From NCBI GenBank assembly GCA_028279745.1, contig JANQNC010000001.1, forward strand, positions 1,050,001 through 1,082,000: DNA of 32,000 nt, in the 5' to 3' direction. The position numbers and the translations under genes were made by a program. The notes below the pieces were generated by a model that was not told where the DNA came from, made no database searches, and worked only from the letters and a program-made list of their open reading frames with translations. The stretch is from Candidatus Nanoarchaeia archaeon. Lineage in GTDB: Archaea; Nanobdellota; Nanobdellia; Woesearchaeales; JANQNC01. Shown here one piece after another: positions 1 through 32,000 of this stretch; position 1 is the stretch's first letter; every line of letters starts with the position of its first letter.

Positions 1-52
1 CTTGAGCTCGTGAATTAAGTATTTTTCTTGCTACAATATTTTTTATTATCAT
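1..52 (-). CDS. eno: enolase, first 17 codons only (gene runs off the left edge)
   Basis: Reverse-strand ATG at 52-50 reads MIIKNIVARKILNSRAQ. This fits the conserved enolase N-terminus pattern IVAR-x-IL-D/N-SR. GGTGAT SD-like element lies 5 nt upstream. Too short to be certain. Confidence 0.45.
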   Translation of the reverse strand, partial: MIIKNIVARKILNSRAQ

Positions 53-85
53 CTATTATCACCAACCCTAATCATTGATTGACTG

Positions 86-99
86 TTTTTTAATGTTTC
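86..99 (-). promoter_or_regulatory. putative BRE/TATA promoter for eno
   Basis: Reverse strand reads GAAACATTAAAAAA, a variant of the motif recurring upstream of other genes in this window. Confidence 0.35.
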
Positions 100-110
100 G
101 TTTTTATAGT

Positions 111-170
111 AAATGGCTCTTGCCATTTACTAACTAGAAAAGGCCAGTTGGCCTTTTCTATTAGCAAGAG
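111..170. other. nested, partly mutually exclusive inverted repeats
   Basis: Perfect 11-bp stem AGAAAAGGCCA (136-146) / TGGCCTTTTCT (149-159). It is enclosed by CTCTTGC (117-123) / GCAAGAG (164-170). An alternative stem AAATGGC (111-117) / GCCATTT (122-128) shares bases with the outer stem. Confidence 0.5.
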
Positions 171-199
171 TTAAAAACTAAGAATATCATAATATAATC

Positions 200-367
200 A
201 TGAAAATAAAACTATGCCCGAAATGCAAGTCAGACAAAATTGAGCTATATGCAGCAGGGATAACAGGAAACTATAGATGCCGTAACTGCGATTATGTCGG
301 GCCGTTGATTCTTGAGAAGGAAGTAGACGAAAGAGATTTAAAGAATAAAGATAAGAATACAAAATAG
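200..367 (+). CDS. small zinc-ribbon protein, 55 aa (below the ORF-track cutoff)
   Basis: ATG 200, TAG 365-367. Product is MKIKLCPKCKSDKIELYAAGITGNYRCRNCDYVGPLILEKEVDERDLKNKDKNTK, with CPKC...CRNC forming a four-Cys knuckle pair. No SD, so likely leaderless or short-leader. Confidence 0.5.
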   Translation: MKIKLCPKCKSDKIELYAAGITGNYRCRNCDYVGPLILEKEVDERDLKNKDKNTK

Positions 368-387
368 ACAAAAAAAGAGGTCGGTAG

Positions 388-1215
388 ATGGATAAAGTAG
401 AAAATATTGAAAAACTGAAGAGTATTTCTAAAGAGATCAGACTTAGCATAATGAGTATGTTGCATGAAGCAAAGTCAGGACACTCAGGAGGAAGTCTAGG
501 AATGACAGATGTATTCACAACACTATTCTTCAACGTAATGAACCACAACCCAGAAGACCCAAAATGGGAAGACAGAGACCATTTTATTCTATCAAATGGA
601 CATATCTGTCCTGTGTTATACTCAACACTTGCAGAAGCAGGATATTTTTCAAAAGATGAACTTAAGACTTTACGTAAATTTGGATCAAGATTACAAGGGC
701 ACCCATCAAGAACGGATTTTGACTTGGTTGAGACTTCAACAGGCCCGCTTGGCCAAGGCATATTGGTTGCAGCAGGGATGGCAAAAGGACTAAAGATGCA
801 AAATAAGAACAACAAAATATTTGTGTCAAGCTCAGACGGAGAACATCAAGAAGGAGCAACCTGGGAAACATTAATGTTTGCAGCAAAACATAATTTAGAT
901 AATCTAATAGTTTTCATCGACAGAAACCAAATACAGATAGGGGGAAATACCGAAGACATAATGGAAATGGAATCATTAGCAGACAAACTAAGAGCATTCA
1001 ACTGGAACGTAATAGAGGCGGATGGACATAACTATGAAGAAATACTGAAAGCATTCAACCAGGCAAAAGAAAACAAAGGAAAACCCACAACAATAATATT
1101 CAAAACAACAATAGGAAAAGGAGTGTCATTCATGGAAGGAGATTATGAGTGGCATGGAAAAGCACCAAACGATGAAGAATACCAAAAAGCTGTTGAGGAG
1201 ATAAATAATGGATAA
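388..1215 (+). CDS. tkt: transketolase, N-terminal (TPP-binding) subunit
   Basis: SGHSGGSLG, LSNGH and SSDGEHQEGATWE motifs. SD AGAGG lies 7 nt upstream. The gene overlaps the C-terminal subunit gene by 8 nt, the split form typical of archaea. Confidence 0.9.
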   Translation: MDKVENIEKLKSISKEIRLSIMSMLHEAKSGHSGGSLGMTDVFTTLFFNVMNHNPEDPKWEDRDHFILSNGHICPVLYSTLAEAGYFSKDELKTLRKFGSRLQGHPSRTDFDLVETSTGPLGQGILVAAGMAKGLKMQNKNNKIFVSSSDGEHQEGATWETLMFAAKHNLDNLIVFIDRNQIQIGGNTEDIMEMESLADKLRAFNWNVIEADGHNYEEILKAFNQAKENKGKPTTIIFKTTIGKGVSFMEGDYEWHGKAPNDEEYQKAVEEINNG

Positions 1216-2149
1216 AGAAGCCACTCGTAAAGGATTTGGAAAAGCATTGGTAGAGTTGGGAGAGCTTAATGATAAAGTTGTAGCATTATCAGCAGATTTA
1301 ACAGAATCAACATCTTGCAAAGAGTTCAAAGAAAAGTATCCAGATAGATACATGGAGATGGGTGTAGCAGAACAGAACTCAATAGGTGTGGCAGCAGGAC
1401 TAAGCTTTACAGGATACATTCCATTTGTAACATCATTTGCAGTATTTATGCCTAACAGATGTTTGGATCAGATAAGAGTAAGTGTAGCATATAACAATGC
1501 GAATGTCAAAATAGTTGCGTCACATGCAGGACTAGTCACGGGGCATGACGGAGCAACACACCAAGCACTAGAAGACATATCTATAATGAGATCCATACCA
1601 AACATGACAGTTGTAGTTCCATGTGATTTTACAGAAGCAGTAAAAGCAACAAAAACAATAGCATACAGAGAAGGGCCTTGTTATCTGAGGCTAATGAGAG
1701 AAAAAACACCAAAGATAACAGATGAAAACACAAGATTTGATGTTGGTGTGGCAAACGTGATGAGAGATGGAGAAGATATTACTATAATTGCCTGTGGGGA
1801 GATGGTAAGTGCGGCATTAGAAGCAGCAGAAAGACTACAAGAAGAAAATATATCTGTTGCTGTTGTTAATATGCACACAATCAAACCGATAGACAAAGAG
1901 TGTATCTTAGGCTATGCAGAAAAAACAAAAGCGATAGTCACAGCGGAAGACCACCAGGTAAATGGGGGGTTGGGAAGTGCTGTAAGCGAAGTAGTAAGTT
2001 CAGAAAATCCCATAGTTGTAAAAAGAGTTGGAGTGCAAGATAGGTTTGGACAGTCAGGCACAGCAGAAGAACTAATGAAAGAGTATAACATAACTGTAGA
2101 AGATATAATCAACGAAGTTAGAAATGCTATTTCTGCTGCTAAAAAATAG
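1208..2149 (+). CDS. tkt: transketolase, C-terminal (pyrimidine-binding plus C-terminal domain) subunit
   Basis: MEMGVAEQN, GHDGATHQALEDI and RFGQSG motifs. Translationally coupled to the upstream subunit. Confidence 0.9.
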   Translation: MDKEATRKGFGKALVELGELNDKVVALSADLTESTSCKEFKEKYPDRYMEMGVAEQNSIGVAAGLSFTGYIPFVTSFAVFMPNRCLDQIRVSVAYNNANVKIVASHAGLVTGHDGATHQALEDISIMRSIPNMTVVVPCDFTEAVKATKTIAYREGPCYLRLMREKTPKITDENTRFDVGVANVMRDGEDITIIACGEMVSAALEAAERLQEENISVAVVNMHTIKPIDKECILGYAEKTKAIVTAEDHQVNGGLGSAVSEVVSSENPIVVKRVGVQDRFGQSGTAEELMKEYNITVEDIINEVRNAISAAKK

Positions 2150-2202
2150 AAAACTTAATAAAAGGAATTTCTCAGATTATACTAAATCAACGAGGTGTTG
2201 AT

Positions 2203-2370
2203 ATGACAGAAGAAAATACGTGCAAAGAAGACATCTGTAACACAGAGGATGAAAATTGCCACTGTGAAGAAGAAAAGTGTGTCTGTGAAAATGCAAAATG
2301 CGACAAATGCAGCAAAGAAATTTGCCAAAACTGTGGCGGATGCAAAAATTGCGGGACATGTACGTGTTAA
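2203..2370 (+). CDS. metallothionein-like Cys-rich small protein, 55 aa (below the ORF-track cutoff)
   Basis: ATG 2203, TAA 2368-2370, SD GAGG 7 nt upstream. Product is MTEENTCKEDICNTEDENCHCEEEKCVCENAKCDKCSKEICQNCGGCKNCGTCTC. It has 14 Cys in CxC/CxxC spacing and no aromatic residues. Confidence 0.55.
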   Translation: MTEENTCKEDICNTEDENCHCEEEKCVCENAKCDKCSKEICQNCGGCKNCGTCTC

Positions 2371-2393
2371 GCTTAAACGGAGGTATTTAGAAA

Positions 2394-2987
2394 ATGGAAG
2401 AAGGAGAAGAAAAGAAAAAATGTGAACAATGTGGTGCAGACGCTTGCGAAGCATGCGAAGGCTGCAAGAACTGTGAAACATGCACATGTGAAGCACCAGA
2501 AGAAAAACCTGCTGAAGAAGCTCCTGCAGAGGAAGCGCCAGCTGAAGAAGAAAAGCCTGCTGAAGAAGAAGAGGAAGAAGACGGCGGAGATCAGCCTGAT
2601 GAGGGTGGCGACAAGCCAGATGAAGAACCTGCTGAACCAGGTGAAGAACCAACAGAACCTCCAGCAGAAGAAGAGGAAGAAGAAGATAACGGAGATCAAC
2701 CTGACGAAGGAGGGGATCAGCCTGATGAAGAGCCTGCTAAGCCTGACGAAGAGCCAGCTGAGCCAGGAGAAGGACCTGCTGAACCTCCAGCAGAAGAAGA
2801 GGAAGAAGAAGATAACGGTGACGAAGGTAGTGGTGACTCAGGGGATGAAGAACCTGCTGAACCTGGAGAAGAACCAACAGAACCTCCAGCAGAAGGAGAT
2901 GAAGGCGGAGATCAACCTGACGAAGAACCTGCTGAACCTGGAGAAGAACCAACAGAACCACCAGCAGAAGAACCTAAAGAAGAGTAA
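2394..2987 (+). CDS. Cys-cluster head (paralogous to 2203-2370) fused to a repetitive polyacidic Pro/Glu/Asp-rich tail
   Basis: SD GGAGG lies 10 nt upstream. The head CEQCGADACEACEGCKNCETCTC matches the C-terminus CQNCGGCKNCGTCTC of the upstream gene. About 165 aa of EEPAEPGEEPTEPPAEE-type repeats follow, with no aromatic or aliphatic core. Confidence 0.55.
   Translation: MEEGEEKKKCEQCGADACEACEGCKNCETCTCEAPEEKPAEEAPAEEAPAEEEKPAEEEEEEDGGDQPDEGGDKPDEEPAEPGEEPTEPPAEEEEEEDNGDQPDEGGDQPDEEPAKPDEEPAEPGEGPAEPPAEEEEEEDNGDEGSGDSGDEEPAEPGEEPTEPPAEGDEGGDQPDEEPAEPGEEPTEPPAEEPKEE
2622..2970 (+). repeat. in-frame coding repeats: near-identical 49-nt unit three times plus a degenerate copy
   Basis: The unit gaagaacctgctgaacc(a/t)gg(t/a)gaagaaccaacagaacc(t/a)ccagcagaag occurs at 2622-2670, 2847-2895 and 2922-2970. 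A diverged copy lies near 2749-2800. Confidence 0.85.
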
Positions 2988-3006
2988 GTTTACTCATTTT
3001 ATTTTT

Positions 3007-3079
3007 CCCAAGAAAATTCTAAGAATTTTCTGGGCGCCAAAAAAGCGATGCTTTTTTGTGCGTTTATACTTTTTTTTCT
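3007..3079 (+). terminator. two tandem hairpins followed by a T-run
   Basis: AGAAAATTC/GAATTTTCT (3011-3019/3023-3031), extended by CCC/GGG. CAAAAAAGC/GCTTTTTTG (3038-3046/3050-3058). T8 near 3071-3079. Confidence 0.5.
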
Positions 3080-3114
3080 AAAATTTTAAATAAGATGTTC
3101 TAATTCTTGTACTT

Positions 3115-3858
3115 ATGACACTATATATCATAGGAATAGGTCTAAATGATGAGAAAGACATAACCTTGAAAGGGTTAGAAGCAGTAAAAAAATGCAGTAA
3201 ATTATTTTTAGAGAGTTATACATCTAAATTACAGTGTGATATTTCTAATTTGGAAGAGTTGTATGGTAAAAAGATAATTCTAGCAGACCGAGAGATGGTT
3301 GAGAAGAACTCCGACGAGATCATTTCAGAAACAGAAGATACGGCATTACTAATCATCGGAGATCCGATGAGTGCAACAACACACATAGACATAATGATGC
3401 GAGCAAAAGAGAAGAAAGTTTCAGTTGTTGTAATCAATAATGCTTCAGTTCTTACTGCAGTTGGAATAACAGGATTACAGCTGTACAAGTTTGGAAAAAC
3501 AACCTCAATACCTTTTCCACAAGAAGGATTTGAACCAGAAACTCCCTATGATGTGATTAAGAGCAATGGTGAGTTGCACACACTTGTGTTGTTAGACTTA
3601 AGACCTGATGAAGACAAGTTTATGACAGTAAATGAAGGGTTGAAGTATTTGTTAAGCATTGAAGACAAACGTAAAGAAAAGGTTATTTCTGAAGACACAC
3701 TTGCTGTAGGATGCGCAAGACTTGGCGGAACTTATAAGATCAAGTATGGTAAAGTAAAAGAGTTAGTGGATGAAGACTTTGGTGGAGCACCACACTGTAT
3801 TATAATACCTGGAAAACTTCACTTTAGTGAAGAAGAAGCTTTAGAGATGTATAACTAG
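3115..3858 (+). CDS. dph5: diphthine synthase
   Basis: N-terminus MTLYIIGIGLNDEKDITLKGLEAVKKCSKLFLESYTS, plus GDPMSATTH and HCIIIPG motifs. TATA-like TTTTAAATAA lies about 22 nt upstream (leaderless). Confidence 0.9.
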   Translation: MTLYIIGIGLNDEKDITLKGLEAVKKCSKLFLESYTSKLQCDISNLEELYGKKIILADREMVEKNSDEIISETEDTALLIIGDPMSATTHIDIMMRAKEKKVSVVVINNASVLTAVGITGLQLYKFGKTTSIPFPQEGFEPETPYDVIKSNGELHTLVLLDLRPDEDKFMTVNEGLKYLLSIEDKRKEKVISEDTLAVGCARLGGTYKIKYGKVKELVDEDFGGAPHCIIIPGKLHFSEEEALEMYN

Positions 3859-3902
3859 TTCTGTTAGAATAAATAAAAAAAGAAAAAATAAAGAAAAAGG
3901 AA

Positions 3903-4592
3903 TTATTTCTTTTTACCTAAAGCAACCGCGGCTACTGCAACAATTCCCACTAGGGCCCCAATTGAGAGGATAGAACTGTTAATTTCGGGAACTGCATCAC
4001 TTTCTGGTCCAGCAACAAATAATGGGCAGTCATCAAAGTATCCTGGCGTGTAGTCTATATCTTGGCCAGGGTTGATTATGTGCGGGCCTGTTCCTGAGTA
4101 ATCACTATAGTAGTTATCTGCCCAGGCCATAACGCCTGATTGTCCAGGTCCTCTTAAAGCAGCAACTGCATAATTTTTCCCGTTAAAGCAGTTACCGGTT
4201 GCAGATGAACCTTCGTAAACATCACTGAAAGCAGGTTGGATCTGTAACGCTCTGATGTTTGTTGCTGTTACTTTATTGTTGGTAAGTGTGAAAGGTGTGG
4301 TTGCACCATCTATACCTATTCCTCCCCAAGCAGAGTTTATGATGCAATTCTTGATAGTCGCAGGACTTCCAGAGTTCATAATAACGCCGTAAGTTCCGTT
4401 TATTGTGTACCCGTCACAGTCTAGTGTTCCGCCATTTATATTTACTGCCCCGTATCCGGTACAGCCTGTTATGTCTTCAGTTAGAACAACAGTTCCACTT
4501 GATATTGTCTGACCGCACTGACCTTGTGTGAATGCACTCACTAATCCAACAGCAAACAAAGCCATTAGACAAAATATCATTAATTTCTTCAT
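3903..4592 (-). CDS. secreted parallel beta-helix (NosD/CASH-like) surface protein with C-terminal membrane anchor
   Basis: Signal peptide MKKLMIFCLMALFAVGLVSA. The pattern GTVVLTEDITGCTGYGAVNINGGTLDCDGYTINGTYGVIM...IKNCIIN is typical of PbH1 repeats. The C-terminus is VPEINSS + ILSIGALVGIVAVAAVAL + GKKK. SD GAGGTGAT lies 9 nt upstream. Confidence 0.6.
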   Translation of the reverse strand: MKKLMIFCLMALFAVGLVSAFTQGQCGQTISSGTVVLTEDITGCTGYGAVNINGGTLDCDGYTINGTYGVIMNSGSPATIKNCIINSAWGGIGIDGATTPFTLTNNKVTATNIRALQIQPAFSDVYEGSSATGNCFNGKNYAVAALRGPGQSGVMAWADNYYSDYSGTGPHIINPGQDIDYTPGYFDDCPLFVAGPESDAVPEINSSILSIGALVGIVAVAAVALGKKK

Positions 4593-4694
4593 ATAAAATC
4601 ACCTCGTATTATATTTTTATAGATATGTTCTTTATTTTAGGGGTTTACTATTTATAAATCTTTTTTTTTAGAAATGAATTTAAAAAATAAAAAA

Positions 4695-4979
4695 CTATTT
4701 CTTTTTCTTAGAAATTTTTTTCTCTAAATCTTTCAGATCTTTCTTAGTTGCCAAAGGAGAAGACTTCATAGCTTTTTTGACCTGTTCTTCAACACTCTTC
4801 TGAATCTTTTTTTGTGTACGTAAGGATTCAGAAACTATGTCATTAACAAGCTTCTTCCCTTCTTTTTCATTCAAGTAACCTTTCTTCTTTAAGTCTTTTA
4901 CAAGACTGTTGGCTTTGTCACGGGTTATAGCGCCAAGGCCCAACCCAAACAAAATTGTTTTTTTTAAGATATCTTTCAC
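4695..4979 (-). CDS. phasin-like (COG3937-type) small helical protein
   Basis: FGLGLGAITRDKANSLVKDLKKKGYLNEKEGKKLVNDIV resembles the phasin-family regulator fold. I place the start at GTG 4979, 8 nt after AGAGG of an AGAGGTGAT SD. The track start GTG 4988 overlaps the ubiB stop. Confidence 0.4.
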   Translation of the reverse strand: MKDILKKTILFGLGLGAITRDKANSLVKDLKKKGYLNEKEGKKLVNDIVSESLRTQKKIQKSVEEQVKKAMKSSPLATKKDLKDLEKKISKKKK

Positions 4980-4984
4980 CCAAA

Positions 4985-6685
4985 TCACCTCTTATTTTTT
5001 TCTCTTAAATCTGATCTAACCTCTTCTGAAAGCATAGTCCTTTTCAGGAGCCAAATTGAAAGTAATATAGCAACGCTGAACCCTGCTACAGGTATAATCG
5101 GGATTCCTTGGTATATAAAGGTTGTGTCAACCTGCATAACCAGGGCGGAACCAACTATCAATGCAGCAATAATCATACCAACACTGACATTACCTGAACT
5201 TCTCTCAAGCTCAGCAGTCATATTTTTAATGTCAGAATCTTCTAAATCAATGTTAATGTTGCCTTTTCTTAACCGGTCTAGTATTTCTAAGCTGCTTTTT
5301 GGAAGTACAGATAAAAGTTCTTTGTAAGTAGATGCAGCCTTTAATGCAGACTTCTTGATCTGTTGAGGATAGAACTTTTTTCTAAGGATTTTCTTCAGAA
5401 GAGGCTTGGTTTGTTCAACCAGCTTAAAATCAGGATTATATCTGACGCCAATACCTTCCAAAGTTATAACTGTCTTGCCAAATAGAACAAAGTCAAGAGG
5501 AAGTTGTATCTTGTATTGTAAAGCAAGATCCATAACTTGTTCAAGAACTATGCTGACCTCCACATCTTTCAGAGAGGAATACTGGAGATTACCAATTAGT
5601 ACTGTCAGATCTCTCTTGAAAGCTCTTGCATCAAATTCTTTTTCATCAACAGCACCTAAACTCAAGAAAGTTCTAACTAGCTTATCAACTTCTTTGTTAG
5701 CGACAGCCATAAAGATATCTAAAGATTTATTTCTTAGGTCATCATCAAATTTACCTACAATGCCGAAATCAACAAAACCTATCTTTTTACCTTTTGTCAA
5801 GAAAATGTTTGCAGGATGGGGATCCGCATGGAAAAAACCATGCTCAAAAATCATAGTTATCACATTAGCGTACACTTTGTCTATAACTTTTATGTAGCCA
5901 CCAGCAGATCGTTTTACTTTGTTAAACTGATTCAGAGGAGTTCCATCAATAAAATCAGTAGTCAAGACTTTTTCGGTAGTAAATTCTGAGTATACTTCGG
6001 GAATGTACACGTCTTTATTTTTTTCAAAGTTTTTCTTGATGGTTTTTGCATTCAAAGATTCAATCTTATAATTTAATTCATCGTGGGTGTAACGCTCAAA
6101 CTCTTGCACAACACTTATAAGATCATAGTTAGCCAGCTCTTTGACATGCTTTTGTAATAGCTGAGCGACATGATACAGAATTTCAATATCTGTATCAATA
6201 ACTTTTCGTATATCTGGTCTTTGAACCTTAACCGCAACAACTTTTCCATCTTTTAGTTTAGCTTTATGAACTTGGCCCAAAGAAGCAGCAGCCAAAGGTT
6301 TTGTATCAAAAGATTTGAAAGCTTTACTTAATGGTTGGTGAAGCTCAGACTCAACAATCTTTTTTACATCTTTAAAAGGAAAGCTAGGGACTTTATCCTG
6401 CATCTTTTCAAACTCAAAGATGTACTCTTTAGGAACTAAATCAGGTCTTAAGCTTAGTAGTTGGCCTAACTTAACAAAAGTAGGACCTAGTTTTTCAAAT
6501 GCTCTTCTTAGGTGAACAGAAGGATGATATCTATGTTCAAACTTCTTAGCAAACCTTTTTGTGAGAGGCAAATGTTTCATCAGCTTAGACCTTTCAAACA
6601 GATAACCAAAACCTTCCTCAAAGAAGATTAATAGAATTTTTCTTAATCTATTGATGTCTCTTACCTCTTTTCTAATGTTAAACAT
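4985..6685 (-). CDS. ubiB: ABC1/UbiB-family atypical protein kinase
   Basis: AAASLGQVHKAKLKDGKVVAVKVQRP, FFHADPHPANIF and VDFGIVG motifs. Two C-terminal TM helices. SD GAGG lies 6 nt upstream. Confidence 0.9.
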   Translation of the reverse strand: MFNIRKEVRDINRLRKILLIFFEEGFGYLFERSKLMKHLPLTKRFAKKFEHRYHPSVHLRRAFEKLGPTFVKLGQLLSLRPDLVPKEYIFEFEKMQDKVPSFPFKDVKKIVESELHQPLSKAFKSFDTKPLAAASLGQVHKAKLKDGKVVAVKVQRPDIRKVIDTDIEILYHVAQLLQKHVKELANYDLISVVQEFERYTHDELNYKIESLNAKTIKKNFEKNKDVYIPEVYSEFTTEKVLTTDFIDGTPLNQFNKVKRSAGGYIKVIDKVYANVITMIFEHGFFHADPHPANIFLTKGKKIGFVDFGIVGKFDDDLRNKSLDIFMAVANKEVDKLVRTFLSLGAVDEKEFDARAFKRDLTVLIGNLQYSSLKDVEVSIVLEQVMDLALQYKIQLPLDFVLFGKTVITLEGIGVRYNPDFKLVEQTKPLLKKILRKKFYPQQIKKSALKAASTYKELLSVLPKSSLEILDRLRKGNINIDLEDSDIKNMTAELERSSGNVSVGMIIAALIVGSALVMQVDTTFIYQGIPIIPVAGFSVAILLSIWLLKRTMLSEEVRSDLREKNKR

Positions 6686-6749
6686 TATGCACCTCTTTTT
6701 ATGTAAAAATCAGTTTTTCTTTATATAAATGTTGTGATAGAAATATAAT

Positions 6750-6797
6750 AAAAAAAAGAAAAAGTGCTCAAAAATTTTTGGCACACCTTTACAGGTG
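6750..6797 (-). terminator. short hairpin plus oligo-T tract downstream of 6800-7084
   Basis: CACCT/AGGTG stem at 6784-6797. On the minus strand it is followed by T5-G-T8 (plus-strand A-runs at 6750-6763). Confidence 0.4.
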
Positions 6798-6799
6798 GA

Positions 6800-7084
6800 T
6801 TAAAGTTTCATCAAAGCGAAACCTGCAATTAGTAGGGTGAGTATCCACCAAGATAACCCTGTCATAACGCCTGTTGCATTAAGAGCACATACAACACCAA
6901 TTATGAATAAAAGTCTTCCAAAGAATCCTCCGCCGCTTTCACAACAACTTTTGGACTCAAAATGCTTAGCCCAAGACTTACAACTCTTATCGTCTTTAGA
7001 ACACATCTCTATCTTTTTCCCAATAGATTTACCAATCTCATCCCAAGAAGGGTCAGCTTTCTTTTTCTTTTTTCTTGCAACCAT
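6800..7084 (-). CDS. small Cys-containing membrane protein, unknown function
   Basis: Strong SD GAGAGGTGAT 7 nt upstream, overlapping the end of the Nudix gene. Basic N-terminus and two C-terminal TM helices. Confidence 0.6.
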   Translation of the reverse strand: MVARKKKKKADPSWDEIGKSIGKKIEMCSKDDKSCKSWAKHFESKSCCESGGGFFGRLLFIIGVVCALNATGVMTGLSWWILTLLIAGFALMKL

Positions 7085-7088
7085 CTTA

Positions 7089-7559
7089 TCACCTCTCTGA
7101 TACTTTAAGACTATGATCTAAAAGTGTCTTGTCCTCAGCATATATAAACTTTGCCTTGACATACTTACCTTCAATAACGTGAGGCATCCAGTGTTGATCG
7201 GCTTCCCACATCTTATCATAAGGAACATTTGTTAAAGGAAATACTTCGGGCTTCATCTCTTTAGTCTCTTTTGGAATGCCTTCCCATCGAGCAACTTCAT
7301 AAACATGCATCACCTGGTCCCATGCAGAATTATGGGGAAAGATAAAAGTGATTTCTCCAACTTTGGTCATGTATTGTTCTGATGTTTTTACCTCGCTTTC
7401 TTCTTTAAGTTCTCTAATTGCAGTATGGATAATACTTTTATCATGGTTTTTTGGCTTGCCACCAAAACCATTGTAATTACCTGCACCAAAACCTTCTTTT
7501 TTCATCCCAAGAACTAGTTCAGTTTCATTTAGTAAAAGACAAAGTGTAACATCTCGCAT
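7089..7559 (-). CDS. Nudix hydrolase, MTH1/NUDT1-like 8-oxo-dGTPase
   Basis: LGMKKEGFGAGNYNGFGGK plus Nudix box GGKPKNHDKSIIHTAIRELKEESEV, and the C-terminal PYDKMWEADQHWMP. These parallel human MTH1 (LGMKKRGFGAGRWNGFGGK ... FKDMWPDDSYWFP) as I recall it. Confidence 0.8.
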   Translation of the reverse strand: MRDVTLCLLLNETELVLGMKKEGFGAGNYNGFGGKPKNHDKSIIHTAIRELKEESEVKTSEQYMTKVGEITFIFPHNSAWDQVMHVYEVARWEGIPKETKEMKPEVFPLTNVPYDKMWEADQHWMPHVIEGKYVKAKFIYAEDKTLLDHSLKVSER

Positions 7560-7615
7560 AGTTTCACATAAGATTTGTTGTTAGAATATATAATAGTTCT
7601 GAATCGGTTCTTTAA

Positions 7616-7963
7616 TCATTTATAACAGCTACTGCACTCAGCTTTTTTATCGATCAGCTTTAATAATTTTACAATTTGTTTTTCATCAACATCTTTTAAT
7701 TCTTTAAACTTCAGATGCATCATAGTCTTGCCAGTTCCTTTAAAGTTTTCCTTGTCTTTCTTTGTCAAACCTTTAACTGAAAATCCCAGGTTTACGCTAT
7801 CTTTTAGGCCAACAACATAATATTTGCCATACCAAGCAACACCTAACTTCTTTTGTTCATTTATTTTAGGAATTGTTTTAAGAATTATTTTTCTTAACTT
7901 CTTGCAAATCTCTTTCTGAGGAGATTTCTGCTTTTCGATATATTCTGAGACTTCTTTGTTCAT
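7616..7963 (-). CDS. DUF1801 (YdhG-like) domain protein
   Basis: I place the start at ATG 7963 (MNKEVSEYIEKQKSPQKEICKKLRKIILKTIP...). The longer track ORF to 8062 runs through the tRNA gene. Confidence 0.6.
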   Translation of the reverse strand: MNKEVSEYIEKQKSPQKEICKKLRKIILKTIPKINEQKKLGVAWYGKYYVVGLKDSVNLGFSVKGLTKKDKENFKGTGKTMMHLKFKELKDVDEKQIVKLLKLIDKKAECSSCYK

Positions 7964-7977
7964 TCTACAATAAAAAT

Positions 7978-8096
7978 AGCCCCGCGCGGACATTCGGTAA
8001 AGCTGCGCCTTTCCGGGCGTCAAAGCCAGCTTTGACATTCGAACCGCGGTCCAAAGACCCAAAATCTCCGATGATTGGCCACTACACCACGGGGCT
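7978..8096 (-). tRNA. tRNA-Gln (anticodon UUG at 8062-8060) with a 47-nt bulge-helix-bulge intron in the T-loop (about 7990-8036)
   Basis: Acceptor AGCCCCG/CGGGGCT. Anticodon arm GGAGA-TTTTGGG-TCTTT. T-stem CGCGG/CCGCG. T-loop TTCGAAT is restored after removing the 47 nt. The BHB is described under findings. Confidence 0.8.
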
Positions 8097-8123
8097 GTAT
8101 AAGCTTAAAATGTTTCGAGGTAT

Positions 8124-8131
8124 TTTATAAA
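8124..8131 (-). promoter_or_regulatory. TATA box for tRNA-Gln
   Basis: TTTATAAA lies 28 nt upstream of the tRNA 5' end. Confidence 0.55.
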
Positions 8132-8203
8132 TCTTGTTGTTTTTGATGATTAACTACACAATGGGTAAAAAAGTTTTTAAATGCAGGAACTAAAAATAGA
8201 TGT

Positions 8204-8794
8204 ATGAAGCCAAAACTGGCAAGAAACGAGTTGAGAAGAAACATATTCCATATATTGTTGGGAGTAATTATAGTTGCATTCATCAACTTATATCCTGAAA
8301 GGGTATCGCTACTGGTTCTTGCCATAATCCTAATTTTGGGATTATTTATCTCATTGTTAAGCAGAGTGGTTTCAATACCTGTGGTAAAGTGGTTCTTGAA
8401 AACATTTGACAGAGAAGAGGATATGAAGAAATTTCCTGGTAAAGGAGCATTATTTTTCTTCTTGGGATCAGTAACAGCACTTTACCTATACGGGGTGCAG
8501 ATTGCGTCAGCGGCAATACTGATACTTGCAGTCGGAGACTCAATTAATCTATTGGTCGGAAAACCATTTGGTAGAGTTGTAAATCCCCTAGATACAAAAA
8601 AGATGTTTGAAGGAAGCATAGCAGGATTTGTAGCAGGATTTATAGTGGCTTCATTATTTGTTCCACTAATATATGCAATAATTGCATCTGCAGTAGCAAT
8701 GCTTGTAGAGATGATAGACTTCAAAGAGATGCAAGTGAATGATAATATATTGATACCTTTATTTTCGGGATTGGTATTGTGGTTACTTCTTTAA
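8204..8794 (+). CDS. CTP-dependent polyprenol/dolichol kinase family membrane protein (CdsA/Sec59 superfamily)
   Basis: Multi-TM protein. GDSINLLVGKPFGR...KKMFEGSIAGFVAGF matches the family signature. TATA-like TTTTTAAA lies 23 nt upstream (leaderless). Confidence 0.55.
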   Translation: MKPKLARNELRRNIFHILLGVIIVAFINLYPERVSLLVLAIILILGLFISLLSRVVSIPVVKWFLKTFDREEDMKKFPGKGALFFFLGSVTALYLYGVQIASAAILILAVGDSINLLVGKPFGRVVNPLDTKKMFEGSIAGFVAGFIVASLFVPLIYAIIASAVAMLVEMIDFKEMQVNDNILIPLFSGLVLWLLL

Positions 8795-8842
8795 TAAGAA
8801 TACAATATATTTTTATAGGACTGTCCGATCCGTTTCACTAAT

Positions 8843-10090
8843 ATGAATATTTCAGTGATTGGTTTAGGGTATGTGGGGTTTCCGTTAGCATTGCAGGCTG
8901 CAAGTAAAGGACACAATGTGGTGGGAGTGGAGAAAAATCTCGGCATAATATATACTGTGAACAAAGGAGAAACCCATTTGGATGAAGAGTTTATCCATGA
9001 TCTGTTGAGCAATACAAAGATACAAGCACAAGACAAAGTAGAAAATTCTGATGCATACATAATATGTGTGCCAACACCAGTGACAAAAACAAAACTGCCA
9101 GATTTGGGTCTTGTAAAAAAAGCAACAGAAGAAGTTGCAGAAATAATTCAAGATAATCAGTTAGTAGTTATAGAATCAACAATATACCCTGGAGTTTGTG
9201 AAGAAATAGTAAAACCAATCTTAGACAAGACAGGAAAAAAGTATCTTTTAGCACACTGCCCTGAAAGGATCAATCCAGGAGATAAAAAATGGAATGTTGG
9301 AAACATACCTAGAGTTGTCGGGGGGTTGGATAACGAATCAACAGAAAAAGCAAAAAGATTATACGAATCAATAATAGACGCAGAAATTGTGGGTGTGTCA
9401 CAGATTAAAGCAGCAGAAGCAACAAAGATTTTAGAAAACACATTCAGAGATGTGAATATAGCATTTGTGAATGAGATGGCGCAATCATTCTATAGGATGG
9501 GAATAGACTTTGCAGAAGTCATAAAAGGATCATCAACAAAACCATTTGGATTTATGGCACACTATCCTGGGGTTGGGGTGGGCGGGCATTGTATAGCTGT
9601 AGACCCATACTACATGATAGAAAAAGGAAAAGCATCAGGATTTGATCACGAATTTTTGACACTGGCGAGAAAAATTAATTCAAACATGCCAATCTACACT
9701 GTGAAGCTTATACAAAATGAGCTAAATGAGCTAGAGCTACCCATAAAAGGAACAAAAATAGGAATTTATGGATTATCATACAAACCAGATGTAGCAGATG
9801 AAAGAGAGTCGCCTTCATATAATGTAATAAAAAGACTTAGAAATCGGTCTGCAGACCTAGTGATCTATGATCCTTACATGAAAAACGAATCAGATGTTGA
9901 GGGGTTAAATGAATTTTTTAAAGAAGCAGAATGCATTGTTGTATGTACTGCACACTCAGAGATAAAAAATATTGATTATGATATTCTAAAAAAGAATAAT
10001 GTTAAGTTAGTAGTGGATGGGCGAAACTGTCTTAACAAAGAAGAGATAAACAAATTAGGAATAAGATATGTTGGTGTAGGAAGGAAGTAA
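8843..10090 (+). CDS. nucleotide-sugar dehydrogenase (UDP-glucose/GDP-mannose dehydrogenase family, WecC/Cap5O-like)
   Basis: Rossmann N-terminus ISVIGLGYVGFPLA, AAEATKILENTFRDVNIA, catalytic GGHCIAVDPYY, and YKPDVADERESPS. Confidence 0.85.
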   Translation: MNISVIGLGYVGFPLALQAASKGHNVVGVEKNLGIIYTVNKGETHLDEEFIHDLLSNTKIQAQDKVENSDAYIICVPTPVTKTKLPDLGLVKKATEEVAEIIQDNQLVVIESTIYPGVCEEIVKPILDKTGKKYLLAHCPERINPGDKKWNVGNIPRVVGGLDNESTEKAKRLYESIIDAEIVGVSQIKAAEATKILENTFRDVNIAFVNEMAQSFYRMGIDFAEVIKGSSTKPFGFMAHYPGVGVGGHCIAVDPYYMIEKGKASGFDHEFLTLARKINSNMPIYTVKLIQNELNELELPIKGTKIGIYGLSYKPDVADERESPSYNVIKRLRNRSADLVIYDPYMKNESDVEGLNEFFKEAECIVVCTAHSEIKNIDYDILKKNNVKLVVDGRNCLNKEEINKLGIRYVGVGRK

Positions 10091-10097
10091 TTCTCAC

Positions 10098-10111
10098 AAA
10101 ACATTTATAAA
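10098..10111 (+). promoter_or_regulatory. BRE/TATA promoter for tRNA-Val
   Basis: AAAACATTTATAAA ends 26 nt upstream of the tRNA 5' end. Confidence 0.6.
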
Positions 10112-10136
10112 AGAAACTAACGTAGTTATTGTAAAG

Positions 10137-10237
10137 GGGCCCGTGATCTAGTGGCTATGATGCTTCCTTGACGTGGAAGATATCCCCAGTTCAAATCAAT
10201 TGACTGTTAAGTCAGCAGTGAAAGTCTGGGCGGGCCC
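10137..10237 (+). tRNA. tRNA-Val (anticodon GAC at 10170-10172) with a 29-nt bulge-helix-bulge intron in the T-loop (about 10197-10225)
   Basis: Acceptor GGGCCCG/CGGGCCC. Anticodon arm CTTCC-TTGACGT-GGAAG. T-stem CCCAG/CTGGG. T-loop TTCAAAT is restored after excision. Confidence 0.8.
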
Positions 10238-10256
10238 ATTACAGCTGGTTGATAAA

Positions 10257-11321
10257 ATGGCAACAAATAACAAAAACTATCTATTCTTGATCTTCATAGC
10301 ACTATTTTTTGTGCTATCATACATGTTAGTGAAACCATTCATAAGCGCATTAGTGGGTGCAATAGTTGTAACATATGTTCTTTATCCAATCTATAACTGG
10401 TTATACACTAAAACACGAAAACCAAACTTGACGGCAACCGTCATGATAATCGCGATTTTGTTGATAATCACCGTGCCGTTTGTTTTAGTCAGTAACCTAA
10501 TAATAACTGAATCAACAAACCTTTACGAAATAATAGAACAAGGTAATTTTGGAGAAGAATTTTTCTCAACAAACTCAACATGTACTGAAGGATTGATGTG
10601 TACGGGAGCAATGTTCATCAACGAAAAAGCATCAGACCCTTTTGTTGTAGAAAATTTTACAGAGGTTGCCAAAAATTTGATATCCTTACTTTTCCAAAAA
10701 GGATCAACATTCTTATTATCATTACCTGAAAGAGTACTTTTCCTATTCATACTTTTATTCACAAGCTTTTACCTGTTTAAAGAAGGACCAAAAGTTGTAG
10801 AGTTCATAAAAAAACTTATGCCATTAGGAGAGAAGAATAAAAACAGAATAATGAACAAACTGCAAGAGGTAGTTTATGCAACAATCTATGGTGCAGTTGT
10901 AATAGCGATATTCCAAGGATCAATAGCGGGGATAGGATACTTCTTATTTGGTATAACTAACTACGCGACACTTGCAATACTGACTATGATGGCTTCTCTA
11001 CTTCCGTTTGTGGGAACAGGACTTGTGTGGGTTCCAGTATCCATATACTTAGCTGCGCAAGGAATATTATTGTCTAACAATTCATTAGTTTGGAGGGGAG
11101 TGGGATTATTCTTGTTTGGCGCATTAATAGTTGCAACCATAGACAACCTGATAAGACCAAAAGTTGTAGGTGATAGAGCAAAAGTAAACCCAGTCATAAT
11201 CCTTTTAGGAGCATTTGGAGGGTTGAGGTTGTTTGGATTCTTTGGAATCTTTGTAGGTCCTGTAATTCTAGTCATACTGTTAACACTTCTAGAGATCTAC
11301 CTTGAGGCAAAGAAAAGATGA
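10257..11321 (+). CDS. AI-2E/PerM (UPF0118) family membrane transporter
   Basis: I place the start at ATG 10257 (MATNNKNYLF...); the track start at 10173 lies inside the tRNA. LPFVGTGLVWVPVSIYL and DNLIRPKVVGDRAKVNPVIILLGAFGG motifs. Confidence 0.8.
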   Translation: MATNNKNYLFLIFIALFFVLSYMLVKPFISALVGAIVVTYVLYPIYNWLYTKTRKPNLTATVMIIAILLIITVPFVLVSNLIITESTNLYEIIEQGNFGEEFFSTNSTCTEGLMCTGAMFINEKASDPFVVENFTEVAKNLISLLFQKGSTFLLSLPERVLFLFILLFTSFYLFKEGPKVVEFIKKLMPLGEKNKNRIMNKLQEVVYATIYGAVVIAIFQGSIAGIGYFLFGITNYATLAILTMMASLLPFVGTGLVWVPVSIYLAAQGILLSNNSLVWRGVGLFLFGALIVATIDNLIRPKVVGDRAKVNPVIILLGAFGGLRLFGFFGIFVGPVILVILLTLLEIYLEAKKR

Positions 11322-12814
11322 AACTAGTCGTAAAGGACATCGACATTGAAGCAGGAAGATTTCTCATAGCATTACTAAACCAAGAAGATGCAAGAAAATT
11401 AGATCTGCATCATGGTGACAGAGTTAAGATAAAAAAAGGAAACAAAGAGACGGTTGCATTCATAGACATATCAACAAACCCAGAAAAATTGGGGTTGGGA
11501 GAGATAGGATTCTTTGAAGAATTACTTAATGAGATGAAAGTCAAAGAAGGCGATGTGGTTGATATGGTAGTTGCGCAAAAACCCCAATCAGTAGGCTGCA
11601 TAAGGAGAAAGATGGAAGGCAGAGTGCTTAACTATGAAGACACAAAAAGAGTTGTAGAAGACATAATAGGAAATAAACTATCAGATGTAGAACTAACATA
11701 CTTTGTAGCAAGCACGTATGCAAGGGGGATGTCGCTGGAGGAAATTACTGCACTTACGAGAGCGATGATAGAAACAGGAGACAAAGTAGAGCTAGATACA
11801 CATCCCATAATGGACAAACATTGTATAGGGGGAGTTCCTGGGAACAGAACAACACCCCTGGTAGTTCCAATACTTGCAGCTGCGGGACTGACAATACCAA
11901 AAACAAGTTCAAGAGCAATTACAAGTCCGTCAGGAACGGCAGACACACTTGAAGTTTTGATGACAACAAACGTTACCAAAGATAAAATGATAAAAGTTGT
12001 CAACAAGACAAATGGGTGTATGGTGTGGGGTGGAGGAATGATAAATCTTTCACCTGCAGATGATAGGATAGTCGTTATAGAACACTCGCTTGGAATAGAT
12101 GCAGAAGGACAGATGCTGGCAAGCATATTGGCAAAAAAATTATCTGTATCTGCAACAGATATCTTGATAGACATACCTGTGGGCAGAGGAGCAAAAGTAG
12201 AGAGTAAAGAAAAAGCATTACACATAAAAAATTCTTTTGAGAAAATTGCAAAAGTGTTTAACGTAAAAACAAAAGTGATCATAACAGACGGCAACCAACC
12301 GATAGGCAATGGGATAGGGCCCATGTTGGAAGCAAAAGATGTACTTTATGTTCTTATGAACGATAAAAGAGCGCCAAAAGACCTGGAAGAAAAAGGAATT
12401 GCGATGGCAGGACTACTTTTAGAGATGGGTGGTAAGGCAGCAAAAGGAGAAGGAAAGAAAAAAGCACTAAGCATACTAAGAAGCGGTGAAGCTTTAGCAA
12501 AATTCAAAGAGATAGCACAATCACAAGGCAAAGCAGAACTAGATCCTGAAAAACTAGTCGAAGCAGAGTTCAAATATGAGTTTAGAGCAGAAAGAGAAGG
12601 GAAAGTTACAAGAATAGATAACAAAGCGATATCAAGAGTGGCAAGAATTGCGGGAGCGCCACATAACAAAAAAGCAGGAGTGATGCTGCATAGAAAAGTA
12701 GGTGATGTGGTGTTGAAAAATCAACCACTATTCACAATATACTCAGAATCAGCAACAAAACTACAATATGCATATGAAGAATTTGAAAGAATAGATGGTT
12801 TTGTTGTAAACTAA
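11318..12814 (+). CDS. deoA: AMP phosphorylase (archaeal thymidine-phosphorylase-family enzyme with N-terminal extension)
   Basis: MKLVVKDIDIEAGRFLIALLNQEDARKL N-domain, DKHCIGGVPGNRTT, and TSSRAITSPSGTADTLE. ATGA overlap with the upstream gene. Confidence 0.85.
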   Translation: MKLVVKDIDIEAGRFLIALLNQEDARKLDLHHGDRVKIKKGNKETVAFIDISTNPEKLGLGEIGFFEELLNEMKVKEGDVVDMVVAQKPQSVGCIRRKMEGRVLNYEDTKRVVEDIIGNKLSDVELTYFVASTYARGMSLEEITALTRAMIETGDKVELDTHPIMDKHCIGGVPGNRTTPLVVPILAAAGLTIPKTSSRAITSPSGTADTLEVLMTTNVTKDKMIKVVNKTNGCMVWGGGMINLSPADDRIVVIEHSLGIDAEGQMLASILAKKLSVSATDILIDIPVGRGAKVESKEKALHIKNSFEKIAKVFNVKTKVIITDGNQPIGNGIGPMLEAKDVLYVLMNDKRAPKDLEEKGIAMAGLLLEMGGKAAKGEGKKKALSILRSGEALAKFKEIAQSQGKAELDPEKLVEAEFKYEFRAEREGKVTRIDNKAISRVARIAGAPHNKKAGVMLHRKVGDVVLKNQPLFTIYSESATKLQYAYEEFERIDGFVVN

Positions 12815-14802
12815 TTCTTTGGCAGCTTATATTTGAAATCTTCAATAGGGTAAGGTTTATGGATATCTTTCATGAACTGAGCCCAGATAGGAAGTGCTGC
12901 TTTAGCACCAGTCTCTTTATTACCGATAGAAGTTCTATCATCTAGGCCCACCCAAACACCTGTCGTGTATTGAGGTGTAAAGCCGATAAACCAAGCGTCT
13001 TTACAATCATTAGTTGTACCTGTCTTGCCGCCTGCAGGTCTTGTGAAACCATACCATTTAGCACCTCTTCCAGTGCCGTCTTGGATTACAGATTCTAAAA
13101 TCTCAACAACTTTATATGCTGCGTCAGGATTAAGAGCTGTTCTTTCTTTAGGCTCGTGTTCAACAATCAGCTCTTTCCCATCCCGCAGTATTACTTTGTT
13201 TATCATGAAAGGTTCTCTGTAAATTCCGTCGTTAGCGAAAACAGAATAAACAGAAGTCATCTCTAAAGGAGTAGCATCAAAAGCACCAATCGCTAAAGAA
13301 GGGTAAGGTCTCATCTTAGACTTAACACCTAACATCTTAGCATATGTGATAACATTATCTAACCCAATATCTTTACCAAGAAGAATTGTTGGAATGTTTC
13401 TTGAATGCTTACAAGTCTCCTTTAAGGAAACTGGCCCGATATAATCTGGCTTGTAATTTTTAGGTATCCAGATGTTATTAAGATCATCTTTGTAGACAAA
13501 AGGGATGTCCATCAACATAGACTCGACTTCGTAACCATTATCAAGAGCTGCTGCATAAACAACAGGCTTAAATGAAGAACCTGGGCTTCTCATAGCTTGA
13601 ACTGCTCTGTTGAACTTGCTTTCGCTAAAGTCTCTACCTCCGACCATTGCAACAATTGCGCCATCTGAATTGTCAATGCTAACTAAAGCAGCCTGAACTT
13701 TTTTATCTGTACCTTTGAAGTTTTTCTGTTTCCTGTCTAGTATTTTCTTAACATAATGTTCAGCAATCTTTTGAAATTCAAAGTTAAGAGTGGTATAAAT
13801 ATTGTAACCCTTCGAGTAAAAATCTTTATAGCTGATTATCTTTGGACTTAGTGTTTTCCTAACTTCTTCAATAAAGTAAGCACCGACCCCGCTGTTTTCT
13901 GTAAGCGTAACTTTGGGGATGTTTTCTTTTTTGAGAGAGTCATAATCTTCTTTTGAGATCTTTTTATCTTTTAACATTTTCCAAAGGACTATGTTTTTTC
14001 TTTTGTTTGCCCTTTTTGGGTGCAAGTCTGGTCTGTACCTTTCAGGAGACTGGATCATCCCTGCAAGCAAAGCGCATTCAACTTGAGAAAGCTCACCAAG
14101 ATTTTTTCTGAAATATTTTTTTGATGCTGCCTTGATGCCATAAACACCGCTGCCTAAATATGCCTGGTTAAGATAAAGCTCAAGAATCTTATCTTTATCA
14201 TATCTGTTCTCAAGCCTTACTGCAGTAATGCCTTCTTTGATCTTACGGCTAATGGATTTTTCATTTCCAACAAAAAGGTTCTTAGCTAGTTGTTGTGTTA
14301 TTCCGCTGCCACCTCTGCTAAAACCAGAAAGTATTGCGTTAGCTAATCCTCCATAGTTAACTCCGTTGTGTTCTCTGAACTGAGCATCTTCAGTTGCAAT
14401 AACTGCTTTAATGAGATCTTGAGGCATACTATCAATAGGAGCAAGCTCTCTGTTTTCGATAAAGTGTTCCTCAATCAGCTGATTATCTGAAGAATAAACT
14501 CTTGTAACTGCTCCCTGTTTGATGTTATCAATCTGTGAAGGGGTGGGTAAAGAAGGTATGAGGCTTGCAATGTATAGGGAGCCTCCAACTAGTGTTCCAA
14601 TAAAACCTCTTTTGATCCATTTTAGAGCATTACGCTTTTTGTCAGATGATGGAAGTGTTACAGATTGTTTTGGTGTTTCAACTATTGTTTCTAAATCTTC
14701 TAGCTCTGGTTCAATTTTGGGTGTTGGAACTACCTCTTTTTGCTTTTTATCATCAGAACCCATGCCTGGAGGGGTTAGATCACTATCAAAATCACGAGCC
14801 AT
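12811..14802 (-). CDS. ponA: class A penicillin-binding protein (GT51 glycosyltransferase plus transpeptidase), bacterial type
   Basis: GT51 motifs EDAQFREHNG, GGSGITQQ, RKIKE and KDKILELYLN. Transpeptidase motifs SPGSSFK, SRN and KTGT. One N-terminal TM helix. Confidence 0.9.
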   Translation of the reverse strand: MARDFDSDLTPPGMGSDDKKQKEVVPTPKIEPELEDLETIVETPKQSVTLPSSDKKRNALKWIKRGFIGTLVGGSLYIASLIPSLPTPSQIDNIKQGAVTRVYSSDNQLIEEHFIENRELAPIDSMPQDLIKAVIATEDAQFREHNGVNYGGLANAILSGFSRGGSGITQQLAKNLFVGNEKSISRKIKEGITAVRLENRYDKDKILELYLNQAYLGSGVYGIKAASKKYFRKNLGELSQVECALLAGMIQSPERYRPDLHPKRANKRKNIVLWKMLKDKKISKEDYDSLKKENIPKVTLTENSGVGAYFIEEVRKTLSPKIISYKDFYSKGYNIYTTLNFEFQKIAEHYVKKILDRKQKNFKGTDKKVQAALVSIDNSDGAIVAMVGGRDFSESKFNRAVQAMRSPGSSFKPVVYAAALDNGYEVESMLMDIPFVYKDDLNNIWIPKNYKPDYIGPVSLKETCKHSRNIPTILLGKDIGLDNVITYAKMLGVKSKMRPYPSLAIGAFDATPLEMTSVYSVFANDGIYREPFMINKVILRDGKELIVEHEPKERTALNPDAAYKVVEILESVIQDGTGRGAKWYGFTRPAGGKTGTTNDCKDAWFIGFTPQYTTGVWVGLDDRTSIGNKETGAKAALPIWAQFMKDIHKPYPIEDFKYKLPKN

Positions 14803-14827
14803 TTTAAGGTTGATGAATGAATGACCC

Positions 14828-14841
14828 TTTATAAATGTTTC
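14828..14841 (-). promoter_or_regulatory. BRE/TATA promoter for the PBP gene (leaderless)
   Basis: Reverse strand reads GAAACATTTATAAA, ending 25 nt upstream of ATG 14802. Confidence 0.55.
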
Positions 14842-14880
14842 TATATTTAACTACTAACTAGTCGTAACAAAATAGAAAGA

Positions 14881-14888
14881 TTTAAATA
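14881..14888 (+). promoter_or_regulatory. TATA box for 14914 gene (leaderless)
   Basis: TTTAAATA lies 25 nt upstream of the ATG. Confidence 0.5.
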
Positions 14889-14913
14889 GTGCTATTTTAT
14901 ACGCTTTTACAGT

Positions 14914-15942
14914 ATGAAGAAAGCGATCGTATTAGGAACAGTGTTGACGGCAGCACTTCTAAGCCATGTTATGAAACCGCAGATAAGAGAATTTGTTCAA
15001 GGGGTTAGAAGCGAGAAGGTTGTTCAAACTGTACCAGAAAAAAAAGAAGTTAAAACAAAAAATGAAGAAAAAGTCTATGCTGAGCAGGCAGAGAAAAAAT
15101 TCTTACTTCCTGAAAACAAAACATTAACCCCTTACTTAATGGATGACAAAGAGGAGATCGATACCTTGATCCAAATGGCAGAACACGATCTTAAACTGAT
15201 CAGATGGAATTATGGCTATGATGACGTTCATATGTTCGGAGTTCCAAAAAGAGACGCTAATGGAATGAACATGAAACAGGACACAAGGGGATTCACAAAA
15301 GACAGGAAGAGAAAAGAACTTGTACAGTTCAAAAATGATCTTATGCAAAGAAAATATGAACTTGACAGAGAAAGTCTGGCTGGGCTAGAACAAGGATATC
15401 AAAAAATAAACCTTCTTGATTACAACAGGATACTAGAACGGGATGGTATGAAATCTGATGGGCTTGTTGAATTGGCAAGAAAACTTGTAGACACTAAAGT
15501 GAATAAGATATACCTTAAAGATGACGGAGAAAAGAAGATAGCTGTTTTACACTGGGACAAGAATAAATCATTAGTTCTGAAGGATATCAAAGTAAGTCTA
15601 GAAGCAAAAACACAGTTGATGGCAGGAAAAGCATACTTAGAAATGAATGGAAAAAGCGAGAACTATTTTGGAGCATTACACATATCAGAAAACCAATACA
15701 GATGCATGGAAGAGCTGGCAAGAGACAGAAATGACATAGCGGCTTATGGTGTGTTTGGAATGATAAATTCTAAACTGACAATTCCTTTTGGAGCATTTAT
15801 ATCGGTAAACGATATAAGAGGTGAGGGTGTAAAAGTGATAAGAGCAGGTAAAGGTCAAGAAACCGTAATGGCAGATCTGCCTTCAGAAGCGATGAAAGTA
15901 CTAAAAGATTATCATGCTGCAACTAGAGATGTTTGCAACTAA
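14914..15942 (+). CDS. membrane-anchored or secreted protein, unknown function
   Basis: N-terminal hydrophobic helix MKKAIVLGTVLTAALLSHV. I recognise no motif. Transcribed divergently from the PBP gene. Confidence 0.5.
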   Translation: MKKAIVLGTVLTAALLSHVMKPQIREFVQGVRSEKVVQTVPEKKEVKTKNEEKVYAEQAEKKFLLPENKTLTPYLMDDKEEIDTLIQMAEHDLKLIRWNYGYDDVHMFGVPKRDANGMNMKQDTRGFTKDRKRKELVQFKNDLMQRKYELDRESLAGLEQGYQKINLLDYNRILERDGMKSDGLVELARKLVDTKVNKIYLKDDGEKKIAVLHWDKNKSLVLKDIKVSLEAKTQLMAGKAYLEMNGKSENYFGALHISENQYRCMEELARDRNDIAAYGVFGMINSKLTIPFGAFISVNDIRGEGVKVIRAGKGQETVMADLPSEAMKVLKDYHAATRDVCN

Positions 15943-15975
15943 ATCTAGTTAGTTATTCTATCAATTTTTATACCG

Positions 15976-15987
15976 TAACATTTAAAT
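15976..15987 (+). promoter_or_regulatory. BRE/TATA promoter for ppsA
   Basis: AACATTTAAATA, identical to the core upstream of the histone gene. SD AGAGGTG follows. Confidence 0.5.
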
Positions 15988-16027
15988 ACTACCCAAATCA
16001 GTTTTAATAGTAAAAAGAGGTGTTAGA

Positions 16028-18433
16028 TTGGATAAGGAACATGAATTTATTCTATGGTTTGACCAGCTGGCAATAGAAGATGTGCCGTACGTTGGAGGAA
16101 AAAACGCATCATTAGGAGAGATGTATAGAATATTAACTCCTAAAGGTGTTAAAGTCCCTAATGGATTTGCAGTTACAGCTTACGCTTACAGATACTTTGT
16201 AGAAAAAGCAGGAATAAAAGACAAGATAAAAGAGATCCTTTCAGATCTAGACACGTCAAACATGGAAAACTTATCCGAACGAGGACACAAAGTAAGAACA
16301 TTGATCAGAAATGCAGAGTTCCCGCAAGAGCTTAAAGATGTTATTGTTGAAGCTTATGGAAAGATGTGTGAAGAGTATGGAGAAAATACAGACACAGCAG
16401 TAAGAAGTTCAGCGACAGCAGAAGACTTACCGGATGCAAGCTTTGCAGGACAACAAGAAACATACCTTAATGTTAGAGGAGAATATCACCTGATGACTGC
16501 ATGCAAAAACTGTTTTGCATCACTATTCACCAACAGAGCAATTTCTTATAGAGTAGACAAAGGCTTTGACCATTTTTCGATTGCACTATCAATTGGAGTA
16601 CAGAAAATGGTCAGAAGTGATATGTCATGTTCAGGAGTAATGTTCTCAATAGACACAGAATCAGGATTCAAAGACGCAGCATTCATAACAGGTGCATGGG
16701 GATTAGGAGAAAATGTTGTACAAGGAGCAGTAAACCCTGATGAGTTCTATGTTTTTAAACCAACATTGAAAGAAGGCAAAAGACCTATAATAAGCAAAAA
16801 AGTAGGGCAGAAACACATAAAGATGGTCTATGCGGAAGATGGCGGGCAAGCAACTAAAAATATAGACACTCCAGAAGAAGACAGAAAAAAGTTTGTAATA
16901 AGTGATGATGAAATTTTGAAACTTGCAGAATGGGCATGTATAATAGAAGATCACTATTCAGAAAAAGCAGGAAAATTCAAACCGATGGATATGGAATGGG
17001 CAAAAGATGGACAGACAGGAGAGCTGTTTATAGTTCAAGCAAGACCAGAAACAGTGGCATCACAGAAAAATGCAAATGTGCTAGAAAAATATGTGCTAAA
17101 AGAAGAAGGAAAAGTGATAGCTACCGGACAAGGTGTAGGAGAAAAGATAGGACAAGGCCCTGTAAATGTAATCAAAGATGTTCATGATATAGGCAATTTC
17201 AAAGAGGGAGAGGTGTTGGTTACAGAGATGACAGACCCAGACTGGGAACCGATAATGAAAATAGCTTCTGCAATCGTTACTAACCGTGGCGGGAGAACTT
17301 GTCACGCGGCAATAATCTCAAGAGAGTTGGGAATTCCATGTGTAGTAGGAACGAACAACGGAACTGAAGTGATAGAGAATGGAAAGAAGGTAACAGTAAG
17401 TTGTGCAGAGGGAGAAGAAGGACATGTGTATGAAGGAAACTTAAAGTTCGAAGTAGAAAAATTAGATTTACAAACAGTTCCTGAAACAAAAACAAAAGTT
17501 ATGATGAACATAGGGAATCCTGATCAAGCATTTTCAGCAAGTTTCTTACCAAATGATGGAGTGGGTTTAGCTAGAGAAGAGTTTGTTATCAATTCTTACA
17601 TTGGGATTCATCCAAGAGCACTTATCGAGTATGATAATTTAGAAGATTCAGAAGTTAAGAAACAAATTGATGAAAGAACTTATGGATACGAAGACAAAAA
17701 AGAGTTCTTCGTCGATAAACTAAGCCAAGGAGTTGGAAGAATTGCGGCAGCATTCTATCCAAAAGATGTTATTGTTAGATGTTCAGACTTTAAGAGTAAT
17801 GAATATGCAAACCTGCTTGGAGGAAAAGCATTTGAACCAAACGAAGACAACCCGATGATAGGGTGGAGAGGTTCTAGCCGTTATTATGATGATAAATACA
17901 AGGAAGCATTTGCACTAGAGTGCACAGCACTTAAGAAAGTAAGAGAAGATATGGGTCTTACAAACTTGAAAATAATGGTTCCATTCTGCAGAACAGTAGA
18001 AGAAGGAAAAGCTGTACTTGCAGAGATGGAGAAAAATGGTTTGAAGAGAGGAGAAAACGATCTACAAGTTTATGTAATGTGCGAGATACCTTCAAACGTG
18101 TTACTAGCAGACCAGTTCTGCGAAATATTTGATGGATTCTCAATTGGAAGTAATGACCTGACGCAGTTAACACTTGGTCTTGATAGAGATTCTGAGTTAG
18201 TTGCACACATATTTGACGAAAGAAACGAAGCAGTAAAAAGATTGGTTAGTCAGGTAATAAAGGTAGCAAAAGAAAAAGGCAAAAAAATAGGGATATGTGG
18301 AGACGCACCTAGCACTTATCCAGAATTTGCACAATTCTTGGTAGAAGAAGGAATAGATTCATTAGGTTTGACACCTGATGTAATTGTCAAGACAAGACTT
18401 AACGTTGCAGAAACTGAGAAAAAGAAGAAGTGA
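16028..18433 (+). CDS. ppsA: phosphoenolpyruvate synthase
   Basis: TTG start 7 nt after GAGG. VGGKNASLGEM, phospho-His motif GGRTCHAAIISRELGIPCVVG, and the C-terminal PEP-utilising domain FSIGSNDLTQL. Confidence 0.95.
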   Translation: MDKEHEFILWFDQLAIEDVPYVGGKNASLGEMYRILTPKGVKVPNGFAVTAYAYRYFVEKAGIKDKIKEILSDLDTSNMENLSERGHKVRTLIRNAEFPQELKDVIVEAYGKMCEEYGENTDTAVRSSATAEDLPDASFAGQQETYLNVRGEYHLMTACKNCFASLFTNRAISYRVDKGFDHFSIALSIGVQKMVRSDMSCSGVMFSIDTESGFKDAAFITGAWGLGENVVQGAVNPDEFYVFKPTLKEGKRPIISKKVGQKHIKMVYAEDGGQATKNIDTPEEDRKKFVISDDEILKLAEWACIIEDHYSEKAGKFKPMDMEWAKDGQTGELFIVQARPETVASQKNANVLEKYVLKEEGKVIATGQGVGEKIGQGPVNVIKDVHDIGNFKEGEVLVTEMTDPDWEPIMKIASAIVTNRGGRTCHAAIISRELGIPCVVGTNNGTEVIENGKKVTVSCAEGEEGHVYEGNLKFEVEKLDLQTVPETKTKVMMNIGNPDQAFSASFLPNDGVGLAREEFVINSYIGIHPRALIEYDNLEDSEVKKQIDERTYGYEDKKEFFVDKLSQGVGRIAAAFYPKDVIVRCSDFKSNEYANLLGGKAFEPNEDNPMIGWRGSSRYYDDKYKEAFALECTALKKVREDMGLTNLKIMVPFCRTVEEGKAVLAEMEKNGLKRGENDLQVYVMCEIPSNVLLADQFCEIFDGFSIGSNDLTQLTLGLDRDSELVAHIFDERNEAVKRLVSQVIKVAKEKGKKIGICGDAPSTYPEFAQFLVEEGIDSLGLTPDVIVKTRLNVAETEKKKK

Positions 18434-18670
18434 TTATTCTAACATGTTGGTTATGGCTATTTCCATTAGCCTGTAATCTGTTTCATCTACGTATTCGTTG
18501 ACTCCATAGACGAAACTACGAACTTTATTCTTGGCTTTCTGAAAATAGTGAGAAGCTAAGGGTACAGATAAGCTAGCTGAGTACGCAAGGGCTGCACAGC
18601 AGATAAGGAGAGGTTCTTTGTTCTGCTTTATGAGTTCAGGTGTTTTTGCTATAATTTCAAGTTCGGGCAT
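18434..18670 (-). CDS. hypothetical 78-aa protein
   Basis: ORF only. A TATA-like CTTAAATA lies about 27 nt upstream. No recognisable motif. Confidence 0.3.
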   Translation of the reverse strand: MPELEIIAKTPELIKQNKEPLLICCAALAYSASLSVPLASHYFQKAKNKVRSFVYGVNEYVDETDYRLMEIAITNMLE

Positions 18671-18810
18671 TTTTTTGTTTTTGGGGTGGTGACTAGTATT
18701 TAAGAATATTTGATGATGCTTACTATAACCTCTGCACAGTAGTAAAAATAGAAAAGTTTATAAAGAAAAGACCATTCACTAATCAGATATTTGGTAAGAA
18801 AGGTATGCAA

Positions 18811-20287
<1,477 letters not shown>

Positions 20288-20529
20288 TTTTTTATTTTTT
20301 CAAATTTTCTTATAAACGATTTTTTCTCTGTTTTTGTCAGAAAAAGTGATAAAAACGCTGATTTAAGCTTGTTTTCACCATTCTCAAATGGGAACAGTTC
20401 AAAAGTTTTATATACTATCTGGTATTCCTTATACTAAATATAAGTGGGGGTAGGATGATTGTTATAGTGTTGAAAAAGCTTGTTTTAGGCTTTTTTAAAT
20501 AAAAAAATAGCGACAAGGGGGTTATAACT

Positions 20530-22575
20530 GTGTACAACCAAAATAACAATTACAAAACAAACGGATTTTCTTTTAGGAGATTATTAGGAGCAGCAGCAAT
20601 TTCGCTAATGCTTTACACTGGAGTAAGGGCTGCAGAAAAACCTGCAGGATTCAGTATGGAAGCAGGATCATCAAAAAAGAAAGTGATGCTGGTTCCAGAT
20701 GTAGAACCAGAACCTGTGGATCTACAAAAAATATTGGAGGACAGTTCAGATGTTGAACCGGAACCAAGTGCTGCACCAGCACCTGCACCTGCGGTAAAAC
20801 CTAAACCTAAAAAAGACCATCTTACACCAAACGAGCCAGTGCAGTACACAAACAAGATAACTTCTGAAACATATCAAAAAATGAAAAAGCTGGCTGAAAA
20901 GGATAACCGATTAGGATTGATAAGATTAATAGATGTACAATCAGGAGACAGAAAACTAGAATCAATAATGTATTCAGAAAAAGGAAAAGCAATACAGCTA
21001 AACCTTTACAACGACAAGAATGAATACAAACAAAGAGAGATAAGGTTAAATGATTATCTGATGGCGGATGTAAAAAAGTATGAAGAGTTAGCAGCAAAAT
21101 TAAAAGAAGAAGAGCCAAAATCTGAACCGCCAAAGAAAGAAAAGAAAAAGAAGAAAAAAGGACCAAGTTTGTTTGGAAAACTAATAAAGAACATAGCAAA
21201 CAGGCTAACTTTAGATGGTTCATCAAGAAACTATCTTTCTGATGGAGACAATTTCAGCACAGACAACAATTTAGGAGCTAGTATATTTGATTTTACAAAA
21301 ATAAACTTTAACGTAGGGAAAACAGGATATGGGAAAGACGAAGTATTCCAAGGATCAATTAACGATGTGGATTATTCACAAGAAGATAATACTGTGATGA
21401 GTTCATTTAACCTTGGGGGTGGATTATTGTTGACGCCTGAAGCATCAGAAATACTTCTAGCATTCCAAAGAGTTACAGACAAAATGGATATAAACTCAGT
21501 ATACAATGAAGACGTATCAATATCAGAGGTAGTAAGTGGAGAATTGTACAATGCACTGATCCATACAAATCAGCTAGACAGCATAAAGATAAAAAATAAA
21601 ACAGACTTATTGAGAGCAGGAGTTGCAAGAACAATCTTCGGTAACTCACTAAAGCTAGGGTTATACGGGCATTACATGAAGAATAATTCACAAAGCAACA
21701 CTTCAATGAGAGAATATGAAAGTGGTATAGAATCATTGACTTATGATTCAACAATGTCAAACGGGTTTGATACGACTTTATTCATATTCAACGATACAAT
21801 ACCTGCAACACTAACGGACTCAAAAGATGAAGAGATAAGATCAGAACAAAAAATAATAACTGGAATGCCTTCCGTATTCTGGAACTGGGGACCACTAGTT
21901 CTTGGAGGAGCAGGAATCTACTCATCAATAAAAGAGATAAGAGACACAGTAGGTGTTGGAGACATAAAGACAAGCAGCAACTACAAAGCAGGATCAGTTA
22001 ATTTTGGGATACAATTCTGGAAACTATTCTCAAGCTCGTTCTTCGGAGCAAGCTCAGACTTTGAAAACCTGAGAGTGTCACAAACATTCTACCTATCAGA
22101 TGAGAAACCAGGGCACATAGTAACTGAAAAAATATCAGGAATACAAAGCAACCTGATGATGAACGATCTTGAAAGAATGTTGGCAGCAGCAACATCACAA
22201 AAACAATTGGGACAGTTAGGGGTAGGAATGCATCCATTATCAATCATAGACCAATATGGGTTGATGAGAGATTTACCTGACTTTAACCAGTTAACATTAG
22301 ACTATGAAAAAGTAGATAGATTCGATCTAGAAGGAGAGATAATGAGAGTGGCTGCAGCACTTAAGCTAGTAGACAAAGGAAATAAAGCTGCAAGCTTTGT
22401 TGCAGAAGGAAGCAAAATACATGTAACAGGAGATCCAGACGATCTTTACTCAATGCTGGCAGGAATCATGGGGAAATTTGGAAGCTGGTATGTTATGCCA
22501 GTACTAAAGATCAACATGAAAGGAGATGAAAGCGTAGCATCCGCAGGATTAACCGTAGGATTAAAAGCAAGATAG
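20530..22575 (+). CDS. secreted or anchored protein: signal-like helix, Pro-rich and Lys-rich linkers, large beta-rich C-terminal domain
   Basis: GTG start 8 nt after AGGGGG. N-terminus is FRRLLGAAAISLMLYTGVRA. Linkers are EPEPSAAPAPAPAVKPKPKK and KKEKKKKKKG. The C-terminal approximately 470 aa show alternating-hydrophobic strand patterns. Confidence 0.6.
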   Translation: MYNQNNNYKTNGFSFRRLLGAAAISLMLYTGVRAAEKPAGFSMEAGSSKKKVMLVPDVEPEPVDLQKILEDSSDVEPEPSAAPAPAPAVKPKPKKDHLTPNEPVQYTNKITSETYQKMKKLAEKDNRLGLIRLIDVQSGDRKLESIMYSEKGKAIQLNLYNDKNEYKQREIRLNDYLMADVKKYEELAAKLKEEEPKSEPPKKEKKKKKKGPSLFGKLIKNIANRLTLDGSSRNYLSDGDNFSTDNNLGASIFDFTKINFNVGKTGYGKDEVFQGSINDVDYSQEDNTVMSSFNLGGGLLLTPEASEILLAFQRVTDKMDINSVYNEDVSISEVVSGELYNALIHTNQLDSIKIKNKTDLLRAGVARTIFGNSLKLGLYGHYMKNNSQSNTSMREYESGIESLTYDSTMSNGFDTTLFIFNDTIPATLTDSKDEEIRSEQKIITGMPSVFWNWGPLVLGGAGIYSSIKEIRDTVGVGDIKTSSNYKAGSVNFGIQFWKLFSSSFFGASSDFENLRVSQTFYLSDEKPGHIVTEKISGIQSNLMMNDLERMLAAATSQKQLGQLGVGMHPLSIIDQYGLMRDLPDFNQLTLDYEKVDRFDLEGEIMRVAAALKLVDKGNKAASFVAEGSKIHVTGDPDDLYSMLAGIMGKFGSWYVMPVLKINMKGDESVASAGLTVGLKAR

Positions 22576-22588
22576 AGGGGGTTGGAAA

Positions 22589-25500
22589 GTGAAAAATAAA
22601 ATAATAACAATCATCTTAATGGCACTGTTTGTTGTCTCAGTTGTAGCAGCAACAGACGTAAGAGCGCCAAGAGCGTCAATAAGTGCAGTTGGGGTAGCAA
22701 ACTCACAGAGCAGCGCACAGCTAGTTCTAGTAGCAAGAGATATAGGACATGGAAATGATGGACTATCAAGACTAGAAGTAGAGCTAGTAGAAACAGGACA
22801 GGTAGTGCATTCAAGATCAATAGCTAACGAAGTTATTTTCTCAGAAACAATTTCAGTAACTAAGATGAGAAAAGGAACCAACACCTATAAACTGAAAGTA
22901 TGGGACTTAGCAGGAAACTACGATGATGATACTGTAAAAGTAGACTTCGTAAACAACAAACCCTCAATCTCACTAAACTATCCAGCCTTAGATGTTTACG
23001 AAACAGGCATAGTGCCAATCAACTTTACACTAACAGATATAGATAATGAAACAGTCAAAGTGGGTGCAGTAATGTATTCATGTGGTCACTTAGGGGATCT
23101 AGAGGTAATAACAAACTTACAGAACGATCCAAACTATGCATTTACAAACACCGAAAACGGAGTAGATGTAGTTTATGATTGGAATACTTCTCAGAGTTTA
23201 CAAGAAGGAGAAGATTGTTATGTAAGAGTATCAATATTTGATTCAGAAAGTATTGTGGGTGGAAATAGTGAAGAGTTTAAGATATCAAATGTGCAGCCAC
23301 AGATAACACTTGAAGATGTTTCACCTTGGAACATAAACACAGGCACAGTTCAAATTGAATTCAACACAACAAAAGAAGCAGCAGTAACAAGTGTTTCTGT
23401 TAATGGCAATTCAGCAACTGTATCCGGGGATAATAATACTAACTTTGTGTACACATATGATGTGACTGCAGCAGACCCAGATGGAGATGCAGAAATAATC
23501 ATAGCAATGACAGACCTTTACGGATTAAATGCAACATTTAGAGATGCATCATTCTTATTTGTTGACCAGACAGGACCAACTATCGAGAACGAAGGAGTTC
23601 AAGATGGAGAAATAATCAGCGATAATCAAACAACGCTTGATGTAGAAATTGAAGATGCAGGGGTTGGAGTAAACGAATCAACACTATTGATAACAGTTAA
23701 TGGTCCGACTTTTTCACAAACGTATTCAGTAGATGATCAAGAGATAGTTTGGGATGGAGATGCTCAAGCAACACTTGATCCAACTGAAGCAGTATCATTA
23801 TCAAGCTTACCTGATGGAAGATACAACATATCAGTTTTAGTTGATGATAACTTAGGAATTGGATCAACAGATAACTGGTATTTCATAGTAGATACAACTG
23901 CACCAAATATAACAATATCATACCCGCAAGATGAAGACATACTGAACTCAGGAAATGTTCCAGTTAATGTCACCGTATCTGACGTTAACGGACTAGATGA
24001 AGTGTGGGTGATGAACGGAAATAATAAGTTCAATACAACATTAAATGGTGGAGTATATCAAACAACTGTGCCATTCACAACAAATGGTGTAAAGAATTTA
24101 GTTGCTTACGCAAATGATACTGCAGGAAATCTAGCAAGTGACGCAATCTCAATCACAGTAGATAGAGATATGGAAGCGCCTGTAATCAACAACACACAAC
24201 CAACCGCAACAAACGATAACACGCCCACAATCACAGCAAATGTATATGATGATGGAAGTGGAGTAAATGCATCAAGCATAGTGCTAGCAGTTGGCGGAAG
24301 TTCATACACAACAACTGATAGTGAATTAAATTTCACATCAGATACATTAACATTTATCCCTGGATCTTCATTAGGAGATGGTGTGACAGCTGTTAAGATA
24401 AATGCCAGCGACAACGAAGGAAACGAAGCATACAAAACATGGAACATTGAGATAGACTCGACAGACCCAGTTGTTGCAATAACATCGCCAACAAACGGAT
24501 CAATCACAGGAACAGATGTTACAGTACAATTCACAATAACAGAAGATAACCTGGATTATGTTCAGGTAAGAACAAACACAGGAAACTGGATGAACATATC
24601 AGGATCAACAGCAAACTTATTCACATCACTAACAAAAGATGTAGTGAACGAGCTGCAAGTAAGAGCATTTGACGAAGCAGGAAACTCAGGAACAGATTCT
24701 GTGTTTGTGAATTCATCACAAGACAACTCACTACCAGAGATAAGCTTCGTGTATCCTGTAGAAGGACAAAGGATCAAAACAAACGTGTTTAATGTAAGCG
24801 TTAACGCAACAGACAACGTAGCGATAGTCGCAGTAAATGTAAATGATGGAACAAATACAACAGTAATGTCCAATGGAGGTTCTGGCGATATATACATGGC
24901 AGAACTGAACCTTACAGATGGAAACTACTTGTTAAGAGCATTCGCAAACGACACATCAGGAAACAATGCAACAACATCAGTTAACATTAATGTAAACACA
25001 AACATAACATATGGGGTCTTAACGGGACAAGTAACAGACAACAATAATGTTGGAATCTTTAATGCACTAGTAAGCGGATATCTGGGAGATGAACTAATCA
25101 ACAGCACAACAACAAGTGCAGACGGAAGTTATTCTATGATATTAGAAGAAGGATTCTATACAATAAACGTAACAGCACCATCACACCAAACAACATCAAC
25201 AACGGAAACCGTTGGAAGTGTTATAGCAATAAAGAACGTACAGCTACTGCCTGTAGAAGATGTAAGTGTGGACTTAGTTAATGTGGTGGGAAGCTTAGTA
25301 GAAAAACAAACACTGACAGTCCAAGCAAACCTATCAAAAAGATTGTCAGCAACACAGACCGTTAATGCAACACTATCAGTAGATTCAACACCAGTAGAAT
25401 CAAAACAGTTAGTGTTAGGACAATCAGGAAGTGTAAGCTTTGATATAATTGCACAAGAAGGATTAAAGACACTAAAAGTTTCTGTGATGCCTTTATCAGG

Positions 25501-25885
25501 AGAGCAGAACACAGTAAATAACGAAAAAACAACCCAGATAACATCTGACGCAATCGAAGATGCAGTAAGCCTGAATATTTTTGCACCGCCTTACAACCTG
25601 GCTGGGAACACACAATACAACATTCCAGTAATTGTAGTCAATAAAGGAGATAAAGCACTTCAGGACGTTCAGATAAATGTTACAGCACAAACAGGAATCA
25701 CTGTAAATGGAGATGAGATGAAAACAATAGACTTACCATTAGGAAACTCAACAACCCTAACATGGTTAGTAACAACAGGAACAGTAGACGCGGGAGTGGG
25801 AGAAAACACAATAACATCTACAGCATACAACTTAGTGAACTCAACAGACACACTAAGATCGGCAGTAGGCCAAGGGTTTAGTTAA
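22589..25885 (+). CDS. large surface or S-layer-like adhesin with repeated Ig-like, carboxypeptidase-regulatory-like and CARDB-like modules
   Basis: GTG start 7 nt after GAGGGGG. Signal-like helix IITIILMALFVVSVVAA. Recurrent D-x-(A/S/E)-G-N module ends: WDLAGNYDDD, ANDTAGNLASD, ASDNEGNEAYK, AFDEAGNSGTD, ANDTSGNNATT. GVLTGQVTDNNNVGIFNALVSGY...DGSYSM. SGEQNTVNNEKT. Many N-x-S/T sequons. Confidence 0.7.
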   Translation: MKNKIITIILMALFVVSVVAATDVRAPRASISAVGVANSQSSAQLVLVARDIGHGNDGLSRLEVELVETGQVVHSRSIANEVIFSETISVTKMRKGTNTYKLKVWDLAGNYDDDTVKVDFVNNKPSISLNYPALDVYETGIVPINFTLTDIDNETVKVGAVMYSCGHLGDLEVITNLQNDPNYAFTNTENGVDVVYDWNTSQSLQEGEDCYVRVSIFDSESIVGGNSEEFKISNVQPQITLEDVSPWNINTGTVQIEFNTTKEAAVTSVSVNGNSATVSGDNNTNFVYTYDVTAADPDGDAEIIIAMTDLYGLNATFRDASFLFVDQTGPTIENEGVQDGEIISDNQTTLDVEIEDAGVGVNESTLLITVNGPTFSQTYSVDDQEIVWDGDAQATLDPTEAVSLSSLPDGRYNISVLVDDNLGIGSTDNWYFIVDTTAPNITISYPQDEDILNSGNVPVNVTVSDVNGLDEVWVMNGNNKFNTTLNGGVYQTTVPFTTNGVKNLVAYANDTAGNLASDAISITVDRDMEAPVINNTQPTATNDNTPTITANVYDDGSGVNASSIVLAVGGSSYTTTDSELNFTSDTLTFIPGSSLGDGVTAVKINASDNEGNEAYKTWNIEIDSTDPVVAITSPTNGSITGTDVTVQFTITEDNLDYVQVRTNTGNWMNISGSTANLFTSLTKDVVNELQVRAFDEAGNSGTDSVFVNSSQDNSLPEISFVYPVEGQRIKTNVFNVSVNATDNVAIVAVNVNDGTNTTVMSNGGSGDIYMAELNLTDGNYLLRAFANDTSGNNATTSVNINVNTNITYGVLTGQVTDNNNVGIFNALVSGYLGDELINSTTTSADGSYSMILEEGFYTINVTAPSHQTTSTTETVGSVIAIKNVQLLPVEDVSVDLVNVVGSLVEKQTLTVQANLSKRLSATQTVNATLSVDSTPVESKQLVLGQSGSVSFDIIAQEGLKTLKVSVMPLSGEQNTVNNEKTTQITSDAIEDAVSLNIFAPPYNLAGNTQYNIPVIVVNKGDKALQDVQINVTAQTGITVNGDEMKTIDLPLGNSTTLTWLVTTGTVDAGVGENTITSTAYNLVNSTDTLRSAVGQGFS

Positions 25886-25900
25886 TAGAGGTACGTTAAA

Positions 25901-27571
25901 ATGAACAAGACACTAATCACAATATTGATGCTTTTGGTAGTTCCTTTAGCATCAGCAATCTATGTAGAGAATACAGACACAAACTCAAGCTTTAATGCTA
26001 CTTTGCCTGTAAGTGTAGTTGTATGGGCAGATGCAGGAGCATTAACAGACGTAAATGTAACACTGACCTCTGATGCTAACACAGTAATATCAGGATCACC
26101 AGACCAAGTTGGAAACGTAGCAAACGGTGGATTTGGGATAGCAACATTTGATCTACAAAGCGATGTTGCAGGAAGCCACGCAGTAACAGCAAACGTCTCT
26201 TATGTTGGAGGAGACTACTTACACAACTTTACATTCGATGTAGCAGCAGCTGCAACAGAACCAGACTTTGAACTGGTTGTGGAGAACCCAGTAAATGTAG
26301 AGATAAACAAAAATTTCAATATTGTTGTAAACGTAACAAATAACGGAACCGCAACAGAAACAGGAATACAAGTATCAATCGTACTTCCAGCAGGAGCAAC
26401 AACAAGTTACTCTGGTGGAACTTTCAGCTTAACTCCTGGACAGACAAGATCAGAAACACTAATCGTTAATTCCTCAACAACAGGAGACAAAAGTTTCACT
26501 GTAAAAGCAGATGGAGCAACACAATACGCAGAACAGACGCTAGATATCATGACAACAGACGCATCAGCTCCGGATCTAGAATTAAAAACACTAACCGCAA
26601 CAAATACTGTTGAAAACCAAGCAGCAACAATTACAACAAATCTAAATAACAACGGGATTGATTCAGAGCTAGCAGTAGTCAAGCTATATGTTGATAATGT
26701 TTTAGCAGACACACAAAATGTTAACATAAACGGTGGAACAACACAAGAGATCAATTTCACACATACCTTCACATCAGAAGGAACAAAAACAGTCAATGTA
26801 ACAGTTGACGTCGTAAGTGGAGAGACAGACACAACAAACAACAACGTTCAGACAACATTCTCAGTCACAAAACAGTCCTCTGGAGGTTCAGGCGGGAGTT
26901 CGGGAAGTGGGAGAAGATCATCAGGAAGTGGTGGCGGAATCATAACTGGCACAATAACCAAAGCAGTAACTTTTGATGCAGGAGAGACAAGACAAGTATT
27001 AGGAACGGATAACGCAGTCTCATTCAGATACAAGGGCGTAGAACACAAAGTTACAGTTCTTACAGTAAGAACAGACAGTGTAGAACTTAAAGTAGAATCA
27101 GAAACAACACTAATGAACTTAAGTGTTGATGAGACAAAAACTGCACCATTAGATGGCATTGAAGGAGATGATCTTGCAGTAACACTAAACGCAATAACCT
27201 TTGGAAAAGCAGATCTTACATTTGAGCTAATCCAACAACAGATCGATATAAGCGACAGCAACATAATCGACGATACAGCAGATAACGCTGTTGGTGATGC
27301 TGACGACAAAAAACCAAGTGTAATAGACTTCGCAGGACTAAGAATCTTAGATCTTGACAAGAAAGGAAGAGGAGTCTTGATTGCAGTAATTGTAGCGTTA
27401 TCAGTTCTTTTAGCAGCAGCAATCGTTTTAATCGTACTGTTCGGCACAGGAAAAATAGAAGTTGACGAGAAAAAAGCAAAAGCAGCAAAGCGGAAGAAGA
27501 TGAGAGCGAAGATCAAAAAGATGGAAGAAGAGATCGAGCAGACTAAGAAAAACATAAGAAAAGTGAGATAA
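25901..27571 (+). CDS. CARDB-repeat surface protein with C-terminal TM anchor and basic tail
   Basis: Signal peptide LITILMLLVVPLASA. CARDB-like NVTNNGTATETGIQV and SGETDTTNNNV. Gly/Ser linker SSGGSGGSSGSGRRSSGSGGG. TM helix VLIAVIVALSVLLAAAIVLIVLF followed by a K/R-rich tail. Confidence 0.7.
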   Translation: MNKTLITILMLLVVPLASAIYVENTDTNSSFNATLPVSVVVWADAGALTDVNVTLTSDANTVISGSPDQVGNVANGGFGIATFDLQSDVAGSHAVTANVSYVGGDYLHNFTFDVAAAATEPDFELVVENPVNVEINKNFNIVVNVTNNGTATETGIQVSIVLPAGATTSYSGGTFSLTPGQTRSETLIVNSSTTGDKSFTVKADGATQYAEQTLDIMTTDASAPDLELKTLTATNTVENQAATITTNLNNNGIDSELAVVKLYVDNVLADTQNVNINGGTTQEINFTHTFTSEGTKTVNVTVDVVSGETDTTNNNVQTTFSVTKQSSGGSGGSSGSGRRSSGSGGGIITGTITKAVTFDAGETRQVLGTDNAVSFRYKGVEHKVTVLTVRTDSVELKVESETTLMNLSVDETKTAPLDGIEGDDLAVTLNAITFGKADLTFELIQQQIDISDSNIIDDTADNAVGDADDKKPSVIDFAGLRILDLDKKGRGVLIAVIVALSVLLAAAIVLIVLFGTGKIEVDEKKAKAAKRKKMRAKIKKMEEEIEQTKKNIRKVR

Positions 27572-27575
27572 TCAC

Positions 27576-27595
27576 TTTTTTATTTCTATTTTTTT
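27576..27595 (+). terminator. oligo-T terminator of the surface operon
   Basis: T6 (27576-27581) and T7 (27589-27595) lie directly after the stop codon. Confidence 0.45.
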
Positions 27596-27633
27596 ACAAA
27601 ACATTTTTAATCTTAAGACCATTCCTTAATATT

Positions 27634-28068
27634 ATGGTATTCGAGTTTATCAAAAAATTCACAGAAGAAGATATAGGGAAGATTGTGAAAATTCACAAAT
27701 CATACTATCTTATTAATGAAGAGTTAAGTTCTGTAATGGAAGCTATTAAGGAAGATGTACAGTCTGCAGGCGTTTATCTTGGAGAGGATGAAAAACCTTC
27801 ATTAGCTCTATTACAAATATTGGCTTCTAAGACAGATAAAAAGATAGAAGTGGATGAAAAAGGAGCATTCTTGTTTACATGCGGCAGAGATCTGTTGGGA
27901 AAGGCTGTTAGGAAAACTAAGATTAAGAAAGGATTAGTTCTAGTACAAAACTTTAGGGGAGAAAACTTGGGTTATGGCAAAATAATTGGAGACTTGAGAG
28001 AGAAAGACAAGATTGTTGTTAAGAATATGATTGATAACGGAGATTTCTTAAGACGGGAGAAAAATTAA
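27634..28068 (+). CDS. Nip7-like PUA-domain protein (UPF0113 family)
   Basis: The C-terminal LVLVQNFRGENLGYGKIIG...VVKNMIDNGDFLRRE resembles the Nip7/UPF0113 PUA signature (…LG.G…D.G.YLR.E). Leaderless, with AAAACATTTTTAAT 23 nt upstream. Confidence 0.5.
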   Translation: MVFEFIKKFTEEDIGKIVKIHKSYYLINEELSSVMEAIKEDVQSAGVYLGEDEKPSLALLQILASKTDKKIEVDEKGAFLFTCGRDLLGKAVRKTKIKKGLVLVQNFRGENLGYGKIIGDLREKDKIVVKNMIDNGDFLRREKN

Positions 28069-28244
28069 ACTCTTCTGACTCTGACAACACCTTTACTTCT
28101 GAAAGAAAAAATAAAGTTCATCCCAATTATGAACAAAATAATTCCTATGAATGACTTTAGAAACAGTTTTAGGAAATCTATCATTAACAAGATGCCAACA
28201 ATAACAAGTATGATTCCAATCACTGCAAAAATTATTCGTTTCAT
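28065..28244 (-). CDS. 59-aa two-TM membrane protein (below the ORF-track cutoff)
   Basis: Its ATG overlaps the TGA of the upstream coiled-coil gene (ATGA). Product is MKRIIFAVIGIILVIVGILLMIDFLKLFLKSFIGIILFIIGMNFIFSFRSKGVVRVRRV. Confidence 0.45.
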   Translation of the reverse strand: MKRIIFAVIGIILVIVGILLMIDFLKLFLKSFIGIILFIIGMNFIFSFRSKGVVRVRRV

Positions 28245-29488
28245 AGTAAGATAGTCACCTTAACATTAGTTTGAGCTCGGATCTTTTCAGATAGCTCTTC
28301 AAGTTGGTTGTCTGTATTGATCAAGTTAAGATCATGAGTCTTGTTCTCAAGCTTAACCTTGGATTTGTCTAACTGATCTTTAGAATGTTTCATCATAGAA
28401 ACAATATCGTTATGAGCATAAACAGTATCATTTGATTTTAACTCTCTCTTTAACTGCTCATTTGCTTCTTTAAGATGGAAATAACTCATCTTAAAGTTAT
28501 CGAGCTTTTCCTTAGTGATCTCATTGATCTTCTTCATAACTTTATCGTCATCTTTTAGTTCTATCTCTTTTTTCAGGATTGCAATCCTAACTTCTCTAAG
28601 AACCTCTAATATCCTGAATGATGTGTCAAATAAAAGACCGTTTAATGGATCATTATATCGTGTAAGGATGTCAACGTTAGATTCTGCAACCTTTTCAAAC
28701 TTTCTGAATGCCCTGCTCAAAGGAGAGAACATCTGAGTAACTTGGAAATCAATATTTTTCAGAGCTTCTTCGTTCTTAGCTATCTTGTCTTTAGTCTCCT
28801 GGATCTTTTTGAAGCCAGCAGTGCCTTCTAAAGTTTCCAATTCTTTTTGTCTTGTCAAAATTGAAGCTTCAGTCTCTTCAATCTTTGTTTTTACTTCTTC
28901 AATCTCTGAAGTGATCTTTAATTTTTTATCAAGCTCGTTTTGTAGAGACTCAATTAAAGAATCTGTTTCGGTTAGGAACTGTGCTTCTTTACTATTAAGA
29001 GATGAGTTGATGCTTTTTATGCTGTCTTCGATCTTCTTTAAGTCTTCAGCTACCTTGCCTGATTCTTCTGCAAAGAATTCCTGTAGAATATAGAAACTCT
29101 TTCTTGCAGATTTGTTAAGAATATTGAACGATTCTGTTGCTGATTCTGTGAATTGCTTAAGATTCTCGTTAGTTTCTGGAACGGTTAGGTTGTTTAGAAA
29201 CATGCTGACCTGTTTGATGTAGTTAGACCTGTTACCAGACATAAAATTCTTTAATTTTTCTTCAATGTTTTCGTTCTTAAGCTGAGCATTTTCAAGAATA
29301 ACCAGTTTTTCTTTTGCTGAAGATATAAGTGAGTTAAGCTCACTAACCCTTTCAGTTATGCTGGTCTTATCATCTTGAAGATTTGAAGAAGTTTTCTCAC
29401 TGAGCCAGCCTTTAAGTTCATTTAAGTGTAATTCTGCAGTCTCCTCCTCTTTAGAAAAAAGTTTTTGAATTAGTCCAAATATGCCCAT
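28241..29488 (-). CDS. 415-aa coiled-coil protein with N-terminal amphipathic helix, unknown function
   Basis: SD TGGGGG lies 7 nt upstream. N-terminus MGIFGLIQKLF. Long heptad-like E/K/L-rich stretches throughout. Confidence 0.6.
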   Translation of the reverse strand: MGIFGLIQKLFSKEEETAELHLNELKGWLSEKTSSNLQDDKTSITERVSELNSLISSAKEKLVILENAQLKNENIEEKLKNFMSGNRSNYIKQVSMFLNNLTVPETNENLKQFTESATESFNILNKSARKSFYILQEFFAEESGKVAEDLKKIEDSIKSINSSLNSKEAQFLTETDSLIESLQNELDKKLKITSEIEEVKTKIEETEASILTRQKELETLEGTAGFKKIQETKDKIAKNEEALKNIDFQVTQMFSPLSRAFRKFEKVAESNVDILTRYNDPLNGLLFDTSFRILEVLREVRIAILKKEIELKDDDKVMKKINEITKEKLDNFKMSYFHLKEANEQLKRELKSNDTVYAHNDIVSMMKHSKDQLDKSKVKLENKTHDLNLINTDNQLEELSEKIRAQTNVKVTILL

Positions 29489-29670
29489 ATGCCAACCCCC
29501 AGTTTAGCTATCTGATTTTTTTCTTTATCCATTCCTTGACCTTCTCGTGTAAAGGTAGCTCTCTTTCATAAATCTCTATTTTGATAATATCACTTCCTGT
29601 AACTGCTTTATCTTTGCTGATGTAGAAGAAGTATTAAAGCTTTTCTATGGCAAGTTTATCATTGATCGAG

Positions 29671-29791
29671 AAAAAAAAGGATGCTTTTTAGCTTCTGGGG
29701 GAAGAAGCTCAGCACCTCTAAAATCACTTATTTCGGGGGTTTGAGGGGTTTCGAGGGGGGAAGAAAACTCAAACCCTAAAAATAAGCATCA
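29671..29791 (-). ncRNA. candidate structured C-rich small RNA or cis-regulatory leader
   Basis: BRE/TATA at 29817-29830 (minus). A 7+9-bp hairpin spans 29727-29786. A second hairpin AGCTTCT/AGAAGCT spans 29690-29709. T8 on the minus strand at 29671-29678. Confidence 0.3.
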
Positions 29792-29816
29792 CTTATTAGT
29801 GGTAAAGTATAGCTAC

Positions 29817-29830
29817 TATATAAAGGTTTC
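29817..29830 (-). promoter_or_regulatory. BRE/TATA promoter upstream of the candidate RNA
   Basis: Reverse strand reads GAAACCTTTATATA, close to the window consensus GAAACATTTATAAA. Confidence 0.4.
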
Positions 29831-29869
29831 GTTTTTGTTGTCACTTAGTAGTGGTTATAAATAGAAAGC

Positions 29870-29877
29870 TTTAAATA
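29870..29877 (+). promoter_or_regulatory. TATA box for 29899 gene (leaderless)
   Basis: TTTAAATA lies 22 nt upstream of the ATG. Confidence 0.45.
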
Positions 29878-29898
29878 TCAGTAAATAATGCCTTTATC

Positions 29899-30447
29899 AT
29901 GGGACTTATAAGCAAAGGATTTGGAGCCTTAGCAGTTGTATCTGCGGGGGCACAAGCAGGAATAACTGAAGATTTACAGGCGATATATGCATATGCGAGA
30001 ACTAATGGAAGCTTAAATTCTGATAAGACCTACAGCTTGACTGTGGGAGATTACAAAGTCAAATCTTCAGCAGGCAACACATGGGTAGAAAGAGATGTAG
30101 GAAACAAAGTTTACTACTTTTATGACCTGGGAAATAATGGATTGGATAGAGCTGTATTTGCAGAAAGCAAAGATAGAAAACCATTTCCGTCTCCTTTATT
30201 CTTTGACGATCTGAAAAAGAGTAAAATGATGCTTGATAGCTTGTTAACTGCAAGTAAACCAACTAAACCATCGACAAGAACAACAAGAAGAATTTATATG
30301 GTGCATCCAAACTCAACTTTGTGTTATAATTTTAAGAAGGGCACAAAAGAAAAATTGACGCCTAAAAAAAGAGAAGGGCTAAAACAGTTTTATGAATCTG
30401 AAATAAAGAGGATAAGACAGTTACTTTTAAAAAGAAGTAAGAACTAA
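29899..30447 (+). CDS. hypothetical secreted or anchored protein
   Basis: N-terminal hydrophobic stretch GFGALAVVSAGAQAG. No motif recognised. The pth2 start lies 8 nt downstream. Confidence 0.5.
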   Translation: MGLISKGFGALAVVSAGAQAGITEDLQAIYAYARTNGSLNSDKTYSLTVGDYKVKSSAGNTWVERDVGNKVYYFYDLGNNGLDRAVFAESKDRKPFPSPLFFDDLKKSKMMLDSLLTASKPTKPSTRTTRRIYMVHPNSTLCYNFKKGTKEKLTPKKREGLKQFYESEIKRIRQLLLKRSKN

Positions 30448-30455
30448 TTCTAATA

Positions 30456-30800
30456 ATGGCATACAAACAAGTGATAATAGTAAGACAAGACTTGAAATTA
30501 CCAAAAGGAAAGATGGCAACTCAGGCTGCACATGCTTCAGTAGATGCAGTTATGAAAACATCAAAAGACATAGTCCAAGCATGGAAACAAGAAGGTATGA
30601 AGAAGGTGGTAGTTAAAGTAAAAGATCTTTCTGAACTAGTTAGGTATGAGAATATTGCACGTGATGAGAAAGTTAAGTTTGCAATTATAACTGATGCGGG
30701 CAAGACAACGGTGGAGCCAGGCACAGTAACGTGTATGGCGATAGGGCCTGATGAAGAGGATAAGATAGACAAGGTGACGGGACAGTTGCCTTTGATGTAA
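30456..30800 (+). CDS. pth2: peptidyl-tRNA hydrolase, archaeal/eukaryotic type
   Basis: KQVIIVRQDLKLPKGKMATQAAHAS ... ITDAGKTTVEPGTVTCMAIGP is the classic Pth2 pattern. Confidence 0.9.
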   Translation: MAYKQVIIVRQDLKLPKGKMATQAAHASVDAVMKTSKDIVQAWKQEGMKKVVVKVKDLSELVRYENIARDEKVKFAIITDAGKTTVEPGTVTCMAIGPDEEDKIDKVTGQLPLM

Positions 30801-30913
30801 TTCTTATGTTTTTTGATTATTTTGGTGTTTAATGGTGTCAATTTGTAGTATAGGCACTCGCAGCGCTCGTGCTTTGTGATAAATGGGTCAAAATTTGCTT
30901 ATTTCGCCAGAAA

Positions 30914-30927
30914 GAAACATTTAAATA
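30914..30927 (+). promoter_or_regulatory. BRE/TATA promoter for the histone gene
   Basis: GAAACATTTAAATA. Confidence 0.5.
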
Positions 30928-30986
30928 CTAATTCTCACTAAAAGAGGTTTAATAAAGCTTATTAATCAAAAAGGAGGTTTATGATA

Positions 30987-31196
30987 ATGGCATCAAAAAA
31001 AATACTGCCTTTAGCAGCAATGGAAAAGGTGATGAAAGCATCTGGTGCAGATAGAGTTTCAGAGGAAGCAAAAGTTGCTCTAAAAGAAGTTCTGGAAGAC
31101 ATCGGTGGTGAGATAGCTGAAAGAGCTGTAACATTGGCAATGCACTCGGGAAGAAAAACGGTTAAGTCTGCAGATATTAAGTTAGCTGCTAAATAA
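30987..31196 (+). CDS. archaeal histone (HMf family)
   Basis: LPLAAMEKVMKASGADRVSEEAKVALKEVLEDIGGEIAERAVTLAMHSGRKTVKSADIKLA parallels HMfB. I prefer ATG 30987 (9 nt after GGAGG) over 30981. Confidence 0.9.
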   Translation: MASKKILPLAAMEKVMKASGADRVSEEAKVALKEVLEDIGGEIAERAVTLAMHSGRKTVKSADIKLAAK

Positions 31197-31229
31197 AATT
31201 TATTTTTTTTATCAAACTTTTTCTAAATT

Positions 31230-31499
31230 TTAGAATTTGATCTCAAAAGTCTTAGACTCAATAGGATTAATATCTTCAACATTGACACGAATGACTCTAG
31301 CATGAACTGGGCCTCGATGACAGTAATCAATCAGTTCAGTAATTTCTCGCTCGGTGCCTTGAGCAACAACCTCAACATCACCATTCTCTAAATTCTTAAC
31401 ATAACCTCTGACGGTTGTAGGAAGCAAATGCTTTCTGACGCCAGACCTAAAGAAAACACCCTGAACATCTCCTTGAACAGTAATCTTGACGGTTCTCAT
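31230..31499 (-). CDS. acyP: acylphosphatase
   Basis: VQGDVQGVFFRSGVRK and GYVKNLENGDVEVVAQG motifs. ATGA overlap with the upstream membrane-protein gene. Confidence 0.9.
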   Translation of the reverse strand: MRTVKITVQGDVQGVFFRSGVRKHLLPTTVRGYVKNLENGDVEVVAQGTEREITELIDYCHRGPVHARVIRVNVEDINPIESKTFEIKF

Positions 31500-32000
31500 T
31501 TTTTATATTTCTTGAATAGCCATTCCATGTACATAAAGAAGAATACTCCTGCAATTGCTCTAACTGTTGCGGGAACTGAAGCAGCAGGGCTAAGTACTGC
31601 TAAAGTTATAACCACGGAAAGGCTTCCGTTTTTTAGAGCAGAAAACAAAACAAAATCAGGACGTTCATGTCTATTCTTTATTGCGAAAAATGCAATGGTG
31701 GGAACAACAAAAACTGAAATCAAAGTCAGGATTATCAGATTGCTAAGTCCTGCAATATCAGTCAGAGAATCTCGGTTAACCGAAATGATTATGTAAAACA
31801 TAACCAAGAATAAAATGTTAATAAAAAGTTGAGAATGTTTTGCAATGTGATGTTTTCTTAACCACCTGGACAGTATGAATGGAATAAACAAAAGCAAGAT
31901 AAGATCTTTTGCAATGGTCATAACACTAACAAATTCTTTGGTTATCAAATAGATGCAAAGGGGAACAATAATTATCGCTAAAAAGTAAGATATAACTTCA
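31496..32000 (-). CDS. polytopic membrane protein (transporter-like), C-terminal part; open to the right edge
   Basis: The reading frame stays open beyond the track start (…EVISYFLAIIIVPLCIYLITKEF…). Several TM helices. Family not recognised. Confidence 0.5.
   Translation of the reverse strand, partial: EVISYFLAIIIVPLCIYLITKEFVSVMTIAKDLILLLFIPFILSRWLRKHHIAKHSQLFINILFLVMFYIIISVNRDSLTDIAGLSNLIILTLISVFVVPTIAFFAIKNRHERPDFVLFSALKNGSLSVVITLAVLSPAASVPATVRAIAGVFFFMYMEWLFKKYKK

What the first reader, a model, noticed from the sequence alone, without database searches (positions are those of the whole stretch)
12811..14802. Intact bacterial class A PBP (murein glycosyltransferase plus transpeptidase) natively embedded in an archaeal genome
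Every catalytic motif is present: GT51 EDAQFREHNG, GGSGITQQ, RKIKE and KDKILELYLN; transpeptidase SPGSSFK (SxxK), SRN (SxN) and KTGT (KTG). The protein has the normal bitopic topology. Archaea are not known to make murein, and pseudomurein makers use unrelated enzymes, so an undecayed PBP1A is unexpected. Contamination or a fresh insertion looks unlikely, for four reasons. Composition and codon style match the neighbours. Its stop overlaps the stop of the archaeal AMP phosphorylase gene by 4 nt (12811-12814). A GAAACATTTATAAA BRE/TATA ends 25 nt upstream of its ATG, implying leaderless archaeal-style expression. There are no IS, integrase or repeat flanks. The organism may polymerise a murein-like or other lipid-linked glycan. 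Alternatively the enzyme may act at the interface with a bacterial partner.
Basis: partly seen in the sequence, partly recalled or inferred. Interest (0 to 1): 0.75.

Follow-up and report, generated by a model that had tools for sequence, protein, structure and literature searches.

The report
Bacterial-type cell-wall synthase in archaeon
An intact bacterial-type peptidoglycan synthase (class A penicillin-binding protein) sits at a conserved chromosomal site in a small group of tiny DPANN archaea, a domain thought to lack peptidoglycan. This makes the question of whether any archaeon builds or handles this wall polymer testable.

Summary
ORF 12811-14802 (-) encodes a 663-aa bifunctional class A PBP. 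It scores above the curated PBP1A cut-off, has all five GT51 motifs and all three transpeptidase motifs, an N-in membrane anchor, and a confident AlphaFold model matching solved PBP1a/1b structures.

The surrounding DNA is archaeal: diphthine synthase, Pth2, an archaeal histone, a Nip7-like protein, two tRNAs with T-loop introns, and TATA/leaderless promoters.

It is not an assembly artefact. An independent assembly is identical across both junctions. Three contigs from two other samples carry parts of the same arrangement (AMP phosphorylase, PBP, an orphan 342-aa protein, PEP synthase). The archaeal PBPs cluster together (bootstrap 97 for the TP domain, 72 for GT51). All other relatives are bacterial, at 42-44% identity full-length (up to 51% over shorter stretches).

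So a bacterial gene was acquired by an ancestor of a Woesearchaeota-like clade, adapted to archaeal expression, and kept under purifying selection.

What it acts on is unresolved. About 55 kb of context holds no mur, mraY, murG or ftsW gene, and the rest of the 1.3-Mb genome could not be read. My leading inference is that it polymerises a lipid II-type precursor in its own membrane.

The parts
12811..14802 (-). Class A penicillin-binding protein gene (663 aa), short PBP1A form without the OB/ODD insert
   Evidence: ORF. Pfam Transgly and Transpeptidase. TIGR02074 582 bits, above the 508.75 cut-off. AF2 pLDDT 86.7. Foldseek top hit E. coli PBP1b 5hlb, E 8e-42. Phmmer to P. aeruginosa PBP1a 4oon, 7.7e-110.
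14608..14802 (-). Predicted cytoplasmic N-terminal tail (aa 1-65), disordered and rich in Pro, Lys and acidic residues
   Evidence: pLDDT below 50 for aa 1-52. Basic cluster KKRNALKWIKR just before the anchor. Tail length varies in relatives: about 10 aa in L019 and about 150 aa in L018.
14539..14607 (-). Single membrane anchor (about aa 66-88), N-in by the positive-inside rule
   Evidence: Top Kyte-Doolittle 19-mer at aa 67. AF2 helix 53-84.
13975..14460 (-). GT51 peptidoglycan glycosyltransferase domain (aa 115-276) with five motifs, including Glu138 and Glu190
   Evidence: Pfam PF00912 4.6e-57. Motif positions. Motifs are also kept in the relative L019.
12871..13686 (-). Acyl-serine transpeptidase domain (aa 373-644) with Ser409-x-x-Lys412, Ser467-Arg-Asn469 and Lys593-Thr-Gly595
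   Evidence: Pfam PF00905 2.5e-32. Motifs. Kept in relatives P0242 and P0243.
14828..14841 (-). BRE/TATA-like element GAAACATTTATAAA, ending 25 nt before the ATG; leaderless-type promoter
   Evidence: Sequence. Same spacing class in 7 of 24 genes of the window.
14914..15942 (+). Divergently transcribed orphan gene (342 aa) with an N-terminal hydrophobic signal/anchor; co-conserved with the PBP in relatives; candidate partner of unknown function
   Evidence: Only 3 homologues among 1.84 billion representatives. Two of the three homologues lie on contigs that also carry a PBP fragment: directly beside it in L018, and separated by three small genes in L019. The third is on a 698-bp contig whose context was not examined. 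No Pfam, NCBIfam or PDB-fold match. AF2 pLDDT 70.
14881..14888 (+). TATA box TTTAAATA of the orphan gene, also 25 nt before its ATG
11318..12814 (+). AMP phosphorylase, convergent with the PBP; a syntenic anchor whose nearest named relatives are Woesearchaeota/Nanoarchaeota
   Evidence: TIGR03327 572 bits, above the 535 cut-off. Homologues. Synteny in L016.
16028..18433 (+). PEP synthase, a syntenic anchor on the other side
   Evidence: TIGR01418 1235 bits. 83% identical fragment next to the orphan and PBP fragment in L018. Intein-containing copy in L019.
10137..10238 (+). tRNA-Val(GAC) with an intron of about 28 nt in the T-loop (archaeal hallmark); conserved in the relative L016
   Evidence: Missed. 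Recognised by ARAGORN after in-silico splicing. Sequence. L016 counterpart.
7977..8096 (-). tRNA-Gln(TTG) with an intron of about 47 nt in the T-loop
3115..3858 (+). Diphthine synthase Dph5 (archaeal/eukaryal marker)
   Evidence: TIGR00522 306.6 bits against a cut-off of 114.3.
30456..30800 (+). Peptidyl-tRNA hydrolase Pth2 (archaeal type)
   Evidence: NF003314 151.9 bits against a cut-off of 126.
30987..31196 (+). Archaeal histone (69 aa)
   Evidence: Pfam Histone/CBFD_NFYB_HMF on the Logan gene call. Translation.

Best explanation
The gene encodes a genuine, intact bacterial-type class A penicillin-binding protein. An ancestor of a small clade of Woesearchaeota-like DPANN archaea acquired it from a bacterium. 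It has since been inherited vertically at one chromosomal site: AMP phosphorylase, PBP, a clade-specific 342-aa exported protein, PEP synthase. It now uses an archaeal TATA/leaderless promoter and host-like codon usage. These points are shown.

Inferred mechanism: the protein inserts N-in with one membrane helix and displays both catalytic domains outside the cell. The membrane-proximal GT51 domain (Glu138, Glu190) polymerises a polyprenyl-pyrophosphate-linked disaccharide-peptide of the lipid II type. That substrate must sit in the same membrane, that is, the archaeon's own. The distal domain uses Ser409 to attack D-Ala-D-Ala-ended stem peptides and cross-links or trims them. The result would be at least a local peptidoglycan-like polymer.

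Whether the precursor is made by the archaeon or taken from a bacterial partner together with membrane lipids is not resolved. The co-conserved orphan neighbour may be a partner or regulator. That is inference only.
For: Identity: HMM, motif, structure-sequence and fold matches.

Archaeal host: Dph5, Pth2, Nip7-like PUA protein, histone, Rpr2, and intron-bearing tRNAs within 2.6 kb. The nearest named AMP phosphorylase relatives are Woesearchaeota/Nanoarchaeota.

Not an artefact: the exact protein is on a 1.30-Mb NCBI contig and on an independent Logan contig that is 100% identical to window 2930-17507.

Vertical inheritance:
- L016 has the order 198-aa membrane protein (71% id), tRNA-Val with T-loop intron, AI-2E transporter, AMP phosphorylase (62%), then the convergent PBP TP part (50%).
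- L019, from the same sample, has the PBP GT51 part (45%, all five motifs), the orphan homologue, and PEP synthase.
- L018, from a third sample, has a PBP N-terminal fragment, the orphan homologue (34%), and PEP synthase (83%).
- NJ clades of the archaeal PBPs: 97/100 for TP and 72/100 for GT. Shared derived substitutions: Q406S, R461K, L464C/F, L497M/I.

Bacterial origin: all other relatives are bacterial, at 42-44% identity for full-length hits and up to 51% over shorter stretches.

Purifying selection as a PBP: 113 of 121 columns that are at least 90% conserved in bacterial homologues are kept, inside the bacterial range, and the replacements are conservative. All catalytic motifs are kept in three divergent archaeal copies.

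Adaptation to the host: TATA at -25 like 6 other window genes, no SD, and host-like GC and codon use.

Prior for a peptidoglycan link: in a survey of 1,644 CAZy genomes, GT51 presence correlated with peptidoglycan at r = 0.963 (PMC3541169). The argument for a substrate in the same membrane comes from the known geometry of GT51 domains, which sit partly in the outer leaflet next to their own anchor (established knowledge from PBP1b and PBP2 structures).
Against: - No murA-F, ddl, mraY, murG, murJ, ftsW/rodA or class B PBP gene appears in the 32-kb window or in about 23 kb of extra flanks.
- No archaeon is known to make lipid II. In my searches, published metabolic surveys of Woesearchaeota report only peptidoglycan-degrading enzymes (PMC8204110, PMC9723730).
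- One related genome (GCA_028279685.1) lacks the PBP at this site, so the gene is not universal even among near relatives.
- There are no expression or activity data.
- The trees are NJ trees on single domains with limited sampling. The bacterial donor is unresolved.
Confidence: 0.55

Rival explanations
1. Partner-directed enzyme. The archaeon makes no peptidoglycan. The surface-exposed PBP binds, trims or cross-links stem peptides in the wall of a bacterial host, for attachment or wall remodelling at the contact site. On this view the GT51 domain is kept mainly as a scaffold or glycan-binding module.
For: Woesearchaeota and Pacearchaeota carry large extracellular lytic murein transglycosylase proteins and are proposed to be episymbionts or predators of bacteria (PMC8204110, PMC9723730). 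No lipid II genes appear in about 55 kb around the gene. The TP domain is the membrane-distal one in the model.
Against: All five GT51 motifs, including both catalytic Glu residues, are kept in two lineages only 45% identical. That is hard to explain for a mere scaffold. A GT51 domain anchored in the archaeal membrane cannot reach lipid II in another cell's membrane (structural knowledge). No lytic transglycosylase or adhesin is linked to the locus.
Confidence: 0.22
2. Changed substrate. The enzyme now polymerises or cross-links an archaeal lipid-linked glycan that is not murein, for example a dolichol-pyrophosphate GlcNAc-containing oligosaccharide or a glycoprotein peptide.
For: Archaea have dolichol-linked GlcNAc glycans and MraY/MurG-like enzymes (PMC8993221 was listed; otherwise my own knowledge). 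The clade has four shared derived substitutions in the TP domain, including Q406S right before the SxxK motif. There is also a clade-specific orphan neighbour.
Against: 93% of the residues conserved in bacterial PBPs are retained, and the changes are conservative. Nothing in the active-site motifs is altered.
Confidence: 0.1
3. A functionless passenger. The gene was transferred from bacteria and is tolerated, but it is no longer used and is on its way to decay.
For: The gene is absent at the syntenic site in one related genome. The PBP has diverged more (45-50% identity) than its neighbours (AMP phosphorylase 62%, membrane protein 71%, PEP synthase 83% in L018).
Against: The reading frame is intact at 663 aa. 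All motifs are kept in at least three divergent copies. Conservation is within the bacterial range and the AF2 model is confident. The gene has an archaeal promoter and host-like composition. Position has been conserved through a long divergence.
Confidence: 0.08
4. An assembly chimera or binning contamination, with a bacterial fragment joined into an archaeal contig.
For: None found. The only reason to raise it is that the protein's non-archaeal relatives are all bacterial.
Against: An independent Logan contig is identical across both junctions. The stop codons interlock with the archaeal AMP phosphorylase. The same gene order occurs in contigs from two other samples. Composition and promoter match the host.
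Confidence: 0.02

Closest known systems
Short-form bacterial class A PBPs (PBP1A family, TIGR02074), e.g. from Nitrospirota, Latescibacteria, Fibrobacterales and Desulfobacteraceae MAGs; solved relatives P. aeruginosa PBP1a (4oon) and E. coli PBP1b (5hlb)
   Same: Same two-domain architecture, same anchor, all eight catalytic motifs, and the same fold. Identity is 42-44% to the full-length bacterial hits.
   Different: The host is an archaeon. The promoter is TATA/leaderless. It lacks the OB/ODD insert of the E. coli, Pseudomonas and Acinetobacter PBP1a proteins and the UB2H domain of PBP1b. The clade shares the substitutions Q406S, R461K, L464C/F and L497M/I. It is paired with an orphan gene not seen next to bacterial homologues.
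Class A PBP/GT51 genes retained outside Bacteria in photosynthetic eukaryotes (Micromonas; moss plastid PBP)
   Same: A precedent for a bacterial peptidoglycan synthase kept functional after transfer into another domain of life. Micromonas encodes GT28, GT51 and GH103 (PMC3541169). The moss case is from my own knowledge.
   Different: Those genes came with an endosymbiont, together with the lipid II pathway, and act on the plastid envelope. Here there is no endosymbiont, and the companion pathway has not been seen.
Large extracellular lytic murein transglycosylase (GH23) proteins of Woesearchaeota and Pacearchaeota
   Same: A bacterial peptidoglycan-related enzyme in the same archaeal group, exported, and taken as a sign of interaction with bacteria (PMC8204110, PMC9723730).
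   Different: Those enzymes degrade peptidoglycan and belong to an unrelated fold. This protein is the synthetic GT51 plus transpeptidase enzyme, with no SLT/GH23 domain.
Pseudomurein synthesis of Methanobacteriales and Methanopyrales
   Same: The only archaeal wall polymer that resembles murein. It shares distant Mur-ligase, MraY and MurG ancestry (PMC10117817).
   Different: That study found little or no evidence of transglycosylase or transpeptidase orthologues in pseudomurein makers. The present gene is a true bacterial PBP in an unrelated archaeal lineage.

Membership tests
Class A PBP, PBP1A family (TIGR02074) | Whole-protein HMM score above the curated cut-off | tested here: met
   582.2 bits against 508.75, aligned over model positions 1-534 of 535.
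Class A PBP, PBP1A family (TIGR02074) | GT51 glycosyltransferase domain with five conserved motifs and two catalytic glutamates | tested here: met
   EDAQFREHNG (138), GGSGITQQ (164), RKIKE (186), KDKILELYLN (203), RKNIVL (268). Pfam PF00912 4.6e-57.
Class A PBP, PBP1A family (TIGR02074) | Acyl-serine transferase domain with SxxK, SxN and KTG | tested here: met
   S409SFK, S467RN and K593TG. These columns are invariant in a 39-sequence alignment.
Class A PBP, PBP1A family (TIGR02074) | Single N-terminal membrane anchor with catalytic domains outside | tested here: met
   One hydrophobic segment at aa 66-88 with a basic N-flank. AF2 helix 53-84. This is a prediction only.
Class A PBP, PBP1A family (TIGR02074) | Three-dimensional fold of solved class A PBPs | tested here: met
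   Model pLDDT 86.7. Foldseek 5hlb E 8e-42, TM 0.63; 5u2g TM 0.63.
Class A PBP, PBP1A family (TIGR02074) | Binds beta-lactams and polymerises and cross-links lipid II | not testable with these tools
   Needs purified protein, bocillin-FL and lipid II assays.
Peptidoglycan synthesis system (organism level) | Lipid II pathway in the same genome (MurA-F, Ddl, MraY, MurG, flippase) | tested here: inconclusive
   None found in the 32-kb window plus about 23 kb of flanks. About 96% of the 1.30-Mb genome could not be read. The genome-contig scan did not return the source genome.
E. coli-type PBP1A (MrcA) with OB/ODD insert | Equivalog score and PF17092 domain between GT and TP | tested here: not met
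   NF008643 scores 360 against a cut-off of 1263. No PF17092 hit. The PDB alignments skip the insert.
PBP1B | Equivalog score and UB2H domain | tested here: not met
   TIGR02071 scores 417.5 against a cut-off of 717.75.
PBP1C | Equivalog score | tested here: not met
   TIGR02073 scores 322.4 against a cut-off of 494.2.
DPANN lytic murein transglycosylase proteins (GH23) | SLT/GH23 lysozyme-like domain, very large extracellular protein | tested here: not met
   Only GT51 and transpeptidase domains were found, in a 663-aa protein.

The most novel reading that the evidence does not exclude
This Woesearchaeota-like clade makes true lipid II-derived peptidoglycan, as a sacculus or a division-site or contact-site patch. 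The precursor would come either from a horizontally acquired Mur pathway encoded elsewhere in the genome or from a bacterial host. That would make these the first archaea with murein, with the orphan 342-aa protein as a new PBP partner.
Probability: 0.2. Interest if true: 0.95.

Novelty: new member of a known kind. Interest (0 to 1): 0.62.

Why it matters
Absence of murein is a textbook difference between Archaea and Bacteria. A survey of 101 archaeal genomes found no GT51 gene, and in bacteria GT51 presence tracks peptidoglycan almost perfectly (PMC3541169).

An intact GT51-plus-transpeptidase enzyme has been kept at one locus through deep divergence in a DPANN clade. This implies that these cells have access to a substrate for it. 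Either some archaea build a murein-type polymer, or they use a synthetic enzyme on a bacterial partner's wall. Both would be new biology for DPANN symbiosis.

Both can be tested directly by genome-wide pathway scans, beta-lactam probes, D-amino-acid labelling and muropeptide analysis. It would also mean that beta-lactams and moenomycin could affect some archaea.

Tried and rejected
- **Finding the source genome.** I scanned the GTDB species genomes with PBP peptides.
- **Finding the study.** Literature look-ups by accession (SRR20820740, GCA_028279685, JANQNG, 3300035659) found nothing.
- **tRNA and RNA scans.** ARAGORN and Rfam found nothing. The two tRNAs appeared only after manual removal of their introns.
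- **Best partial PBP hit, P0002.** It is 51% identical over 45% of the query. I checked whether it was a second archaeal copy. Its context (GidA, MnmE, FtsX, SurA, DNA polymerase III delta') is bacterial.
- **Joining L016 and L019.** I tried to join them into one PBP gene. The contig ends do not overlap, so a short piece of the linker is missing.
- **Bacterial donor.** In the TP tree the neighbouring group is P0002, P0016 and P0048 (a Fibrobacterales MAG). By eye, the L019 copy's linker segment resembles theirs (read; the automatic alignment did not place it). The GT tree gives that grouping 0/100 support, so I do not claim a donor.
- **dN/dS.** Not attempted, because the available pairs are 50-69% identical at the protein level and synonymous sites would be saturated.
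- **Walking along the genome.** Logan contigs added about 23 kb and then stopped at contig ends.


Full report
**Observation.** The minus-strand ORF 12811-14802 encodes 663 aa.
- It has a Pfam Transgly domain (aa 115-276, 4.6e-57) and a Transpeptidase domain (aa 373-644, 2.5e-32).
- It scores 582 bits on TIGR02074 (PBP1A family), above the 508.75 cut-off. It falls below the cut-offs of the PBP1B, PBP1C and E. coli MrcA equivalogs.
- There is one hydrophobic segment (aa 66-88) preceded by a basic cluster, which gives an N-in anchor.
- An AlphaFold2 model built on 39 sequences has mean pLDDT 86.7. Only the first 52 residues are disordered.
- Its best PDB matches are E. coli PBP1b and H. influenzae, A. 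baumannii and S. aureus class A PBPs (E down to 8e-42, TM about 0.6). The sequence search gives P. aeruginosa PBP1a at 7.7e-110.
- It is the short form, without the OB/ODD insert.

**The host is an archaeon.**
- The window encodes diphthine synthase (306.6 bits against a cut-off of 114.3), archaeal Pth2 and a Nip7-like PUA protein, and an archaeal histone. An Rpr2 RNase P subunit lies just outside the window.
- Two tRNA genes were missed by ARAGORN and Rfam because each has an intron in the T-loop. After in-silico removal of the insert they are called tRNA-Gln(TTG) and tRNA-Val(GAC). The tRNA-Val lies 2.6 kb from the PBP.
- The AMP phosphorylase next to the PBP has Woesearchaeota/Nanoarchaeota proteins as its nearest named relatives, at no more than 62% identity. 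The organism is therefore a poorly sampled DPANN lineage. I did not verify this placement with a marker phylogeny.

**The gene is native.**
- The exact protein is recorded on a 1,301,350-bp NCBI contig. It is also on an independent Logan contig (SRR20820740) that is 100% identical to window 2930-17507 and spans both junctions.
- GC (0.383), GC3 (0.307) and codon use fall within the window's range and match the other minus-strand genes.
- The stop codons of the PBP and the AMP phosphorylase interlock, as CTAA at 12811-14.
- GAAACATTTATAAA ends 25 nt before the ATG, with no Shine-Dalgarno sequence.
- The window has two gene classes: leaderless genes with a TATA box 21-28 nt upstream, and leadered genes with a GAGGTG ribosome-binding site.
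- The strict TATA 8-mer ends 21-28 nt before the start in 7 of 24 genes, including the PBP and its divergent neighbour. Its background density is 0.0023 per nt.
- No IS, integrase or flanking repeats are present.

**The locus recurs in related archaea.**
- *L016.* The closest AMP phosphorylase (62%) is on JGI contig L016. Its order is: a 198-aa membrane protein (71% identical to window 8204-8794), a tRNA-Val with a T-loop intron, an AI-2E transporter, AMP phosphorylase, then convergently an 87-aa gene and a PBP transpeptidase part that runs off the contig. That part is 50% identical and keeps SxxK, SRN and KTG.
- *L019.* This contig, from the same sample, carries the PBP GT51 part (45% identical, all five motifs), a homologue of the 342-aa neighbour (32%), and an intein-containing PEP synthase.
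- *L018.* This contig, from a third sample, carries a PBP N-terminal fragment, a 34% homologue of the neighbour, and a PEP synthase that is 83% identical.
- *A relative without the gene.* One related genome, GCA_028279685.1, has HypA at this position instead of a PBP.

**Phylogeny and selection.**
- In NJ trees the archaeal copies cluster: window + P0242 + P0243 at 97/100 for the TP domain, and window + L019 at 72/100 for the GT domain.
- They share derived substitutions (Q406S, R461K, L464C/F, L497M/I).
- Every other relative among 5.8 billion protein clusters looks bacterial, at 42-44% identity for full-length hits and up to 51% over shorter stretches. The best partial hit, P0002, is in a clearly bacterial context.
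- The bacterial donor is unresolved.
- The window protein retains 113 of 121 columns that are at least 90% conserved among bacterial homologues. That is inside the bacterial range, and the replacements are conservative.

**The neighbour.** The divergent 342-aa gene (14914-15942) has an N-terminal hydrophobic segment. It has only three homologues among 1.84 billion representatives. Two of them lie on contigs that also carry a PBP fragment. It has no family or fold match. Its co-conservation suggests a functional link, but this is inference.

**What it does.**
- *Shown.* This is a bacterial class A PBP, apparently catalytically complete, kept under constraint in an archaeal clade, and equipped for archaeal expression and export.
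- *Inferred.* GT51 domains work on lipid-linked substrate in the membrane that holds their own anchor. Conservation of both catalytic Glu motifs in lineages only 45% identical therefore argues for a lipid II-type substrate in the archaeal membrane, with cross-linking by Ser409. In bacteria, GT51 presence tracks peptidoglycan (r = 0.963), and none of 101 archaeal genomes surveyed in 2012 had GT51 (PMC3541169).
- *Against.* No Mur, MraY, MurG or SEDS gene is found in about 55 kb examined. I could not read the rest of the genome.

The literature I could search reports only peptidoglycan-degrading transglycosylases in Woesearchaeota and Pacearchaeota, read as signs of bacterial hosts or prey (PMC8204110, PMC9723730). 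I found no report of a PBP. A partner-directed role is therefore the main rival. A changed substrate, a functionless passenger and an assembly artefact rank lower.

**Verdict.** The protein is a new member of a known family in an unexpected domain of life. Its substrate and cellular role are open but directly testable.

Noticed in passing
window 7977-8096 (-) and 10137-10238 (+); L016 about 1788-1960: Two tRNA genes, Gln-TTG and Val-GAC, each have an intron inside the T-loop (about 47 and 28 nt). Both were invisible to ARAGORN and Rfam. The Val gene in relative L016 has a longer intron at the same place. As a result, the ORF listing entries 7616-8062 and 10173-11321 are over-extended at their 5' ends.
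   Followed up: yes
whole window, upstream regions: There are two classes of gene starts. Leaderless genes have a TATA box ending 21-28 nt before the start codon. Leadered genes have a GAGGTG-type ribosome-binding site and a TATA box at about 36-40 nt.
   Followed up: partly
window, all minus-strand genes (3903-8062, 12811-14802, 28241-29488): Minus-strand genes all score lower on codon usage pooled from the window, and GC/AT skew flips with gene strand. The codon bias is strand-linked rather than a sign of foreign origin.
   Followed up: partly
L019 1062-2811 (-): In the relative, the PBP is the last of a run of overlapping genes, following two proteins (223 and 331 aa). These proteins consist of tandem repeats of about 48 aa carrying an HTH_17 motif (AEYAGVSQxTVxNYWKK). 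They are absent from the window.
   Followed up: partly
L019 4186-7786: The PEP synthase of the relative carries an intein with a LAGLIDADG domain. The window copy (16028-18433) has none. A free-standing LAGLIDADG gene lies about 8 kb left of the window (L021 1352-2083).
   Followed up: no
L019 PBP fragment, residues about 316-355, compared with P0016 and P0048: By eye, the relative's PBP has a GT-TP linker segment (..IPLDKVITNMDSIYHEYKK..) that resembles one in a bacterial subgroup including a Fibrobacterales MAG (read; the automatic alignment did not place it). The window PBP lacks this segment. It is a possible hint to the donor, but the GT-domain tree does not support it.
   Followed up: partly
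window 18805-20287: A stand-alone response-regulator receiver gene overlaps the start of a bacterial-type (type I) GAPDH gene. The window also holds other bacterial-type genes: a UbiB/ABC1 kinase, an AI-2E transporter and PEP synthase. This fits the hybrid gene content described for DPANN.
   Followed up: no
window 20530-27571: Three consecutive large genes (681, 1098 and 556 aa) carry Big and CARDB domains or have no family match. They are probably surface or S-layer-type proteins.
   Followed up: no
window 8204-8794 and L016 952-1548: A 196-aa polytopic membrane protein is 71% conserved between the two archaea, with no family match. By eye, its GDS..LVGKPFG and EGS.AGF motifs recall polyprenol/dolichol kinase-type enzymes. 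This is untested.
   Followed up: no

Follow-up and report, generated by a model that had tools for sequence, protein, structure and literature searches.

Closest described systems and the position of the locus

The coat of Sulfolobales is built from SlaA and SlaB, which are encoded by adjacent co-oriented genes. SlaA is a large, anchorless, beta-rich, heavily N-glycosylated outer protein; SlaB is a smaller beta-sandwich protein that serves as a stalk, with a single C-terminal transmembrane (TM) helix and an extracellular coiled coil. Known S-layers are made of one or two proteins. In uncultivated archaea with small genomes, almost all surface proteins, including those of the S-layer, have escaped identification, because they show no sequence similarity to the known ones. 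In the DPANN archaeon Nanobdella aerobiophila, SlaA-like and SlaB-like proteins have been nominated by the same criteria as those used here (bioRxiv 10.1101/2023.10.27.564410). The putative DPANN S-layer proteins (MJ1_0160 and MJ1_0707 of Nanobdella aerobiophila, NEQ300, and Micr_00292) comprise an assembly protein of about 1000 aa, which has several Ig-like folds and numerous N-glycosylation sites and lacks a TM helix, and a proposed anchor that combines Ig-like folds with a C-terminal TM helix. As reported, neither an operon of these genes nor a partner like gene 1 of the present locus is mentioned; this comparison is by description only.

The window, i.e., the whole 32,000-nt stretch of DNA that was analyzed, contains three genes for exported proteins:

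20530..22575, + strand: gene 1, 681 aa; signal peptide (aa 1–34), a variable region, and a conserved all-beta domain
22589..25885, + strand: gene 2, 1098 aa; signal peptide (aa 1–21), about 11 tandem beta-sandwich domains, no anchor
25901..27571, + strand: gene 3, 556 aa; type I membrane protein with a signal peptide (aa 1–19)

Gene 2 resembles both SlaA and the DPANN assembly protein, and gene 3 resembles SlaB and the DPANN anchor. The pair of genes for an anchorless outer protein and a TM-anchored stalk, here separated by 15 nt, is conserved in the L003, L008, and L002 loci. We propose that genes 2 and 3 encode a two-component S-layer-like coat with a SlaA/SlaB-like function without homology, to which gene 1 adds a new third subunit, and that the trio is a lineage-restricted, vertically inherited envelope operon of a small-genome archaeon. 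Taken jointly, these two statements have, in our estimation, about an even chance of being correct.

Several differences from the Sulfolobales system can be noted. The latter has no third gene, whereas here the conserved gene 1 precedes the pair. Where SlaB has its coiled coil, gene 3 carries a Gly/Ser hinge together with a small membrane-proximal domain; inspection of its sequence revealed no extracellular coiled coil, and the one charged segment prone to form a helix is the cytoplasmic tail. The hosts of SlaA/SlaB are crenarchaea, whereas the host of the trio is a mesophile-like, low-GC, small-genome archaeon. The PDB contains a SlaA structure; when all PDB chains were searched with the gene 2 and gene 3 products (phmmer), no S-layer protein came up, the only matches being two CARDB-like chains described as ‘uncharacterized protein’ and one carboxypeptidase regulatory domain. 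None of the three products matched an S-layer family in Pfam or NCBIfam, and the features of euryarchaeal S-layer glycoproteins (the PGF-CTERM sorting signal, S_layer_N, and S_layer_C) gave no match in these databases either. Genes 2 and 3 are built from the same domains as surface proteins with CARDB and Big_13/Big_7, which they match above the Pfam thresholds; these generic structural modules define neither a function nor a system. The earlier note on this DNA had assigned none of the three products to a family of known function, and this still holds after searches of Pfam, NCBIfam, PDB, and sequence collections.

Gene layout and transcription signals

An ORF check of the window returned the three ORFs with exactly the coordinates of the earlier note. 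Genes 1 and 2 start with GTG and gene 3 with ATG; the gaps are 13 nt between genes 1 and 2 and 15 nt between genes 2 and 3. Each gene is preceded by a Shine–Dalgarno-like (SD-like) sequence:

20516..20521, + strand: AGGGGG of gene 1, read from the sequence; GGGGG core at 20517–20521, 8 nt before the start
22577..22581, + strand: GGGGG of gene 2, 7 nt before the start
25888..25892, + strand: GAGGT of gene 3, 8 nt before the start

In the orthologous loci, GGGGG or GGAGG is likewise found upstream of the genes. The short gaps, the co-orientation, the G-rich SDs, and the two GTG starts had all been pointed out before and are confirmed; the description of the trio as a compact operon whose products are exported or sit at the surface is supported. 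No tRNA genes or Rfam families were found within the window. The GC content is uniform across the window and the trio is flanked by housekeeping genes; a mobile element or a provirus was rejected on these grounds.

The intergenic region upstream of gene 1 is 242 nt long. It had been taken for a 240-nt leader; not all of the region is leader, since a BRE/TATA promoter lies within it. The following transcription signals can be distinguished:

20372..20396, + strand: conserved upstream element TTTTCACnA-n6-AAT(A/G)Gn(A/T)ACA, aligning across the window, L003, L007, and L008
20400..20414, + strand: BRE-like CAAAAG and TATA box TTTATATA (TATA at 20407–20414), an archaeal promoter found in the aligned loci
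27576..27595, + strand: oligo-T runs TTTTTT...TTTTTTT 3' of the gene 3 stop codon, an archaeal-type terminator of the unit

The upstream element occurs once in the window and aligns in four loci, though the encoded proteins are only 25–40% identical; it is a possible transcription factor site. The whole motif is also located 5' of an analogous operon in L011/L012. Two other loci found by the motif scan, L009 and L010, were rejected as trio loci, their downstream genes being unrelated. The promoter sequence AAAGnTTTAtATA is conserved in four loci, and a similar sequence, AAAGGTTTAAATA, precedes the next gene in L008. Given the usual archaeal spacing between the TATA box and the start site, transcription would begin at about 20437–20442, leaving a 5'UTR of about 90 nt. 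The fold of this 5'UTR is no more stable than those of shuffled sequences (z = −0.8). A scan for sigma-70 promoters and hairpin terminators gave sites no more numerous than in shuffles and is irrelevant to an archaeon. The oligo-T tracts, which had been reported to follow the trio, were found again at 27576–27595; in L002, L003, and L008, too, the stop codon of gene 3 is followed by T-runs.

Conservation of the trio

A lack of co-conservation had been envisaged in the earlier note as the finding that would speak against its reading. Instead, the complete trio was found in the same order in two other loci, L003 and L008, and in part in L007 and L002, with spacers of 5–18 nt and G-rich SDs across the orthologous loci. 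Between L003 and the window, the identity is 25% for gene 1 (E = 5e-25), 39% end to end for gene 2, and 37% for gene 3. Immediately upstream of the trio lies GAPDH in both the window and L003; in L008 this place is taken by enolase and in L007 by Dus. Since the same order and tight spacers persist despite three different upstream neighbors, the trio is kept as a unit, and its recurrence in independent contigs makes the arrangement more than chance; the sample is small, with about five known loci. Gene 1 is seen solely next to gene 2. Each locus has a single copy of the trio, which occupies a stable place amid core genes and is conserved over its full length. The trio diverges faster than its housekeeping neighbors (25–39% identity vs. 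68% for GAPDH, 86% for the histone, and 64% for PTH2). Such fast divergence is usual for surface proteins.

Pattern scans for close relatives in the GTDB representative genomes, made with the gene 1 query and the gene 3 alignment, found no copies of gene 1 or gene 3, and no match was obtained in the metagenome contigs scanned with the gene 2 alignment. In a word-indexed protein search, the gene 1 query returned only itself, and the gene 2 query returned only generic Ig-domain matches, the true orthologues being missed. The first gene of the analogous L012 operon (686 aa) was rejected as a homologue of gene 1, with an hhalign probability of 0.2 and no tblastn match; this operon is analogous in layout only.

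Products of the three genes

N-terminal signal-like helices had been proposed for all three products. They are clear and hydrophobic in genes 2 and 3; the helix of gene 1 is weaker, with an AxA-type cleavage site next to it, near VRA-AE. Tat export of gene 1 was ruled out, as the RR pair is confined to the window copy.

In gene 3, CARDB/Ig-like domains extend to aa 320 and are followed by the Gly/Ser hinge (aa 326–346), the membrane-proximal beta domain (about aa 355–445), an acidic spacer, a single C-terminal TM helix (aa 496–514, about nt 27386–27442), and a Lys/Arg-rich cytoplasmic tail (aa 516–556). The earlier portrayal of this protein as a membrane anchor with CARDB, a hinge, a TM helix, and a basic tail is supported. 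The Pfam CARDB (PF07705) score is 42.1 bits against a cut-off of 22.7 and reaches 54.5 bits in the L008 orthologue. The identity with the orthologues P0014 and P0015 is 51% and 37%, respectively. Gene 3 shares its membrane-proximal module with P0016 and P0017, and the combination of hinge, membrane-proximal domain, and TM helix is also found in further surface proteins of archaea, of which one lies within a glycosylation gene island.

Gene 2 consists of Big_7 and Big_13 Ig-like modules, a CarboxypepD_reg-like domain (aa 811–877), and a CARDB-like C-terminal pair (aa 886–1098). According to Pfam, Big_13 (PF19077) scores 35.6 bits (cut-off 27) and Big_7 (PF17957) 27.3 bits (cut-off 24.1); the Ig-like scores are higher in the orthologues. 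The CarboxypepD_reg-like domain of gene 2 itself has only a weak PDB match (E = 0.028); in the orthologues, CarboxypepD_reg and CARDB exceed the Pfam thresholds, with 26.8 bits for CARDB in L003. There is no TM helix beyond the signal peptide, and none follows the conserved C-terminus ...GQGFS. The protein is very acidic (pI 4.05, K+R 3.9%, T+S+N 30.5%) and contains 34 NxS/T sequons, whereas shuffling of its sequence gives 22.0 ± 3.9 (z = 3.0). Two orthologues show the same enrichment (z = 3.1 and 4.4), and all three proteins have 11 sequon positions in common. The domains, the sequon enrichment, and the absence of a TM helix support the view of gene 2 as an exposed, anchorless, glycosylation-rich Ig/CARDB array.

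The product of gene 1 is an all-beta protein that is secreted and has no anchor. Its conserved domain occupies aa 227–678 (nt 21208–22563) and has a helical insert at about aa 527–575. The preceding region of about aa 35–225, with Pro-rich, small-domain, and Lys-rich parts, is window-specific; the Pro-rich region and the small domain (about aa 35–213) are missing in all orthologues and therefore lie outside the conserved module. Thus, of the features ascribed to gene 1 before, the large beta-rich domain was recovered and the Pro- and Lys-rich linkers are present in the window copy, but the Pro-rich part is not shared by the orthologues. The gene 1 family has four members among 1.84 billion (1.84e9) representatives. 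No Pfam, NCBIfam, or PDB sequence match was found for gene 1; the four members gave no Pfam match at E up to 5, with the exception of a sub-threshold DUF4369, and a search of the PDB with the family profile, at E up to 10, returned nothing.

Proposed organization of the coat

In the proposed S-layer-like coat, the single BRE/TATA promoter, together with the upstream element, would drive one mRNA ending at the oligo-T runs, and all three products would be exported via their Sec signal peptides. Gene 3 would be held in the cytoplasmic membrane by its C-terminal helix, with the basic tail inside, and its membrane-proximal domain, hinge, and CARDB domains would point outward as a stalk. The heavily N-glycosylated chain of gene 2, held on gene 3, would form the outer canopy. 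Gene 1 may contribute a third structural component to the coat, e.g., a base, pore, or spacer element, produced together with the other two. The layout of the genes, their co-conservation, the anchor, the signal peptides, and the domains, composition, and sequon enrichment are shown; we infer the co-transcription of the genes, the physical association of the products, the formation of a lattice, and this role of gene 1. The locus thus offers a concrete conserved candidate set of a canopy, an anchor, a third subunit, and their promoter.

Structural models of gene 1 and alternative explanations

A pore-like nature of gene 1, as suggested in the earlier note, is weakly supported by the models. 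Gene 1 could be a true transmembrane beta-barrel, in a diderm outer membrane or a host membrane, that secretes or anchors gene 2. Bacterial counterparts of such an arrangement are two-partner secretion, inverse autotransporters, and SlpA-type barrels. In both AlphaFold models, about 18 long strands form an antiparallel meander of beta-hairpins in which adjacent strands pair, and all confident Foldseek matches (E from 8e-6 to 1e-3) are outer-membrane barrels, namely TonB-dependent transporters, LptD, CdiB, and BAM-associated barrels. In the viral structure library, only OMP-like entries reach good probability. The domain lacks Cys, and Gly, Ser, Asn, Asp, and aromatic residues are abundant in it; the first gene of the analogous L012 operon has a Gly/Asn-rich, porin-like C-terminal half, and the same genome encodes a bacterial-type class A penicillin-binding protein (PBP). 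However, the mean pLDDT is 54–57, one of the five models per run exceeds 50, and the alignment comprises four sequences. The TM-scores are 0.1–0.34 with rmsd >11 Å (TMq 0.25–0.34 for the full model and 0.11–0.28 for the cropped one), and neither confidence nor TM-scores rose when the conserved domain was modeled alone. Most predicted strands lack a clearly hydrophobic face, with no consistent dyad pattern, and dyad hydrophobicity does not discriminate between a barrel and a sandwich. The family C-termini are ...GLKAR, ...GLEPK, ...VQLIF, and ...DIKQKN, with an aromatic beta-signal in one of the four. The bacterial barrels nearest to the models (TonB-dependent transporters, Omp85/TpsB proteins such as CdiB, and LptD) have plug or POTRA domains and a beta-signal, whereas gene 1 has polar strand faces, no plug, TonB box, or POTRA domain, no sequence match to any OMP family, and a host without a known outer membrane; nothing points to such a membrane or to a BamA-like insertase. 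We consider the barrel explanation quite improbable. Its furthest extension, which we hold to be more doubtful still, is a pore or anchor in a second outer layer or a partner-cell membrane, where, with the class A PBP, the envelope would combine bacterial-type elements, perhaps including a murein-like polymer, under a glycoprotein canopy; gene 1 would then be the first archaeal OMP-like barrel family. A gene 1 barrel or pore would bear on the passage of molecules through archaeal coats or on how symbionts tap their partners.

Attachment rather than a general coat, the reading of the earlier note, is in our view rather unlikely: gene 3 would anchor an exposed array of the gene 2 adhesin, and gene 1 would assist or form a channel at the host contact. 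Adhesins often contain Ig-like, CARDB, and PKD-type domains, the proteins diverge fast, and the gene 1 models resemble membrane barrels and pore-former hairpins. The small-looking genome (1.3-Mb contig) and an AMP-phosphorylase-like enzyme encoded in the window are compatible with a dependent lifestyle. On the other hand, neither the shuffled domains nor the varying copy number that adhesins usually display are seen in the trio, which keeps a stable site among core genes; its promoter is strongly conserved, as are the sequon positions, and it encodes no lectin, protease, or toxin domain. Functional independence of the three secreted proteins, which would be neighbors by chance or through shared regulation and form no complex, is improbable. 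Each product does have its own signal peptide and SD; nevertheless, order and 5–18 nt spacing are kept across lineages whose proteins are about 39% identical and whose flanks have been rearranged, gene 2 lacks an anchor of its own, and gene 1 accompanies gene 2 wherever it is found. The S-layer-like coat itself is opposed by the lack of a match to a known S-layer family, the lack of the coiled coil typical of SlaB, and the unexplained third conserved subunit. In addition, another gene elsewhere in the 1.3-Mb genome may encode the real S-layer protein, and multi-Ig glycoproteins with CARDB are also typical of adhesins. A housekeeping S-layer accounts for the data no less well than an adhesin does.

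Genomic context

The neighboring genes in the window, encoding a histone, PTH2, and UPF0113/Nip7, mark an archaeon and support an archaeal origin. An intact class A PBP is encoded in the window, 6 kb upstream of gene 1. This raises a separate question, namely whether the archaeon makes or handles peptidoglycan.

Organization and Conservation of the Operon

The three co-oriented surface-protein genes, for which an envelope operon is the best-supported reading, are located as follows:

20530-22575, forward strand: gene 1, GTG start, 681 aa
22589-25885, forward strand: gene 2, GTG start, 1098 aa
25901-27571, forward strand: gene 3, ATG start, 556 aa

The positions of the three ORFs, with their short gaps and G-rich SD sequences, are those that the earlier note gave. 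The intergenic gaps are 13 nt between genes 1 and 2 and 15 nt between genes 2 and 3, and SD-like G-rich runs are found 7-8 nt ahead of all three starts. The spacer upstream of the trio is 242 nt in length and opens with the T-run terminating the GAPDH gene, and oligo-T runs (27576-27595) are located immediately 3' of the gene 3 stop codon; together, these signals frame the trio, as expected of an archaeal transcript. The GC content of the region is uniform, and neither tRNA genes nor Rfam families were detected in the window.

A word-indexed protein search with gene 1 matched only gene 1 itself. When 1.84 billion representatives were scanned exhaustively with HMMER, just three relatives of gene 1 were revealed (35%, 27%, and 27% identity), and two full-length orthologues of gene 3 (51% and 37% identity) were found. 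The trio, or a part of it, is present at four loci on other contigs:

L003: GAPDH, gene 1, gene 2, gene 3, 72-aa ORF, UPF0113; the neighbourhood is the same as in the window
L008: divergent enolase, gene 1, gene 2, gene 3, further surface genes
L007: divergent Dus, gene 1, beginning of gene 2
L002: end of gene 2, gene 3, UPF0113

The earlier note had set co-conservation as the test of its proposal; the gene order is kept in L003 and L008, and partially in L007 and L002. Compared with L003, gene 1 of the window is 25% identical (E 5e-25, over the C-terminal 450 aa), gene 2 is 39% identical along its full length, and gene 3 is 37% identical, whereas the housekeeping neighbours are more similar (GAPDH 68%, histone 86%, PTH2 64%). 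Across the loci, the spacers of the trio measure 5-18 nt and are accompanied by a GGGGG or GGAGG motif, and T-runs are found 3' of gene 3 in L002, L003, and L008, as in the window. The trio thus stays together as its flanks vary.

Promoter and Upstream Element

Upstream of gene 1, four loci share a conserved DNA block of ~58 nt, although their proteins are at 25-40% identity. It consists of two halves, located in the window as follows:

20372-20396: left half, TTTTCACnA-n6-AATRGnWACA
20407-20414: TATA of the right half, which is an archaeal BRE/TATA

The promoter DNA, at 20372-20414 in the window and ahead of gene 1 in L003, L007, and L008, is more conserved than the proteins expressed from it. 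The left-half element occurs only once in the window. The inferred 5'UTR of gene 1 is ~90 nt and shows no unusual structure. In L003, the conserved promoter includes the called start of gene 1 (1388-3166); the gene therefore encodes ~535 aa, and its true start is an internal ATG (MHKDKNNN...).

Scanning metagenomes for the whole motif revealed four contigs. Two of them, L011 and L012, are archaeal (aIF5B, Trm1, RtcA) and carry the motif ahead of an analogous operon:

L012, 6877-6920: whole motif
L011, 6129-6172, reverse strand: whole motif
L012, 7131-9191, forward strand: 686-aa protein that has a signal peptide and a long helical region rich in Ala, Lys, and Glu

This operon encodes, in order, the 686-aa protein, a 1375-aa PKD/Big_9/CARDB protein, and another secreted beta-sandwich protein. 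The C-terminal half of the L012 686-aa protein is Gly/Asn/Ser-rich and beta, ends in ...QVKYDIK, and by eye is porin-like; no Pfam family was matched. Homology of this protein to gene 1 was not detected, so the L011/L012 set represents a parallel layout and not a member of the family. The motif common to gene 1 and the L011/L012 operon may be a site for a regulator of envelope genes.

In the other two contigs, L009 and L010, the genes with the motif are unrelated to the trio. L010, a contig with split genes for archaeal RNA polymerase B, contains a similar promoter-like motif twice, at 5050-5092 and at about 5465-5490. The first copy is followed by a GC-richer stretch without an obvious ORF, which may be a small RNA.

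Proteins of the Operon

Gene 2 encodes a protein with a cleavable signal peptide, which is its sole hydrophobic segment, and a conserved mature N-terminus, DVRAP. Its Pfam matches are Big_13 and Big_7; in the orthologues, CarboxypepD_reg, Big_5, Glucodextran_B, and CARDB are above the threshold in addition, and a PDB match indicated a carboxypeptidase-regulatory-like domain at aa 811-877. The protein is acidic (pI 4.05, K+R 3.9%), contains 30.5% T+S+N and 2 Cys, and has 34 N-glycosylation sequons compared with 22.0 +/- 3.9 in shuffles. Enrichment is likewise seen in the orthologues (z = 3.1 and 4.4), and the window protein and both orthologues have 11 sequon columns in common. Conservation is distributed over the whole chain, with no single hot spot. 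The C-terminus carries the following motif, which may be a docking or processing signal:

25862-25882: S-x-x-G-(Q/H)-G-F-x, conserved in four orthologues, no TM helix after it

The gene 3 protein contains a signal peptide and CARDB/Ig-like domains (Pfam CARDB, 42 bits), followed by a Gly/Ser hinge, a ~95-aa membrane-proximal domain, and an acidic spacer. At its C-terminal end, a single TM helix (aa 496-514) is followed by a tail that is conserved and rich in Lys/Arg. Part of this architecture is a module of its own:

About 26876-27445, forward strand: Gly/Ser linker, ~95-aa domain, and TM helix (gene 3 aa 326-515)

The module is absent from Pfam and is also found in two other archaeal surface proteins, P0016 (L004, 10001-11965) and P0017; the consensus of its ~95-aa domain is VSF..G..H.V.VL...GKADL.F. 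The P0016 gene lies in a large island of glycosyltransferase, PMT, and flippase genes in a marine archaeon.

These architectures bear out what the earlier note had proposed for gene 2, an anchorless and sequon-rich multi-module array, and for gene 3, in which CARDB, the hinge, a beta domain, the TM anchor, and the basic tail are all seen. As for gene 1, the Lys-rich linker and the conserved all-beta domain of ~450 aa that follows it stand, whereas the Pro-rich stretch, along with a small low-confidence domain, belongs to the window copy alone. The signal helix of gene 1 is weakly hydrophobic, and an AxA-type cleavage site is present in all family members. No match was found in Pfam, NCBIfam, or PDB sequence families, profile search included.

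Gene 1 was modelled in two AlphaFold2 runs (the full protein and the domain alone), each on a 4-sequence alignment. Both runs gave the same topology, ~18 long antiparallel neighbour-paired strands with a helical insert, at low confidence (mean pLDDT 54 and 57, pTM 0.43-0.44); the remaining four models of each run had pLDDT 31-46. These models support a secreted protein built from long beta-hairpins.

Interpretation of the Operon

It can be hypothesized from the models that gene 1 forms a barrel or pore. The only confident Foldseek matches in PDB are bacterial outer-membrane barrels (PiuD, FhuA, FoxA, CdiB, LptD, and BAM-associated; E 8e-6 to 1e-3), with TM-scores of 0.25-0.34 and rmsd of 11-20 A, and the additional matches in a viral library are only OMP-like. 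The cropped model scores lower than the full one, and perforin/MAC hairpins are matched as well. A consistent hydrophobic face was looked for in the strands and is absent, and only one of the four family members ends in an aromatic residue. A barrel-based system is a low-probability explanation of the trio, which would be surprising in itself only if gene 1 proves a barrel. An adhesin or host-contact apparatus is a serious rival.

In the envelope operon, gene 3 would be a stalk anchored in the membrane, gene 2 a glycosylated canopy without its own anchor, borne on gene 3, and gene 1 a third secreted subunit; we infer that the products would associate, form a lattice, and be abundant. Such a trio is similar in layout and proposed function to SlaA/SlaB, the two-component S-layer of Sulfolobales. 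In Nanobdella aerobiophila, the S-layer assembly protein was nominated by its length of ~1000 aa, by Ig-like folds, by numerous sequons, and by the lack of a TM helix, and the anchor by Ig-like folds along with a TM helix at the C-terminus (bioRxiv 10.1101/2023.10.27.564410); gene 2 has the features of the former and gene 3 those of the latter. The trio belongs to no known S-layer family. It follows the logic of archaeal surface-coat operons, yet is built from families without known relatives; its conserved third component, gene 1, represents a family for which public data contain four members. This makes the trio a useful candidate for an archaeal envelope, open to testing.

Organism and Neighbouring Genes

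The neighbours of the trio in the window include genes for an archaeal histone, PTH2, a UPF0113/Nip7-type protein, a diphthine-synthase-like methylase, a split transketolase, and an AMP-phosphorylase-like enzyme. The archaeal neighbour genes and the BRE/TATA-type promoters indicate that the organism is an archaeon. According to the NCBI record, the contig holding the window is 1.3 Mb in length; a 17-kb identical copy is present in a Logan assembly. Other genes are located as follows:

11318-12814, forward strand: 498-aa protein with CDC48_N-like, Glycos_transf_3, and PYNP_C domains
12811-14802, reverse strand: intact bifunctional class A penicillin-binding protein (PBP), 663 aa
19199-20287, forward strand: GAPDH, mechanical ORF of 362 aa overlapping a response-regulator gene
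28241-29488, reverse strand: 415-aa protein, no Pfam family, no signal peptide, coiled coil by eye

The PBP matches Pfam Transgly (E 4.6e-57) and Transpeptidase (E 2.5e-32), its top PDB match is PBP1a (4oon, E 8e-110), and it has one N-terminal TM helix. The motifs of both GT51 (EDxxFxxHxG as EDAQFREHNG, RKxxE as RKIKE) and the transpeptidase (SxxK as SSFK, SxN as SRN, KTG) are intact. The gene is surrounded by archaeal genes and has the same GC content. In the DPANN literature searched, proteins with lytic transglycosylase domains are described, and a class A PBP is not mentioned. The PBP gene converges with that of the 498-aa protein, whose domain architecture is that of the archaeal AMP phosphorylase of the nucleotide-salvage/RuBisCO pathway.

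According to NCBI and the L003 orthologue, GAPDH is 331 aa in length with a start at 19292. The 415-aa protein is also found beside the trio in L003, at 39% identity, and in part in L002, and is missing from L008.

Two small ORFs can also be noted near the beginning of the window:

2394-2987, forward strand: 197-aa ORF in a stretch that is locally GC-rich and strongly AT-skewed
3903-4592, reverse strand: secreted protein of 229 aa that carries a signal peptide and, C-terminally, a TM helix ending in GKKK

The N-terminus of the 197-aa ORF is Cys-rich (CEQCGADACEACEGCKNCETCTCE), and extremely acidic PAEE/EEPAEPGEEPTEPP repeats come after it; the ORF has no Pfam match and is overlapped by a 219-aa ORF in another frame. 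The 229-aa protein is a further small surface protein; it matches a right-handed beta-helix weakly, at 21 bits compared with a Pfam cut-off of 25.9.
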